63,560 bases of DNA from a virus (lineage: Duplodnaviria > Caudoviricetes): the IMG/VR virus record IMGVR_UViG_3300030382_003361, positions 1-63,560 of that record; one strand, written 5' to 3'. The notes beneath the pieces were generated by a model. It was not told the origin of the DNA and did not search any database. It worked only from the letters and a program-made list of their open reading frames with translations. Shown here in pieces: positions 1 to 63,560 of this stretch (positions are counted from its first letter, which is position 1; every line of letters begins with the position of its first letter). The position numbers and the translations under genes were made by a program.

Positions 1-207
1 ATCCTTATCCATTACCAAGCCGCCATAAACATAAGACACTAAAGTGTTGATAGGTAGGGCATTAATGTTTTTCTCAATAAAGTCAGCAATCTTAATTCCA
101 GTGGGGATTTCAATTTGATATAAAGTGGAAACAAAATCTTTGCCCACTTCGTAATCTCTATTTTTAATATTAATATCAGCTACTGTATACCTCCGTTTTA
201 ACTCCAT
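1..207 (-). CDS. 5' part of a 116-aa hypothetical protein spanning the circular junction (continues 63553..63410)
   Basis: Hand translation MELKRRYTVAD...YGGLVMDKD is open to position 1. Confidence 0.75.
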   Translation of the reverse strand, partial: MELKRRYTVADINIKNRDYEVGKDFVSTLYQIEIPTGIKIADFIEKNINALPINTLVSYVYGGLVMDKD

Positions 208-415
208 GATTATTTAATTCTTTTAATCTATACTCTTGAATTTTAGACAACTTTCCCCCTGTTTTTTTGACTTCCGAAAAAAGAACCGGGCAATTGGGAG
301 GGATAGCTATTAAATCTGGTATCCCATTTTTATTAGTCTTCATTAACTTAATAACATAATACCCTTCAGCTTCTAATTCTTTTATTCTTTTGCGCTGAAC
401 TTGCTGTTCGGTCAT
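176..415 (-). CDS. VRR-NUC family nuclease
   Basis: GIPDL...FSEVK...LSKIQEYR motifs; adjacent to helicase. Confidence 0.85.
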   Translation of the reverse strand: MTEQQVQRKRIKELEAEGYYVIKLMKTNKNGIPDLIAIPPNCPVLFSEVKKTGGKLSKIQEYRLKELNNHGVKTEVYSS

Positions 416-416
416 T

Positions 417-1649
417 CTACAAAGTTAATAAATCTCGCTTAAAGTGATTAAGGGTGTAGTCTTTCTTTTTTACAACAGCTTTGTAAATATCATCTTCTAT
501 TCCGTTTTCACTGAATATCCAGTAAATTTTATTATACAATCTGTCTTTAGTTGTCATACGATCACGGCTTTGCCAGTAGGAGGTGGCGCTAAAATCTATA
601 TTGTAATACACTAAGGCTTGTGCTTTGCGTAAACTAATCCCCTCTCTCCCGCTTACAATTTGCAGAGCGATATTTTTATGAGTAGTATTAAAGCATTCTA
701 AATCTACACATATATCATCGCCAAATACTTTTTTTAACGCATTTAATTCTTCTTTGAATTTGTAAAATATCCCTATTTTTTTATTGCGAAAATGTTTTTT
801 AATAAACTTAGCCTTGGAATAATCAACCACCATAGATTGGCCACTTTCAAATTTTATTGTCCCTGAATAGAGTTGGTGAAGTTTAGTCATGAGTTTAACC
901 GCTGTGTCCGCCAGAATAACTTCTGCCTCTCCTTCTACTACTAAGTCTCGTTTTAATTTACGGATTAAACCCATAGTAGTATCATCTATAGTCACGCGTA
1001 AAACCTCCTCAGAAGTCTTTGTAATGAATCCTGCGCGCTTTTGAGTGTAATTAAGGGTGTAACCCTTCATAGCATCTAAAATGCTTCTTAAGCCCTTAGA
1101 ATAATCATTTACATACATACTCCCTATTTTCCTTTGGTTTACTTTTACATAAGTTTTAGCGAAAGCATAAAAGTTTTTGCAGTTGCTAAAAGGGTTGTTG
1201 GTTATCCCGTATACTTGATGATACATCTGGCTGTAAGATTCGGGAGTGGGAGTACCGCTCATTAAAATAACATAAGGACTGGATCGCCGGATAATTTCTT
1301 TCACTTGTTTAGACCGTTTATTAGGCTTAGGGAAAGCGCCCAATGAATGAGCTTCGTCACACACAATTAAATCCCAGCCCGTTTGTTTGATTTTATGTAA
1401 GGACTCATAATTAATAACTGTTAGCTCAAAAGCGGGGCTAAGCATAGTATAATCATACTCAATACTTGAAATAGCTTTTTTCTTCGTAATAAATAATACG
1501 CTATTCACTTCTAATTTTTGTGCAATACCAAAGCTGGTTAGGGTTTTTCCGGTTCTCACTTCCATAGCTAAATATAAAAACGAGGAGGATCGTAGAATGG
1601 TAGTCCCTTTACCTATTAATTCTACCTGGTAATCTCTAAACTCCATCAT
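417..1649 (-). CDS. SF2 (SNF2-like) DEAH helicase
   Basis: RDYQ Q-motif, TGKT, CDEAH, SGTP, QSRDR. Confidence 0.88.
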   Translation of the reverse strand: MMEFRDYQVELIGKGTTILRSSSFLYLAMEVRTGKTLTSFGIAQKLEVNSVLFITKKKAISSIEYDYTMLSPAFELTVINYESLHKIKQTGWDLIVCDEAHSLGAFPKPNKRSKQVKEIIRRSSPYVILMSGTPTPESYSQMYHQVYGITNNPFSNCKNFYAFAKTYVKVNQRKIGSMYVNDYSKGLRSILDAMKGYTLNYTQKRAGFITKTSEEVLRVTIDDTTMGLIRKLKRDLVVEGEAEVILADTAVKLMTKLHQLYSGTIKFESGQSMVVDYSKAKFIKKHFRNKKIGIFYKFKEELNALKKVFGDDICVDLECFNTTHKNIALQIVSGREGISLRKAQALVYYNIDFSATSYWQSRDRMTTKDRLYNKIYWIFSENGIEDDIYKAVVKKKDYTLNHFKRDLLTL

Positions 1650-4057
1650 AAATCTAATGCGCTCTCGGTTTCATAAAAGTGAGGGGTAACAAATTCAATC
1701 CACCTACCTACATTATCGCGTCCTTCAGAGGGAGGGCAGTTAAACTGAAAAAGAGAGTAGGCTACCAGCCATTTATTAAATCTGTTTCTACTAATGGTCA
1801 TTTTAGCCTTTGGAGCAAAATCAGGGTTTTCATCTATAAAGTCTAAATATAAATCATTTTTATAGATGCGCTGTTTGGTTATTAGTTTAGTGTTTTTCTG
1901 ACCCCCAATTACTCCGCACCACTCCACAAACTCATGGCAGGTTTCAGCAGAAAGTTTTCGGGTTTTAAGGTTAACAAACTCACTTTTTAATAAGCCGTTC
2001 TCTAAATATAATTGTAGGCATTTTACCATATAGTTATCAAATTGACACCATTGGTTATCATCCCATTCTCCAAACATTAATTTGCCAAATTCTACTAATG
2101 GAGTAAAGTCTTTGGTATAAAACTGACTTAATTCTAATTCCCACTTTCGTCTTTCAAAAGACGATCCCTTCCCTTTTATAGCATAATTGGTAGTAATAGC
2201 GACCTTAGGAGATTTATGAAAAGGAATTTTAATAGCATCTTTATTTTTCTTTTCTAAGGTTAACCCTTCTGTTACTACGCTAAATAATCTTTCGAAATCA
2301 AAATTTCTCTTTACATCATCAAAACATAAAATTTGAGTATCGGCTGAGACTAACTGATAAGCAAAAGATTTTTCAAAGTTAAATTGCTTTCCATCTATTA
2401 CTACTAATTTTTTCATGTGAGACAATCCAGTCATAAACAACCCTTTGCCAGTTCCTCCCTCGGGATTATCGGAAATTAATTCATCATTTAAGATGGTCGC
2501 AGGACAATAAGAAAGGTTTTTCCACCCATGAAGGAGAAATCCTATTGTAGACCTCATGGAGCGAATACGCTGTTCAGTAGCGCCTGCAATATTGGAAATA
2601 AATACTTCGTAATCACACTCCGCAATATCACACATATCAAATACCCTATCTATAACATGATCTTTCCATACATATCCTCCTAAATCTAAGTAGTCTATAG
2701 GAAGAACCTCATCTTTTGTTACCTTAACGGCACAATTTTTGTAGTATAAATAGGCAGTGTCTTTTGTGTCTTCTATAAAATAAACATCAATAGAAGAAAG
2801 GAGGGTTAAAAATTCTTCTCTAAAATATCTCGTTCGTTCTGCAAAAAAATTATAGACACTGGTATCTTCAACATCCAGTAAATAATCTAATACAAAATCT
2901 TTTATTTCTTTTTCGGAAGTATGGTCAATTAAATTGTTAGTGACTTTTACGAATACATAATTCTTACTCCCTTCAGGGTTAAACTTATAAAACCCATTAT
3001 CTTCTAAAAACATTTTAAAAGTGATGTGAATTATTCTAATAACCCCCTTTTCGTTCTTACTCCAAAATTTTTGATCAGCTTGTTCCTCTTCTAACCTTTT
3101 GACTACATGTTCTATTACACTAACCTCTACACTTTTGTCTCCGCTAAGTTCTGCTTGTATTTCTTTTTTAGAAACCCCTCTTCTTAATTGTTGCTTAACG
3201 GTATTTACTTTGTCTTCGTCTTCATAGTATTTTGTACCAAAATTTTGTTGTTGTTCGTAAGCAGAATTAATAGTGCGCTCTATTTCGTTTTTAGAAAAAT
3301 CTGAAGAATCAAAACTACTCATTACATATTCGGCTAAAGTTTTAGAAATTCCAAAATCATTAAAAGCTGCCGCTAAAATATATACATTGTTATTTCTTTC
3401 TCCACTCTTGAGGCCATATTTTCTTTCCCACCATTTCATTAGAATATCCACTATTTTATTTTCATTTGTAATAGGAATTGTTTGAATATCTTTATGCTTA
3501 ACTACTTCTTGGTATTGGTGTTCGGTAATTTGATTCCACACACTGGACTGTTCGTTAATAAAAATTAACGGATCGTAGGACTCATAACATACGCGAGATA
3601 AATTTTTACAAGTGGTATCAAAATAAGGAGAATTAAAATGCTTTTCTAAGGAATTAAAAAAGCTTCGATGATTATCTTCTTCATCCGGAATCTTAACTAA
3701 TACTTTTAATCCTAATCCGCTTGGGGATATAAAAACAGAGTAAGTATATCTGTCTTTGGTCAGTCTTTCTTTTTCTTCTAATAAGAGTTTATCACTTTCA
3801 TACCCATCAAAATCTAAACAAATCAATCCACTATGGGTTTCTAAAGAACTATCATTTCTTTTTGTAAATTTACCACTGAAACAAATTGCCGGTAATGTCT
3901 GCTTTAATAAATTTCTTAGTGTCTTATCTTTTTCTTCTCGTATTTTTTTTACTACTTCTTTTGATGACCCCTCTTGTATTCGTTTTAATACTATACTTAC
4001 ATCTCTGTAAAAAGGCTGGGCGGTGTCCTTTATGTCCTTAAAAATTGTGATTTCCAT
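1646..4057 (-). CDS. Primase-helicase (BT4734/VirE-N-like N-terminus, PriCT, P-loop helicase)
   Basis: CLDFD, SPSGLGLK, GERNN, Walker A GGTGKG, Walker B CFDD. Confidence 0.85.
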   Translation of the reverse strand: MEITIFKDIKDTAQPFYRDVSIVLKRIQEGSSKEVVKKIREEKDKTLRNLLKQTLPAICFSGKFTKRNDSSLETHSGLICLDFDGYESDKLLLEEKERLTKDRYTYSVFISPSGLGLKVLVKIPDEEDNHRSFFNSLEKHFNSPYFDTTCKNLSRVCYESYDPLIFINEQSSVWNQITEHQYQEVVKHKDIQTIPITNENKIVDILMKWWERKYGLKSGERNNNVYILAAAFNDFGISKTLAEYVMSSFDSSDFSKNEIERTINSAYEQQQNFGTKYYEDEDKVNTVKQQLRRGVSKKEIQAELSGDKSVEVSVIEHVVKRLEEEQADQKFWSKNEKGVIRIIHITFKMFLEDNGFYKFNPEGSKNYVFVKVTNNLIDHTSEKEIKDFVLDYLLDVEDTSVYNFFAERTRYFREEFLTLLSSIDVYFIEDTKDTAYLYYKNCAVKVTKDEVLPIDYLDLGGYVWKDHVIDRVFDMCDIAECDYEVFISNIAGATEQRIRSMRSTIGFLLHGWKNLSYCPATILNDELISDNPEGGTGKGLFMTGLSHMKKLVVIDGKQFNFEKSFAYQLVSADTQILCFDDVKRNFDFERLFSVVTEGLTLEKKNKDAIKIPFHKSPKVAITTNYAIKGKGSSFERRKWELELSQFYTKDFTPLVEFGKLMFGEWDDNQWCQFDNYMVKCLQLYLENGLLKSEFVNLKTRKLSAETCHEFVEWCGVIGGQKNTKLITKQRIYKNDLYLDFIDENPDFAPKAKMTISRNRFNKWLVAYSLFQFNCPPSEGRDNVGRWIEFVTPHFYETESALDL

Positions 4058-4061
4058 TTAT

Positions 4062-4245
4062 TAGTGTCGGTTCTGTGTCGATTTAGTGTCGACTTATTTT
4101 TTCTAACTTATTGATTATTAATTATTTAGTTTTTTTAGTGTCGAAATGTTGAAAATAAATAAAAAAATATAAAAAAGTAGTAACTAAATATATATTTTTT
4201 TCGTAAAACAAAAGAAGTGAAGGATAAACCGACACCACGACACTA
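4062..4245. repeat. Iteron-like locus A (GTGTCG x4 direct, CGACAC x2 inverted, AT-rich); putative origin
   Basis: Copies at 4062, 4075, 4084, 4136; inverted at 4230, 4238; immediately upstream of the primase gene. Confidence 0.75.
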
Positions 4246-4277
4246 AAAAGAAAAGGGGAAAACCCCCTTTCTTTTAG
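4243..4277. terminator. Intrinsic terminator-like hairpin, possibly bidirectional
   Basis: AAAAGAAAAGGGG-AAAA-CCCCCTTTCTTTT downstream of the SSB gene. Confidence 0.7.
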
Positions 4278-4298
4278 AGCGAACTACCACAACATGTA

Positions 4299-4589
4299 TT
4301 AAAATGGTAAGTCCCCTTGCTCTGCCTCTGCAGGTGTATCAGAGACAGCTTCTTCTTTTTTGTGATTTGGATCAGGCTTAAAAGTATCTACCGCTACATA
4401 ATGAGTTTTCCCATACTGATCGGTTTCCCTTTTTTGTTGAACCACTAACTTAATGTATTTTTTACCGTCATACTCAAACATGTGCTCTTGGGGTAAATCA
4501 GTTAAACATACACTACATGCAATTAAGTTTCCTTCAAATTTAGAAACTCCACTGCCTACATAAATTTTTTCTTCATTTGTCTTTTCCAT
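4299..4589 (-). CDS. Putative single-stranded DNA-binding protein
   Basis: Acidic tail ending DLPF; in recombination cluster. Confidence 0.65.
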   Translation of the reverse strand: MEKTNEEKIYVGSGVSKFEGNLIACSVCLTDLPQEHMFEYDGKKYIKLVVQQKRETDQYGKTHYVAVDTFKPDPNHKKEEAVSDTPAEAEQGDLPF

Positions 4590-4788
4590 AATTATTATTT
4601 AATAAAATTTGTTCCAACAATTTTTTAGTTGCGAGGTAGCATTGGGCTGCCTCTTTTTGAGACTTATGATCGGTTGGAACTTGCAACCATATTGCTCGTT
4701 TTTTCCTCCGCTTAATCCATTTAAGCGTGTAATCAAAGAATTTCACGGTGGATATAATTTTCAATATCTTCTGTCGGGTTATCTCCAT
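4573..4788 (-). CDS. Hypothetical protein overlapping both neighbours
   Basis: Fills the gap between nuclease and SSB; start uncertain. Confidence 0.5.
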   Translation of the reverse strand: MEITRQKILKIISTVKFFDYTLKWIKRRKKRAIWLQVPTDHKSQKEAAQCYLATKKLLEQILLNNNYGKDK

Positions 4789-5470
4789 AAAACTTATTAT
4801 ATACTTCTATAGCTTTCTCTACTTTATCTTTTCCATACTCTAAAAAAGTAGGGGAAGGATAAAAGATTCCTAATTCGAAAGTGAGTTTGTCTACTACATA
4901 AAAGACTAACGGTTTATCAAAAAACTGTTGATATAAATAAGCTTGACTATCATAATTGTATTTTCTTGCGCTATACTTAAAGTCTTTTATATTAGAGGTA
5001 GTTTTAAGATCTATTAACTTATCTGAACAAACTATATCTGCCTTCCCTTTCCATAACATCCCCATAACTTCATGTATTACAGGTACTTCAAACGCATTAT
5101 CGTCAGAATAAATAGCTTCATAAAACTCTAAATTATTCTTCATGCAGTGGATTGCTTTATTTATTTCCTCTCTTTCTTTTAGCAACATCATGATAGGGTT
5201 GTTATGTTTTACCACCTCTTCTTTGTAAAGTTTAGTATTTCTACTGGAGGCCTCTATACTCCAGTACTCTTTATTATCTAATTTGTCAGGCTCTAACATA
5301 GCCGCGTGAAAGTATCTCCCTAATAACATTGCTTTTGTCATTTCTTTTTCTTGCCGAAAGCTTTTAGGATCATTTAATAAAGTAATAATGTCCGAGTTAG
5401 ATAAGTATTGCTTTCCAAAATCTCCGTAGTAATGCTTATCTGATTTAAGTTTAGTTAATTCTTTTTCCAT
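4733..5470 (-). CDS. PD-(D/E)XK exonuclease VIII/DUF3799-like
   Basis: LSNSD, GRYFH..MLEP, KGKAD, IDLKTT, YDSQAYLY. Confidence 0.82.
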   Translation of the reverse strand: MEKELTKLKSDKHYYGDFGKQYLSNSDIITLLNDPKSFRQEKEMTKAMLLGRYFHAAMLEPDKLDNKEYWSIEASSRNTKLYKEEVVKHNNPIMMLLKEREEINKAIHCMKNNLEFYEAIYSDDNAFEVPVIHEVMGMLWKGKADIVCSDKLIDLKTTSNIKDFKYSARKYNYDSQAYLYQQFFDKPLVFYVVDKLTFELGIFYPSPTFLEYGKDKVEKAIEVYNKFYGDNPTEDIENYIHREIL

Positions 5471-6078
5471 TATTTTAGATTTTTAGAAAGTTCCTTTTTC
5501 ACATTAGCTTTAATTTTATACTTAACCTCTAAATTCTTTACCAATTTAGGAAGTCCTAAATCTTTATTGTCTGCAACATACTTTAATACCTTACCCCAAT
5601 TCTCATCCCCTATATTTAATTCAAAAGTTGTCATGCTTTTGGAATGAGGGGGTTTAGGGGTAGAAACAGGAGGGGTAATAGTTGAGGTTATATCTTCTCC
5701 TATCCATAAGGATAAACCTAATCCGTGCATAGCGCACGCTTTTGCAGTTGATCGCTGAATAGCAGTATTAACATCCATTGACGTTATCTTCTCTAATAAT
5801 ATAGAGTTGTTTCTATAGTCCATAACTGGTAGATAGTCAATGTGTTCTAAACCATCTAATGTTATTCCTACTTTTACATAAGCCGTTTTACCATCACTAA
5901 AAAAATTTAGTCCAGTATGTTCGGATTCATAAATTGTTCGTTGAGCTGTTGGGTGGTGTAATTTTACGAGCGCCCAAGCATTCGCCCACGACAGATAACT
6001 ATATTGTCCTTTTTTCTCAATCTTATCTTTAACCGAGATAGCAGATAGTTCCTTAAAAATGTTCTTTTTCTTTTCCAT
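5470..6078 (-). CDS. Sak/Rad52-like ssDNA annealing protein (DUF1071-like)
   Basis: YLSWANAW, LPVMD, NTAIQR..KACAMHGLGL. Confidence 0.85.
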   Translation of the reverse strand: MEKKKNIFKELSAISVKDKIEKKGQYSYLSWANAWALVKLHHPTAQRTIYESEHTGLNFFSDGKTAYVKVGITLDGLEHIDYLPVMDYRNNSILLEKITSMDVNTAIQRSTAKACAMHGLGLSLWIGEDITSTITPPVSTPKPPHSKSMTTFELNIGDENWGKVLKYVADNKDLGLPKLVKNLEVKYKIKANVKKELSKNLK

Positions 6079-6475
6079 TTGATTTGATTTTAGTTAGTTT
6101 ATTATTATATCCTGCATACTTTTTCACAATATTTTCCCTTTGCACTTTTAACTTTTGTATATGCTTGTCGTTTTTACGAGTATTAATTTCCTCTCTCATT
6201 CGTTCTTCTATCATCCCTAATTTTCTTTTACAATTTCCCATAGACAATCTTATTCCTCCTTCTCTCCATCCGTACTTAAAAAAAAATTTGTATTCTTTTG
6301 AGGTTAGTTCTCTAAAATAATCCCCTCCTCTCCCACAATTTAATAATTCTATTTGGGTAGAAAATTTTTGCAGTTTTACTCCGTAGTTTATCACGCTTAC
6401 TCCCGTCGGAAGCGCAGTGTGTATTGCGTCAGCGTCTTCACTTGCTTCGGTGTATATCTCTTCTAAACTATACAC
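6053..6475 (-). CDS. Hypothetical protein
   Basis: 140-aa ORF coupled to neighbours. Confidence 0.7.
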   Translation of the reverse strand: MYSLEEIYTEASEDADAIHTALPTGVSVINYGVKLQKFSTQIELLNCGRGGDYFRELTSKEYKFFFKYGWREGGIRLSMGNCKRKLGMIEERMREEINTRKNDKHIQKLKVQRENIVKKYAGYNNKLTKIKSNGKEKEHF

Positions 6476-6767
6476 TCTTTAATTCTTCCATTAAATCCTT
6501 AAAGTCCCGATCATTATCTATCATTTTTTTAGCATTCTTGTAGCCATAAATAATAGTAGAGTGGTAAATCTCATGTCCCTGTTCAGCCATAAAGCGTTGA
6601 ATGTATGAAATTCTAATAGGACGTTCCATACATAAATAGTAGAGCATTTGTCGTGCATCTACACATTCTCGTTTCCTTGTTTTGTCAAACATTTCATCTA
6701 AAGTAATATGAAATTGTTTGGCGATTGCTTTTGCGTATACATCAAAAGCCTTCTTTTTCATTTCCAT
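6468..6767 (-). CDS. DnaA C-terminal-like HTH DNA-binding protein
   Basis: RKRECVDARQMLYYL...HSTIIYG resembles DnaA domain IV. Confidence 0.7.
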   Translation of the reverse strand: MEMKKKAFDVYAKAIAKQFHITLDEMFDKTRKRECVDARQMLYYLCMERPIRISYIQRFMAEQGHEIYHSTIIYGYKNAKKMIDNDRDFKDLMEELKSV

Positions 6768-6790
6768 TTTTTTGTTTTTTAAGTTAGGCG

Positions 6791-6798
6791 CAAATATA
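6791..6798 (-). promoter_or_regulatory. Bacteroidota -7 box (TATATTTG) for the replication operon
   Basis: CAAATATA on + strand, 23 nt upstream of the ATG at 6767. Confidence 0.65.
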
Positions 6799-6888
6799 AT
6801 TATTTAATATAACTTTTGCAAGTTTTGTGTATTGTTTTTTTATTTTCCCTATAAATTTTTATTCACAAGATGTGCACTAATGGAGTAA

Positions 6889-7152
6889 TCAACCCTCTTT
6901 TTTACACTGCACTCTGTATAATATAAGATAACCTATTAAATCAAGCATTGTATCCTCTGTTTTATCATTGAGCCCTACTGATTTTATCCTACTTAATTTA
7001 TCGTCTATACGAGCAAGTATTCCCTCTTTTGGCGATAATTTTGAAAAGATTTGTGGGGGATCGTTAGCCGTATCTCCGTATGCTTTATTTTTTTCTAACA
7101 ATAAGGCGACTACTTCTCTGCCTACTTCTTTAATTAACTCATCTGTTTTCAT
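6889..7152 (-). CDS. DUF1599/nucleotide-modification-associated domain protein
   Basis: KNKAYGD, RIDDKLSRI, DTMLDLIGY. Confidence 0.75.
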   Translation of the reverse strand: MKTDELIKEVGREVVALLLEKNKAYGDTANDPPQIFSKLSPKEGILARIDDKLSRIKSVGLNDKTEDTMLDLIGYLILYRVQCKKEG

Positions 7153-7307
7153 TTTAATTTACTGGTTAAGGTTTTGCGTTGAGATAATAGTTGTTTAGTT
7201 TCTTCCTCATTCTCTCTTATTTTCTTTTTCTTTAACCTACCATCTATCTTGTTAATCTCATGAAAGATAGCCATCCTACTATTTGTTTTTCCCTTTCTTT
7301 TACTCAT
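7149..7307 (-). CDS. Small basic hypothetical protein, 52 aa (below track cutoff)
   Basis: MSKRKGKTNSR...TSKLK; ATGA overlap with next gene. Confidence 0.6.
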   Translation of the reverse strand: MSKRKGKTNSRMAIFHEINKIDGRLKKKKIRENEEETKQLLSQRKTLTSKLK

Positions 7308-7309
7308 AA

Positions 7310-7606
7310 TTATTTATTTTTTTCGTTCATATACTCTTTTAATCTATCGCACATTTTATTTTTCCATATCAGTTTTTCTACAATCTCCGTGTCCTCCTCT
7401 ACTTTTCCACTATACTTAAAATAGTTGTCAAGTTCTATTGTGTTCTCTCGGTAAAGTCTTTCTAAAAAATTTTGTTGTCTCACTTCTTGTATAAACTGAT
7501 CGGTTAATTCTTTTTTATCGCTTAATTGTTGTAGCCATTGTATGTATTCTTTGTTTGGCTCTTTTTTCCTTTTCTCTTTTAAGATTAAATCATCTATGTC
7601 TTTCAT
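7310..7606 (-). CDS. Hypothetical protein
   Basis: Tightly packed ORF. Confidence 0.65.
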   Translation of the reverse strand: MKDIDDLILKEKRKKEPNKEYIQWLQQLSDKKELTDQFIQEVRQQNFLERLYRENTIELDNYFKYSGKVEEDTEIVEKLIWKNKMCDRLKEYMNEKNK

Positions 7607-7623
7607 ATTTTTTTAGGTTTTAG

Positions 7624-7860
7624 TTAATCAATAAGTTCTACATTTTGTGGATCAATATAGTTAGGATGTCCTTTTTCATCTTCTAAATGAAAATACCATA
7701 TCGGTATATCCCCAGTTCCCTCTAACATTTCTTGTAGGGTAATTGTTATTTCCCCATCACAAGAGAGTTCCTCTGCTACTCTTTTTCCCCAATAAAGATA
7801 ATCATCTTTGTCGGAAAACATATAATCAACAAAGGTTGCTTTGTTTAGTTTGTATTTCAT
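7624..7860 (-). CDS. Hypothetical acidic protein
   Basis: Tightly packed ORF with A-rich leader. Confidence 0.65.
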   Translation of the reverse strand: MKYKLNKATFVDYMFSDKDDYLYWGKRVAEELSCDGEITITLQEMLEGTGDIPIWYFHLEDEKGHPNYIDPQNVELID

Positions 7861-7861
7861 T

Positions 7862-8035
7862 TTATTTAGTTTTAGTAAAATTATTTTTATTTATTATTGT
7901 TGATATTCTTCCACTTGTTTTCCACAACCTCAATTCTTTTTCTCCAAACATATTCACTACTTTATAGTAGTATTTAGGAGTTTCTAAAACTTTTGCGTTT
8001 GAACAAGTGGCGTTAAACTCTCTTTTGTTTTCCAT
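7862..8035 (-). CDS. Hypothetical protein, 57 aa (below track cutoff)
   Basis: MENKREFNATCS...NFTKTK fills the gap exactly. Confidence 0.6.
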   Translation of the reverse strand: MENKREFNATCSNAKVLETPKYYYKVVNMFGEKELRLWKTSGRISTIINKNNFTKTK

Positions 8036-8047
8036 AGTTATTTAGTT

Positions 8048-8254
8048 TTAGTTATACAATTCAATTTCAGTAAAGATAAAGTCCATATTTTCCTCCATAC
8101 TCTCCTCTAACAAACTCTCCTCACTGGTATCTCTATCCTCGTTTTGTTCTTTAATGTATTTTTTCCATCCTTTTTCGGTAAACACTCCTTCTGACTTCCT
8201 ACCATCATACATACATTCGTATTCTACCAAGTAATAAGTTTCTTTCTTTTTCAT
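8048..8254 (-). CDS. Hypothetical acidic protein
   Basis: Packed ORF. Confidence 0.65.
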   Translation of the reverse strand: MKKKETYYLVEYECMYDGRKSEGVFTEKGWKKYIKEQNEDRDTSEESLLEESMEENMDFIFTEIELYN

Positions 8255-8271
8255 TTTATTTGGTTTTTAGT

Positions 8272-8934
8272 TTATATGCTTGTTATTACTTCCTCACATA
8301 ATTGTTGAGGTATCTTACTTCGTTCATAATTTCCTTTTAATCCCTGTGTACCTGTTTGACTTCCTCGTGGAGCAGAAATATGGCACGAATCCCCATTTTT
8401 ACACATAGGTTTTGGTTTCCACCTGTAATTGTTAGTCCATATATCAGTTGGTTTCATTCTTTCATCTCCATATTGACAATAAGTTAAACTATGTCTAATA
8501 CAATCCATATCATCCCATTGTGGGGCTTTTCTCATCTTCCCTCTTGGGTTTTCTACCCACCATATAAGGTTAGGGTTAAGTTTAAGATACTCTTTAATTA
8601 TTTCCATTGTCTTACGCATAATCTCTATACCTAATTTGGCTGAATCAGTTTTAGGAGTAAAAATTTCTCCCTTTACCCAATTCCTGCCTATACAAGCAAC
8701 ACTAAATGCAGTACAGGGAGGAGAAGCCCATATAACATCAGGAATGTAAAATTCATCTAATTCTCCCACTTGCATTTCATTTAATCGGTAGTCCCAATCT
8801 AAAATATCTCCCACCCAATTTGTTTGTGGAAAATCTTGAATATCAACTGAAAAGACTTCCATTCCTTTGCTTTCAGCAACTTTTCCAATGGATCTTGAGC
8901 CACTAAATAATTCTAATACTTTATATTTTTTCAT
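8272..8934 (-). CDS. Compact C5-cytosine DNA methyltransferase
   Basis: LELFSG (motif I), ASPPC (IV), VENP (VI). Confidence 0.85.
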   Translation of the reverse strand: MKKYKVLELFSGSRSIGKVAESKGMEVFSVDIQDFPQTNWVGDILDWDYRLNEMQVGELDEFYIPDVIWASPPCTAFSVACIGRNWVKGEIFTPKTDSAKLGIEIMRKTMEIIKEYLKLNPNLIWWVENPRGKMRKAPQWDDMDCIRHSLTYCQYGDERMKPTDIWTNNYRWKPKPMCKNGDSCHISAPRGSQTGTQGLKGNYERSKIPQQLCEEVITSI

Positions 8935-8942
8935 TAGTTTAT

Positions 8943-9710
8943 TTAATTTTTAGTTAATTCAACATCTACAGAGTCAAAAGAATCAATATATTCTTTGGCT
9001 TCTTCTAATGTTTTGCCAATATATTCATATCCATAATCTAAATAATACCCTACCCCACTTTCATAATTAGGGTGTTCTTCCTTTAATTTAACAAGATACT
9101 CTCCTTTATATTCTATATCTTCACTCCATATAGGGACATCATACTCACACTCATCTATAACTTTTCCATCCTCTACATCTAATTCTCCTCCCCATCCCTG
9201 TTCCTCCTCGTAATGATAATGAAAAGATGGGAAATCCCTCATAAACATTTCTAATATATTATCTGCTATAGGACTCCACGCAGTTTCAAACCTTAAAGAT
9301 TTAAAATTTCTTCCCCCTTTGTCTAAAACAAAGGGGAATGTTTCATCATTAATTTCCAAACTACAATCTCCCCATTTTGTTCCCCAATTCGTGCAACTCC
9401 AATCATACCAGTTATTTGATCCAAATTTTTTAATAAGGTTGTCGGACATCTTTTGGGTTATACCTTTGTCTAACCATAAGTGTTCTCCTTCTTTATGTTC
9501 TTTTAATTTCTTTTTATTCTCTTTCTCTTGTTTTTCAAACTCTTTTTTAGATATGATTGTTGGTGGACATTGTGTATTATCCATCTCATTTGGGCGTGGA
9601 ATGTAATAATCACAAATTGATTTTGATTTTTCTATTTCCTTTAATATCTTTTCTTGTTTTTTTGTAAGTGGAGTAGATATTGAAATCCCACTATAAACCC
9701 AGTTTGGCAT
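8943..9710 (-). CDS. YubB/DUF1281-like ferredoxin-fold protein
   Basis: MPNW start, WYDW...WGTKW, FETAWSP. Confidence 0.75.
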   Translation of the reverse strand: MPNWVYSGISISTPLTKKQEKILKEIEKSKSICDYYIPRPNEMDNTQCPPTIISKKEFEKQEKENKKKLKEHKEGEHLWLDKGITQKMSDNLIKKFGSNNWYDWSCTNWGTKWGDCSLEINDETFPFVLDKGGRNFKSLRFETAWSPIADNILEMFMRDFPSFHYHYEEEQGWGGELDVEDGKVIDECEYDVPIWSEDIEYKGEYLVKLKEEHPNYESGVGYYLDYGYEYIGKTLEEAKEYIDSFDSVDVELTKN

Positions 9711-9823
9711 AATTTTGTTGTTTTAATTAGTTATTATTTGTTGTTTTAATTGTTAAAAATTAGTGTGTTATTTCTCGGACAATTCCATAAACATAGTTTT
9801 TTTATACTTGTCTCACTAATTTA

Positions 9824-10042
9824 TTACTCATCTCTCATATCTTCCAAATAGTTTTCTCTTTGTGTGGCTTCATATTCATAATCCTCTACTGCTTCACAAT
9901 ACTCATTGCACTCACTACATAATAGTTTGTTCTCATTAAACATTTCACTAAACATTTCTTCATAATCTGAACCACAGCAATCGCTTACCATACTACACCC
10001 CTCATCATCAGGGGACATTAATTTCCAGTTATCGTAATTCAT
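9824..10042 (-). CDS. Small acidic Zn-ribbon-like protein
   Basis: SDCCG...CSECNEYC. Confidence 0.65.
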   Translation of the reverse strand: MNYDNWKLMSPDDEGCSMVSDCCGSDYEEMFSEMFNENKLLCSECNEYCEAVEDYEYEATQRENYLEDMRDE

Positions 10043-10458
10043 AATTCTTCTATATGTGTTAGTAATTCATTTGGCGTACCCTCAAATATCTTTTTATTTT
10101 CATAGTCCATTACTTTTACTTTAATCTGCTCCTTTTCGTTCCCCTCTATTAAGTAAGTGTAATCCTCCCAAACATCTTTGGTATCAGGCGAATACAAATA
10201 TATATTCCCTACCCCATCTTTGAAATGACTTACCAGTTGAGCCGACAAACATCCCATTCCGTTTGCTATTCTTTCTTTTCTATCTACTCCATACCCATTC
10301 ACTATTGTAAAACGAGATAAAAAATTTGCTAACTCCTCTCCGTGTCCTTTTAGGTAGCCATCATATTGGCGATACATACACATTATTTTATCTTTTTTTG
10401 TCTTACCCTTTTTGTCTTTGTAGGTTTCTATAACCTTTGTTAAACTTCTTGTTCCCAT
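10039..10458 (-). CDS. Conserved-type phage hypothetical protein
   Basis: MGTRS...YRQYDGY..GHG pattern. Confidence 0.75.
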   Translation of the reverse strand: MGTRSLTKVIETYKDKKGKTKKDKIMCMYRQYDGYLKGHGEELANFLSRFTIVNGYGVDRKERIANGMGCLSAQLVSHFKDGVGNIYLYSPDTKDVWEDYTYLIEGNEKEQIKVKVMDYENKKIFEGTPNELLTHIEEL

Positions 10459-10477
10459 AGTTTCTATTTTTTAGTTA

Positions 10478-10828
10478 TTAAATTTTATGTTCTCCAAACT
10501 TATCATCTTGTGCTTCCATATCTGCTAAAAATTCTGCCTTTGTAGATGTTTTTACATCATCATAACACTCCTCAAAATCAAATTCAAGTTTATGTTCTCC
10601 ATTTACCAAAGTATAAGGTATATCGTATGTATCAACAATCATTCTTTGTAATCCCCCCAAATGATATTCAAATCTTCTCAATAATTCATCATCTTCAAAG
10701 AATAATTTTCCATTTTCAGAAACAAATCCTTTTTTAATATACTTATCAAAAATCCTACACACATCATCATCAATTTCCTCAATTATTTCCTCTATACCTA
10801 CTTCTTTATATTTTTCGTTTAATTTCAT
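10478..10828 (-). CDS. Hypothetical acidic protein
   Basis: Packed ORF. Confidence 0.65.
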   Translation of the reverse strand: MKLNEKYKEVGIEEIIEEIDDDVCRIFDKYIKKGFVSENGKLFFEDDELLRRFEYHLGGLQRMIVDTYDIPYTLVNGEHKLEFDFEECYDDVKTSTKAEFLADMEAQDDKFGEHKI

Positions 10829-11159
10829 TTTAGTTAATTTTAGTTAATTTATTTTCCTATTCTGATTGCTATAAAAGGTAGTAGAATTATTATTTCCCAT
10901 TTTTGTAGTATTATTCCTACTCCTATTAAAGTTTTATCAATTTCCCAACTGATCATTTTATCATTTTTATTAAAAGGTTAGTATATGTTCTGTTGTCTTT
11001 CCAGTTTTCTTTACTTTTATATTGGCTTAATATCTTATTAAGCAATTTTTGTTCTTCTTTATTGAGTAAGTTTTTCATTTATACAATTTTTGTAATAGTT
11101 AATAATGTGCAATAATAGTGTATAATTTTATTACAACCTAATTTTTTTTTACTTTTTTT

Positions 11160-11396
11160 TCAAAAACTTTTTATGTGCGATAGCAAATGATATAATGCTA
11201 TTGCGATTCCAGTTAGAAAAGTAGTAGCAAATATCCCAAAAATCACACCCTCTCTTAATAATTGAGGTAGTTTTTTCTTAAATTTTACCCAATTTTCTTG
11301 ATCTTCATCAGTCCAATCTAACTCATTTACAATTTTATCTGACTTTTCTTTGTCTGACAATTTACTCCATTTGTTTAATTTTTCTACTCTTTTCAT
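11160..11396 (-). CDS. Small membrane-anchored protein
   Basis: C-terminal hydrophobic helix. Confidence 0.65.
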   Translation of the reverse strand: MKRVEKLNKWSKLSDKEKSDKIVNELDWTDEDQENWVKFKKKLPQLLREGVIFGIFATTFLTGIAIALYHLLSHIKSF

Positions 11397-11397
11397 T

Positions 11398-11622
11398 TTA
11401 TTTAGGTTTAGTTATTAAATAGTTTTCTAATATCCCCCTACTCATAGTATCAAATCCCTTAAATGCCACTTTTCCATTATCATAATCCTCATAGTATTCA
11501 TCTAAATCATAAGGGAAATCTTCTTTTTCTGAACATCCACAACAAAATCCTAATTCATTTCCACTTATTCCTGCTACAAAATCTTGTTCGCACATTATAC
11601 ATATATCTTTTAATTCTTTCAT
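11398..11622 (-). CDS. Small Cys-containing hypothetical protein
   Basis: CIMC...CCGC. Confidence 0.6.
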   Translation of the reverse strand: MKELKDICIMCEQDFVAGISGNELGFCCGCSEKEDFPYDLDEYYEDYDNGKVAFKGFDTMSRGILENYLITKPK

Positions 11623-11624
11623 AG

Positions 11625-12089
11625 TTATTTAATTTTAATGTTATAGTGTTCTCCCATTGGGCTATCGTGGTGGCTTATTCTTACTTCATACTCATTCTCT
11701 TTTATCTTTTCTATGTAGTATGTTAAGTCGCATTCAGGGGTTATCTCTCTAAATATATCTTCTCCTTTTGTTAATTCAAACTCTTTATATCCAGCTCGAT
11801 TTCTCCATCCCATATTTCTCCCCTCAACATATATTGTCTTGCCTATATATTGTCTAAATTCTTCTTCTAAATCATCTCTAAAATACTCAAAATGATAATC
11901 CCCTATATAGTAGTCGTTTTCAAAATACTCTTCTATCTCCTTATCTGTTACGCTTTCAGACTCTCTTTCTTCATCACATAGTTTGCTTACTAAAAATTCT
12001 TGTTTATCTCTTTTGAAAAAATCTATTTCGTTTTGCATAAAAGCAGAAACATCATAAAAAGTTTCCCATACATAAGTTTTTGTTTTCAT
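11625..12089 (-). CDS. Hypothetical protein
   Basis: MGWRNRAG, SHHDSPMG motifs; packed ORF. Confidence 0.7.
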   Translation of the reverse strand: MKTKTYVWETFYDVSAFMQNEIDFFKRDKQEFLVSKLCDEERESESVTDKEIEEYFENDYYIGDYHFEYFRDDLEEEFRQYIGKTIYVEGRNMGWRNRAGYKEFELTKGEDIFREITPECDLTYYIEKIKENEYEVRISHHDSPMGEHYNIKIK

Positions 12090-12090
12090 T

Positions 12091-12423
12091 TTATTTAGTT
12101 TTAAGGATTCTTTCTAATTGCTCCACTACAATATCTAACATTTCGCCATCACTTAAATAATGCCCATTGGTTTCATCTTGCGAATGAATTGGATCTTTAA
12201 TCATTTTGGTTAAATTTTTAATTTCTGTTTCCATAGGTTTATTTAGTTTTAGTTTTGGTAAAACATTAGAAAGAATCAAATTATTATATTTTATCATATC
12301 TGTATTGAAATTGTCTAAATTACTTATCCCCCACTTCATTGCTTGGGTATAATTAGAAAAGTATTTTCTATCTGTCGTAAAATTCTTGTCTTTGTTAAGG
12401 TAGTCGATATAATGCTTTTTCAT
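12091..12423 (-). CDS. Hypothetical protein, probably a fusion of two small genes (internal start 12234)
   Basis: Leader motif AACTAAAACTAAATAAA precedes the internal in-frame ATG. Confidence 0.6.
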   Translation of the reverse strand: MKKHYIDYLNKDKNFTTDRKYFSNYTQAMKWGISNLDNFNTDMIKYNNLILSNVLPKLKLNKPMETEIKNLTKMIKDPIHSQDETNGHYLSDGEMLDIVVEQLERILKTK

Positions 12424-12424
12424 T

Positions 12425-12622
12425 TTATTTAGTTTTATTGAGGTTTATTACTCTGTTTCTTTCTATCCACAAACTATCTGTTTTATAGTCGTACTCATTC
12501 CATAGTTTGCTCATCTCTTTATCTATCTTAATTAACTCCTGTTGTTGTTCTGTTGTTAATTTACTCATTCCACAAGAGGAAAAAATGAGTAGGGCTACGA
12601 TTAAAATTGTTTGTGTTTTCAT
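12425..12622 (-). CDS. Small lipoprotein
   Basis: Signal peptide with lipobox FSSC. Confidence 0.7.
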   Translation of the reverse strand: MKTQTILIVALLIFSSCGMSKLTTEQQQELIKIDKEMSKLWNEYDYKTDSLWIERNRVINLNKTK

Positions 12623-12648
12623 TAGTTATTTGTTTTTAGTTATTTAAT

Positions 12649-12951
12649 TTATCTGTATTTTATGTTTGCAATTACACTTGTTCCACTATTTATCATATCA
12701 AATACCTCGTTCCAGTTCATCTTATCCATTTCCCACTCTATATCATCTTTTCTCCATTCTATTTGAAAGTTAGAGTAAGCAAAAGGAGAAGTGTTTATTC
12801 GATAATCTCCATTCCCATCTTTTTTAACTATCCATCTGTATTTATTATCACACATTACAGATACTAAATCTATTTTAATTTCTCTTGGTTTCCCCTCGAT
12901 TTTTAATATCGGTGGGTTGTCTTTTAATTCTCTATACATTTGTTTTCTCAT
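12649..12951 (-). CDS. Hypothetical protein
   Basis: Packed ORF. Confidence 0.65.
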   Translation of the reverse strand: MRKQMYRELKDNPPILKIEGKPREIKIDLVSVMCDNKYRWIVKKDGNGDYRINTSPFAYSNFQIEWRKDDIEWEMDKMNWNEVFDMINSGTSVIANIKYR

Positions 12952-12988
12952 TTTTATTTATTTTTAAGGTTATTAAATTTGTATTTTA

Positions 12989-13348
12989 TTACTCATCAAA
13001 AAATTCTTCTATTACGCTTTGTTGTCCGTAAAATTCCTCTCTGGCGTTTTGAGTTGCTAATAAAGACGCTAATAGTTCGCTATTTATATGTTTTGGCTCA
13101 TATCCATACTCTTGGGCTATCTCCATACTTTCGCACAAACTACAATCGTTTTCTTTAAGATATTCTATTGCTCTTGCATAATATATGATTTCAATATCAA
13201 AGGCGTTATGATCACTTAATTCCCCTTCTAACTCATCATAGGAATTTATATCTTCTAATTCACAAGAGTATAAGGAGTCGATAATATCAAATTCTAATTC
13301 TTTTGATAGTTGCTCAAAAAACTTTTCTTTTTGCTTAATTGTTTTCAT
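12989..13348 (-). CDS. Highly acidic hypothetical protein (possible DNA mimic)
   Basis: Strong Asp/Glu excess, early region. Confidence 0.65.
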   Translation of the reverse strand: MKTIKQKEKFFEQLSKELEFDIIDSLYSCELEDINSYDELEGELSDHNAFDIEIIYYARAIEYLKENDCSLCESMEIAQEYGYEPKHINSELLASLLATQNAREEFYGQQSVIEEFFDE

Positions 13349-13350
13349 AA

Positions 13351-13572
13351 TTATTTAGTTTTAGTTTCTTCTGTTTTTTCTATGTAGGTTATCATATCCA
13401 CTTCATTATTTTCGCTAAACGAATATTCTAAATTGTAATACTCAACTCCATCATCTCCACAATCATTACAAGTGTATTTATACCACACACACTCTCCATC
13501 TATATCCATACTACCATATTCTAAATTCTCTCCCTTACACTTTACACATTTTCCCTCTCCTATATTTTCCAT
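13351..13572 (-). CDS. Zn-ribbon protein
   Basis: CVKC...CNDC. Confidence 0.7.
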   Translation of the reverse strand: MENIGEGKCVKCKGENLEYGSMDIDGECVWYKYTCNDCGDDGVEYYNLEYSFSENNEVDMITYIEKTEETKTK

Positions 13573-13606
13573 AGTTATTTAGTTTTAATTAATCCTATAT
13601 TGTTTT

Positions 13607-14086
13607 TTACTTAAAAACTACACCAATAGATTGCAAATAGTCTTTATTCAAAATTTCTTCGCCTTTTTTAGTTTCTTCATCTACTACCTTCTGAATTGCC
13701 TGTAAGCCATCTTTATATTTTTTTAATAAAGTAGGAATAGAAACCTTATATCCACTAATATCATACCCCCAATCTCTTTTCAATACCACTCCTTTTTTAC
13801 TATCCTTTTCTAATTGTTTTTGATTAATTAATTTATTTACAATACTATCAATACAATAAAAATCTTTCTCTTTTATTTTATCGTATTCCTTTTCTAATTG
13901 TTTCATTAATTCTACATCAAAAGCAGTATATTCATATTCTCCACCATAAGCTCCATCATAAACACTACTAACTAATTTTCCTTTGTAATATAACTCACAA
14001 TTAAATCCTTGCCCATCGTGTCCTTTGTGAAACTTTAATTTTTTAATACTACATTCGTTTGTTAAACTTTGCATTGTTGTTTTCAT
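13607..14086 (-). CDS. Hypothetical protein
   Basis: GFNCELY...DGAYGG; packed ORF. Confidence 0.7.
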   Translation of the reverse strand: MKTTMQSLTNECSIKKLKFHKGHDGQGFNCELYYKGKLVSSVYDGAYGGEYEYTAFDVELMKQLEKEYDKIKEKDFYCIDSIVNKLINQKQLEKDSKKGVVLKRDWGYDISGYKVSIPTLLKKYKDGLQAIQKVVDEETKKGEEILNKDYLQSIGVVFK

Positions 14087-14105
14087 TGTTTTTGTTTTTA
14101 GTTAA

Positions 14106-14396
14106 TTATTCGAGCGTCAAAACTCTTATTGCTTCAGCATTTATTTCGTCAATTTCTTGGCTGACTTCTCTTAAATCTTTTAATGATAAGTTTGGAATGT
14201 TTTGGATTTCATCTTTATTCCACATTTCTTTTATCATATAATTGGTTTGAATTTTGTAAATCAATTGTGATTTTTCATCATATTCTTTTAAGCTGCCTTT
14301 GTCATTAGAGTCCATAAATTCTTTTCCAAACATCAACTCGAAATAATCTTTTTTAGTCATTGCTTGTTTTGTAATTGGGTGTCTGTAAGTTTTCAT
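14106..14396 (-). CDS. Hypothetical protein
   Basis: Packed ORF. Confidence 0.65.
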   Translation of the reverse strand: MKTYRHPITKQAMTKKDYFELMFGKEFMDSNDKGSLKEYDEKSQLIYKIQTNYMIKEMWNKDEIQNIPNLSLKDLREVSQEIDEINAEAIRVLTLE

Positions 14397-14578
14397 TTTG
14401 TTTTAGTTTTAGTTTTAATCATAAATAATTTATGGTTTAACAGGATATTTTCTGCTATTTGTTCATTTAATTCTTGTTCTATTGCTTCTTTTAGTTTGAT
14501 AGTTTCTTTTAAAGCGTTTTGTAACTGAACTCTTGTTGCTGTTTTAATCATTTGTTTTTGACTTTCTAATAATTTCAT
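14393..14578 (-). CDS. Small coiled-coil protein
   Basis: Heptad pattern; ATGA overlap. Confidence 0.6.
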   Translation of the reverse strand: MKLLESQKQMIKTATRVQLQNALKETIKLKEAIEQELNEQIAENILLNHKLFMIKTKTKTK

Positions 14579-14598
14579 TGTTTTAGTTTTTTAGTTAA

Positions 14599-14811
14599 TT
14601 ATTCGCATTCTAACGCTTCTTCGCTATCCTTTATAGCATAATTTATGCTGTCTTCCATTTCGATTATTTGTTTAGACAAGTTCAATATCTGCCTTAATCC
14701 GTCAATTTCGTATGTTTCCATTTCGTATGTTTCGCCACTTCTTATTGCGTCGTAACAATCTTCTAAATCTTTAGCAGTATTTTCAAATCTGCAGTAACTC
14801 ATATTTCCCAT
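14599..14811 (-). CDS. Phage hypothetical protein of MSYCRFENT type (start revised to 14811)
   Basis: ATG at 14811 has the A-rich leader; the track's upstream extension looks non-coding. Confidence 0.7.
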   Translation of the reverse strand: MGNMSYCRFENTAKDLEDCYDAIRSGETYEMETYEIDGLRQILNLSKQIIEMEDSINYAIKDSEEALECE

Positions 14812-15052
14812 AATTTTAGTGTTTTTAGTTATTAAATTTATTTGTTTGTTCCTCTGTAAAGTTTTGCTCTTTCGTGCCGTTCCTAACGGACAGAGGAGGG
14901 TGAAAAACAAGTATTAACCGAAAATATATTTTATTATTCTTTGCATTAAAGTTGTTTTTTGTTGCGTGTAATTACTTTGATAAGGGGGTATTTTATGCCC
15001 TTTTGAATTTACGCAGTAGCTAATTTGGTTGTTTTGATAATGTTTCATAGTT

Positions 15053-15322
15053 TTATTTATTAAGGTTTTTAAGTATATATTCTTTGCTGTCTATCTTCTT
15101 TTGCGTTTCTGCCTTTGTTTCTCCTAAAAATTGGTTTCTGTATTTTCCTGTTGTAACTGAATAATCCCAATAATAACTATCTAAATAGGTTTTTCCTGTC
15201 TTGTAGTTTTTTATAGCGATTACACTTCTATAACTTTGAAATGTTTCTTTGTCCTTTTCGCTAATCAAAAATTGGTTTGCGATTGGGTTTCCGTTGTTGC
15301 TTCTAAAATTTGCTACTTTCAT
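15053..15322 (-). CDS. First gene of leftward early arm, phage hypothetical
   Basis: FQSY.SVIA, WDYSVTTGKY motifs. Confidence 0.75.
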   Translation of the reverse strand: MKVANFRSNNGNPIANQFLISEKDKETFQSYRSVIAIKNYKTGKTYLDSYYWDYSVTTGKYRNQFLGETKAETQKKIDSKEYILKNLNK

Positions 15323-15654
15323 AATGTTTGTATTTGTGGTTAATAATTGTTTGCAATATGAGTATAAAATGTTTATTAAACAAATAAATACAGGTTTATT
15401 TTCAAATAAATTTCATATTTGTTGTAAGTTGCTCAATTTCAGGCGTTTAGATGGGTAAAAATATGGTGTTTTGTTTGTGGTTTGGGGTGTTCGTGGGGTT
15501 ATTAAGGGGGATTTCTCCCCCTATTACCTTTTTATTTCGTCGAATTGGGGGAAGGTTTAACGCTTTTTTGCTGTTCATTTGGGGGAATGTTTGAACGATT
15601 GAACAAGACAACAAGCAAAGATCCTGAAAAGAGCAAGACAACACAAAGGATTTA

Positions 15655-15870
15655 TTTTGTTGCGTGTGTGTGTGTTGGTTGGCTGGTTGTTGGCTGGTTG
15701 TTGGTTGGCTGGTTGTTGGCTGGTTGTTGGTTGGTTGGTTGTTCTGTTTGGTTGTGCGTGGGCGTGGGCGTGTAGCTTATGAGCCGAGCAAGTAAGCCGA
15801 GCCGAGCCGAGCAAAGCAAGACAAGACAAGCCGAGCCAGTAAGCCGAGCCACCACCCCACCACCCCCACA
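15655..15870. repeat. Bipartite microsatellite block at strand switch
   Basis: 119-nt A-free G/T tract with a 26-nt tandem duplication, then six GCCGAG copies and C-rich runs. Confidence 0.9.
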
Positions 15871-16007
15871 GAGAAAAAGGTAAAACAATCCCCAAAAAAA
15901 TTTTGAAAACATCACCCCCCTTAACAAAAAAAAGTCGTTTCCCTTTGGAGTCCCCGTTCGTATAATGGGGGGGAACCCTCAACCTCAATATATCTAAAAA
16001 AAATTAT

Positions 16008-16015
16008 TATCTTTG
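16008..16015 (+). promoter_or_regulatory. -7 box TATCTTTG, first rightward promoter
   Basis: Matches TAnnTTTG; upstream of 16033. Confidence 0.7.
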
Positions 16016-16032
16016 TAAAAAATTAAAACGTC

Positions 16033-16245
16033 ATGGCAAAGAAAACAAGTACAACCTCAGATTATGTAAACGGTCTTTATGTAAAAGACGGTAGACTAAT
16101 AAACGATAGATTCCCCTCAGAAAGTGGAATAGCAAAAGCAGCGCGTATTAAGCGAGCTGTAAAAAACGATAGAAAAATCAACCAGATTGCTGAAGGTATT
16201 GAACTGGCTGAAGATAAAAAGAACTGGCGAGAGTTAGAGTTCTAA
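16033..16245 (+). CDS. Small hypothetical protein
   Basis: Own promoter and terminator. Confidence 0.75.
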   Translation: MAKKTSTTSDYVNGLYVKDGRLINDRFPSESGIAKAARIKRAVKNDRKINQIAEGIELAEDKKNWRELEF

Positions 16246-16284
16246 AGATTTCCCATTTGTTCTGTTTTGATTAGTTGTTAAAAG

Positions 16285-16316
16285 GAGTCCTTAATATATA
16301 AAGGGCTCTTTTTTTT
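16285..16316 (+). terminator. Intrinsic terminator
   Basis: GAGTCCTT/AAGGGCTC stem plus T run. Confidence 0.7.
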
Positions 16317-16344
16317 ATTCTATATTTATATTTATACCTATTAT

Positions 16345-16524
16345 TGACACTTTAGTGTCGATTTAGTGTCGATATTAAAAATACTAATATATTAATAATC
16401 AATAAGTTATAAAGATTAGTGTCGAAGTGTCGATTTGAAGTCCAAATTTTTATAAAAAATATTTTACGCTATATAGAATATATATAAAGAGTAAAATAGA
16501 AACACTTTCTTGACACCCTGACAC
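16345..16524. repeat. Iteron-like locus B, same architecture as locus A
   Basis: AGTGTCGA-containing copies at 16353, 16364, 16417, 16426; TGACAC at 16345, 16511, 16519. Confidence 0.75.
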
Positions 16525-16545
16525 AAAAGCATATTAATTTTTTAG

Positions 16546-16553
16546 TATCTTTG
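16546..16553 (+). promoter_or_regulatory. -7 box upstream of groEL
   Basis: TATCTTTG. Confidence 0.7.
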
Positions 16554-16581
16554 CCGATATTAATTTAATTAAATTCACGAT

Positions 16582-18249
16582 ATGAGCACACAGGGATACA
16601 TTCCAAAAGACCTTGCGTTTGATAATGAAGCAAGGGAAAAACTAATTAGCGGAATCGCCGCTATTTCTAAAGCCGTTAAGAGTACTCTCGGCCCTCGCGG
16701 GCAAACGGTATTGATAGAATCCGAAAACCATACGCACGGCCTAACTGTAACTAAAGACGGGGTAACCGTTGCTAAGTCTATATTTCTTTCTGACCCTATA
16801 GAGAATTTGGCGGTTAGTATGATGAAGCAGGCGGCTGACAAAACAGCTAATGTCGCAGGAGACGGAACAACTACAGCTATTGTCCTGACAGAAGCTTTAG
16901 TGCAGGCGGGACTTAAATGGATAAAGCCAGAACACAATACCACCGAGATTATTAAGGTGATTAAAAGTGAAACAGAGAACCTTATAAAGTATTTAGATGG
17001 ATTAGCAAAAGAAGTAGATGAAGACAAATTATTACATGTAGCTACTATTTCTGCCAACAATGATAACGAGTTAGGTAAGATTATCGCTGACGCTTACAAT
17101 AAAGTAGGAAAAGACGGAGTAGTAACAGTCGAGAAATCTAAAACTGAAAAGACTTATGCGGAGGTTACTAATGGTATAAAGGTAAACCGCGGATACTCAT
17201 CTCCTTTATTTATTACTGATCAGCGAAAAGATGAATGTGTTTTAGAAGATGTAAAAATATTAGTATGCGACCAAGAGATCAATAACATTTTACAAATTGA
17301 AAAAGTGCTGAAGCCTATTATTAATGGAGGAGACAAACTCCTTATTATAGGAGAGTGTTCGGGTAATGTGATAAACACCTTAGCGGCCAATGTCATGAGA
17401 AACGGATTAAAGCTTTGTAATATCCCTGTCCCATCTTTTGGCTATCGTACCCATGAGCTCATGCAAGATATTGCTCTGGCTGTAGGTGCTAAATACTTTT
17501 CAGAAAAGACAGGCGATGACTTGTCTTTAATTACCGAAGCCGATTTAGGACATGCTAATAAAATAAGAGTAAATAAAGACTCTACCGTTATCTTAAGAGA
17601 GGAAGAAATAAGTTCTGAGATCATTAAGCGCGTAGAAGAATTAAGAGAACAACAAGATCTTTTAACTGAACCAGGGGAAAAAGAGTTTGTAAATGAAAGA
17701 ATAGCCAGTTTAGCTGGAGGAATAGGATGTATATACGTAGGAGGCAATTCTGATATTGAGCAAAAAGAAAAATTTGACCGAGTCGATGACTCGGTATGCG
17801 CTGTGCGCAGTGCCCTACAAGAGGGCATTATTCCAGGAGGAGGATTAGCTTTATATGATATAGGAAAAAAATTAACTTGTGATTGTAATGACAAGAGCAG
17901 AAAAGAAGATGGAAAACCTATAAATCTCTTTGATATAGGCAGAGAGATATTAGGAGAGGCTATTCAATCTCCCTTAAAGCAAATCCTTATTAATGCAGGA
18001 AAAGACCCGGACGAGATTATGGATGTTATCTACAAAGATTTAAAAGTAGAAGAAATGAGAGACGAGGATCAAAACACTAAAGGTTATAATGTAGTGACCG
18101 AACAATTCGGTGATATGTATGAGGCGGGAATTATTGATCCATTAAAAGTAACCAAACAAGCGTTATCCAATGCTATTAGTGTAGCTACAACCATACTCAC
18201 AACAAACGCTATAGTTACGCATGCTCGGGCAGGGACTGATGGGGAGTAA
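16582..18249 (+). CDS. groEL: Phage chaperonin GroEL (Cpn60)
   Basis: TLGPRG, TKDGVTVA, AGDGTTTA, GIIPGGG, GIIDP. Confidence 0.97.
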   Translation: MSTQGYIPKDLAFDNEAREKLISGIAAISKAVKSTLGPRGQTVLIESENHTHGLTVTKDGVTVAKSIFLSDPIENLAVSMMKQAADKTANVAGDGTTTAIVLTEALVQAGLKWIKPEHNTTEIIKVIKSETENLIKYLDGLAKEVDEDKLLHVATISANNDNELGKIIADAYNKVGKDGVVTVEKSKTEKTYAEVTNGIKVNRGYSSPLFITDQRKDECVLEDVKILVCDQEINNILQIEKVLKPIINGGDKLLIIGECSGNVINTLAANVMRNGLKLCNIPVPSFGYRTHELMQDIALAVGAKYFSEKTGDDLSLITEADLGHANKIRVNKDSTVILREEEISSEIIKRVEELREQQDLLTEPGEKEFVNERIASLAGGIGCIYVGGNSDIEQKEKFDRVDDSVCAVRSALQEGIIPGGGLALYDIGKKLTCDCNDKSRKEDGKPINLFDIGREILGEAIQSPLKQILINAGKDPDEIMDVIYKDLKVEEMRDEDQNTKGYNVVTEQFGDMYEAGIIDPLKVTKQALSNAISVATTILTTNAIVTHARAGTDGE

Positions 18250-18538
18250 GTATTATAAAGGGGAGTGGGTAGTTAGCTATCTTAATGTGACGGAGATAAA
18301 AGGGGATTTTGATGAGTTCTCTTTACAGAACTTAATTCGTCAAGATAGAGGGTATGATTGGGCAAGACTATTGTGTGATATAGACCAAGAAGGATTAAAA
18401 GAGTTAATTGAGGTAGAAAAAAGAGGAGTAGATTATAGAGTGATACAAGGAAATCATAGATTAAAAGTATTACAATACTTATATCCGTCTAATAATATAT
18501 TAAGATTTAAATTAAAAAGATATGAAACCAATAAATAA
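18221..18538 (+). CDS. ParB/sulfiredoxin-N-like small protein (start may be 18239)
   Basis: YRVIQGNHRL motif. Confidence 0.55.
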   Translation: MLGQGLMGSKYYKGEWVVSYLNVTEIKGDFDEFSLQNLIRQDRGYDWARLLCDIDQEGLKELIEVEKRGVDYRVIQGNHRLKVLQYLYPSNNILRFKLKRYETNK

Positions 18539-18779
18539 ATACATTATCATTAAAATGATTGAAGAGGAATTAAAAACAGAATCAGGCTTATTACTGTCTG
18601 CTCACGATGCTTCATCGTTTCGTTATAAAAAAGGAGAGGTTATAAAAGCCGGAACACATGTAGAGGTAATAAAAGAAGGGGATATTATCTTTTATGATAA
18701 GTCTGCCGGACACAGGATGTTAATAGAAGATAATCCTTATACTATTATCTCTGAGCGAGATGTCGTTGTTGTCTTATAA
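18522..18779 (+). CDS. groES: Co-chaperonin GroES (Cpn10)
   Basis: MKPINKYII, KTESGLLL mobile loop, IISERDV. Confidence 0.9.
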   Translation: MKPINKYIIIKMIEEELKTESGLLLSAHDASSFRYKKGEVIKAGTHVEVIKEGDIIFYDKSAGHRMLIEDNPYTIISERDVVVVL

Positions 18780-19176
18780 ATTTATTCATCTCTATAATCA
18801 TATTCCTATATACTTTGTCCATATAAGAAGCGTCATGCCTAAATAAAGGGTTGATGTTTGGAGACTCTCCAATTTCTTCGCCTTCTAATTTTTTATAGAT
18901 AGTATCTACCAGCCGCTTACCTTTATAGGATAGTTCGTATAAAGTAGTGTGTTTCCCTACCCGTTTACGCCAGACGTGAATCCACCCCTTTTTTAAAAGG
19001 ATATTAAACCGGGCGGTATCCCAAGACATTACCTCTTCAAACTCTTTAAACCGTGTTTTATTAAAAATTTGTTCGCTGTAGAGAAAAAGTAGCATATCAA
19101 TATCCGGTGTGCCAATCTTATATTTTGCTTTTATCCAATACCGGATAACACGCCAGTATTTCATATAATTTTTCAT
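18745..19176 (-). CDS. Putative winged-helix (MarR-like) regulator
   Basis: LLKKGWI...YELSYKGK wing pattern; lone minus-strand gene in late arm. Confidence 0.6.
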   Translation of the reverse strand: MKNYMKYWRVIRYWIKAKYKIGTPDIDMLLFLYSEQIFNKTRFKEFEEVMSWDTARFNILLKKGWIHVWRKRVGKHTTLYELSYKGKRLVDTIYKKLEGEEIGESPNINPLFRHDASYMDKVYRNMIIEMNKFIRQQRHLAQR

Positions 19177-19189
19177 TTAATTAAATTTG

Positions 19190-19211
19190 TATCTTTGCAA
19201 CTACAAAAGTA
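19190..19211. promoter_or_regulatory. Face-to-face -7 boxes
   Basis: TATCTTTG (+) at 19190-19197; TACTTTTG (-) at 19204-19211. Confidence 0.6.
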
Positions 19212-19227
19212 CTAAAAACAAATTAGC

Positions 19228-19962
19228 ATGGCTAACGGCAAATACAGAGTAAAGAAAGTCGACCCTGGATTTCATCCTGTTAAAAAAGAAAAGGATGACT
19301 CTAAGAAAAAGAAAATTTCTAAAGAAAAAAAGGCTTCTCTAACAAATACTGAAATTGAGCGTAAGAAAAAACTAACTAAGCAACAGTTAGATCATAAAGA
19401 AAAATTAAAAAAAGAAAAGGAGAAGTTTGAAAAGAAGGGGAAAAAATCTGTAGAGAAGAAGAAGAAGAAGATCCAAAAAGCTAAAGATAAAGAAACTAAA
19501 AAGTGGGATAAAACTAAGAAAAGATATACTAAGAGAACAACCAGATACGATAAGAGAAGTAAAAAAATACAAGAGAGAATTAAAAAACTTCAAGCAGATG
19601 GGGTTACTCCAAAGGAAAAAATAAAGATCAACAAGCTCAAGGATAAGTTAGAAAAGAAAAGAAAAACGATAGAACGAAAAAGGTATGAGAGCCAAAAAGA
19701 CGCTACTCTTAAGAAAGAGAAAAAGGTAAAAAAAGTAAAAGAGAAGTATGACAAAAAAGGAAAAAAATCTTACGCTGCAGCGAAAAAGAAAGCACAGCGC
19801 CTAAGAGATAAAAATTATGCCGAGCGCGAAAAAATTAAGACTAAGATGCGAAAAAAGAAGGAGAGAGCTGAGAGAAAAGAAGGAAGAAAAAAGAGAAGAA
19901 TGGCTTCAACCGGATTTAGAAGATGGGATGGCACATGGACTAAGCCTGGAGACGTCGAATAG
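19228..19962 (+). CDS. Extremely Lys-rich protein
   Basis: About one third Lys; 244-codon open frame. Confidence 0.75.
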   Translation: MANGKYRVKKVDPGFHPVKKEKDDSKKKKISKEKKASLTNTEIERKKKLTKQQLDHKEKLKKEKEKFEKKGKKSVEKKKKKIQKAKDKETKKWDKTKKRYTKRTTRYDKRSKKIQERIKKLQADGVTPKEKIKINKLKDKLEKKRKTIERKRYESQKDATLKKEKKVKKVKEKYDKKGKKSYAAAKKKAQRLRDKNYAEREKIKTKMRKKKERAERKEGRKKRRMASTGFRRWDGTWTKPGDVE

Positions 19963-19971
19963 CCAATCATC

Positions 19972-20241
19972 ATGACTAAAGAGTTAAGCGAAAATACTAT
20001 CTTTAATGTGAGCGTCAAAACTCTTATTGCTATTGGAGCGGCTATTGGGACTGTTATTAGCATGTGGTTCATGCTCCAGGCAGATATAGCAGACGCTAAA
20101 GAATTACCAGAACCAGCTATAACCAGGATAGAGTTTGATATGAAAGATGAGCTTATTCGCCAAACTATTATGTCAACAAAAGACGATGTAGAGGAAATTA
20201 AAGAAGATATAAAAATGATTAAAGCAAAGCTTTATGAGTAA
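19972..20241 (+). CDS. Single-TM coiled-coil protein
   Basis: N-terminal hydrophobic helix, coiled tail. Confidence 0.7.
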   Translation: MTKELSENTIFNVSVKTLIAIGAAIGTVISMWFMLQADIADAKELPEPAITRIEFDMKDELIRQTIMSTKDDVEEIKEDIKMIKAKLYE

Positions 20242-20614
20242 ACTCAGCCCTGTATGGAGGATATTTATATCCTATCTTTTAATAATATTTTTTGTATTAT
20301 TAGCAGCAGGCGCTTTTAGTCAGACAAGATTGTGTGAAGAAAAAATTTGCGTGGTAGAGTTTAATGCTTATTGGAATAAAAACAATAGTGTGAACTGGTT
20401 AGATAGTTTAGAAAACTGTGGGGTAATAAGAATACTCATAACAGATAAAGAAATGTTGAAAGATATACAAAATAGATATAAAATACAGAATGTACCTACA
20501 ATAATTATTTTTAATGGCGAGGAGAGACAAAGATTCCAGGCTTGCCTGAGATTTAAGATGGGGGTGCAGAAAGAAGAGGTTCAAGCATTAGTGGATAAAA
20601 TATTATTGGAATAA
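20234..20614 (+). CDS. Exported thioredoxin-fold protein lacking CXXC
   Basis: Signal/TM, VVEFNAYWN, NVPTIIIFNG. Confidence 0.65.
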   Translation: MSKLSPVWRIFISYLLIIFFVLLAAGAFSQTRLCEEKICVVEFNAYWNKNNSVNWLDSLENCGVIRILITDKEMLKDIQNRYKIQNVPTIIIFNGEERQRFQACLRFKMGVQKEEVQALVDKILLE

Positions 20615-20619
20615 TATGT

Positions 20620-20627
20620 TATCTTTG
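20620..20627 (+). promoter_or_regulatory. -7 box
   Basis: TATCTTTG upstream of 20653. Confidence 0.65.
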
Positions 20628-20652
20628 TAAATAATTTTAAAAACAAAAAACA

Positions 20653-21048
20653 ATGAGAAAGTACATACTAACAGTTGGGATCGCATTGATATCATTAGGC
20701 GCATCTGCGCAGTGGATGGTAACAACGACGGTTAACCAACCAGCAAACGGAGAGAGCTGGGCAACCGCTCACTTCACGGACAATATGGGAATTGGCTACA
20801 TGCACAAAAACATGGTAGCTGGAGTAGTAAAAAATGGAGAGGATTATGATATATTTGGGAGATATGGGATAAATGATAATGTATATGTTGCGGCTCAAAT
20901 GGCAACAGATTCTACACATAATTTGAATATAGGAATTGGATATTCATTAAATGTATGGAAAGGATTATCGATCGAGCCATATTACATCAAAGAGCTGGAT
21001 TCAGATGAAGAGGGTAGTTTTAAATTAGGATTAAGTTATAAACTTTAA
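20653..21048 (+). CDS. Putative small outer-membrane beta-barrel
   Basis: Signal peptide ending ASA-Q, alternating strands, C-terminal GLSYKL. Confidence 0.6.
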   Translation: MRKYILTVGIALISLGASAQWMVTTTVNQPANGESWATAHFTDNMGIGYMHKNMVAGVVKNGEDYDIFGRYGINDNVYVAAQMATDSTHNLNIGIGYSLNVWKGLSIEPYYIKELDSDEEGSFKLGLSYKL

Positions 21049-21060
21049 AAAATAGAAAAC

Positions 21061-21285
21061 ATGGAAAATATTTTTAATATGGTAAGCGGATTTTTTAGTA
21101 AAATGACATCATTGTTCGTAGGATTATTATCTTTCGGAGTAATGGCAGAAATTTTATTTGGAAGTCCAGTGATGGGTATGTCTGTGATCGGTAACGTAAT
21201 GGACATTATAAATCTTTTAGGAAATAACGGAGTGGTTGGATTAATAGCGCTCGTTATACTTTACGAATTAATTAATAAAAAATAA
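21061..21285 (+). CDS. Small hydrophobic membrane protein
   Basis: Two or three hydrophobic segments. Confidence 0.7.
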   Translation: MENIFNMVSGFFSKMTSLFVGLLSFGVMAEILFGSPVMGMSVIGNVMDIINLLGNNGVVGLIALVILYELINKK

Positions 21286-21289
21286 AATT

Positions 21290-21556
21290 ATGGCCAAAGA
21301 ATTATCCGCCTTTGAAAAAGCTTTTGCGGCAGCACGCAAGAAAGGGAAATCTAAATTTATCTTTCACGGTAAAAGTTATACTACTGAACTTGCAGAGCCT
21401 AAGAAAAAGGCTACGATGACCAAAAATCTCCAGAAGAAGAATCAAGGGTTTAATATTAAAAAAGGTAAAATAAATGAGCCTGTATTGAAAAAGAAGGCGG
21501 GTACAGGGGGAGGGAACCCTTTTAAGACCCTCTCTAAGTTAGTAAAAAAGAAGTAA
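21290..21556 (+). CDS. Small basic protein
   Basis: FEKAFAAARKKG..F.FHGKSYTT. Confidence 0.7.
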   Translation: MAKELSAFEKAFAAARKKGKSKFIFHGKSYTTELAEPKKKATMTKNLQKKNQGFNIKKGKINEPVLKKKAGTGGGNPFKTLSKLVKKK

Positions 21557-21575
21557 TTAATAAAAACAAATAGTT

Positions 21576-21785
21576 ATGAAAAAGCAAGGTTACAACGCAA
21601 GATTAGACGAGTCATTAGGTAGTAAACACCGTGGTTCACATTCTCAGTCTTTAAAAGACCGTAGAGATGAATCTAAAGCTATGTCTAAAAAAGATTATGG
21701 TCACGCTTATGGCGGCGATCATAATATGTCGTATGAAAAAATTAATAACGTGAAGAAACATATTTCAGCACACATTAAAAAATAA
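21576..21785 (+). CDS. Small basic protein
   Basis: QGYNARLDESLG. Confidence 0.7.
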   Translation: MKKQGYNARLDESLGSKHRGSHSQSLKDRRDESKAMSKKDYGHAYGGDHNMSYEKINNVKKHISAHIKK

Positions 21786-21786
21786 T

Positions 21787-21993
21787 ATGGCAAAAAAAGG
21801 AAGAACCAAAAAAGAAAAGTTCCCTGAGATTAAAAAATCGCATGAGGGCAAGTTTACTGCTTGGGCAAAAAATAATGGATTTAAGGATGCTTGCAGCGCG
21901 GCAAACGCCGTAATGAAGAGTACCGATGATTATTCTGCCTCAGTAGTAAAAATGGCTAATTATGCGAAAAATTTTGGGTGTAGCCGAAAATAA
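21787..21993 (+). CDS. Small basic protein
   Basis: HEGKFTAWAK...ANYAKN. Confidence 0.7.
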   Translation: MAKKGRTKKEKFPEIKKSHEGKFTAWAKNNGFKDACSAANAVMKSTDDYSASVVKMANYAKNFGCSRK

Positions 21994-22087
21994 GGTTTGG
22001 GTAAATACTTTAAATCTAAATGGAATGAGTTGCTGCGAGCCTTATTAATAGGGTCTGGCGGATGCAATAAGAAAAATTGTAAATGCA

Positions 22088-22276
22088 ATGAAAAGAACAA
22101 GAGTTGACGATATCCCTATTAAAAAATCCAGAGGATTAGGGGATACGATAGAGAAATTTACTCAAGCAACAGGAATAAAAAAAGCAGTCGAAACCGTGGC
22201 GAAAGCCACGGGAGGCGGCTGCGGATGTAATAAACGTAGGGATTCGTTAAATAGAACGTTCCCTTATAATAAATAA
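22088..22276 (+). CDS. Small basic protein with CGC motif
   Basis: GLGDTIEKFT..TGIK...CGC..RR..LN. Confidence 0.75.
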   Translation: MKRTRVDDIPIKKSRGLGDTIEKFTQATGIKKAVETVAKATGGGCGCNKRRDSLNRTFPYNK

Positions 22277-22282
22277 ATAATT

Positions 22283-22765
22283 ATGGCATATCAAAAACTC
22301 CAAGTCGGCAAAGGGTTAGCAGTAATACTTTCAGACACAGTAAAAATACCTGACCCCTCAACACAAGTGTTAAGCGGAACAGCAAATTTTAGTGTGGCCA
22401 GTACATTAACAGATGTAGGCACAACCTTTTTAACAGCAGGTATTCAAGAAAATGCTATTGTATATAATACAACAGCAGGTATAGCTTATTATGTAACAGC
22501 GATTACAGATGATCTAAACCTTGCTTTATCTCCAGCTACAACCGGAGGTGCATCTGATGATTATGTTATATATAATGCGCCCTCTAACGGAAATGTTTTA
22601 TATGTAGGCGGTGCAGGAATTGTTTCAGTAATAATGGCAGGCGATAAAGACTCTGGTGTTACTACTGATTTTGCAGGCGTTCCAGCAGGAGCGTTTTTAC
22701 CTATTCAAGCAGTACAAGTAGCTACAACTACTACTACAGCGACTGACATTGTAGCACTTTGGTAA
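22283..22765 (+). CDS. Putative virion structural protein
   Basis: LYVGGAG...GAFLPIQ...DIVALW with inserted beta module. Confidence 0.7.
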   Translation: MAYQKLQVGKGLAVILSDTVKIPDPSTQVLSGTANFSVASTLTDVGTTFLTAGIQENAIVYNTTAGIAYYVTAITDDLNLALSPATTGGASDDYVIYNAPSNGNVLYVGGAGIVSVIMAGDKDSGVTTDFAGVPAGAFLPIQAVQVATTTTTATDIVALW

Positions 22766-22766
22766 T

Positions 22767-23960
22767 ATGCCTACAGGAATTGGAATCGGAATAGGAGGAG
22801 ATGTATTTAACACATTCCCAGGTGGTGGTGGTGGTGTTTCCGGTAGTCTGTACTCTGTTCGATTCGATGGCGGGACTCAAGAATTAAATTATACCGGAGG
22901 GATTCCTGTAATGGGAACATCGGGCACTGGAGATTGGACTGTCTCCTTTTGGTTTAAAGCGGTGCAAATAGCAACCGGTACTAATCAGCGAATTTTGTTT
23001 TTTCAAGGAACAGGGATGAATATCACCTGGTATCTCACCTCGACAGGACTTTTACAAGCAGGAGGGGCGTGGAACGATAGTTCTGTCTATTCTTTTTCAG
23101 ACGGCACCTGGTATAACGTTACCTATGTGGCAGACCGAAGTAATTCCTTGGGAGCCCCTACCGCTCGCGGATACTATTGGGTTGATGGGGTAATGACTGA
23201 CTACAAAGATATATCAGCTTCTACCGGAGCATTTCCTACTACCGGTAGTCAAACTATTATAGGAAATAATCCGAGCGGAATACAAGCTTTTGATGGGTGG
23301 GTAGATGAAGTGTCTATCTGGAATGGAACTCTCAGTGACGCGCGGGTAATAGATATTTATAATGGAGGCTCTCCAGTTGACCTTTATGGGCAGTCTGGAT
23401 TGAATCATTATTGGAGAATGGGTGATCCTAATGGCCCGGCTTCTTACCCCACAATTGTAGATGCGGCTTATCCGGCCTTAGGTTCTGAGCTTCTCTTAAA
23501 TACAGATTTTAGTGCGGGCGCTACTTATTGGTCAGGCAATCCCGCGCTGCCCTCCAGTTGGACTATTACAACTCAAGCAAATTATGATGGAGTAACAGGC
23601 GGACAGGAATTAATACAGAGGTTCTCAGACCAGATACCGGCAGGAACACCTCTTACAGCAGGTACAACAGTAAAGGTTGAATTTGATATATCAGATGTTG
23701 AACCAGCTAAAACTGCTTATTTTAGATTAGATTACAATGGTACTCCAGACCAAATATTTGGATATACAAACTTTTCTGCAGGCAAATATACTTATTACCA
23801 TACACTAACAGCTACACTTGACAGATTATCTTTTGCTGCTATAATTACAGGTACAGGAGGTTATTTTTCAATAAACAATGTATCACTTAAAGAAGTATAC
23901 GGATTACCGTTAACGATGGTTAATCAATCAAGCGCTAACATAACCACTGATGTACCATGA
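22767..23960 (+). CDS. LamG/concanavalin-like virion protein
   Basis: WTVSFWFK, FDGWVDEVSIWN, YWRMGD. Confidence 0.8.
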   Translation: MPTGIGIGIGGDVFNTFPGGGGGVSGSLYSVRFDGGTQELNYTGGIPVMGTSGTGDWTVSFWFKAVQIATGTNQRILFFQGTGMNITWYLTSTGLLQAGGAWNDSSVYSFSDGTWYNVTYVADRSNSLGAPTARGYYWVDGVMTDYKDISASTGAFPTTGSQTIIGNNPSGIQAFDGWVDEVSIWNGTLSDARVIDIYNGGSPVDLYGQSGLNHYWRMGDPNGPASYPTIVDAAYPALGSELLLNTDFSAGATYWSGNPALPSSWTITTQANYDGVTGGQELIQRFSDQIPAGTPLTAGTTVKVEFDISDVEPAKTAYFRLDYNGTPDQIFGYTNFSAGKYTYYHTLTATLDRLSFAAIITGTGGYFSINNVSLKEVYGLPLTMVNQSSANITTDVP

Positions 23961-24202
23961 TAACAAATGAATTAGCTACTCAATATGCGATAGCACCTAT
24001 GGATGATATAGACTTAATTGATCCTATAGAGGTATTAGGTTACAAAGACACCTGGAGAAGAAATTTAGAAGAATCAAAGCTTTTAATTGGCTTTGAAGGC
24101 CCTACGCCCGACACCTTATCCCTTTACACTATTTACTCCCATACTGACATGTTATCCCTCGTACGAGACCTCGAAGGAGGCTGGTATGAAGATAATGAAT
24201 AA
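23957..24202 (+). CDS. Small acidic partner of the LamG protein
   Basis: ATGA overlap. Confidence 0.65.
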   Translation: MITNELATQYAIAPMDDIDLIDPIEVLGYKDTWRRNLEESKLLIGFEGPTPDTLSLYTIYSHTDMLSLVRDLEGGWYEDNE

Positions 24203-24221
24203 AAAATCTTATATTTGCACT

Positions 24222-24311
24222 ATGAATTGGTATCAAACAACAACGATGGTAACAGAAGTAATATACGTTCAATCTTCTACGTACCCTATAGATGATGAGA
24301 GAAGTTCGTAA
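24222..24311 (+). CDS. Possible 29-aa leaderless peptide preceding the endolysin
   Basis: ATG 4 nt after TATATTTG (24210-24217). Confidence 0.4.
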   Translation: MNWYQTTTMVTEVIYVQSSTYPIDDERSS

Positions 24312-24708
24312 AATCATTATCCATTGCTCCGCGACTCGAGAAGGGCAACATATTTCTGCTGCCACTATAGATTCTTGGCATAAACAAAGAGGGTGGAAAG
24401 GAATAGGATACCATTTTGTTGTAGGCCTTGACGGGATTATGGAGTACGGACGATCCGTTGAAAAGGTAGGGGCTCACACTAAAGGATATAATAAGTCCAG
24501 TATTGGAGTATGTTATATAGGTGGGGTTGAAAAAGACGGAAAAACTCCTAAAGACACCAGAACGCCTGAGCAAAAAGACTCTCTTATTCATTTATTATCT
24601 ACATTAAAACGATTGCATCCTAATGCTATTATACATAGTCATAATAATTTTGCACATAAAGCCTGCCCTTCCTTTGACGCTACCGAAGAATATAAAGACT
24701 TAAAATAG
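24292..24708 (+). CDS. Endolysin, T7-lysozyme-like N-acetylmuramoyl-L-alanine amidase
   Basis: IIIHCSAT, GYHF, GAH, H....KACPSF. Confidence 0.93.
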   Translation: MMREVRKIIIHCSATREGQHISAATIDSWHKQRGWKGIGYHFVVGLDGIMEYGRSVEKVGAHTKGYNKSSIGVCYIGGVEKDGKTPKDTRTPEQKDSLIHLLSTLKRLHPNAIIHSHNNFAHKACPSFDATEEYKDLK

Positions 24709-25110
24709 ATGAGTATTTTAACAGAGATATTTAGCAGTGGGGCCGAAGGATTAGTAAAAGGAGTAGGTGATGTTCTTGACGACCTAACTACAAGCAAAGA
24801 AGAAAAGTTAGCTGCCGAGCAAAAAATAAAAGAATTAATTTCCAACTATGAAGTGGAGATGGAAAAAACAGTAACCGACAGATGGAAATCTGATATGGGA
24901 TCTGATTCTTGGTTAGCTAAAAATGTTAGGCCTATGGTTCTTATATTTTTAGTGATATCTACAGTCGTTATGATTTTTATTGATGCCGGAGAAATAAAGT
25001 TTGTAGTAGAACAGAAATGGACTGATCTATTACAGATAGTGCTTATTACCGTAATAGGAGCTTATTTTGGAGGCCGCTCATTTGAGAAAATACAAAAACC
25101 TAAGAAATAA
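24709..25110 (+). CDS. Holin (GTA 3TM-like)
   Basis: RW.SDM.SDSWL.KNVRP, TM helices, AYFGGRS. Confidence 0.8.
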   Translation: MSILTEIFSSGAEGLVKGVGDVLDDLTTSKEEKLAAEQKIKELISNYEVEMEKTVTDRWKSDMGSDSWLAKNVRPMVLIFLVISTVVMIFIDAGEIKFVVEQKWTDLLQIVLITVIGAYFGGRSFEKIQKPKK

Positions 25111-25116
25111 ATATTC

Positions 25117-25389
25117 ATGAAGAATTTAAAATACCCCCTCTTTATAATAGGGATTGGGTTTCTTGCTATTGGAATTTTTACTCTATTATGGGGCAAGGTG
25201 ACTACCGATTGGACAGGAACTACCCAAGGGGAATATGTATTTGATTCTATAAAAGCTCAAAGAGATCAGGACAGCATCGAAGCTTACTTAAAATGTTGGT
25301 ATGAACTATCTGATACTAATAGTAATGGAGAGATAGATGATACGGAGCATTTATGGGAAGGAGATAACGGAGAAACATTTTACGAGTAA
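25117..25389 (+). CDS. Membrane-anchored protein with EF-hand-like loop
   Basis: N-terminal TM; DTNSNGEIDDTE. Confidence 0.6.
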   Translation: MKNLKYPLFIIGIGFLAIGIFTLLWGKVTTDWTGTTQGEYVFDSIKAQRDQDSIEAYLKCWYELSDTNSNGEIDDTEHLWEGDNGETFYE

Positions 25390-25419
25390 AGGAAGTAAAA
25401 TACATTTCATAAGTTTTCT

Positions 25420-25427
25420 TATCTTTG
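25420..25427 (+). promoter_or_regulatory. -7 box
   Basis: TATCTTTG upstream of 25453. Confidence 0.65.
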
Positions 25428-25452
25428 CAGTTATTAACTTAACTTAAATACA

Positions 25453-25710
25453 ATGACAAAAACAATTGAAAAAAAAGAACTGGAGTCTCTGCAAAATTTG
25501 AACGCAGAATTTAATAAGATTAAAACCCAATTAGGGGATTTATCTTTACAGAAGCATAACTTATGTTTGAAGGTAGAACAAATTAAAGGAGAGTTTCAAG
25601 TTTTAGAAAAAGACTTAATGGAGAAGTACGGAGTAGACTCTGTAATTAACCTGGAAACCGGAGAAGTAAAAGAAAAAGAAAAAGAACCCGTAGATGGCAA
25701 AGATAAATAA
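25453..25710 (+). CDS. Coiled-coil protein, possible fibre chaperone
   Basis: Heptads, KYG...INLETGE. Confidence 0.7.
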   Translation: MTKTIEKKELESLQNLNAEFNKIKTQLGDLSLQKHNLCLKVEQIKGEFQVLEKDLMEKYGVDSVINLETGEVKEKEKEPVDGKDK

Positions 25711-26218
25711 CACCACCGTATATCCCAATGTACTACCGACAGCTAATGACTATGTGGTATTAACGGATGTTAATGATTCAGATCAAACTAAGACAGCGAC
25801 AGTTGCTGACTTTCAGTTATTTTTTGGAATTACAACATTAGAGGTAACTTTAACATCTACTCAGCTTTTAAACTCTTTTACCAACCCTGTTACTTTAGTT
25901 CCAGCTCAAGGAGCAGGGACATATATCATCCCTCAAGGACAAATGGTCTCTAAGGTTAATTATGGAACAGTAGCTTATGATTTTGGAGGTGATGTGTGGC
26001 TTGGACCTGCACTGGGAGGAGGGATATATTATTTTGCGTGGAATCAGAATTTCATGAATTGGGCATCATCTATAATCTTGGCAGGGCCGATAGGCATTTC
26101 CAGCCAGATGTTAATTGGCGCAGAAAATACAGATTTACTATTTTTTAGCGGAGCTAACCCTACTGTAGGAGATGGAACTTTGGACTTAAGCTTTCAATAT
26201 AAAGTAATAACAATATAA
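25694..26218 (+). CDS. Short fibre/spike-like protein
   Basis: N-terminus paralogous to the next gene. Confidence 0.65.
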   Translation: MAKINNTTVYPNVLPTANDYVVLTDVNDSDQTKTATVADFQLFFGITTLEVTLTSTQLLNSFTNPVTLVPAQGAGTYIIPQGQMVSKVNYGTVAYDFGGDVWLGPALGGGIYYFAWNQNFMNWASSIILAGPIGISSQMLIGAENTDLLFFSGANPTVGDGTLDLSFQYKVITI

Positions 26219-26221
26219 GAA

Positions 26222-28504
26222 ATGGCAAAAATTGAAAATACCACCGTCTATCCTACCGTCTTACCCACGGCTGACGATTTACTGATAGCCACTGATACAA
26301 GTGATGATAATAAGACGGTTACATTTTTAGTTAGTAGTCTTATCGCTCCTTCATCTACACTGCAAGGACTGCAATCTGTTTTAGATACTGGAAATATTGC
26401 TACTCAAACTATGGATTTGACTGGGGATATTAATTTATTAGGAGGTCCAGGTGTTGGATTCCTTGAAACTTGTCAAATTAAATTAGGAGGTAGTTATGGA
26501 GCGGCTGGACAGGTAGTAACTTCACAAGGAGCAGGTTCTTGTGCAATATGGTCTACCCCATCAGCAACATCATGTTGTAGTTTAGATGCCACATTAACAG
26601 TAGGGAATACTTCTTCCCAAGATATTGTACTCGTTAGTAGTCAATTCCAGACAGGAGGAGCGGGAGGAGGTGTGCAGATTACTGGGCCAGCCAGTCTGGT
26701 AAATACAGGGATAAGCATATTTAGCAATACAGTTAGCTTGGTAGGAACAGCTTTAAATTTTGATGCTACTGCGCAAATTAATGATGGTGCGGGTTCAACT
26801 GGTGGAATAGGAGATATCCTAACTGCTACCGCTACAGGAGTTGAGTGGTCAAGCACAATTCCATCGTCATTATGTTGTAATTTACAAGACACTTTAACTT
26901 CAGGTAATACAGCGACAGGGATTGGTATATCAATGACCGCCACATCCCCATTAACATTGGATGCTACGTCAAATATTACCTCATCAGGAACAAACACATG
27001 GAACGGAACAAATACATTTACTGCAGACATTGAAGTAGACGGCACTCTTGAAGACGGCTTAGGGTCGGCTGGCGTTGCGGGTATGGTACTTAGTTCTACA
27101 GGAACTGCAGTAGAGTGGGTTTCAGTAGCGTCTTTAGCGTGCTGTGATTTAGAAGATACTTTAACTGCAGGAAATACAGCAGTTAACAATATGGGATTAA
27201 CAGGAACTCTTACGGTAACCGGTTCGGTTGTGTTAGGATCATCTACTTTAAGCGCTTCAGGTTCAGTAGGAGCGGCGGGGCAAATACTATCTTCTACAGG
27301 TACGGCTACCCAATGGATAAATGCTTCTGCTTTATGCTGTAACTTACAAGACACTTTAGATGTTGGAAATAGCGCCAACCAAAATATAACTCTAACTACT
27401 GCTGGTAACACGATTACCGCACCGTTAGTTGATCCCGACCAAATTGTAGATACTGCAGGAGGAACAGGATTAGCGGGAGAGATTTTAAGCTCTACCGGAG
27501 CAGGTTTAGCATGGATTTCCAGTAGCGCTGCATATAACTGGACGGTAAAAGACGACGCCTCTTTATTAGACGTGGTAAATAGCGGAGATACTTTACTCAT
27601 ATCCGGAGGGACAGGTTTAACATCTGCTTTAACAAACGGAGGAACAAATGTTCCAAGGATGACATTAGATTTAGATGATACAGCGGTAACACCAGGATCT
27701 TATACTAATACTGATCTCACCGTAGACGCTCAAGGAAGAATTACAGCGGCAGCCAATGGAACAGGAGGAGGAGCTGTCACATCGGTGTCGGCTGGAGCTC
27801 CTGGAACAAGTACAGGAACGCCTTTAACTATCACTCCTACCACCGGGGTTGTAGTGGCTACATCCAATGCTTATGCAGGAACAACTAACGTAGGACATGT
27901 ACCACCAGGCGGAACAGCAGCAACATTTTTAAGAGGAGACGCGACATGGCAGTTGCCTCCCGCCGCCCCGAGTATTCTTAATGTAGAAAAACAATTCTAT
28001 TGTGCAGAATCTACAGATTTTAGCACCAGTGTTCACTGGACATGGCATGACCAAATAAATATCGACGCTCCCTCTACCAAAGTAGACCAGCCAGTTCCAG
28101 ATATAGCGTCTATATCAGCAAGAAATGCCTCTTTTGGAGCGGTATATATTAATCCTGATACCGCGGATTGTGAAGCAGCGAGTTGTGCGAAAGTTTTATG
28201 TTCTGTTAAATATGTACTCTCTACTACCGAGGCCGTTACAATAAATCTATACAAGATAGATTTTTGTCCAGGAGGCGTAGAACCTTGGCCTTATACAGCA
28301 GCTGTACTTGCAAACTCATGTAATTTTGCTGCAGGAGTCGACCACGAATTAGTATGTTGTAATGGAGTAAATTTTAATACACCGTCTGCTCAACTACTAA
28401 ATCCAGGAGAGGGGTATATCATGACTATGAGTGCTTTTGGAGCAGCCTCAACCATAGTGCATGGAAACTTCAGCCTCCAAATGATTACTCAAGATTGCAC
28501 TTAG
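26222..28504 (+). CDS. Tail-fibre-like protein with CCxL repeats
   Basis: Gly/Thr-rich; GQILSSTG..W and L.DTL..GN repeats; TVDAQGRIT. Confidence 0.75.
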   Translation: MAKIENTTVYPTVLPTADDLLIATDTSDDNKTVTFLVSSLIAPSSTLQGLQSVLDTGNIATQTMDLTGDINLLGGPGVGFLETCQIKLGGSYGAAGQVVTSQGAGSCAIWSTPSATSCCSLDATLTVGNTSSQDIVLVSSQFQTGGAGGGVQITGPASLVNTGISIFSNTVSLVGTALNFDATAQINDGAGSTGGIGDILTATATGVEWSSTIPSSLCCNLQDTLTSGNTATGIGISMTATSPLTLDATSNITSSGTNTWNGTNTFTADIEVDGTLEDGLGSAGVAGMVLSSTGTAVEWVSVASLACCDLEDTLTAGNTAVNNMGLTGTLTVTGSVVLGSSTLSASGSVGAAGQILSSTGTATQWINASALCCNLQDTLDVGNSANQNITLTTAGNTITAPLVDPDQIVDTAGGTGLAGEILSSTGAGLAWISSSAAYNWTVKDDASLLDVVNSGDTLLISGGTGLTSALTNGGTNVPRMTLDLDDTAVTPGSYTNTDLTVDAQGRITAAANGTGGGAVTSVSAGAPGTSTGTPLTITPTTGVVVATSNAYAGTTNVGHVPPGGTAATFLRGDATWQLPPAAPSILNVEKQFYCAESTDFSTSVHWTWHDQINIDAPSTKVDQPVPDIASISARNASFGAVYINPDTADCEAASCAKVLCSVKYVLSTTEAVTINLYKIDFCPGGVEPWPYTAAVLANSCNFAAGVDHELVCCNGVNFNTPSAQLLNPGEGYIMTMSAFGAASTIVHGNFSLQMITQDCT

Positions 28505-28528
28505 AATAATAAATAAAAATAAAATGAA

Positions 28529-28747
28529 ATGGACATTAGAAAAATATCAATTGGAGCAGATTATAAATCTGGAGCTATGCACTACATTGTAGGGCAAGAT
28601 GTTTTAGGAGGCGCATACCAAATTCATCTAATTCAAGCTCAAGATAATTCCTATAAAATTTGGGTAGAAAAAAATAAAGAAGTCTTTGTATGGAAAGAGT
28701 TCTTATGTACACTTCCTATCTCTGTAGAGTATAATATAAATTTTTAG
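28529..28747 (+). CDS. Hypothetical protein
   Basis: IRKISIG.DYK..AMHY.VGQ. Confidence 0.75.
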   Translation: MDIRKISIGADYKSGAMHYIVGQDVLGGAYQIHLIQAQDNSYKIWVEKNKEVFVWKEFLCTLPISVEYNINF

Positions 28748-29310
28748 TGAGGTCTCCTTTTAATTTTATCGTCACCCCGGTTAACGAGCGTAGATATGAT
28801 AATATAAAAAAAATTGAAGGAGTAGATTTTATTACCAGTGTTTCTGAAGAAGACCATACCGCTTCAAATAGATTCGCGCAGGTAAAAGAACTCCCTATTA
28901 ATTATACCGGTCCTATACAAAAAGGAGATATTTTAGTGGTACATCATAATGTATTTAAGTTTTACAATGACATGCAGGGGAGACAACAAAGTGGCAGAAG
29001 TTTCTTTAAAGATGATTTGTTTTTGGTAGACGAACATCAGTTTTTTCTGTACAAAAATCAAGACGCATGGAAGGCTCACGGCAAATATTGTTTTATTATC
29101 CCGGGAGACATTAAAGAATCTTATCTTAGCAAGCCAGGAACAGAAGAGCCGTTATTTGGGACAATTAAATATATTAACCAAGAATTAATAGACTTAGGAT
29201 TAAAAGAAGGAGATGAAGTCTCTTATCAGCCCGATAGTGAATATCCTTTTGTGATAGACGAAGAAAAGCTTTATCGCATGTATACAGATAATATAACTTT
29301 TCTCGTATGA
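28747..29310 (+). CDS. GroES-like tandem-domain protein (GTG start)
   Basis: Two GroES-like halves (IQKGDILVVHHN; LKEGDEV...KLYRM). Confidence 0.55.
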   Translation: MRSPFNFIVTPVNERRYDNIKKIEGVDFITSVSEEDHTASNRFAQVKELPINYTGPIQKGDILVVHHNVFKFYNDMQGRQQSGRSFFKDDLFLVDEHQFFLYKNQDAWKAHGKYCFIIPGDIKESYLSKPGTEEPLFGTIKYINQELIDLGLKEGDEVSYQPDSEYPFVIDEEKLYRMYTDNITFLV

Positions 29311-29888
29311 TATATATAATAGACAATTTTATAGATACAGAACTCTTTGGAATTGCAAAACAATATTTAGATAAAGGGAAATTTGTAAAACATACATCAG
29401 GAGGAAAAAATTTTTATATTCAAGAGTCTCCCGCGACTTTTAACAGTTATGTTTTAAGAAAATTAGAAGCTATAGAAGGGTCAGAGGTAGAAAATATACT
29501 AAGTTTCTTTCGGGTATCTACTGACCAATTAGATACCAGTTGGAGAATACATTCCGATCTAAACATAAAAGGAGATCGTCCGGACAGAGCAATTGTCCTA
29601 TATATGTCTCCCCGGGAGAAAGAAGAATTGCACGGAACAGCTTTATGGGAGCATCAGATATACGGGAGAGAACTTCCTCCCGCTATTACGGACGAGGATT
29701 ATGATAGTATGATAAAAATAGATGCGGAAAATATAGATATGTGGAGATTAAGTACGGTTATAGGATATCACCAAAATAGAGTAGTTTCTTACCCCGCCTC
29801 TTACTTTCATAGTAAATATCCTAATAAATCATGGGCCGGAGGAAGAGAAGTTTTTGTAATGTTTTATAAATATAAAAAAACTAAATGA
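29307..29888 (+). CDS. 2OG-Fe(II) oxygenase-like protein
   Basis: IIDNF, IHSD, GTALW, NRVV.Y...YFHS, R. Confidence 0.75.
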   Translation: MIYIIDNFIDTELFGIAKQYLDKGKFVKHTSGGKNFYIQESPATFNSYVLRKLEAIEGSEVENILSFFRVSTDQLDTSWRIHSDLNIKGDRPDRAIVLYMSPREKEELHGTALWEHQIYGRELPPAITDEDYDSMIKIDAENIDMWRLSTVIGYHQNRVVSYPASYFHSKYPNKSWAGGREVFVMFYKYKKTK

Positions 29889-30940
29889 AAAGAATTGCAA
29901 TAGTGGGAGCTGGTAATGCTGGGTGTATAACCGCATTAGAATTATTAAATAATCCTGAGTTGCATGAAATTACTATATATCATAGCCCCGAAGAACATCC
30001 AATAGAAAAAGTGGGGCAAGGAACTCTCCCTGGTTTTACACGTATGTTATACAATAAACTGGGTGTCGACTGGTATAATAATCTAATTGATGCCACGGTT
30101 AAGACAGGTATATTATATGAAGGATGGGGTAAAAAACAAGATAAAATATTTCACCAGTTTTGCTCTAACAGTTGTACAGCGTCCCATTTTGTTCCTCAGA
30201 AATTATCCAACTTAGTATTAAAATCTGGCTTATTTAACATTGAAGAAAAGATTATAGATAATCCTGAGCAAGAGATAGATTGTGATATAATATTTGATTG
30301 TAGGGGTAGGCATAACAGAGATAAAAATAATTACGATACATTGATTAGTCCTATTAACTGTGTTCTTCTTGGTAAAAGATTAAGACTAAAATCAGATTAT
30401 GACTTAATCTACACAAGAGCCGTTGCCACACCTAATGGGTGGACCTTTATTATACCTAATAAGGATACGATATCGTACGGTTATTTACATAATAATAAGG
30501 TGACATCTAAACCTGAGGCTTCTCAAGACTTTATAGAAAGATTTAATATAACTTGTATTGATGATTATATAACGTTTGATAATTATGCGGCGAAAAATAT
30601 GTTTGTAGGCGATAGAACTATACTACAGGGAAACGCTTATGGATTTATAGAACCATTAGAAGCAACAGCTATTAACTTTTATCATCAATTATGTGTCGAA
30701 GCTAAGAATACTATTTTCAATGGTGTCGATTCGTATGAAACTAACAATGAAGTAAAAGCAGGTATCCAAAGGGTTGAAACGTTTTTATTATGGCATTATC
30801 AATTTGGATCTAAGTATGATACTTCTTTCTGGGAGTATGCTAAAAATTTACCGTTTAATCCTAAATTTAACGCAAAAAGTCTAAACGAGGTCTGGGAAAA
30901 AACACAGAGAGGGTCACGTTATGTCGAAGAAGTAATATAA
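29885..30940 (+). CDS. Flavin-dependent (tryptophan) halogenase-like protein
   Basis: GAGNAG, ATVKTGI, WTFIIP, FIEPLEAT. Confidence 0.8.
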   Translation: MKRIAIVGAGNAGCITALELLNNPELHEITIYHSPEEHPIEKVGQGTLPGFTRMLYNKLGVDWYNNLIDATVKTGILYEGWGKKQDKIFHQFCSNSCTASHFVPQKLSNLVLKSGLFNIEEKIIDNPEQEIDCDIIFDCRGRHNRDKNNYDTLISPINCVLLGKRLRLKSDYDLIYTRAVATPNGWTFIIPNKDTISYGYLHNNKVTSKPEASQDFIERFNITCIDDYITFDNYAAKNMFVGDRTILQGNAYGFIEPLEATAINFYHQLCVEAKNTIFNGVDSYETNNEVKAGIQRVETFLLWHYQFGSKYDTSFWEYAKNLPFNPKFNAKSLNEVWEKTQRGSRYVEEVI

Positions 30941-30965
30941 TTAATAATTAAAATAAAATTAAATC

Positions 30966-31166
30966 ATGGGGGTACAAAAAAATATTGGCAGACTAAAAGC
31001 ACAAAATCAAGTGCTTCTGGAGAATCTTAAAAAATTAATTATACAAGAAAACGACACTCGAGAATTGGCTATTGGTACATTAGAGATTTTAAAACTATTG
31101 CCAGGGTATGAAGAAGCGATTAAACAATTAAAAGAAAGAGTAAAAGATGGACATAAAGGAGATTAA
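30966..31166 (+). CDS. Hypothetical protein
   Basis: Packed ORF. Confidence 0.65.
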   Translation: MGVQKNIGRLKAQNQVLLENLKKLIIQENDTRELAIGTLEILKLLPGYEEAIKQLKERVKDGHKGD

Positions 31167-31425
31167 ATTAAGCATTATCGAGGCGGGGGAAAAGGCCGTT
31201 AAACAATTAGTAAAGGTAGCTAAAGAAGAGATCATTAAATATGATAAAGATGATGAATTAGCGGCGGATCGGCTTAAGAATGCGGCGGCTACTAAAAAAC
31301 TCGCTATATTTGATGCGTTTGAAATTTTAAAAAGAATAGAAGAAGAGAAGGCTCTTATAGAAGGAGTCTCTTTAGAAGATACTAATAAAACCCCTAAAGG
31401 ATTTGCAGAATCAAGATCAAAATAG
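31147..31425 (+). CDS. Putative terminase small subunit
   Basis: Small helical protein overlapping terL start. Confidence 0.5.
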   Translation: MDIKEIKLSIIEAGEKAVKQLVKVAKEEIIKYDKDDELAADRLKNAAATKKLAIFDAFEILKRIEEEKALIEGVSLEDTNKTPKGFAESRSK

Positions 31426-33649
31426 ATTACATCGCGTACTAACAGGAATAGTTCCTAAGCATGTTATTTCGAATAAAAATCGTGCTAAAAGTTGGAAAGC
31501 TGGTTATGATAGTAAATACGATATAATTATTATCTCTAAAAACGGAACATTAGGAGAAGTATATGAGATTAATGGGTTAAAAATTGGACTCCCTAAGATG
31601 CCTAAAAAAGTATCTTCTACTTCTAAAACAAAAAGTGAGCAATATTGGGAGCCTCATGTTTTACCCAAACATCTTAAACGTATACAGACTATTTTTCAAT
31701 GGCACGACACACCTGCTCCTTTTAAGTCTTTATGGATAGATTATATAGAAGAAGAGTTTGATAAACGGGAAGAAGGACATTGGTTTATGAATAATGGGGA
31801 TCCGACTTATATTACAGGAACTCATTATATGTATTTACAATGGACAAAAATTGATGTAGGAAATCCGGATTTTAGAGAAGCGAATCGAATTTTTTATCTA
31901 TTTTGGGAAGCTTGTAAGGTAGATAAAAGATGTTTTGGCATCTGTTATTTAAAAATAAGGCGTTCGGGGTTTTCGTTTATGAGTTCGTGCGAAGGAGTAA
32001 ATTGTGGTACAATTACAAAAGATGCCCGTATAGGTATTTTATCGAAAACAGGTTGGGATGCGAAAAAAATGTTTACCGATAAAGTTGTTCCTATCTCTAA
32101 CAATTATCCTTTCTTTTTTAAACCTATTCAAGATGGTATGGATAAACCAAAAACTGAATTAGCATATAGAGTGCCAGCCTCTAAGATTACTAAAAAAAAT
32201 ATGTATGAAATTGAGAGTGAGGAATTAGAAGGGTTAGATACCACTATAGATTGGAAGAACACTTCGGATAACAGTTATGATGGAGAAAAATTATATTTAT
32301 TATTACACGATGAAAGTGGTAAATGGGAAAAACCGGAAAATATTTTAAATAATTGGAGGGTTACTAAAACCTGTTTAAGATTAGGAAGTAAAGTGGTAGG
32401 GAAATGTATGATGGGATCGACGTCTAACGCTTTAGACAAAGGGGGAAGAAATTTTAAATCTTTATATGATGACTCAGACTTATCTAAGAGAAATTCTAAC
32501 GGTCAAACAAAAAGCGGGTTGTATTCTTTATTTATACCTATGGAATGGAATTTTGAAGGATACATAGATAAGTACGGGATGCCTGTATTACACAATCCTC
32601 CTGCTCCTATTATGGGGATAGATGGAGAGGAGATTACAATGGGTGCAATTAATTATTGGGAAAATGAAGTAGCTTCATTAGCTTCGGATGCAGACGCTTT
32701 AAATGAATTTTATCGTCAATTTCCTCGAAGTGAATCTCATGCTTTTCGCGACGAAAGTAAACAGTCTTTATTTAATCTCACTAAAATTTATCAGCAAATT
32801 GATTATAATGATTCTTTAATCATAGACCACCATTTAACCCGAGGTTCTTTTCACTGGAAAGATGGGGTACAGGATACTAAAGTAATCTGGTCTCCTAATA
32901 AGAGAGGGCGGTTTTTAGTAGGATGGACACCGGCGCCGCATTTACAAAATCGGGTAGATGAGTATAGAGGACAGAAAAAACCAGGGAATGAACATTTAGG
33001 ATGTTTTGGTTGTGATTCCTATGATATTTCCGGTGTGGTGGTGGGGCGTGGATCAAACGGGTCTCTACATGGGTTAACCAAATTTAGTATGGATGACGCT
33101 CCTTCTAATCAGTTTTTTTTAGAATATATAGCGCGGCCTCAAACTGCAGAGATATTCTTTGAGGAAGTTTTAATGGCTTGTATTTTTTATGGAATGCCTA
33201 TTTTATGCGAGAACAACAAACCCCGTTTACTTTATCATTTTAAGAATAGAGGGTATAGAGGGTTTTGTATGAATCGGCCTGATAAACGTTATAATAAATT
33301 ATCTAAAACAGAGAAAGAACTGGGCGGTATCCCTAACAGTTCGGAAGATGTTAAACAATCCCATGCTTCAGCGATTGAATCTTATATTGAAAAATATATT
33401 GGGTTAGATTTTGAGGGGGCTTATAGAGACCCTGACGAGATGGGGACAATGTATTTTCGGCGTACTTTAGAGGACTGGGCTAAATTTGATATTAATCATA
33501 GGACTAAATATGATGCAACTATAAGTTCAGGGTTAGCCATTATGGCTATTCAAAAACACTTATATACACCGTCTAAAGAAAAATCAAAAATAAGTGTTAA
33601 CTTTGCACGATATAATAACAAGAGTAGTATTAGTGAACTAATTAGATGA
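31403..33649 (+). CDS. terL: Terminase large subunit
   Basis: KIRRSGFS Walker A, LLHDESGK Walker B, GST, GCDSYD nuclease; precedes portal. Confidence 0.9.
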   Translation: MQNQDQNRLHRVLTGIVPKHVISNKNRAKSWKAGYDSKYDIIIISKNGTLGEVYEINGLKIGLPKMPKKVSSTSKTKSEQYWEPHVLPKHLKRIQTIFQWHDTPAPFKSLWIDYIEEEFDKREEGHWFMNNGDPTYITGTHYMYLQWTKIDVGNPDFREANRIFYLFWEACKVDKRCFGICYLKIRRSGFSFMSSCEGVNCGTITKDARIGILSKTGWDAKKMFTDKVVPISNNYPFFFKPIQDGMDKPKTELAYRVPASKITKKNMYEIESEELEGLDTTIDWKNTSDNSYDGEKLYLLLHDESGKWEKPENILNNWRVTKTCLRLGSKVVGKCMMGSTSNALDKGGRNFKSLYDDSDLSKRNSNGQTKSGLYSLFIPMEWNFEGYIDKYGMPVLHNPPAPIMGIDGEEITMGAINYWENEVASLASDADALNEFYRQFPRSESHAFRDESKQSLFNLTKIYQQIDYNDSLIIDHHLTRGSFHWKDGVQDTKVIWSPNKRGRFLVGWTPAPHLQNRVDEYRGQKKPGNEHLGCFGCDSYDISGVVVGRGSNGSLHGLTKFSMDDAPSNQFFLEYIARPQTAEIFFEEVLMACIFYGMPILCENNKPRLLYHFKNRGYRGFCMNRPDKRYNKLSKTEKELGGIPNSSEDVKQSHASAIESYIEKYIGLDFEGAYRDPDEMGTMYFRRTLEDWAKFDINHRTKYDATISSGLAIMAIQKHLYTPSKEKSKISVNFARYNNKSSISELIR

Positions 33650-36081
33650 AAGCAGTTGAAATCAACATAAAGTCTGCTGCCTTTCCGGATCAATTTGTCT
33701 CCGACAAAAAGAAAGCAACAGAGGAGTTTGGACTGCAAGTAGGCCAAGCTATTCAGTACGAATGGTTTCGTAGAGATGGAATGCAATGTAGGTTCTACAA
33801 CCAATGGGCAGAATTTCATCGTTTGCGCCTGTATGCGCGTGGCGAACAATCCGTTCGTAAGTATAAAAATGAATTAGCAATAGACGGTGATTTATCTTAC
33901 CTTAATTTAGATTGGACGCCAGTTCCAATTATTCCTAAATTCGTAGATATTGTAGTTAATGGGATGTCCGATAGATTATTCCATGTGAAAGCGACGGCTG
34001 TAGACGTTATGTCTGCAGAAAAACGCAGTCAGTTTCAAGAAATGGTAGAGGTAAATGTGGTGGCGAAAGATTTATTCCTTCAAATAGAAAACGATTTCAA
34101 TATGAAGGTGGGTCAGATTAATCCTAAAGAGCTACCCGAAAGTGATGCCGAAATGGAGTTATACATGCAGCTTAACTATAAACCCGGTATTGAGATTGCT
34201 AATGAAGTGGCGATTCAAAGTATGTTAGAAGAAAATCATTACGAACAGGTTCGTAAAAGATGTGACTTAGATATTACAACCCTGGGAATTGGAATATGTA
34301 AACATACTTTTCAGAAAGGAGACGGAATACGGGTAGAGTATGTTGATCCAGCCAATGTGGTATATAGCTACACAGAAGATCCTCATTTTAAAGATACGTT
34401 TTATTGGGGAGAGATTAAAACTGTCCCGATTACGGAAGTTTTAAAAATTAATCCCGATTTAACCGAAAAAGACTTAGAGGAAATTTCCAAATATAGTCAA
34501 GCATGGTATAACTACTATAACGTAGCGGCCATGTATGAAAACAGTATGTTCGCTCGGGACACTTGCACTCTTTTATATTTTAATTACAAAACAACAAATA
34601 GCTTTGTTTATAAAAAGAAAAAAATGGCGGAAGGAACATTTAAGGTGGTAGAAAAAGATGACGAGTTTAATCCGCCGCAAGAAATGATGGATGAAGGAGA
34701 GTTTGAGAGAGTAGAAAAAAGAATAGATGTGTGGTATGAAGGAGTAATGGTGATGGGGACAAATCTCCTTATTGAATGGAAAATGATGGAAAATATGGTT
34801 CGTCCTAATTCCGCTAATCAATTTGCTATGCCTAATTACATCGCTGTTGCACCCAGAATGTATAAAGGAAGATTAGAATCTTTAGTTAGACGCATGATTC
34901 CTTTTGCCGACTTAATTCAGGTTACTCACCTGAAGTTACAACAAGTAGTTTCCAAAGTTGTTCCTGATGGAGTGTTTATTGATGCCGACGGATTAAGTGA
35001 AGTTGATTTAGGGACAGGGAATGCTTATGACCCTTCCGATGCTTTACGTTTATATTTCCAAACTGGTAGTGTAGTAGGAAGGAGTTATACCCAAGATGGA
35101 GAGTTTAATAATGCTAAAGTTCCAATTACTCAACTTACGTCAAGTAGTGGAGCACAAAAAATGCAAATGCTAATTGGTAACTATAATCATTATTTAGATA
35201 TGATAAGAACTGTAACCGGTCTTAATCAAGCCCGAGATGCTTCGACACCTGATCCAGATTCGTTAGTAGGCATTCAAAAATTAGCGGCTTTAAACTCTAA
35301 TACGGCTACGCGTCATATTTTAAAATCCAGTTTGTATTTAACTAAAACTTTAGCGGAAGCTTTATCTTTACGGACAGCCGATATTTTAGAATACTCAGAT
35401 TTTAAAGATGAGTTCGCTATGCAGATAGGGAAATATAATTTAGGAATTTTAGAAGAGATTAAAAATTTATATTTATATGATTTTGGTATTTTTATTGAAG
35501 TATCTCCCGACGAGGAAGAGAAGGCTTTATTAGAACAGAACATACAAATGGCTTTACAGAAAGGGGGAATTGATTTAGAAGACGCTATTGATATTAGAAC
35601 TCTTAATAATTTAAAAATGGCTAATCAATTATTAAAAGTTAAAAGGAAACAAAAACAACAGGAACAGCAACAGCAAAAAGCTCAAGAGATGCAAATGCAG
35701 CAACAAAACAACATGCAGTCTCAGCAAGCGGCGGCCCAAGCCTCTATGCAAAAAATGCAAGCCGAAACTCAATCTAAAATGCAAATTGCTCAGGCCGAAA
35801 TAGGTTTCCAGATTGAAAAACAAAAAAATGAAGCCGCTTTAAAACAACAATTAATGCAAGTAGAGTTTCAATTTAATATGCAATTAAAAGGAATAGAACA
35901 GTCACAAATAGATAAACGTGAAAACGAAAGAGAGAAAGGAAAGTCGGATAGAATAGCAGAAGCTAATACGCAACAATCTAAAATGATTGAACAAAGAAAA
36001 AGAAATTTACCAGCTCAGAACTTTGAGTCTAATGAAGATAGTTTAGATGGGTTTGATTTAGCAGAATTTGACCCGCGATAA
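33646..36081 (+). CDS. Portal protein
   Basis: Position after terL; PIIPKFVDIVVNG; Gln-rich coiled barrel. Confidence 0.85.
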   Translation: MKAVEINIKSAAFPDQFVSDKKKATEEFGLQVGQAIQYEWFRRDGMQCRFYNQWAEFHRLRLYARGEQSVRKYKNELAIDGDLSYLNLDWTPVPIIPKFVDIVVNGMSDRLFHVKATAVDVMSAEKRSQFQEMVEVNVVAKDLFLQIENDFNMKVGQINPKELPESDAEMELYMQLNYKPGIEIANEVAIQSMLEENHYEQVRKRCDLDITTLGIGICKHTFQKGDGIRVEYVDPANVVYSYTEDPHFKDTFYWGEIKTVPITEVLKINPDLTEKDLEEISKYSQAWYNYYNVAAMYENSMFARDTCTLLYFNYKTTNSFVYKKKKMAEGTFKVVEKDDEFNPPQEMMDEGEFERVEKRIDVWYEGVMVMGTNLLIEWKMMENMVRPNSANQFAMPNYIAVAPRMYKGRLESLVRRMIPFADLIQVTHLKLQQVVSKVVPDGVFIDADGLSEVDLGTGNAYDPSDALRLYFQTGSVVGRSYTQDGEFNNAKVPITQLTSSSGAQKMQMLIGNYNHYLDMIRTVTGLNQARDASTPDPDSLVGIQKLAALNSNTATRHILKSSLYLTKTLAEALSLRTADILEYSDFKDEFAMQIGKYNLGILEEIKNLYLYDFGIFIEVSPDEEEKALLEQNIQMALQKGGIDLEDAIDIRTLNNLKMANQLLKVKRKQKQQEQQQQKAQEMQMQQQNNMQSQQAAAQASMQKMQAETQSKMQIAQAEIGFQIEKQKNEAALKQQLMQVEFQFNMQLKGIEQSQIDKRENEREKGKSDRIAEANTQQSKMIEQRKRNLPAQNFESNEDSLDGFDLAEFDPR

Positions 36082-36111
36082 GTAGCTTAAAAGGAGTGTA
36101 TAATAATTGTT

Positions 36112-36119
36112 TAACTTTG
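36112..36119 (+). promoter_or_regulatory. -7 box for scaffold/capsid operon
   Basis: TAACTTTG. Confidence 0.65.
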
Positions 36120-36136
36120 CAAAAAAATTAAATCTA

Positions 36137-37312
36137 ATGGAAAATAAAATTACAGTAAAAGACTTAGGACAAGTCGAAGAAAAGTCCAAAGCGCAAGTAG
36201 AGGAAGAGTTGTTAAAAAAACATGAAGAAGAAGAAGTACAAGCGCAAACCAGTGAAGCTGGAGTGGAAAGAGTTAACTTGGAGCAGTCTAATAGAAGCCC
36301 TGAGAGTTCCTCTTCCTCACCGGAACAAGAAAGTGTACCGGAGGAAAGTAAAACACAAGAAAAAACTCCCTCCTCAGAGTTAAATGAGGAAAACGTTCTT
36401 TCGTATATTAAACAAAGATATGATAAAGATATATCGTCAGTAGAAGAATTATGGGCTCAACAAGAGTCTAATGAAGACCTCCCTGAAGATGTGTCGGCAT
36501 ATTTTAAATATAAAAAAGAAACGGGACGCGGTATTGAAGATTATGTGCGATTACAAAAAAATTACACAGAAATGGACGACGACGCGGTGTTAACTGATTA
36601 CTATACGGCTACCGAAGATGGGTTAGACGCTATAGATATTCAAGATGTCATGGAGGATAAATTTGGAGTGGATGAAGACTTAGATGATCCAAAAGATATT
36701 AAGAAGAGAAGGTTAGCGAAAAAAAGAGAACTTTCAAAGGCGAAGAAGTTTTTTGAAAAGCAAAAGGAACAATATAAAATTCCGCTTGAGTCAAGAGGGG
36801 ATGGGTTGTCCAAAGAACAAGAAGATGCTTTTAAGTCGTATAAAAGTTATGTTGAGGAGTCTAAAACTACCGAAGACGCGAGAAAAAAAAGGTATGATTG
36901 GTTTCTTACTAAAACCAATGAGGTTTTTAACGATGAGTTCAAAGGTTTTGAGTTCAATATCGGAGAAAAAAGTTTTACCTTTAAACCTGGTGACGCTAAG
37001 GAGTTAAAAAGTCGCCAGTCTGATGTCAATACATTTGTAAATAAATATATGGACCAAGAGACTGGAATGATGAAGGATGCACAAGGATATCACCGAGCAA
37101 TAGCTATGGCGATGAACCCTGAGAAATTTGCAAAATTCTTCTACGACCAAGGGGTGGCAACGACAGTAGATGATGTGGCGAGAAAATCGAAAAACATCAC
37201 TATGGATCGTCAAACTCCACAAACTTTTAGTAAAGACGGGTTGAAGATTAGATCAGTCGGAGATTCAAGTAGTGGAAGAGGACTCAAAATTAGAAGTATT
37301 AAAAAAAGTTAA
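36137..37312 (+). CDS. Putative capsid scaffolding protein (start revised to ATG 36137)
   Basis: Acidic, helical, between portal and MCP; the track start at 36107 lies upstream of the promoter box. Confidence 0.7.
   Translation: MENKITVKDLGQVEEKSKAQVEEELLKKHEEEEVQAQTSEAGVERVNLEQSNRSPESSSSSPEQESVPEESKTQEKTPSSELNEENVLSYIKQRYDKDISSVEELWAQQESNEDLPEDVSAYFKYKKETGRGIEDYVRLQKNYTEMDDDAVLTDYYTATEDGLDAIDIQDVMEDKFGVDEDLDDPKDIKKRRLAKKRELSKAKKFFEKQKEQYKIPLESRGDGLSKEQEDAFKSYKSYVEESKTTEDARKKRYDWFLTKTNEVFNDEFKGFEFNIGEKSFTFKPGDAKELKSRQSDVNTFVNKYMDQETGMMKDAQGYHRAIAMAMNPEKFAKFFYDQGVATTVDDVARKSKNITMDRQTPQTFSKDGLKIRSVGDSSSGRGLKIRSIKKS
36222..36383 (+). CDS. Nested +1-frame 53-aa basic protein with ArfA-like motif
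   Basis: MKKKKYKRKPVKLEWKELTWSSLIEALRVPLPHRNKKVYRRKVKHKKKLPPQS; A-rich leader. Confidence 0.6.
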   Translation: MKKKKYKRKPVKLEWKELTWSSLIEALRVPLPHRNKKVYRRKVKHKKKLPPQS

Positions 37313-37333
37313 TAATTAAAAAAATTAGAAATT

Positions 37334-38746
37334 ATGCCAGTAAATGCAACCCCCGGGTATGATTTGCAACCCAGTGCGGAGCGAGTAGCTTTAGCAACAA
37401 ACTATATAACTAACTTTGATTTCTTGAATCAGTATCTTCCAGATACTTATGAAAAGGAATTTGAGCGTTATGGCAATCGAACAGTCGCTTCATTCTTACG
37501 AATGGTAGGCGCAGAAATGCCTTCTAACTCAGACATGATTACGTGGGCTGAGCAAGGAAGGTTACACACTAAGTATACAAACTGTACATCAGCAGGAGCA
37601 GCAGCAGCCAATACTGCAACATGGACAGTGAATGATGTTTTAGTTCCAGGTACAGGTACTATAGCAATTAGAGTAGGACAAACTGTATTATTATCAGATA
37701 ACACAGCAGGTTCTAATTTATCTAATAAAGCTATTGTAACTGCAGTAACACCAGCAGCAGGCACTTTTACAGTTGCTTATTATGAAGCAGCAGGACAAGG
37801 CGTAGCTTTAGGTGTAGTAAGTAGTGTTATGATTTATGGTTCTGAATTTGCGAAAGGACAAGCAGGAATGACTGACTCCTTAGAATCAGACGATGTATTC
37901 TTTCAAAATTCTCCAATTATCATAAAAGATACTTATGAAGTAAGTGGTTCTGATATGGCTCAAATTGGTTGGGTAGAAATCTCAACTGAAGATGGCGGAT
38001 CAGGATATCTTTGGTATCTCAAATCAGAGCATGAAACAAGACTTCGTTTTGAAGATTATCTTGAAACTGCAATGATTGAAGCAGTTCCTGCAGAAGCAGC
38101 CTCAGGTGCAATAGCAGCTGTAGCTCCTGTTGGAAACAAAGGTTCTGAAGGTGTCTTTTATGTAGTAGGTAACAGAGGAAATGTTTATGGTGGTGGTAAC
38201 CCAACTACCTTAGCAGATTTTGATGCTGTTATTCAGAGACTTGACAAGCAAGGCTCTATTGAAGAAAATGTAATCTTTTGTGACAGACAATTCTCATTTG
38301 ATATTGACGATATGTTAGCTGCCCAAAACTCTTATGGAGCGGGTGGTACTTCGTATGGTCTTTTCGATAATGATGAGGATATGGCTCTCAACTTAGGTTT
38401 CACTGGATTCCGTAGAGGTTATGACTTTTACAAGTCTGACTGGAAATACCTTAACGATGCTACTATGAGAGGTGGTTTAGTAGGTGGGGCAATCAACGGA
38501 CTTTTAGTTCCTGCGGGCTCAACTACGGTTTATGACCAAATCTTAGGTAAAAACGCTAAGAGACCTTTCCTTCATGTAAGATATAGAGCTTCTGAAACTG
38601 AAGACAGACGTTATAAAACTTGGATCACTGGTTCTGCTGGTGGCGCAAGAACATCTTCTTTAGATGCAATGACAGTGAATTTCTTATCTGAAAGAGCATG
38701 TTGTACATTAGGTGCAAACAACTTCTTCTTATTCCAAGACGCATAA
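37334..38746 (+). CDS. Major capsid protein
   Basis: 470 aa after scaffold, followed by a strong terminator; QYLPD.YEKEFERYG, W.EQGRLH. Confidence 0.85.
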   Translation: MPVNATPGYDLQPSAERVALATNYITNFDFLNQYLPDTYEKEFERYGNRTVASFLRMVGAEMPSNSDMITWAEQGRLHTKYTNCTSAGAAAANTATWTVNDVLVPGTGTIAIRVGQTVLLSDNTAGSNLSNKAIVTAVTPAAGTFTVAYYEAAGQGVALGVVSSVMIYGSEFAKGQAGMTDSLESDDVFFQNSPIIIKDTYEVSGSDMAQIGWVEISTEDGGSGYLWYLKSEHETRLRFEDYLETAMIEAVPAEAASGAIAAVAPVGNKGSEGVFYVVGNRGNVYGGGNPTTLADFDAVIQRLDKQGSIEENVIFCDRQFSFDIDDMLAAQNSYGAGGTSYGLFDNDEDMALNLGFTGFRRGYDFYKSDWKYLNDATMRGGLVGGAINGLLVPAGSTTVYDQILGKNAKRPFLHVRYRASETEDRRYKTWITGSAGGARTSSLDAMTVNFLSERACCTLGANNFFLFQDA

Positions 38747-38759
38747 GAAGATTAATCAT

Positions 38760-38792
38760 AAGGGGAGGACTAACCTCCTCCCCTTTTTTTTT
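38760..38792 (+). terminator. Intrinsic terminator
   Basis: GGGGAGGA/TCCTCCCC plus T run. Confidence 0.85.
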
Positions 38793-38815
38793 AACTTAAA
38801 TTAAATTATACTAAA

Positions 38816-39607
38816 ATGGAAAATACACAAACAAAAAAAGTTGCGATTAAAAAAAAGAAAGCGTTAATCGCAAAAACTTACCGCTTAACAAGAAATGCAG
38901 CTCCTATCTGTTACATGCTTTCTTCCCACAATACTAAACGATCTCCTTTACAATATTTTGATGACCAAACGGGTGTAAACCGATCTCTTCGTTATGCAAG
39001 AAATCAAAAAAGCCCATTTGAAGATGAGCAAGATGGAAATGCTATTTTAGAGCCTATTATTTTTGAGGATGGGCTTCTGCATGTTCCTAAAACAAATCAG
39101 GTGCTACAAGAATTTTTATATTATCATCCGTCTAACGGAATGGTATTTGAAGAGGTTGACAAAAGCAAAGAAGCAGCAGAGGAATTAGAGATGGAAGATG
39201 TGGTTTTAGACGCTCAGGTAATTGCCAGAGATTTAACAGTAGACAAATTATCTACACTCTGCCGCGTGTTAATGGGAGCAGCAACCGATAAACTTACTAC
39301 GACTGAACTAAAAAGAGATATATTGGTTTTTGCTCGTACTAATCCTATAGATTTTTTAGATGCTTTAGATGACCCAATGTTAGAGGTTCAAGACAATGTA
39401 GTTCAGTTTTTTAGTAACAGTATATTGTCTCTTAGAAATAAACAAAGAGATGTTTATTTTAATCTTCCTAAAAACAAAAAGAAAATGTTGACTGTTCCTT
39501 TTGGGGAAGACCCTGCTGATATTGTGGCTTCTTATATGCAAACCGATGAAGGTATAGAAACTTATAAAGTGCTACTTAAGGCCTTAAAAAAAGATAAAAA
39601 AGATTAA
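38816..39607 (+). CDS. Conserved-type protein downstream of MCP
   Basis: LRYARNQKSPF.DEQ, FEDG.L.V. Confidence 0.75.
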   Translation: MENTQTKKVAIKKKKALIAKTYRLTRNAAPICYMLSSHNTKRSPLQYFDDQTGVNRSLRYARNQKSPFEDEQDGNAILEPIIFEDGLLHVPKTNQVLQEFLYYHPSNGMVFEEVDKSKEAAEELEMEDVVLDAQVIARDLTVDKLSTLCRVLMGAATDKLTTTELKRDILVFARTNPIDFLDALDDPMLEVQDNVVQFFSNSILSLRNKQRDVYFNLPKNKKKMLTVPFGEDPADIVASYMQTDEGIETYKVLLKALKKDKKD

Positions 39608-39654
39608 CTATCTTTGCGTAGTTATTTTTTATTAACCCATTAAAATTTTTTATT

Positions 39655-39930
39655 ATGGACAAATTTATAAGTGTGCCTGTAACGGGCGAAACAAATTTCT
39701 TGGTTAGCGTCTCTGATGTAATCGCTATTACAAGAACAAGTACCACTGAAAACAAAATTACATACAACAGTGGAAATACAGCAACTATTACATCAGGAAC
39801 GGAAGTAGCTGTAAATGATTTTAGAGATGCTTTACAAAACGCTATGGTATTAGCTCTGGAGACCTCATGGACTAACGTTGTATTCACGTTTGTTCCTCCA
39901 ACAGCCGTATCTGGAATAGTAATAGCCTAA
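39655..39930 (+). CDS. Small putative capsid accessory protein
   Basis: -7 box at 39609-39616; MDKFISVPV N-terminus. Confidence 0.65.
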   Translation: MDKFISVPVTGETNFLVSVSDVIAITRTSTTENKITYNSGNTATITSGTEVAVNDFRDALQNAMVLALETSWTNVVFTFVPPTAVSGIVIA

Positions 39931-39934
39931 GGTT

Positions 39935-40732
39935 ATGGGAAAGTATATTAGTGTTCCTGTAAAAATGTACGCTGGCTCAACTGCAACGAATACGGCAGCG
40001 GTAGACAGCGGCACAACCAGTGCGGCAACAAGCGATAAATTAACGGAAGCCGGACAAAACTTTGTGACTACAGTCACTGTAGGAGATTATGCGGTAATTA
40101 CTACCGGTATTGCTGGATTTCCAGTCCGATCTTATTCGGTTATTACAGCTGTCGACTCTGACACTGTATTAAGTTTAGGAGTAGGAAATGGAACAACAGC
40201 AGGAGTAGGAGGTTTAGCAGCAAGCGGAACAGCCTATTCTATTATCAAATCCGCAGATATTAATTATTGTGTACTTTCAGGAGGAACTTTCAATTCGAAT
40301 GTTAAACCTGGAGACATGGTTTGTAACGAAGCTACTAACCTTAACTATCGAGTTACTAATGTTTCTGTAGACGGAACAACTCTAACTTTAGATACTAAAG
40401 GAGCTGTAATCGTTGGTGATGATTTCTTTCTCTTATCCGAAAGAAGCGAGTCTGGTAACCAAAAAGTGATGTTAGATAAAGTTATGGAACTAAGAGGTAA
40501 TGCTTCTGATGGTGAGGTAACTTTTCACTATAAAAAAGGCGCTGCAGGTAATGACAAATTAGTTATTGCTATGGGAGATGCTGTTAGTGATGATGCTTAC
40601 TTTGGAGATTTCTATAAGGTCTGTCAAACAGCTTGGGAATCTCAATGGCAAAATGTTTGCGTACAAATGCCTATCGTTTCTTCCAGCGGAACACAAACGG
40701 TACAGTGGGCAGCAAGTTTTACTTGGTCGTAA
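39935..40732 (+). CDS. Putative capsid accessory protein with beta modules
   Basis: MGKYISVPV N-terminus similar to upstream gene. Confidence 0.65.
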   Translation: MGKYISVPVKMYAGSTATNTAAVDSGTTSAATSDKLTEAGQNFVTTVTVGDYAVITTGIAGFPVRSYSVITAVDSDTVLSLGVGNGTTAGVGGLAASGTAYSIIKSADINYCVLSGGTFNSNVKPGDMVCNEATNLNYRVTNVSVDGTTLTLDTKGAVIVGDDFFLLSERSESGNQKVMLDKVMELRGNASDGEVTFHYKKGAAGNDKLVIAMGDAVSDDAYFGDFYKVCQTAWESQWQNVCVQMPIVSSSGTQTVQWAASFTWS

Positions 40733-40755
40733 ACCTATACCTGTTATATTAATAA

Positions 40756-40786
40756 AGAAGAGGGTAATTTTACCCTCTTTTTTTTT
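40756..40786 (+). terminator. Intrinsic terminator abutting a -7 box (40790-40797)
   Basis: AAGAGGGTAA/TTACCCTCTT plus T run. Confidence 0.8.
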
Positions 40787-40801
40787 CCTTATCTTTGTAG
40801 T

Positions 40802-41110
40802 ATGAATAAATATCTAAGCGTTTTTCTCGTCGATTTTGGAACAAGAAGCATGTATAGTGTAGATGACATAATCGGGGTAACGATGCCTGCTAATAACGAA
40901 GTAGCCTTATGGTATCAGGGAGGCATGACACTAACCTTTACTCTAAGTGGTACTTTTGCCGGCGACAATAATGCGCCTGTAGATTACATATCAGACGTAA
41001 TCGCAACCGCGGTAGCGGGCGAGAATACATTAGAAGAAGAGTTAGTAGGAATAACGGATTTAAGTGGAAATGCTACTCAAATTCTTTCCGTAGCAATAGC
41101 AACCGCCTAA
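40802..41110 (+). CDS. Small acidic protein, possible third paralog
   Basis: MNKYLSV start; ATG 4 nt after TATCTTTG. Confidence 0.65.
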   Translation: MNKYLSVFLVDFGTRSMYSVDDIIGVTMPANNEVALWYQGGMTLTFTLSGTFAGDNNAPVDYISDVIATAVAGENTLEEELVGITDLSGNATQILSVAIATA

Positions 41111-41168
41111 GGTTGTAAAAAAAACCCTCCTTCTTTTTTTGTTATCTTTGTAAAAACATTTTCGAGTT

Positions 41169-42119
41169 ATGCCAGCATCAATAAATGAAGTGCGAAATAC
41201 AGTATTAGCAATAGCTAATAAGAATAACTATGGGTATATTTCTCCTCAAGATTTTAACCTGTACGCTCAACAAGCGCAGTTAGATATATTTGAAGATTAT
41301 TTCTATTCTTATAATAATTGGGTTAATAAACAAAACCAGCGTCTGTCCGGCACAGGATATGCGGATATTATTAAAGGGTTAGAAGAAGTTATTGATTCGT
41401 TTTCAGTACAATTGGTGTTAACGCAAAATAACGCTAATGTCTATGATTTACCTTTAGATTATTATTTAGTCAATAAATTATTTTACTATCCCGATATTTT
41501 ATTTACCGGGACAGCTACAGCCACTTCTGCTAATCAATTAGTAGATGCGGCAGCGGTAGGATGGACAACTATTCCTGCGGGATCTCCCACTCCTCGTATT
41601 GGAAGCATTGTCTTTAATACCACCACTTTAAATAATGCTTTTATAACGGGAGTAGTTAACACTACCACTGTTAATTTAAGCGCTAACATTATGACGATTG
41701 GAGATACTTATAATATTTATTCTCATACAAATATCAAGGAGGTAGAAAGAGTTAGTCAAAATAAAATATTTTATTTAACTAACTCTCAATTAACGGCGCC
41801 GACACAATCCTATCCGGCGTACGTGTTGGACGGTAATTCAGTTACTATCTATCCTTCTACTATTTTAAATGCCGGAGATATTCATATTCAATATGCTCGC
41901 TATCCTTTAGCTCCAGCATGGACGTGGAATACGTTAGTAGGGGGAGAACCGATATTTGATGCTACTCAACCTGGATTTCAAGAGTTTGAATTACCTGAGG
42001 CAGACGAGCCGGCATTAATTGCTAAAATCTGTCAATATGTAGGCATAGAAATTAGAGAGCCAGATGTGTATAAATTCGGACAACAAGACGAAGTTACTGA
42101 TAACCAAGAAACCAATTAA
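41169..42119 (+). CDS. Head-tail adaptor/ring protein
   Basis: NKNNYGYISPQDFNLYAQQAQ; -7 box at 41143-41150. Confidence 0.65.
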   Translation: MPASINEVRNTVLAIANKNNYGYISPQDFNLYAQQAQLDIFEDYFYSYNNWVNKQNQRLSGTGYADIIKGLEEVIDSFSVQLVLTQNNANVYDLPLDYYLVNKLFYYPDILFTGTATATSANQLVDAAAVGWTTIPAGSPTPRIGSIVFNTTTLNNAFITGVVNTTTVNLSANIMTIGDTYNIYSHTNIKEVERVSQNKIFYLTNSQLTAPTQSYPAYVLDGNSVTIYPSTILNAGDIHIQYARYPLAPAWTWNTLVGGEPIFDATQPGFQEFELPEADEPALIAKICQYVGIEIREPDVYKFGQQDEVTDNQETN

Positions 42120-42121
42120 TT

Positions 42122-43045
42122 ATGACTTATATTACCGATTACCAATATTATGAAAATAGTCAGACTGTCCCTCTCGACGCGAATTGGGGCTCCTATCAAT
42201 ATGTTACTTTAGATGATATAGTGAATAATTTTATGTTAATGTACCAAGGGAATACCGAATTGATCGGTCATGTAAATAGATATCAAGTTTTATTTCACGC
42301 AAAAAGAGGGATTCAAGAACTGAATTACGATGCGATGAAAGAAATTAAAATTTTAGAATTACAAATTTGCGATGATTTACGATTTATTCTTCCTCAAGAT
42401 TATGTAAATTGGATAAGAGTCTCTCTCCATAAAGACGGCGTTTTAATGCCTATGGTGGAAAATATCCAGACTAACTGGAGCGGAGCTTATCTCCAAGACC
42501 ATGATTGTCGAATTTTATTTGACATAGACGGTAATGTGTTAAAACCATCTGATTCTTATTTAGATATTGAAAGACTTGAAAATACTAAAAAAAGTATATA
42601 TCTGAATCAGAATAGCCCTTATAATAATTCATGGGGATGGAATGTAGATGGTTGTTGGTATTTTGATTACGGAATTGGACAGCGTTTTGGATTAAACACC
42701 GAAACAGCTAACATTAACCCTACTTTTAGTATAAACAAAAAAGGAGGGGTAATTAATTTTAGTTCTGGATTAGGAGGAAAATTAGTGGTATTAGAATATG
42801 TTTCTGATGGGATGGAAAACGGAAACGACGGAAGTGTAAGTGTCAATAAATTATTCGAAGAATTTATATATGCCTATATTAAATTTTCTATTTTGAATGG
42901 CAGATTTGGGGTACAAGAATATGTAATTAATCGCTCACGAAAAGACAAGTCATCTTTGCTTCGGAATGCGAAATTAAGATTAAGTAATATACACCCTGGT
43001 CGATTATTAATGAACTTAAGAGGCCAGAATAAATGGATAAAATAA
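42122..43045 (+). CDS. Tail tubular/ring protein
   Basis: KRGIQELNYD, LPQDYVN; position before nozzle. Confidence 0.6.
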   Translation: MTYITDYQYYENSQTVPLDANWGSYQYVTLDDIVNNFMLMYQGNTELIGHVNRYQVLFHAKRGIQELNYDAMKEIKILELQICDDLRFILPQDYVNWIRVSLHKDGVLMPMVENIQTNWSGAYLQDHDCRILFDIDGNVLKPSDSYLDIERLENTKKSIYLNQNSPYNNSWGWNVDGCWYFDYGIGQRFGLNTETANINPTFSINKKGGVINFSSGLGGKLVVLEYVSDGMENGNDGSVSVNKLFEEFIYAYIKFSILNGRFGVQEYVINRSRKDKSSLLRNAKLRLSNIHPGRLLMNLRGQNKWIK

Positions 43046-43046
43046 T

Positions 43047-46000
43047 ATGGATGTTAGTGTAGACTTTAGGTTAGGTAAAATGAACAAGAGCGTGGACGAG
43101 AGATTAGTCCCGCAGGGTCAATATATAGACGCGTTAAATGTTCGTTTAGGCTCTACTGAACTGACTGAAGTAGGGGCAGTAGAAAACTCTATGGGTAATA
43201 CCCAGCTGTCCTTTTTAGAATACAATAATCTACCTTTAGGAGACGCGCGCTGTATAGGAGCCTATGAAGACGGAATGGAGGAAACCATCTATTGGTTTGT
43301 GCATGACGATAACAATCCTTCTTCTCCCACCGGTAAAGTTGATTTAATAGTATCTTTTGAAGCTAATATAAATGTCCTCACTTATCATGTAGTTAGTACA
43401 GAGGTTTTAAATTTTGATTGGGATTATTTGATGACTGCCGTGGATAAGATTGAGAATCTGTTATTTTTTAGCGATGACTTAAACCCTCCTCGGGTAATTA
43501 ATGTTACCAGGAATTATAACGATGAATCTCATCCCACTTTTCCTTTACAAGAACAAGATGTAGGAGTAATTGTAAAAGTCCCAGGATTTGAAGATTCGAC
43601 CGCTACCTATGACCCATTACCAGCTCCTTTTATGACAATGTTAGATTTGCCTGGGCAAGAGAATTATATGAAAGATAGATTTCTCTCTTTTGCCTACCGA
43701 TACCGGTATGAAGACGGTCAATATAGCGCTACTTCTGTCTTTACTAATCCTGCTTTTCAGCCAGGTTCTTTTCGGTTCGATATAAGTAATTTTAATAATG
43801 CTTCTATGCAAAATAGGTATAATGGAGCAGATATCACTTTCTGCACTGGTTCACAGCGGGTAGTAGAAGTAGATTTACTTTACAAACAAACAACTTCCAA
43901 TGTTATTTATGTAATAGAAAGGTTTAATAAGCAAGATCTTGGATGGGCAAACAATAACTACGAAACTGTTCAATTCACAAATAGTAAAATATATACGACG
44001 TTAGGCTCAGATGAGCTGCTAAGATTATATGATAATGTGCCTCGTATCGCTAAAGCCTCTACTATCCAAGGGAATAGGCTGATGTATGGTAATTATGTGG
44101 ATGGATATGATGTGACTCTTACAGAAGGAGGGCAAAATATAGCTATGAATTATAATACTCAGTGGGTGTACAAGCAAATCGCTGGAGAGTCTTTAGCTCT
44201 TCCAGTTACCACTACAGGAACACCTTATACTATCGACCCTACTAATACAGTAAATGTCCCAGATTGTGTGATTCAATTTGATTTATCAGGGGCTAATCCT
44301 ACTTCAGGACCTTTAGCTGCAGGAACTACTTTTAATTTTACTACGACGATAATGCACCATTCTACAACGGTGAACGGAGGGAATAGTGTAAATGCTTCGT
44401 GGCAAAATTCTTCTCCGTTTTCAGTAAATTGGAGCTTTACCTGTACCACTCAATATGCAGATGTAGACGCTATGTGTGCGTCGATAGATTTTCAAGACAA
44501 AATTGGTTCACTGCCGGGGCTGTTTCAAGAAGTATTTCCTATTAACTATTCCGCTTTTGGAGGAACAGTGACTGATAAATTTAATTCGAGAATCCAAGCT
44601 CCCTCAGGAACACAATGCGAGTTTGTTAATAGTTCGATTACAGGGGTATGTCCTAATCCGATTGTTCCATGGCCTTATACTCCCACTTTATTATATTCTG
44701 GGACTGTAACAAATATAGTAGCTAATACCTTAGAAGATAATACGCAGACTTTTACCCCTCCTACCGATCCGGCTATTGGTAGTGTTGTGACCAATACAGA
44801 TACAGGAGTGACAGCAACAGTGGTAAGCGTAGATAGTGCTACCGTTCTAACTTTATCTGCAGATATTTTTACCGCCGCTATCGTTCCTCCCGCTCCGGGG
44901 GAAGCCTATAAGATTGAAACTCCAGCAGCAGCCGCACCTTGTGTTCAACAAGGATTTACTTATTCAACTATACCGGGTGGATTTCAACTACAAGTAATAG
45001 CCTGTGAGTATTATTTTGATGACGGTTTAGCGAATCCTGATAGTATTAGTATTATGTATGAGTACTTTTATTTTGAAGCTTTCTCCAGTCAAGCAGGGTA
45101 TTTTAGCACCCCTAATACATTAAGCCTGCACAGTAATAGAGATTTTGAAACAGGGGTAGTGTATATGGACGATTATGGGAGAGCTTCTACGGTATTAGTA
45201 AGTAATGATAATACCATGTTTGTTCCTCCATTAGCTTCCGTTTATAAAAACAGAATTAAAGTAACTTTATTTAACCTTCCGCCTTATTGGGCGACGAAAT
45301 ATAAATTTGTAGTAAAACCAAGTCAAGGAGGGTATTTTACGGTATATACTTTCCTTATGTACGTGCAAGAAGATGGAAGTATGGGAGATGAGCCTTCAAC
45401 CGTATGGTTTAGATTAGAAGGAGATAATACTAATATATTAAAAGTAGGAGACGAATTAATTGTTAAAATGGACACGGGTGGCCCGATGAATACAGAAATA
45501 ACAACCACTGTATTAGAGATAAAAGCTTTTTCAAAAGGAGAAATTTCGGGAGGAAGTTTGCCGGGCCTTTATATGGCGTTAAAACCCCAAGGATTTACTA
45601 CTGAACTTGGGCCAGATGCGGTAATAAATAACGGATCAAAAAGTAGAGATTCTAATGATACTGGAGATTGTGATGATGGTAGAATTACTGATTATAGTTT
45701 AAACCTTATTTCTGACCCTTCTACTGCTTATTCTCTTCCTGCCGGCTCAACTATTAGAATTAAAATAGATAATTGGAGGGGAGGAGGAGGAGGAAGTTGT
45801 GATAGTAAAAGTGTTTCGTATGATGAGAATTTTACTTCTACGGCAGATTATCCGGATTTTTATACTTGGGCAATAGGAGATAGTTTAGCAAGCAAAATGA
45901 CTACGGCTAACGCATCAGTACACGAAATGGGTATTTCTTTTAACCCTATCAGCACAACCAGTAGTACTACTCCTGGAGGAGTGTCCTGTTTTAACACCAC

Positions 46001-48158
46001 CTGCTGGGTAAGAAAAAGTGGAAATGCTCAATACTTTTGTAATGATGGGGCTATTCCTCGATGTTGGGAGTGGACAGAATATTATAACGGACATATAAAA
46101 ACAACAATAGAAGTAACAAGAGGGGGTGCTTTAATGGTTTTTGAAACTATCCCCGAAGAAGTAGACCCTAATTTATTTTATGACGCTTCGGATATTTACT
46201 CCATTGGCCCTGATCCAGCAACAGGAACAGGTCGTTTTCATTTAGCCCAACGAACTTTTACCCCTCCTACCGGGCCTTATCTTTTAAACAGTCTTAATTG
46301 GAACGACAAAGACGGGGTTTTTACTATTGGCCAACAAGACCAAACAGGAGCATTACCTTTAGAGTCAGTTATAGATTTTGCTAATTGTTATACGTTTGGA
46401 AATGGAGTGGAAAGTATGCGAATTTTAGATCGAGCCGGACAGAAGTATTTTAATTTAGGAGAAAGAGTATTAGCTGTGTCGAATCAAGATTTTAAAGAGT
46501 CGGACAGATTTGCCGGCATGACGTATAGCGGAGTATATAGTGGACCGGCTAATTCTAATAATCTCAATGAGTTTAATTTAGGGTTGGTTAACTATAAAGA
46601 TTGCGAACCATCTTTTGGCCCTATTCAAATTTTACACTCAAGAGAAACCGATATTTTATGCCTACAAGAAGACAGAATTTCGTATGTATTAGCAAGTAAA
46701 AATGTTATTTCTGATTCAACAGGAGGAGGAGCAATTGCTTCTGTTCCAGAGGTTTTAGGAACACAAATTGCCCGTATTGAAGAATTTGGGATAAGTTTTA
46801 ATCCTGAAAGTTTTGCTACCTGGGGGCCTGATATGTTTTTTACTGATGTAAAAAGAGCTTCAGTATTAAATTTACGAGGGTCTTCCCGAACATCCGACCA
46901 ATTACAAGTAATCTCTCAATATGGTATGCGTTCGTGGTTTAGAGATGAATTTGTTGGAGCGATACATACTCAAAAGTTAGGAGGGTATGATCCGTATATG
47001 AATGAATATGTATTGTCAGACAATAGCCGATCTATTCCGTTTCCTATTCCCGAAGTTCCATGCGGCCAAACGTTAACTCAGACCGCCGCGGTTAATCCTT
47101 TAACTTTTATTGTAAATTTAACCCCTGTACCGGGAGTAATTACAGTTAACTATACTATTACAGCAGGAACAATAAATATTAACGGAGTGTGGAATAGCGT
47201 TCCTTTTACCTCAGGAAATGTTAGTACAAGTGGGTCGTTTACTTTTAATAAACTTTATAGCACTCCAGAAGAAGCGGATGTAAATATAGATATTATAAGC
47301 GGTCCGGCTACCTACACGGTAGAATTTGAATGTCCTCCAGAAATACCGCTCACGGTTGTGCAGTTTGTTATTTGTACCCCTAATTATAGTGGACAAACCA
47401 TGCACTATGAGTATGATTGGACTGACATGCCTCCAGGGCCATACATTAGCCCTTTGTCTTCTAACGCCGCTACCTTACAAATTATTCAGCCTTCGGCTTA
47501 TATGTCTAATACAGGAACTCGAGGGGTAGGAATGTTCCCTTATGATGGAGGAAATACAGATATTACATTACAAAGCCATAAGTTAGGTCCGGATACATTT
47601 AATTTTGATCCAGCTATTCATAAATTAAGATGGTTATCTTCTAATACAGTATACCCTAATAATCCCACAGGAGCGACTAATGTTTTAGCAGCTACTACCT
47701 CTGTTGTTCCTATTACTAACCCAAGTGCAGGGTTGTATGAGGCAACCATTATTAATGCTTCTCTTCCGATAGGAAATCAGTATTTATATTTGGTGTGGGA
47801 TTTAAGACGAGTAACGTCGACTACTTTATGTTATTGTGCCGGAACAGCAGCAGAAGCGTGTTGTGAATGTATATGGCCGTGTGAACCAAATTGTTGGTTT
47901 GGACCTCAAACCCCAAGCCAATCTATGGCTTGTACCACAGACACTAATAGTGGAGGAGCGGCCCAATATAGTTTTAATGGAACTGGATTAATTCCCGTAC
48001 AAGCCGATGTGGTATACGATAATCTAAATTGTGATCCGACCGCATATTTAGCGGCTGGGTTTTATATAGTTGACCCTGCTCAACCATCAGGCGCAAGTCC
48101 TAAAAATTGGATAGAGATAGGGTCGTTTGGAACAGTAATAAATACAGGAACATGTTAA
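43047..48158 (+). CDS. Tail nozzle/stabilization protein with Cys-rich extension
   Basis: KMNKSVDERLVP.GQY.DALN, YGNYVDGY, FGISFNPESF, LGGYDPY. Confidence 0.75.
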   Translation: MDVSVDFRLGKMNKSVDERLVPQGQYIDALNVRLGSTELTEVGAVENSMGNTQLSFLEYNNLPLGDARCIGAYEDGMEETIYWFVHDDNNPSSPTGKVDLIVSFEANINVLTYHVVSTEVLNFDWDYLMTAVDKIENLLFFSDDLNPPRVINVTRNYNDESHPTFPLQEQDVGVIVKVPGFEDSTATYDPLPAPFMTMLDLPGQENYMKDRFLSFAYRYRYEDGQYSATSVFTNPAFQPGSFRFDISNFNNASMQNRYNGADITFCTGSQRVVEVDLLYKQTTSNVIYVIERFNKQDLGWANNNYETVQFTNSKIYTTLGSDELLRLYDNVPRIAKASTIQGNRLMYGNYVDGYDVTLTEGGQNIAMNYNTQWVYKQIAGESLALPVTTTGTPYTIDPTNTVNVPDCVIQFDLSGANPTSGPLAAGTTFNFTTTIMHHSTTVNGGNSVNASWQNSSPFSVNWSFTCTTQYADVDAMCASIDFQDKIGSLPGLFQEVFPINYSAFGGTVTDKFNSRIQAPSGTQCEFVNSSITGVCPNPIVPWPYTPTLLYSGTVTNIVANTLEDNTQTFTPPTDPAIGSVVTNTDTGVTATVVSVDSATVLTLSADIFTAAIVPPAPGEAYKIETPAAAAPCVQQGFTYSTIPGGFQLQVIACEYYFDDGLANPDSISIMYEYFYFEAFSSQAGYFSTPNTLSLHSNRDFETGVVYMDDYGRASTVLVSNDNTMFVPPLASVYKNRIKVTLFNLPPYWATKYKFVVKPSQGGYFTVYTFLMYVQEDGSMGDEPSTVWFRLEGDNTNILKVGDELIVKMDTGGPMNTEITTTVLEIKAFSKGEISGGSLPGLYMALKPQGFTTELGPDAVINNGSKSRDSNDTGDCDDGRITDYSLNLISDPSTAYSLPAGSTIRIKIDNWRGGGGGSCDSKSVSYDENFTSTADYPDFYTWAIGDSLASKMTTANASVHEMGISFNPISTTSSTTPGGVSCFNTTCWVRKSGNAQYFCNDGAIPRCWEWTEYYNGHIKTTIEVTRGGALMVFETIPEEVDPNLFYDASDIYSIGPDPATGTGRFHLAQRTFTPPTGPYLLNSLNWNDKDGVFTIGQQDQTGALPLESVIDFANCYTFGNGVESMRILDRAGQKYFNLGERVLAVSNQDFKESDRFAGMTYSGVYSGPANSNNLNEFNLGLVNYKDCEPSFGPIQILHSRETDILCLQEDRISYVLASKNVISDSTGGGAIASVPEVLGTQIARIEEFGISFNPESFATWGPDMFFTDVKRASVLNLRGSSRTSDQLQVISQYGMRSWFRDEFVGAIHTQKLGGYDPYMNEYVLSDNSRSIPFPIPEVPCGQTLTQTAAVNPLTFIVNLTPVPGVITVNYTITAGTININGVWNSVPFTSGNVSTSGSFTFNKLYSTPEEADVNIDIISGPATYTVEFECPPEIPLTVVQFVICTPNYSGQTMHYEYDWTDMPPGPYISPLSSNAATLQIIQPSAYMSNTGTRGVGMFPYDGGNTDITLQSHKLGPDTFNFDPAIHKLRWLSSNTVYPNNPTGATNVLAATTSVVPITNPSAGLYEATIINASLPIGNQYLYLVWDLRRVTSTTLCYCAGTAAEACCECIWPCEPNCWFGPQTPSQSMACTTDTNSGGAAQYSFNGTGLIPVQADVVYDNLNCDPTAYLAAGFYIVDPAQPSGASPKNWIEIGSFGTVINTGTC

Positions 48159-48176
48159 ATTTAAAATTATAGAATT

Positions 48177-50345
48177 ATGCCTTGTGGAACTTTAGGAACC
48201 TACTTTTTTGACGGAACAAGCTTTAGCGGAGCTACAGCCGTCTATACTACCAGCGCTTTAACTACTCCCGCACCTGATGGGTATTACTCTCAGGGAGGAT
48301 TATACCGTCAACAATTCGGGGGATTATTAGGTCCGGTTGTCCCGTGCCCTGCATGTACTATTGACTGTGGAGACCCTATTTTAGGACAAGGAAATCACGG
48401 AAAATATATACTTAATTTACAGTTAGGGTCTACTCCAGGGGCGGCAATTATTACTTTTAACGTAGGAGCTCCAGGCGTAGAATTAGCTGTGCCTGATGGA
48501 TGTACGTGGTTTTATGAAGACGCTGCAGGAACTCCAATCGCAGCTTCAGAATACTCTTCTTTAGTGGGAGGTTATCAAGAAGGTTTAATTGGATGTCAAT
48601 CAGGCTATCCCGCCAGCTGGTATTATTGTAACGGAGGAAATACTATTCAAACCAACATAGGATTCCCTTATGCAAATAGCGGAACAGAGTATACTTACAC
48701 TTCAGGCGCTTGGGCTGTAACGGGAGTCGCTACCATTGGGCCTTATGATGGTATAGTCGCTCCGGCTACACCCGGACAATCTACTTTGTTAGATTGGAAT
48801 TGTACTAATAATTGCGTAGCAGACGTAGCTAACTGTTGTGGTGCTGGAAATTGTGTAGGGTGTGGAATTGCTATTCCAGAATGTACTCCAGGAACTCCTA
48901 TAGCTCCTAATTTGCCTACCGGAACAAACTGGCCACAATGTGGAAATGAGTCGCGAAATGCGGTAATGGTCGTACCTTCTCCCCCTGGAGTCACCAATAC
49001 AGTACTAACAATAGAAGTGGAGGCTCCTTGTGCGGGCACGTGGTGGGCTATTGATGTTCAGTGCCCCGAAGAGCTTACTGCTATACCTTCATCTACGATC
49101 GTTACATCAGGGCCTGTTTGCGATGCCGTTATTACGACGGAGTATTATCATGTCCCTGTGGATGCTTGGGGCAATACTAATCCTAATTCAGGATATGATG
49201 CAGCGCAAGATTTTAATCCGGGAAATGGGGTTGTGGCAGCGGGACAAGCTAAAGGAACATTAGGATGGCATGATTGGATATTTGTAGATAAATATGGAGT
49301 AACTCCTCTTCCGGCTGGAAACTATAAAATGGAGTCTCCAGCAGGATCAGGTACTTATTGGGATGTAAAAGTAGGTATAAATTCTTATGATAGCTGTGAT
49401 CCCTCTTGTAACCCTCCTTTTGCACAATTTCCTCATGCAACCTACCCGCCTACAGGGCCGGTTCAAGACGGAATAGTAGACTCTATGTGCGAATGCCTTC
49501 CACCAGCACCATGCGCCACTCCAATTCCAGGAGCTGGCGGCACGGGAGAGTATTTCTTAAATATCGATTTAGGGGCAACACAAGGGGCTGCTATTGTTAA
49601 ATTTGATCCAATGGCTGTTCCGGACAGATGTGAATGGACGTATGACGGGACGACAGCATCTTATTATTCTCAAAATAATGTACTTAACCCGTCTACCGGT
49701 GATGGATATTTAGAAGGGCTTATTGGCACAATTGGATCGGGAGGGGGATGTACTCCTGCTCAAACTAACGCGGGAACTACTCCTTCTACCTCTTCTGCAG
49801 GAACTATATGGAATTGGAACGGAACTACTTTTATTAACACTCTTACGCCGACCACTATAGGTCCTTATGGAGCGATAATGACAGGGGTTAACGCAACTTC
49901 TTTAACAGCCGCAGCGCCAGCAGGAACAGGAGCTTTCGGACCTCCAATGAGGCAATGGCCTTGTATGGTTATTCCGAAACCTAATGCTTCTCCACAAATA
50001 GCCAATATAATAATAGATGGGCCTTGTGGAGGAACAGCATGGAATGTTCAGGTAATTTGCCCTGGGCCGCTTCCAAGTGTTCCTGTAAATATTGTAAGCA
50101 CGAGTTGCGCAGGGCCTTTCGATGGGGAGATGTTTTTTGCAGATGTAAACTCGGCAACACCTCATTCTTCGACACTAATTGGCTCTAATGATTGGGTGTT
50201 TGAAGATGAAAATGCTGAGACTCCTTATCCTGCAGGGACTTATACTATAGATAATGGAGGTGGAGTGATAGCGTGTGTTGTAATAGCAAATTATGCAGGA
50301 GGAAGCATAGTGCATCAGTATTCATTATGCGCGGGAAGTTGTTAA
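48177..50345 (+). CDS. Cys/Gly/Pro-rich virion protein with internal duplication
   Basis: Two copies of G.Y.LN..LG...GAAI..F...AVPD.C.W.Y...W...V.CP. Confidence 0.75.
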   Translation: MPCGTLGTYFFDGTSFSGATAVYTTSALTTPAPDGYYSQGGLYRQQFGGLLGPVVPCPACTIDCGDPILGQGNHGKYILNLQLGSTPGAAIITFNVGAPGVELAVPDGCTWFYEDAAGTPIAASEYSSLVGGYQEGLIGCQSGYPASWYYCNGGNTIQTNIGFPYANSGTEYTYTSGAWAVTGVATIGPYDGIVAPATPGQSTLLDWNCTNNCVADVANCCGAGNCVGCGIAIPECTPGTPIAPNLPTGTNWPQCGNESRNAVMVVPSPPGVTNTVLTIEVEAPCAGTWWAIDVQCPEELTAIPSSTIVTSGPVCDAVITTEYYHVPVDAWGNTNPNSGYDAAQDFNPGNGVVAAGQAKGTLGWHDWIFVDKYGVTPLPAGNYKMESPAGSGTYWDVKVGINSYDSCDPSCNPPFAQFPHATYPPTGPVQDGIVDSMCECLPPAPCATPIPGAGGTGEYFLNIDLGATQGAAIVKFDPMAVPDRCEWTYDGTTASYYSQNNVLNPSTGDGYLEGLIGTIGSGGGCTPAQTNAGTTPSTSSAGTIWNWNGTTFINTLTPTTIGPYGAIMTGVNATSLTAAAPAGTGAFGPPMRQWPCMVIPKPNASPQIANIIIDGPCGGTAWNVQVICPGPLPSVPVNIVSTSCAGPFDGEMFFADVNSATPHSSTLIGSNDWVFEDENAETPYPAGTYTIDNGGGVIACVVIANYAGGSIVHQYSLCAGSC

Positions 50346-50363
50346 GAAAAAAAATATAAAATT

Positions 50364-51164
50364 ATGCCTTATAGCGAATGTAAAACATTATCATATAGCG
50401 AAGAAGCCAAGGGTTGGCCTTCTTTTTATTCTTTTTGTGCGGACTGGATGCTCGGTATGAATAGTTATTTTTATACTTGGAGTGGAGGAAATTTATGGAG
50501 ACATAATACTAATCCTCTTCGAAACTCTTATTATGGAACGCTTTATCCATCCACTATTACAGGAGTATTTAACGTAGAACCTCAAACTATTAAGCTTTTT
50601 AAAACCATGAGTTTTGAAAGTGATGATAATTGGGCGTGCACCAATTTAACTACTGACTTAGCCAATGGCTCTATGCTTAACACTTGGTTTGTAGAAAAAG
50701 AAGGGGAGTGGTTTACTTTCTTAAGAGAAAACGCGGGCACATTAGATTGGAGAGATAGATCGGCTAATGGAATTGGAGCGGCTAATACCGTGAGTGGGCC
50801 AGTTAACGCTACAGTAATAGATTTTACGGTAGACGTAGGCACTCTTATAAAAGGGCGAACTCCACCAGATATAGGAGATGCGGTATATTTTGGAAATATC
50901 CCTACTTTTGCTGGTTTTGCAACAGCGGTAGTTCCTTTTCAAACAACGGATCCTTTAGGAGTAGTAACTTTAGCTTCTATTACTGTAGACTGTACCACAG
51001 GGGTAGTTCCTGCTCCAACGGACTTTATTTTATTTATTAAAGATGCTGTAGCAGAATCCCACGGAGCCCGCGGATATTTTATGGAATTTACCTTGGAAAA
51101 TAATAATACCAACCCTGTTGAACTGTTTGCGGTAGGGAGTAGTGTAATGAAAAGTTATCCATAG
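50364..51164 (+). CDS. C-terminal part of the stabilization protein as a separate gene
   Basis: TLSYSE..KGWPSFYSF, EKEGEWF, GARGYF, VELFAV. Confidence 0.65.
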   Translation: MPYSECKTLSYSEEAKGWPSFYSFCADWMLGMNSYFYTWSGGNLWRHNTNPLRNSYYGTLYPSTITGVFNVEPQTIKLFKTMSFESDDNWACTNLTTDLANGSMLNTWFVEKEGEWFTFLRENAGTLDWRDRSANGIGAANTVSGPVNATVIDFTVDVGTLIKGRTPPDIGDAVYFGNIPTFAGFATAVVPFQTTDPLGVVTLASITVDCTTGVVPAPTDFILFIKDAVAESHGARGYFMEFTLENNNTNPVELFAVGSSVMKSYP

Positions 51165-51184
51165 ATTTTACTATCTTTGCATAA

Positions 51185-51595
51185 ATGAAATTAAATGTAC
51201 TTCCTTTAACCGAAACTGATTACGAAGAGATTCTATGTCAGTGGTGGAAAGACTGGAGATGGACACCTCCTTCAAGAGATTTTTTGCCGGATAATGGTAC
51301 AGGAGGATTTATGGTGTATGATGATACAACGCCAATTTGTGCAGGGTTTATGTATTTAACAAACTCGAAGGCGGTATGGTGTGATTGGATTATATCGAAT
51401 TTTAGATATAAAGACAAGCAAAAACGAAGAGACGCTTTATTATTATTAGTACGTACTATAAGTAATTTAGCAGAAGATTTGGATAAAAAATTTATTTACG
51501 CATTGATAAAAAATAAACCTTTGGTTGACGTGTACAAAAAAGTGGGTTTTGTAGAAGCAAGCACTTACACTCATGAAATGATAAAAACGATTTAA
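51185..51595 (+). CDS. GNAT-like acetyltransferase-fold protein
   Basis: PICAGFMY, YKKVGF; position before ejection genes; -7 box at 51172-51179. Confidence 0.6.
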   Translation: MKLNVLPLTETDYEEILCQWWKDWRWTPPSRDFLPDNGTGGFMVYDDTTPICAGFMYLTNSKAVWCDWIISNFRYKDKQKRRDALLLLVRTISNLAEDLDKKFIYALIKNKPLVDVYKKVGFVEASTYTHEMIKTI

Positions 51596-51597
51596 TT

Positions 51598-52368
51598 ATG
51601 GCAGTAGTAACCGCAGCGGTAGTAGGTATAGGGACAGGAATATATTCCGCCTATAGTTCTTTCGATAATGCCGCTAAACAAAAACAAGCAGCAGAAGACG
51701 CAGATAGAGAGGCAAAAAAATTAATGAACGACGCTAAGAAAAAAGCTGAAAAAGATCATTATGAAGGTTTAGCCGTTCCATTAGATGCTTATGATGCCGA
51801 ATTTGAAAACATTTTAGCTGGTCAACAACAATCAGTAGAAGCCTTGCAAGAAGGTGATGCGAGAGCGTTAGCATCTGGAGTAGGTAGAGTGGGGGCCGCA
51901 CAACAAGAAGCTACCGAAGAGCAGCGGATAGCTATGGGACAAGATATATATAATTTAGATGTCCAGAAAGCAGAGTCAAAAGACGCTATCAATCAGCAGT
52001 TAATTGAAATGGATGCGGCTGGTGCAAGAGAGCAAAACCTCCGAGCGAGAGAATCCGAACAAGCAAGACAGCAATCTATTCAACAAGGGGTTCAGGCTGT
52101 AGGGCAAACCTTACAATCTGCAGCGAGCCTTGTCCCATTATATAGTCAAAATCGAGCTACCAGAAGAGGAGCAAAAATGGGAGAACAGTTTTCCGACCAG
52201 GGCGTAGGTGAAGGTAAATTTAGAACTAAAGAAGAGTTCCAGTCTGCTTTAGGAGAAAAATATGCGAGTGGAGATATTACTAAACAAATGTATAGAGGAT
52301 TTAAGAAAAACCCATCTTCGTTTAGTTATGAGGCAATTTTTGGCAAAGATTTTGATCCCTATAAATAA
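51598..52368 (+). CDS. Internal virion/ejection protein
   Basis: Hydrophobic Ala/Gly N-terminus, Gln/Ala coiled coils. Confidence 0.65.
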   Translation: MAVVTAAVVGIGTGIYSAYSSFDNAAKQKQAAEDADREAKKLMNDAKKKAEKDHYEGLAVPLDAYDAEFENILAGQQQSVEALQEGDARALASGVGRVGAAQQEATEEQRIAMGQDIYNLDVQKAESKDAINQQLIEMDAAGAREQNLRARESEQARQQSIQQGVQAVGQTLQSAASLVPLYSQNRATRRGAKMGEQFSDQGVGEGKFRTKEEFQSALGEKYASGDITKQMYRGFKKNPSSFSYEAIFGKDFDPYK

Positions 52369-52374
52369 ATATAT

Positions 52375-54570
52375 ATGGCAAAAGGAATTGTAAATTACAC
52401 CCCCCGAGGACCTGCATCAACTAAAAAAGATATTGACTTTGATGTTTACGCAGAAAGAGATGTTACTAAAAGTCAAGTAAATTGGGCGGATGTAGCTAAA
52501 AATATTACAGGAGAACTCGAAACTATTCGAGACGATAGGCAGGGTAGGAAAGCTGAAATCCAAAAAGCTACCGATGAGTCGATGACCCAGTTGGATGATA
52601 TGGGCAAGTATGATAATCAAACACTCATGGATTTGGTTGTAGATGGTTCAAATTTTGCCGCTAATAGTATGAACACCCAGAAAAAACTTATGGAAAAAGG
52701 GTTGATAAAACCCCATGACTATACTAAATTTACTCAAAATGTAAGCTCTGGATTTAAAACGTTCAAGGCTACAGCCGAGGGTTGGGATAAGGATTTTGCA
52801 GAATATACTAAAAGAACAGAAGATGGAACAAATAGTAGTTTAGAAGTGTATTTAGCTAAACAAGTAGAATCCTTTGGTAACATTAATGATATGCAATTAT
52901 ACACCAATCCACAAACAGGAAATATGGCGTTAGCCTCTACTTATGTGGATGATAATGGAATAACGCGTATAAATGAAGACCCTAATAGTCATATTAGTAT
53001 GCAAAGGCTGAATGCACTAAGTAAACAAAGAATAGATAAAGTAAATGTAGGGGAAGTGTCTAAAGTGTATAGCGCTGAATTAGGAACATGGATAACAGCA
53101 GCTTACGATGCGAGTGATAAATCCGTGACCTCGATTGAAGATATAAGAAGGGGTAAAGATTTTCAGGATCTATTAGAAGTAAAGGCTAACCAAGCTATAG
53201 CAAACCCTACCCATGCTGGTAGTATCTTAGCGGATAATAATTTAATGACATCAGATGGAGAAAAATATAGAGGGGGATCTCAGGAGGAGTTTGACCAATG
53301 GGCAAAAGACCATCCTGGAACAGAGAAGATTCAAGTACCGCCTTTGGCTGATGAAACCGAAGGAAATGCTTTTAGGCAATGGGTTAATGATACTTACCCT
53401 GAGAAAGCTACAGAATTTGACTTAGATGCCACAGGAGCTCATGATAATGAATTTATCAAAAAGGCTTATGAGTCATTAGGAGAAGAATACGCCCGAGATG
53501 TATTAGGTATTGAACCTACCGTAGGGGGAGTAGAGAATCCTATTATTGTTATGGAGTATGACCAAAAAACCCAAAGAAAAATTCCAAAGTTAACTGAGAA
53601 CCAAGAAAAAGTAGCCAAAGATTTTGTGAAGTCGGCTATTGAAGGACACTTGCCGCATATAGAAAAAGTACAGCAAGGGAAATTCCCTCCTGCTAAAAGA
53701 GCGCCAACTGCGATTAGTTATGGACAAGAAAAAGAAGAAAAGGTACATACCAGCTTAGTAACCGAATATGACCTTATATTAAGTTCAGATAATCCAGATG
53801 AAATAAACAGATATTTAGATCGTAGAATTAGCGAAAAAAATAAAGCTATCAATACTTATAATGCAGACAATGAAGATGACCAACAGGCTACTATTGAAAA
53901 TAGAGAGGTAACGACAAATGATGCAGGTAATCAGGTAATCCGATTCACTCTCTCCGATGGCACAACAGTAGATGTGGATAGAAGCTTAAGTTATACCGAC
54001 CAAATGGTTCAATTAGACGAAGCATTAAACCCAGAAGGAACTCTTAATTTATCCGAAATTGAAGACGCTGCAAAAAAGATGGAGATTGACATGAATAAGG
54101 AGGGTAGTAAGTATGAAACCGATGGAAAAGTGAAGGTATCAAAATCTCAATTCAAGCAGCCTGATTATAGCCAGCCAAAAATGGTAGGAGGAAAAGTTCA
54201 AACTGCTGACGCATATATACAGAGCGAACTGGGAGCAACCCTTGAGGTAGGAAGTGATAGTGATAATCAAATAAAACAAGTCTTCTCTGAAGCAACAACT
54301 GGATATCTGCCTTCTGACTTTAAAAAATTAATGGCTGAAAACGGAACATCTCTTAAAGTTAAATATGAAGGACGTGGGGCACGAACAGATGTAATGACCA
54401 TGAGTTTAAATGGTATAACGATAACACTTAAGCCACGAAAGACTAATAAATCCGCCACACTATGGCAGACTATCATGGATGATTTAATAAAACCTGCTAT
54501 TGAGAAATCCAACAAAGAACGAGGGGGAGGAACAACGAAAAAGAACGAAGGACGCGGAAATTCAAGATAA
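52375..54570 (+). CDS. Internal virion/ejection protein
   Basis: Large helical protein in podovirus core-gene position. Confidence 0.6.
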   Translation: MAKGIVNYTPRGPASTKKDIDFDVYAERDVTKSQVNWADVAKNITGELETIRDDRQGRKAEIQKATDESMTQLDDMGKYDNQTLMDLVVDGSNFAANSMNTQKKLMEKGLIKPHDYTKFTQNVSSGFKTFKATAEGWDKDFAEYTKRTEDGTNSSLEVYLAKQVESFGNINDMQLYTNPQTGNMALASTYVDDNGITRINEDPNSHISMQRLNALSKQRIDKVNVGEVSKVYSAELGTWITAAYDASDKSVTSIEDIRRGKDFQDLLEVKANQAIANPTHAGSILADNNLMTSDGEKYRGGSQEEFDQWAKDHPGTEKIQVPPLADETEGNAFRQWVNDTYPEKATEFDLDATGAHDNEFIKKAYESLGEEYARDVLGIEPTVGGVENPIIVMEYDQKTQRKIPKLTENQEKVAKDFVKSAIEGHLPHIEKVQQGKFPPAKRAPTAISYGQEKEEKVHTSLVTEYDLILSSDNPDEINRYLDRRISEKNKAINTYNADNEDDQQATIENREVTTNDAGNQVIRFTLSDGTTVDVDRSLSYTDQMVQLDEALNPEGTLNLSEIEDAAKKMEIDMNKEGSKYETDGKVKVSKSQFKQPDYSQPKMVGGKVQTADAYIQSELGATLEVGSDSDNQIKQVFSEATTGYLPSDFKKLMAENGTSLKVKYEGRGARTDVMTMSLNGITITLKPRKTNKSATLWQTIMDDLIKPAIEKSNKERGGGTTKKNEGRGNSR

Positions 54571-57500
54571 TGTTTGAAGATAAAACCATAGAAGAAGTAG
54601 AGCAGTTATTAGCCGACTATATAGCCACTGTAGATAATCCTGAATATGGAGGCGATATGGAGGTGATAAACTCTAAATTTCCAGAATTTCAAAATGTAGA
54701 CCCTCAGTTGTTAGAAGATTATATTGCTACTTATAATAATCCTGAATATGGGGGAAATATAGAGATTATTAATTCTAAATTTCCAGAATTTTTTGAAGGG
54801 TTAAAAAAAAAAGACGCTGGCGTGGTTACTTCGGAAACGGAAGGTATGGAATCCGTTACACCTCAAGAAGGGGAAGAAGTTATCTCATCGGATGCTTCGC
54901 AAGTAACTACAACTGAATCTCCTGAAGGAGAAGTAACCGAAGATGTTACTCTCGAATCACAAACCGTTATTCCTGAAGATGAAGATGAGGAGGAGATTGA
55001 AGGAATGGAAACCTATGTCAGTCCTTATGCGACAGGTGAGGGAGAAAAAAATACCTGGATAGAAGACTTCGCAGGTAAAAATGAGTTAACAGATTTTTTT
55101 GGAGATATATATAGAAGCTGGGATGCAGGCCAAGCTCAAGGAGGTAGTATAGATGAAAGTTTAGAGTTATGGGCAAAAGGAGATAACGCTACAGACGAAG
55201 ATATTGAAGCTTTTTTAGCAGCGCAAGAGCGTATGCAGTCCAAAGGAGAGTCCGATGAAATGCGTGACTTTAATAAAATATATCAAGCAGAAGATGGAGG
55301 TTGGTGGGGATTTATTAAAGGGGTAGCCGCTAACCCTACCGTTATTCCTCAACTTTTTACATCTTCAGTAAGCGCTATGGTTAATCCAGCTGTCTTAGCA
55401 GCAGGGGCAGGAGGAGCAGCAGTAGGAGCAGGGATTGGATCAACAGGGTTTAGCGCAGGACCCTTAGGAGTATTTACTACTGCAGGAGGAGCTATTGCGG
55501 GAGGAATGGGCGCTATGGGTGCAACTTTAGAAACAGGATTAACATTTTCTGAACTACTTTTAGAAGAGTTAGGAGATAAACCTATGACTAAAGAGAATGT
55601 AAGAAAAGTTTTACAAGACCCGGAGGCTATGGCCAGTATCAGAAGAAAAGCTTTAGGAAGAGGATTAACTATTGGGGCGGTAGATGCAATCTCAGCAGGA
55701 GTTGCGAGTAAAGTCACTGCGGGAACTATTAAGGCGGTTAGAAAAGGGAAGAAAGTAAAAAAATTAGCAACGATGGCAGGAACGGCTGCTGGAGGAACAG
55801 TAGAGGCGGTAGGGGGATCTACAGGAGAAGTGGCTGGTAGGTTAGTTGCAGGACAAGAAATGGATGTGGCTGAAATTGGTTTTGAAGGAATAGCTGGAAC
55901 AGCAACCGCACCACTTACCATAGGGTATGGTATATATAAAGCTAACCGTGGACCTGTATCAAAAGCGCAAATAGAAGATATACTGGACAATGGATCAGAC
56001 GAAGATATTGCTGGGGTAAACTTAGAAATAATCAATGACCCTGAATTAAAACAAAGAGCTGCAGATGCTAAGGAAAATATAAAAACAGAAACACGATTAC
56101 GAGGGGAATTTGAGGAGGCGGGAATTACCGATGAAAATGATATAAATGAATTACTGGATTTAGAAAAACAAAAAGAAAAATTAGAAGGAGCTACCTCTGA
56201 GACAGCAAAAAATCGAGTAAAACAGATTGTTGATCAAATAGAGGCAGTTATACAAAAAGGAGCTTTCAGAAAGAAAGCAGTGGAAGAGACTACGGAGCAA
56301 ACTACTGAAGAAACGATTGAAACCCAGAGAGAAGAAGAATTAGAAGAGCATATAGATAAATTTTTTACTGAAGATAAAGAGACTGGTAATAGAGTAGGGC
56401 CAAATCCTGATACTCAACCTGAATTATACAATGAAGAAATTAAGAAGAGGGATGATATTAATAAGAAATATGATGAATTATTAACCGAAAAAAAGAAACA
56501 AGATGCCATTCAAAAGCAAAGCACAGAAACGCTGGATGTTCAAGAACAAACCCCAGATGGCCAAAGAGTGGGCGAACGAGACGCCCCAGTGGCTGAGGTT
56601 ACCCGAGAGAGTGAAACGGAAATTGAAACCGATACTCAACCGCCAACGCAAGAGGAAGTAGCTGTTCAAGAGGAAGCTAAAGATTTACAAACATTATTAG
56701 AAGAACAAGAAACAGTTCCTACTCCAGAAGCTGAAGTCACAACCCAAGAAACAGCAGTAGAAGTAGACACCGAGGCAGGAACAGTAGGCGTAACACGAAG
56801 CGATGGAACAAAAGTGGTATTAAAAGGATCAAGTGTCGCTCCTAATGTACAGATTACTGAACAAACTACTGAACAGACAAAAACAGGAAAGATTGGAAAT
56901 ATTTTAGTAGCCAAAGCGAAGAATGCAGGGAAGGCAATAGCTAAATTATTACCTGGCGCAAATATTGTTATTCATGCCACAGAAAAAGCCTATAACCAAG
57001 CGGTTGCTGAGAACGCAAAAGGATCAAGGGGTGCTTATTCAGGAAACACTAATACTATCCATATTAACGCTAATAAGGCTAATGCTAAAACCCTAACACA
57101 TGAAGTTTTTCACGCTATCCTTAAAAATAAACTAAAGTCAGAGGTAAATATACAGGCGGTAACTAAACGAATGGTGAATGCTGTTTCAAAAAGCCTAAAG
57201 AATAGACCTAAATTAAAAGCAATGTTGGATAAATACGCTTCTAATTTTGCAGAAAATCTTCAGAGCGAAGAAAAATTAGCGGAATTAGTAGGAGCTTTAG
57301 CTGACGATTTTACTAAATTAGATGCTCCTACCAGAAGTCTCGTAAAGCGATGGTTAGATAAAATAGCACAAACTTTTGGCATTACTACTGAAACTCAATC
57401 TGTTCAAGATACTATTGACCTTTTAAATACTATTGCGGAAAAAGTATCTACAGGACAAGAGGTTACAAAAAAAGATGTGAAGAGTGTTAAAAAAAGAAAA

Positions 57501-60500
57501 CCGAAAAAGAAATCTAAAACCAAAAAATCTCCAGATGATGAAATGAGAGAGGCTTACGAACAACGAGAGAAGCAATTAGAGAAAGAGATGCAAGGAGAAA
57601 CAGGACTAAAGGGTCCTGTGAGTTACATCGAACAACAAATCCACGATTATTTTGGGGGGATAACCAGAGAAGACTTTGACCAATTTGGTGATCGTAATTT
57701 AAGAAGTAGAGCTTTAAACTTTTTATTAAGAAAAGAAGCCTCTCCTATTGACGCTCAAGCTATGGAGATAAGTGAGATGGCGGGTGTAGAGATTACCCCT
57801 CAAGACATTGTAGATTACATGGTGGACCGAGTAAATAGCCCAGGAAAATATGCTCAAGCAAAAACACAAGCTCTTACAGGGCTGGCTAAATTAGCAGCGG
57901 ATTATAATATGAATCCTCGAGGGTTTATGCCTGCTAATATCCATAATTTATACGCTCTTAAAAAGGCAGCCCAAGAATTTGGAGCAGAAGTGAAGGCGGG
58001 TATAATAAGAGAAGGATATAGAAAAGGCGAAGTGGCAGGGTATTATTTTACTAAAGGCGGGAGATTTCTTAATCCTATAGCTCAAGATAAAACCCAAGCA
58101 ATTAAAGGAGAGAATGCAAAAAAAGTAACTGATCAAAAAGATAATGTAGCAAACATTATACAGACAGCCCGTGAAAATAATTTTAGTGATGCGGCTATTA
58201 AGAAGTATTTAAGCGATGTAAAAGGGCTTACTGAAGCTGAGGTTACTACCGCCTTAGAAGTTCAAACTAAACTGTTAGAAAAAATTCCAACCACTTTTAC
58301 AGCTGTAGAGGGAGGGTTGGCTCAGGGATTAAAACTATTTAATGAAGTTAAATCTGAGTTAAAAAAGTTTGCTGCTGATAAGAAAAATAGCTTAGGAGAT
58401 GTTAGAGCTAAGGCTATGGAATTAATGCAAAACCATGAGATATTCCAAAAGCAACCTGATCAAATTCAACAAGAATTAATAAGCTCCTTTGATAGAACTT
58501 TAGGAACTCAAGCTAACCCTAATGTACAAAAGCAAATCAGCGAAATAAGAAATGATATTAAACAACGAAAAGCAGGAGCAAAAAATCTTAAAGCTGCCCA
58601 AACTAAAGTGAAGAATTTTATTCGTAGAACCCTTCCTGCATCTAAAACCTACACCCAAGCTCAAATTAACAAGTTAGTAAGTTTAGTAAGTAATAGTACA
58701 GAAACCAACTTCCAACAACAAAGCGAAAAAGTATTACAGATTGTAGATCAAGAGCGTGCTAAGATGAAGAAAGGAGCTCTTAAAAAGATTCTTGATTTAG
58801 TAAAAGCGAAAGCTAAAAAACGAAGATTAGGAAGTAAAAAAGTTAGAAGTAAAGGTCTGGACGCAGAAGGTCAAGGGTTTTTTGCAGCTGTAAAACCTAT
58901 ATTAGAAGCGGCTATAAAACAAGACGCAGATACGCTGGCGGCAATTAAAAACAGATTAGATGAAAACGAATCGGTTATTGATGAGGCGTTACAGAAAGAG
59001 TTAAGAGGAGAAAAGCTGACGGCTAATGAACAGAAGCTGTTAGACGAGGCATTTGCGTATGATACTTTTGCAGAAGTAAGTGCCATGCAAGTAGAAGATG
59101 TTGAAGTGTTACTTCAGGGATTAAAGGATGTGAGAACAGAATCTATTAAGAGGTTATCCAGCAGACGATTGGCCAGAGCTAAAGCTAACGAAAGAATGAC
59201 ATCTCAAGCTGATAAACAAATCCAAGAGGACTATGGAATATTATATAATGAAGACGGAACTCTTAAGTCAGAAAATCAACTGCGGAATGAGAAGAATGAA
59301 ATATGGAACAATTTCAAAAAATTAAAGATATGGTCGGGAATAAAACAATGGGCGGCTCGAACAGACTTCACTTCCACCACAGGAATCTTTGATTGGTTTA
59401 GAAACCGTTTATTTCATTTAGGCACTCTTACTAATATATTAGACAGAACCCATAAAAAAAACACCTTCTTTAGAGATAGCATCTACCGTCCTTTAAATCG
59501 GATGAATGAAAAAGCCGTAGGAGGACATCAATCGGAACGAACGAAGTTAGACGCTCTGGCTAATACTATTGAGGGTGTAACCCGGGGGGTAAGACAAATT
59601 GTAGGAAATTTAGCTACAGGAGTTCATCATCTTACAGGAATGCCTAAAGCCCTTTCAGGGCCTTATAATGCTGATCAATTATTAAGAATATACGCTTTAA
59701 GTAAAAACGATATACAGAGAGCGAAGTTAGAAAAAATGGGAATTGGCCCTACCCAGCTCGCGCAAATTGAAGGGATTGTTGGGCCAGAGGCCGTGCAATT
59801 CGCAGATAAAGTAGTAGATTATTTAAGTAATACCTACTTTGACAGTGTTAATTCCGTATACTCACAAACCAATGATGTAAATTTAGGATATGTACCCAAC
59901 TACTTCCCCACAAAAACCGCCCAGACTAATGTGGATGGAAAACTATTAGAAGATGGAAATTTTAACGGTATATTTAATGAAGAAACCGCGCCTGCTCTTA
60001 AAGAAAGAATAGATAGGACAGGAGAGATTGATTTAAAAGGAAACTTTATCGAGGTATTAGATAACCATTTTCAGTCGATGGAGAAATATAAGGCCTTTGC
60101 AGAGGGAGTAAAAAAACTAAACTCTTTATTTAAAATAAAATCTGTTAACACTTTAGTAGAACAAACAGGATTAAAGTCTGCTATCAAAACAGCTATAAAT
60201 TTTGTTGTTAATCCTAATTCTGGCCCTCAGATTCCACCAACTCTAATCAATAGAGCTATGAGTAAATTTACATCCTATGCTTTAGCTTTTAAATTGATTC
60301 AAATCCCTAAACAAGCGTCTTCTTTTATTACAGCTTTTGAGAACTATAGTTTTAGAGGAGAAGGAAAACCATATATCCCAGGTATGGATACTCTTGGGTT
60401 TATGATGGACACCGCTTATTTAATCGCCACCCTCCCTATGCAAATTAAAAAAGCTTACGGGATATCTGCGGAATTTAGAAATAGAATAAAACAAGGATTA

Positions 60501-61610
60501 GAAGGGGATATTTACGGATTAGCATCTGGAGCAAAAACATTTAAACCTGTGCGAAAAGGGTCAGGTTTCTGGGCTAAAGCCGTCCAAGCACTAAGAACTG
60601 GCGCTGCGGCCCCAACTATATTAGGTGATATATTAGGGGTAATGGGGTATATGATTAATTACAATCGAAACATTGCTAACGGCATGAGTAAAGCAGAAGC
60701 ATTAGAAGCCTTCAACGATTACAATGCGACTCAGCAAACCAGAAGAGGAACAGAAAAAATTCCTTTACAAATGGATCAACATGCTATAAGCCGTTCTTTT
60801 ACTATGTTTGGAAGCACTCTTTTTCTACAACTTAATAAAGTTTCCTCTACTTTTACTAATGTGATGAGGGCACTAAAAGACGGGAAACCCCCCAGGACAC
60901 AAGATCTTAGAGGGTTTATACTAAATTATTCAGCAGCCAATATGATGTTTATGGGAATTGCTAATATCGCTAAGTTTATTGAGGGAGAGGATGAGGATAG
61001 AGAAGACGCATTAGACGCCGTGCGAGACGCAGGATTAGGACTTAATATTATTTATCAAATTCCGTTATTAGGGGCGGCAGTAGAGACTATGGTTAACAAA
61101 GCGACGGACTCGAGAAAACCTGTGAGTGATGTAGTAAATCCTTATATCAATGTGTTTAGAAAAATTAGTAAGGGAATTGACGACAAGAGCGTGTTTAGAG
61201 TCATCCAGCCGTTTATTGAGTTAGTGTTGGGAGCCCAAATGGATCCTTTTATTGCGCTCTATAACGGCCTAAGTGGTGATGATATTATATCCGATAAAGA
61301 GGGTTTTGATGAGAGTAATGTGTATGATATATTAGGAATCAGTAAGTCATACCGACCAAAAGAACATATACAAAAACCTCCTACTGCGCAAGAAATGAAA
61401 ATATACAAGAAAGAAAACCCTGAGCTTTATTTACAATTACTTGAGCTTTACCCTCCTGAGGATAAAAAAACAGAGAGCATGAAGCAGCGAGAGAAAAATC
61501 TCAAGAAAGAAAACCCTGAACTTTATTTACAATTAAAAGAGCAAGGAACCCTTAAAGAACACTTAAGAAAAAAACGCAAGAAAGACGAAAAAGAATGGGA
61601 AATATTTTAA
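54570..61610 (+). CDS. Giant (2346 aa) ejected/polyvalent protein with zincin-like HEXXH domain
   Basis: Gly/Ala hydrophobic helices; IHIN...THEVFH...EEKLAE. Confidence 0.75.
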   Translation: MFEDKTIEEVEQLLADYIATVDNPEYGGDMEVINSKFPEFQNVDPQLLEDYIATYNNPEYGGNIEIINSKFPEFFEGLKKKDAGVVTSETEGMESVTPQEGEEVISSDASQVTTTESPEGEVTEDVTLESQTVIPEDEDEEEIEGMETYVSPYATGEGEKNTWIEDFAGKNELTDFFGDIYRSWDAGQAQGGSIDESLELWAKGDNATDEDIEAFLAAQERMQSKGESDEMRDFNKIYQAEDGGWWGFIKGVAANPTVIPQLFTSSVSAMVNPAVLAAGAGGAAVGAGIGSTGFSAGPLGVFTTAGGAIAGGMGAMGATLETGLTFSELLLEELGDKPMTKENVRKVLQDPEAMASIRRKALGRGLTIGAVDAISAGVASKVTAGTIKAVRKGKKVKKLATMAGTAAGGTVEAVGGSTGEVAGRLVAGQEMDVAEIGFEGIAGTATAPLTIGYGIYKANRGPVSKAQIEDILDNGSDEDIAGVNLEIINDPELKQRAADAKENIKTETRLRGEFEEAGITDENDINELLDLEKQKEKLEGATSETAKNRVKQIVDQIEAVIQKGAFRKKAVEETTEQTTEETIETQREEELEEHIDKFFTEDKETGNRVGPNPDTQPELYNEEIKKRDDINKKYDELLTEKKKQDAIQKQSTETLDVQEQTPDGQRVGERDAPVAEVTRESETEIETDTQPPTQEEVAVQEEAKDLQTLLEEQETVPTPEAEVTTQETAVEVDTEAGTVGVTRSDGTKVVLKGSSVAPNVQITEQTTEQTKTGKIGNILVAKAKNAGKAIAKLLPGANIVIHATEKAYNQAVAENAKGSRGAYSGNTNTIHINANKANAKTLTHEVFHAILKNKLKSEVNIQAVTKRMVNAVSKSLKNRPKLKAMLDKYASNFAENLQSEEKLAELVGALADDFTKLDAPTRSLVKRWLDKIAQTFGITTETQSVQDTIDLLNTIAEKVSTGQEVTKKDVKSVKKRKPKKKSKTKKSPDDEMREAYEQREKQLEKEMQGETGLKGPVSYIEQQIHDYFGGITREDFDQFGDRNLRSRALNFLLRKEASPIDAQAMEISEMAGVEITPQDIVDYMVDRVNSPGKYAQAKTQALTGLAKLAADYNMNPRGFMPANIHNLYALKKAAQEFGAEVKAGIIREGYRKGEVAGYYFTKGGRFLNPIAQDKTQAIKGENAKKVTDQKDNVANIIQTARENNFSDAAIKKYLSDVKGLTEAEVTTALEVQTKLLEKIPTTFTAVEGGLAQGLKLFNEVKSELKKFAADKKNSLGDVRAKAMELMQNHEIFQKQPDQIQQELISSFDRTLGTQANPNVQKQISEIRNDIKQRKAGAKNLKAAQTKVKNFIRRTLPASKTYTQAQINKLVSLVSNSTETNFQQQSEKVLQIVDQERAKMKKGALKKILDLVKAKAKKRRLGSKKVRSKGLDAEGQGFFAAVKPILEAAIKQDADTLAAIKNRLDENESVIDEALQKELRGEKLTANEQKLLDEAFAYDTFAEVSAMQVEDVEVLLQGLKDVRTESIKRLSSRRLARAKANERMTSQADKQIQEDYGILYNEDGTLKSENQLRNEKNEIWNNFKKLKIWSGIKQWAARTDFTSTTGIFDWFRNRLFHLGTLTNILDRTHKKNTFFRDSIYRPLNRMNEKAVGGHQSERTKLDALANTIEGVTRGVRQIVGNLATGVHHLTGMPKALSGPYNADQLLRIYALSKNDIQRAKLEKMGIGPTQLAQIEGIVGPEAVQFADKVVDYLSNTYFDSVNSVYSQTNDVNLGYVPNYFPTKTAQTNVDGKLLEDGNFNGIFNEETAPALKERIDRTGEIDLKGNFIEVLDNHFQSMEKYKAFAEGVKKLNSLFKIKSVNTLVEQTGLKSAIKTAINFVVNPNSGPQIPPTLINRAMSKFTSYALAFKLIQIPKQASSFITAFENYSFRGEGKPYIPGMDTLGFMMDTAYLIATLPMQIKKAYGISAEFRNRIKQGLEGDIYGLASGAKTFKPVRKGSGFWAKAVQALRTGAAAPTILGDILGVMGYMINYNRNIANGMSKAEALEAFNDYNATQQTRRGTEKIPLQMDQHAISRSFTMFGSTLFLQLNKVSSTFTNVMRALKDGKPPRTQDLRGFILNYSAANMMFMGIANIAKFIEGEDEDREDALDAVRDAGLGLNIIYQIPLLGAAVETMVNKATDSRKPVSDVVNPYINVFRKISKGIDDKSVFRVIQPFIELVLGAQMDPFIALYNGLSGDDIISDKEGFDESNVYDILGISKSYRPKEHIQKPPTAQEMKIYKKENPELYLQLLELYPPEDKKTESMKQREKNLKKENPELYLQLKEQGTLKEHLRKKRKKDEKEWEIF
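56503..56661 (+). CDS. Nested +1-frame 52-aa basic protein of MPFKSKAQ type
   Basis: MPFKSKAQKRWMFKNKPQMAKEWANETPQWLRLPERVKRKLKPILNRQRKRK; A-rich leader. Confidence 0.7.
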   Translation: MPFKSKAQKRWMFKNKPQMAKEWANETPQWLRLPERVKRKLKPILNRQRKRK

Positions 61611-61611
61611 G

Positions 61612-61854
61612 ATGAACCACTTTGATGAAGCTTCTTGCATGAACTACAGCTACCAACTTCTTACTGGTAGAAAAACTATGGAAGACTTACTTGATGAGAC
61701 AGACAATCTTATGATTATTTTTAATCCTGAACGCCCTCATGTGGTGATGATAGAAGATGTTTACGATGTGCTTATTGAGTATTTTATAACAACTGAAGAG
61801 TATGAAAAATGCGCCGAACTAAAGGTGATTAAAGAACAGTCTCTTCTTCCGTAG
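61612..61854 (+). CDS. Small protein with UvrB/C-like C-terminal motif
   Basis: EEYEKCAELK. Confidence 0.65.
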   Translation: MNHFDEASCMNYSYQLLTGRKTMEDLLDETDNLMIIFNPERPHVVMIEDVYDVLIEYFITTEEYEKCAELKVIKEQSLLP

Positions 61855-62062
61855 TGTTAGAATTAATTTCTTTTTCTATCTCTGCTAATAACTGGGTAGC
61901 CGTATAAATAGGCAATTTATGACTATAATTTTTATATATCTGAGTAAAATTGTTAGCTTTCTTATCCCAGGTCCAAAATGTATTGACCTTTCTTTTAGCA
62001 TTGTGTCGTAATACCCACTTTATTGTTTTATAGTTCATCTTCGGTTTTGATTTGGTCTTCAT
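61829..62062 (-). CDS. Hypothetical protein
   Basis: Last gene of leftward arm; start may be 62038. Confidence 0.6.
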   Translation of the reverse strand: MKTKSKPKMNYKTIKWVLRHNAKRKVNTFWTWDKKANNFTQIYKNYSHKLPIYTATQLLAEIEKEINSNTTEEETVL

Positions 62063-62411
62063 GGTTTCTATTTCGGTTATACTGATCTACTAAGAAATTT
62101 TTATCGTAGTTTTTGCGCTCCGCTTCTAATTTGTAGTATAAAAAAGATTGAAAGCCGCTTACATGAGAGTCTGTAGGGAAAAAATACTTCCAACCCTTGG
62201 ATTTTCCTTTAACAATGTAATAACAAAACGCCACCCCTATTTTACCCGTGGATTTTCTAAAGTTGATTACGGCCGTATGGTCTGAGGTGGGTATTATTTC
62301 ATCTACCGAAAAAGATTCATTATTCCCATTACCTACTCTATCTGTATACGAGAAACGTGTAGCAATTGTTTCACTAAACACTCTTAATTCTTTAGCTATT
62401 ATTTTTTGCAT
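62028..62411 (-). CDS. Hypothetical protein
   Basis: Packed ORF. Confidence 0.7.
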   Translation of the reverse strand: MQKIIAKELRVFSETIATRFSYTDRVGNGNNESFSVDEIIPTSDHTAVINFRKSTGKIGVAFCYYIVKGKSKGWKYFFPTDSHVSGFQSFLYYKLEAERKNYDKNFLVDQYNRNRNHEDQIKTEDEL

Positions 62412-62433
62412 GGCCAGATCACTACTATTTTTT

Positions 62434-63153
62434 TCATAACTTCATTAAACAATTAATAGCTGTATGTCCTCCTAAAATTACCGCGCATCCTATTGCTTGT
62501 TTCTTAAAATGGCGGGCGTAGGCCGCCCCATAGGTGGTGCAGTCGATTCCACATCCTACCTGCATTCCAAAGACCCTAAAATTCCTACCCACCAACCACT
62601 CACAGTACGCCTGGGTATGGATATGGCCCTGAACGGTTGACATCATATCGTTTTTTGCTTTAGTCCTCGCAGTGCCTCCTTCTCCATGCACATATTGCAC
62701 ATTATCATATACCACTCTTTCTGTCCAGTTCCAGCTCGTTCCTAATACTTCATTGTAAGATTTTATCCATTGGCTGGGGATATCCGAAGTTTGAGCCTTC
62801 CTCATAATCATACGGTCATGATTTCCGATTACCACATCGGCGACCGGGAATGCTTTACACCACTTTTTAATACCTTCTGCCGCTTTTTCTAATTCATCAG
62901 CCCCACCCAAACCATCTGCCGAAGTTTCATGGTATGAACTGTAATGATTATCCAGTAAATCCCCAATAAATATGACTTGATTACAATTATATTTGGCATA
63001 GGTTTGAATAGCGAACTGATGATATCCTTTTAACTCGAAAGGGCAATGTAAATCTCCCACCACTAAAATCCTTCTCTCGTCTGCGGTAATATGCTCATAG
63101 GCAACGCGTCTATTACCGCTTAAACGAGGCCGTGTCTCTGTGTTAGATTTCAT
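62434..63153 (-). CDS. Calcineurin-like metallophosphoesterase
   Basis: GDLH, GDLLD, GNHD, HG, GHIH. Confidence 0.9.
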   Translation of the reverse strand: MKSNTETRPRLSGNRRVAYEHITADERRILVVGDLHCPFELKGYHQFAIQTYAKYNCNQVIFIGDLLDNHYSSYHETSADGLGGADELEKAAEGIKKWCKAFPVADVVIGNHDRMIMRKAQTSDIPSQWIKSYNEVLGTSWNWTERVVYDNVQYVHGEGGTARTKAKNDMMSTVQGHIHTQAYCEWLVGRNFRVFGMQVGCGIDCTTYGAAYARHFKKQAIGCAVILGGHTAINCLMKL

Positions 63154-63327
63154 CTGAAAGTGATTGAATTAAATCGGCTAATACTTTTATTAGCTCTTGT
63201 GCTTTTTTCTTAGCATGTCTCTTTCCATTAAAGCCTCGTAGAGTTCGTCTCCAAAGTCATGAACGCTCCGACATACAAAATTAATATGAGCAATAGAGCG
63301 GGTATCTTCTTTTTTTATGGGTGACAT
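63143..63327 (-). pseudogene. Small gene apparently frameshifted near 63215-63220
   Basis: Frame 1 MSPIKKED...LMER stops at 63190; a second frame HAKKKAQELIKVLADLIQSLSDEI runs to 63143; -7 box at 63349-63356. Confidence 0.45.
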
Positions 63328-63409
63328 TTTACGCACATAGTATACAGACAAAATTAACATTTTGCTCGCTAATACAACACTCCTTACGCAAAAGTTATGA
63401 GCACGGATA

Positions 63410-63553
63410 TTAACAGTCAGTAGAATGGGTAAAAACTAAATCTAAATTCATTAAATCTAAATACTCATCCATAGGAACTAACTGAAGATCCGACAGGATA
63501 GGGTCGTATTCGTCTGGCTGTATTACTTCTATTGCGAAAGTGACAGGGTGATT
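63410..63553 (-). CDS. 3' part of the junction-spanning gene
   Basis: NHPVTFAIEV...THSTDC* in frame with 207..1 after removing the 7-nt duplication. Confidence 0.75.
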   Translation of the reverse strand, partial: NHPVTFAIEVIQPDEYDPILSDLQLVPMDEYLDLMNLDLVFTHSTDC

Positions 63554-63560
63554 ATCCTTA

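What the first reader, a model, noticed from the sequence alone, without database searches (positions are those of the whole stretch)
56503..56661. Hidden MPFKSKAQ-type gene nested in the +1 frame of the giant virion protein
Seen: an ATG-to-TAG 52-codon ORF (MPFKSKAQKRWMFKNKPQMAKEWANETPQWLRLPERVKRKLKPILNRQRKRK) below the track cutoff. It has an A-rich leader (AAAAAAAGAAACAAG-ATG) like real starts here. It lies under an acidic low-complexity linker (DAIQKQSTETLDVQEQ...) whose codons are locally G/C-ending (ACG, CTG, GTG, GCC, CCG), unusual for this AT-rich genome. Recollection, not searched: MPFKSxAQxRWM..NKPxMAKxW..ETP...LPE is a small basic protein I recognise as a stand-alone gene in other phages. 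Inference: a true overprinted or engulfed gene, with the host-frame linker being its by-product.
Basis: partly seen in the sequence, partly recalled or inferred. Interest (0 to 1): 0.9.

Follow-up and report, generated by a model that had tools for sequence, protein, structure and literature searches.

The report
Small conserved gene nested inside virion gene
A 52-codon gene for a small basic protein, normally a free-standing phage gene, lies hidden in a shifted reading frame inside a giant virion-protein gene and is kept intact across many related marine phages, so standard annotation misses a real gene.

Summary
The peptide belongs to a very large uncharacterised family of small basic phage proteins (phrog_1375; 4331 representatives at 50% identity). 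It is usually a free-standing gene. The family domain starts at residue 1 in 135 of the 150 best hits.

63 viral contigs were chosen only by the giant protein's N-domain. 43 carry one family copy at the same site; all 8 checked are intact ATG ORFs in frame +1. Ten carry it about 14-17 kb upstream; all 3 checked are nested, again +1, in the gene after the portal gene. Cultured Flavobacterium elemo phages carry it nested and unannotated.

Substitution counts show strong purifying selection on the nested frame (0.07-0.17) and weak selection on the host frame (0.32-0.84). Flanks show none on the +1 frame.

Shine-Dalgarno-like sequences precede the nested ATG in 13 of the 14 nested loci whose host ORF is not AT-rich; the five AT-rich loci, this window among them, have A-rich leaders and no such sequence.

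It is the only family copy in this complete genome. Its function is unknown; a capsid-interior role is my inference. No expression data exist.

The parts
56503..56661 (+). Nested gene for a 52-aa small basic protein (MPFKSKAQ-type, phrog_1375 family), in the +1 frame of the giant virion gene
   Evidence: ORF and translation; phrog_1375, E 3.7e-4; relatives; nested-frame dN/dS 0.07-0.17; only family copy in the complete genome
56479..56502 (+). A-rich leader of the nested start, with no Shine-Dalgarno sequence, inside host coding sequence
   Evidence: 23-sequence consensus AAnAAnAAnTAAAAnAAAAAnAAG before ATG; real starts in the window look alike; no anti-SD pairing here; strong pairing in 13 of the 14 nested loci whose host ORF is not AT-rich
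54570..61610 (+). Host gene: 2346-aa giant virion protein, last gene of the + strand structural block
   Evidence: phrog_32588, E 2.1e-69 on residues 157-689; terminase, portal and virion structural genes upstream
56337..56789 (+). Acidic low-complexity linker of the host protein (about residues 590-740) that holds the nested gene
   Evidence: translation; host-frame reading is poorly conserved among relatives
55062..56009 (+). Conserved N-domain of the giant protein, used to collect relatives independently of the nested gene
   Evidence: 54-59% identity to L083 and L084; 63 viral contigs, 32-71% identity
56847..57569 (+). Domain with an HExxH motif downstream of the linker, shared with the Flavobacterium elemo phage giant protein
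   Evidence: HEVFH motif; 43% identity to L001 over residues 793-964; 40% identity to L083 and L084
36107..37312 (+). 401-aa gene after the portal gene. Its homologues in some relatives hold the nested small gene instead; this copy holds none
   Evidence: G047: 38% identity, small gene nested +1 at about codon 56; G061, G054; no second family match in the window

Best explanation
The ORF 56503-56661 is a functional protein-coding gene nested in the +1 frame of the giant virion-protein gene. It belongs to an old, very widespread and uncharacterised family of small basic phage proteins. Family members have an invariant N-terminal Met-Pro-(Phe)-x-Ser-x-x-Gln, two short helices and a Lys/Arg tail. 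In most phages the gene is free-standing. In this lineage it lies inside an acidic, disordered linker of the giant protein. The shared nucleotides are shaped mainly by the small protein, and the host frame reads them as a tolerant acidic spacer. This is an engulfed older gene, the reverse of classical overprinting. Inferred, not shown: the small protein is made by independent internal initiation at its own ATG on the late structural mRNA. That start has an A-rich leader without a Shine-Dalgarno sequence here, and Shine-Dalgarno-like leaders in relatives whose host ORFs are not AT-rich. Inferred with low confidence (about 0.3): the product acts inside the capsid or in head assembly and packaging, for example by binding packaged DNA or the portal/scaffold region.
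For: HOMOLOGY. The peptide matches phrog_1375 at E 3.7e-4. 355 of 600 pattern stretches in viral contigs encode relatives, and the best 80 all start with ATG. The profile finds 3556 clusters and 4331 representatives, 956 of them at E<=1e-10.

N-TERMINAL POSITION. The domain begins at residue 1 in 135 of the 150 best representatives and never later than residue 37.

INDEPENDENT SAMPLE. 63 contigs were chosen by the giant protein's N-domain alone. 53 have one family match. 43 of these lie 227-1328 nt downstream on the same strand; the window's lies 494 nt downstream. 8 of 8 inspected are ATG ORFs of 49-55 aa in frame +1 of giant ORFs.

SELECTION. In 15 nested sequences over 35 codons, nested dNN/dNS is 0.17 and host dNN/dSN is 0.84. 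In a clade of 8, nested is 0.07 (bootstrap 0.01-0.19) and host is 0.32. Flank controls give +1-frame ratios of 0.84 and 0.94. Ser5 switches between the two serine codon families while the host residues change. In the window's own clade, mean column identity is 64% in the nested frame and 55% in the host frame.

INITIATION SIGNALS. In 13 of the 14 nested loci that are not AT-rich (host-ORF GC 0.39-0.64), anti-SD pairing upstream of the nested ATG falls in the top 0.1-4.4% of all windows of the host ORF.

SOLE COPY. It is the only family copy in this complete genome and in 5 of 5 other records tested.
Against: There is no expression evidence of any kind: no RNA run holds the stretch, and there is no proteomics or ribosome profiling.

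The sequences used for the dN/dS count were found through the peptide itself, which biases them towards a conserved nested frame. The pairs are not independent, and the flanks are near saturation (31-37% identity).

In the independently chosen clade the contrast is smaller (64% against 55%).

10 of the 63 relatives have no family match, although at least 2 of those contigs are truncated. The gene may therefore be dispensable or replaceable.

The window's own leader shows no sequence-specific initiation signal beyond A-richness. A at -3 is not conserved.

Gene neighbourhoods are mixed. Many are packaging or head modules, but one contig type is a DNA-metabolism context and Streptomyces phages place it beside a holin. 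The proposed function is therefore weak.
Confidence: 0.82

Rival explanations
1. The nested gene is part of a mobile or frequently recombining cassette. It inserts into, or is exchanged between, disordered acidic linkers of virion genes in the one frame that the host can read through. This resembles the out-of-frame HNH insertion elements described in phage methylase genes. The product could still be functional, so this reading does not exclude the best explanation.
For: The host genes are not homologous to each other: the window's giant protein matches only 2 of the loci held. One phage clade shows two different nest sites, 43 in the giant linker and 10 upstream; all 3 of the upstream cases that were checked lie in the post-portal gene. 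Contigs of two runs match the flanks of the laid 801-base stretch with few differences but carry about 104 different letters in place of 56528-56628. In one of them the first 30 letters after the break still read as a family-like peptide in the nested frame. The window's peptide is as close to stand-alone members (63%) as to other nested ones (63-64%). A precedent exists in PMC11855218 (abstract and outline read).
Against: The 40-57-aa product has no nuclease or recombinase domain: Pfam, NCBIfam and solved-structure searches all found nothing. Every record tested holds one copy only. No flanking repeats or target-site features were sought or seen. Engulfment by start-codon migration or gene fusion explains the post-portal site equally well, because free-standing copies sit between portal-sized and head genes in other contigs.
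Confidence: 0.15
2. The ORF is a decaying relic of a swallowed gene, or a by-product of constraints on the host frame or on the DNA or RNA, and it is not translated.
For: No expression data exist. Ten of 63 relatives lack a match. A few weak matches contain stop codons within the profile match.
Against: Intact ATG ORFs persist across hosts whose flanks have diverged to 31-37% identity. The nested-frame ratio is 0.07-0.17, against about 0.9 in the flanks. Serine codon-family switches preserve the nested residue. Shine-Dalgarno-like sequences sit inside the host coding sequence. It is the sole family copy in complete genomes.
Confidence: 0.04
3. The +1 frame is reached by programmed ribosomal frameshifting from the giant ORF. 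That would give a truncated giant protein with a basic C-terminus rather than a separate small protein.
For: The A-rich run upstream (AAAAAAAG) could in principle be slippery.
Against: Met1 is invariant, and the family domain is N-terminal in free-standing proteins. The +1 frame is closed only 6 codons upstream of the ATG in the window and 0-43 codons upstream in the other nested loci. Shine-Dalgarno-like sequences lie at initiation distance. The upstream sequence is not conserved as a slippery site.
Confidence: 0.02

Closest known systems
phrog_1375 small basic phage proteins as free-standing genes, for example Mycobacterium phage Indlulamithi gp3 and Streptomyces phage FlowerPower gp48
   Same: They share the N-terminal motif, the size (about 40-72 aa) and the basic tail. 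The window peptide matches the profile.
   Different: Those are separate annotated genes, after the portal gene or beside a holin. Here the gene lies wholly inside another gene, in another frame, and is not annotated. No member has a known function.
Rz/Rz1 spanin genes of phage lambda (Rz1 embedded in the +1 frame of Rz); recalled from general knowledge, not from a call
   Same: A small gene with its own start lies entirely inside a larger phage gene in the +1 frame.
   Different: Rz1 and Rz are functional partners. Here the embedded gene is a family that is free-standing in most phages, and the host is a virion protein whose overlapping part is only a disordered linker. No partnership between the two products has been shown.
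ShiLan-type insertion with a hidden out-of-frame HNH endonuclease in actinophage methylase genes (PMC11855218; abstract and outline read)
   Same: A pre-existing kind of gene sits out of frame inside a stretch that the host gene reads through without stop codons.
   Different: The hidden gene there is a homing endonuclease, which explains its mobility. Here it is a 40-57-aa basic protein with no nuclease domain, one copy per genome, and purifying selection typical of a phage gene in use.
Classical overprinted genes of phiX174 (B in A, E in D, K); recalled
   Same: Two proteins are read from the same DNA in different frames in a phage.
   Different: In overprinting the new frame is the young one. 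Here the nested frame is the old, widespread family and the host-frame reading is the young by-product.
Phage T4 internal proteins and N-terminal capsid-targeting sequences (recalled; a functional analogy only)
   Same: They are small basic proteins, or N-terminal modules on varied cargo, linked to the capsid interior. Here the domain is always N-terminal, also on proteins of up to 980 aa.
   Different: There is no sequence or fold similarity, and no evidence that this protein is in virions.

Membership tests
phrog_1375 / MPFKSKAQ-type small basic phage protein family | Significant profile or sequence match to family members | tested here: met
   phrog_1375 at E 3.7e-4, residues 3-42. tblastn to viral contigs reaches 9e-15 at 73% identity. 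The A1 profile gives 3.5e-23, but that profile includes the window's own peptide.
phrog_1375 / MPFKSKAQ-type small basic phage protein family | The domain sits at the very N-terminus, with invariant M1 P2 F3 S5 K6 Q8 | tested here: met
   All six invariant columns of the 59-sequence alignment are present in the window peptide. The domain starts at residue 1 in 135 of the 150 best representatives.
phrog_1375 / MPFKSKAQ-type small basic phage protein family | Short two-helix core followed by a Lys/Arg-rich tail | tested here: met
   AlphaFold2 with alignment A1: mean pLDDT 80, helices 6-15 and 17-26, tail without secondary structure. The tail ends in RQRKRK.
phrog_1375 / MPFKSKAQ-type small basic phage protein family | Encoded by a free-standing gene | tested here: not met
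   Here the gene is nested in the +1 frame of a 2346-aa ORF. This is an arrangement difference and does not exclude homology.
Nested (embedded) overlapping genes of phages | The whole ORF lies inside another gene in a different frame and has its own start codon | tested here: met
   The same holds in elemo phages and in 8 of 8 relatives inspected.
Nested (embedded) overlapping genes of phages | Purifying selection on the embedded frame beyond that on the host frame | tested here: met
   Nested 0.07-0.17, host 0.32-0.84, flank +1-frame controls 0.84-0.94. This was a custom count on peptide-selected loci. The independent clade gives 64% against 55% column identity.
Nested (embedded) overlapping genes of phages | The embedded product is actually translated | not testable with these tools
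   No RNA holder was listed. Only indirect signals exist: Shine-Dalgarno-like sequences in 13 of the 14 nested loci that are not AT-rich.
Out-of-frame mobile insertion elements (ShiLan-type hidden HNH) | The hidden gene encodes a homing endonuclease or other mobility enzyme | tested here: not met
   No Pfam, NCBIfam or solved-structure match for the peptide or its relatives. The products are 40-57 aa.
Out-of-frame mobile insertion elements (ShiLan-type hidden HNH) | Presence/absence or site polymorphism among related hosts | tested here: inconclusive
   One clade has two nest sites and 10 of 63 records without a match. Allele replacement appears in contigs that otherwise match the flanks. Boundaries and empty sites were not mapped.
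DUF3008 (PF11450) | Match to the Pfam model | tested here: not met
   No Pfam hit at E<=1 for the window peptide or for 8 other members. The only link is an Atlas feature score of 0.85, which is a lead and no more.
Polyvalent / giant internal virion proteins (the host gene) | Large multi-domain virion protein with polyvalent-protein-associated (LPD) or internal-virion domains | tested here: inconclusive
   The window's giant protein has no Pfam domain and matches only phrog_32588. Other hosts of the nested gene carry LPD23 (L041) or match an internal virion protein phrog (L008).

The most novel reading that the evidence does not exclude
A widespread small phage gene has been swallowed repeatedly by disordered acidic regions of unrelated virion-protein genes: giant ejected or polyvalent proteins, and the post-portal, scaffold-position gene. 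It is always swallowed in the single frame in which its lysine-rich codons read as a harmless acidic spacer. This would be a general 'reverse overprinting' route to gene overlap. It would tie synthesis of the small basic protein to late virion genes and hide a conserved, possibly capsid-internal, protein from every current phage annotation.
Probability: 0.45. Interest if true: 0.85.

Novelty: new variant of a known kind. Interest (0 to 1): 0.74.

Why it matters
Gene finders forbid genes nested inside other genes, so this protein is missing from the one cultured-phage record inspected; the same place in the other Flavobacterium elemo genomes listed carries only the structural-protein annotation. 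It would also be missed in the many marine phage contigs that carry it.

The case is unusually clean. The nested gene belongs to a large family that is free-standing elsewhere, so its coding status does not rest on the overlap alone.

It shows an uncommon evolutionary direction: an old gene overprinted by the extension or fusion of its neighbours. It also shows that disordered acidic linkers of virion proteins can act as 'parking places' for another gene.

Carriers are in culture, and a start-codon knockout that is synonymous in the host frame is possible. The biology is therefore directly testable, and the test could give a first function for a family with thousands of members and no annotation.

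Tried and rejected
A single-sequence word-index search with the peptide found nothing; the alignment query worked.

blastn of 2.5 kb around the site against cultured phages gave no match.

Pfam, NCBIfam and solved-structure sequence searches gave no family for the peptide or its relatives. Foldseek against the PDB gave only chance hits (E>5). Foldseek against BFVD returned only uncharacterised family members. The Atlas returned only unnamed viral clusters, with DUF3008 at 0.85 as an untested lead that the Pfam scans then failed to support.

Long N-terminal fusions were scanned for functional clues. Nothing appeared beyond phrog_1375 and one DUF5661.

Gene neighbourhoods were examined for function. 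They are mixed, so no function could be fixed.

No RNA holder was listed for the stretch. The runs that were laid are DNA contigs and say nothing about expression.

The metagenome scan with the HExxH domain returned only 2 loci, whose nested peptides are the same as, or one residue from, those of L083 and L084.

A strict degenerate DNA pattern for the N-terminus missed most of the window's own clade, because position 6 is Gln there. It hit 10 of the 63 and was replaced by profile searches.

Planned but not done because the script machine was lost: counting stop codons in the host-equivalent frame of free-standing genes, a tree of nested against free-standing peptides, and dN/dS on the independently sampled clade. 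As a partial substitute, 43 of the 65 non-nested loci have the host-equivalent frame closed within 45 codons or fewer around the gene's midpoint.

I did not ask for paper supplements; none appears to bear on these claims.

The searches behind 'not in print' are (the N-terminal motif as a word, 0 papers). None of the listed titles or abstracts describes this nested gene.
Full report
OBSERVATION. The window is a complete virus record of 63,560 bases with CheckV completeness 100. It lies in the +1 frame of a 2346-aa ORF, 54570-61610. That ORF is the last gene of a + strand block holding terminase, portal and virion structural genes. The nested ORF is the longest same-strand alternative-frame ORF in that 7-kb gene; only one other reaches 40 aa. 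The host frame reads the stretch as part of a long acidic low-complexity linker. GC rises locally to 0.46-0.49, against 0.30-0.38 in the flanks. The leader is A-rich and lacks a Shine-Dalgarno sequence, like six real starts read in the window.

THE PEPTIDE BELONGS TO A LARGE FAMILY OF REAL GENES.
- It matches phrog_1375 (unknown function) at E 3.7e-4.
355 of them encode relatives, and the best 80 all begin with ATG and the same N-terminal motif.
- An alignment of 59 members (A1) has invariant M1 P2 F3 S5 K6 Q8 and nearly invariant K4 A7 P17 A20 T27 L33 P34.
- With A1, 3556 protein clusters score E<=0.001. The 120 listed carry no Pfam domain and are named at most 'hypothetical protein'.
- A full HMMER search finds 4331 representatives, 956 of them at E<=1e-10. 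The domain starts at residue 1 in 135 of the 150 best and never later than residue 37, in proteins of 51 to 980 aa.
- Pfam, NCBIfam and solved structures have nothing for it.
- AlphaFold2 predicts two short helices (6-15 and 17-26) and an unstructured basic tail, with mean pLDDT 80. Fold searches return only chance hits or uncharacterised family members.

NESTING RECURS, ALWAYS IN THE SAME FRAME.
- Among the 80 viral loci, 15 carry the gene inside stop-free frames of 1321-2046 codons. In every case the host frame is the peptide frame +2, which makes the peptide +1 of the host. Five further loci are ambiguous: L005, L006, L012, L013 and L078.
- The tblastn search listed 68 records of cultured Flavobacterium elemo phages. 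In the one inspected, a 42-aa ATG ORF lies in the +1 frame of the 3694-aa 'structural protein', and no CDS is annotated for it.
- Four of 41 MAG loci are also nested in the same way.
- The hosts are not one family. The window's giant protein matches only L001 and L037 among the loci held at that point. One host carries LPD23, and another matches an internal virion protein phrog.

AN INDEPENDENT SAMPLE. To avoid choosing loci by the peptide, I collected 63 viral contigs through the giant protein's conserved N-domain alone, at 32-71% identity. I then searched their whole records with the family profile.
- 53 of the 63 records have exactly one match. Among records at least 90% complete, 12 of 13 have one.
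- 43 matches lie 227-1328 nt downstream of the N-domain on the same strand; in the window the distance is 494 nt. All 8 that I inspected are ATG ORFs of 49-55 aa in frame +1 of ORFs of at least 1739 codons.
- Ten matches lie about 14-17 kb upstream. All 3 that I inspected (G047, G061, G054) are ATG ORFs of 43-57 aa nested, again +1, at about codons 43-56. Their host is the 388-419-aa gene directly after the portal-sized gene, in its acidic N-terminal region. That gene is homologous to window ORF 36107-37312 (38% identity).
- Ten records have no match, and at least two of those contigs end too early to hold one.
- The nested copy is the only family copy in this genome and in 5 of 5 other records tested.

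WHICH FRAME IS SELECTED. I ran an OLGenie-style count on 15 ungapped nested sequences over 35 codons.
- Nested-frame dNN/dNS is 0.17 and host-frame dNN/dSN is 0.84.
- In a clade of 8, nested is 0.07 (bootstrap 0.01-0.19) and host is 0.32 (0.08-0.98).
- Mean amino-acid identity is 70% in the nested frame, against 48% in the host frame and 48% in the third frame.
- In that clade's flanks the +1 frame gives 0.84 and 0.94, and host identity falls to 31-37%. The overlap is therefore an island of conservation.
- Ser5 switches between the two serine codon families while the host residues change.
- Caveats: these loci were found through the peptide, the pairs are not independent, and the flanks are near saturation.
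- In the independently sampled clade I aligned 19 of the 43 giant-linker loci (two of them read through the earlier loci L083 and L084 of the same contigs) plus the window. The nested frame has 64% mean column identity with 6 invariant columns. The host frame has 55% with 1 invariant column.

INITIATION SIGNALS. In 13 of the 14 nested loci that are not AT-rich (host-ORF GC 0.39-0.64), pairing to the anti-Shine-Dalgarno sequence in the 15 nt upstream of the nested ATG ranks in the top 0.1-4.4% of all windows of the same host ORF; L069 is the exception. The five AT-rich loci (GC 0.32-0.39: the window, the elemo phage, L024, L083 and L084) show none. This fits Bacteroidota, which lack Shine-Dalgarno sequences (PMC6847099, abstract read). 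Their leaders are A-rich, but A at -3 is not conserved.

NEIGHBOURHOODS AND FUNCTION. Free-standing copies often sit beside terminase-like genes (clusters in 12 and 6 loci), portal genes (5 and 3 loci) or head genes. In 3 loci the copy lies 10 nt after a giant gene of the same phrog as the window's (one representative per cluster was scanned). Other contexts differ: DNA-metabolism genes in one contig type, and between a 'peptidase' and a holin in Streptomyces phages. The function therefore stays open. The capsid-interior or packaging role is my inference from three things: the basic tail, the strictly N-terminal position (also on longer proteins), and the association with virion genes.

POPULATION DATA. 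The stretch occurs in marine metagenome runs. Many unrelated contigs match only 56490-56547, which covers the last bases of the leader and the first 15 codons of the nested gene. Two runs' contigs match the flanks but carry about 104 different letters in place of 56528-56628, and one of them continues with a family-like peptide. This is compatible with allele exchange and keeps the mobile-cassette rival alive.

COMPARISON AND VERDICT. Nested genes in phages are known (Rz/Rz1 and phiX174; both recalled). One paper describes an out-of-frame endonuclease hidden in an in-frame insertion (PMC11855218). Three things are new here. An old, widespread, free-standing gene family is repeatedly found swallowed by acidic linkers of unrelated virion genes. 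It is always in the same frame. It is under stronger selection than its host frame and is absent from the annotation inspected. The script machine was lost, so a tree and a codon-model test on the independent sample were not done.

Noticed in passing
window 56847-57569 (giant protein residues about 760-1000): A domain with an HExxH motif (HEVFH) follows the linker. It is shared at 40-43% identity with the elemo phage giant protein and with L083 and L084. It may be a zincin-like peptidase module of the giant virion protein.
   Followed up: partly
window 54570-54800 and 61400-61610: The giant protein starts with two tandem copies of a unit of about 38 aa (..DYIAT..NPEYGG..INSKFPEF..). It ends with a repeated KKENPELYLQL unit.
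   Followed up: no
L100, L101, L106, L108-L112, L114-L118, L120-L122, L124, L126 (MAG contigs, some over 1 Mb): A longer subfamily has the same N-terminal motif plus an inserted helix (..RRKFAELLV..EEWNRETG..LPERV..). It lies on large chromosomal contigs of Acidobacteriota, Gemmatimonadota and Proteobacteria MAGs, so the family may also be cellular or prophage-borne.
   Followed up: partly
P0191, P0129, P0170, P0251, P0254 and others: The small-protein domain also occurs as the N-terminus of proteins of up to 980 aa. Their remaining parts match no Pfam or PHROG family, except one DUF5661.
   Followed up: partly
window 56528-56628: In contigs of two marine runs that match the flanks with few differences, this middle part of the nested gene is replaced by about 104 different letters. 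This suggests allele exchange or very fast divergence inside the overlap.
   Followed up: partly
window 26641-27600 (-) inside 26222-28504 (+): A 319-aa ATG ORF lies antisense within a 760-aa ORF. It was not examined.
   Followed up: no
L021, L054, L061 (positions 1-3160): In these contigs a giant gene matching the C-terminal part of phrog_32588 is followed after 10 nt by a free-standing copy of the small gene. In L021 that copy has a C-terminal tail similar to the window's peptide.
   Followed up: partly
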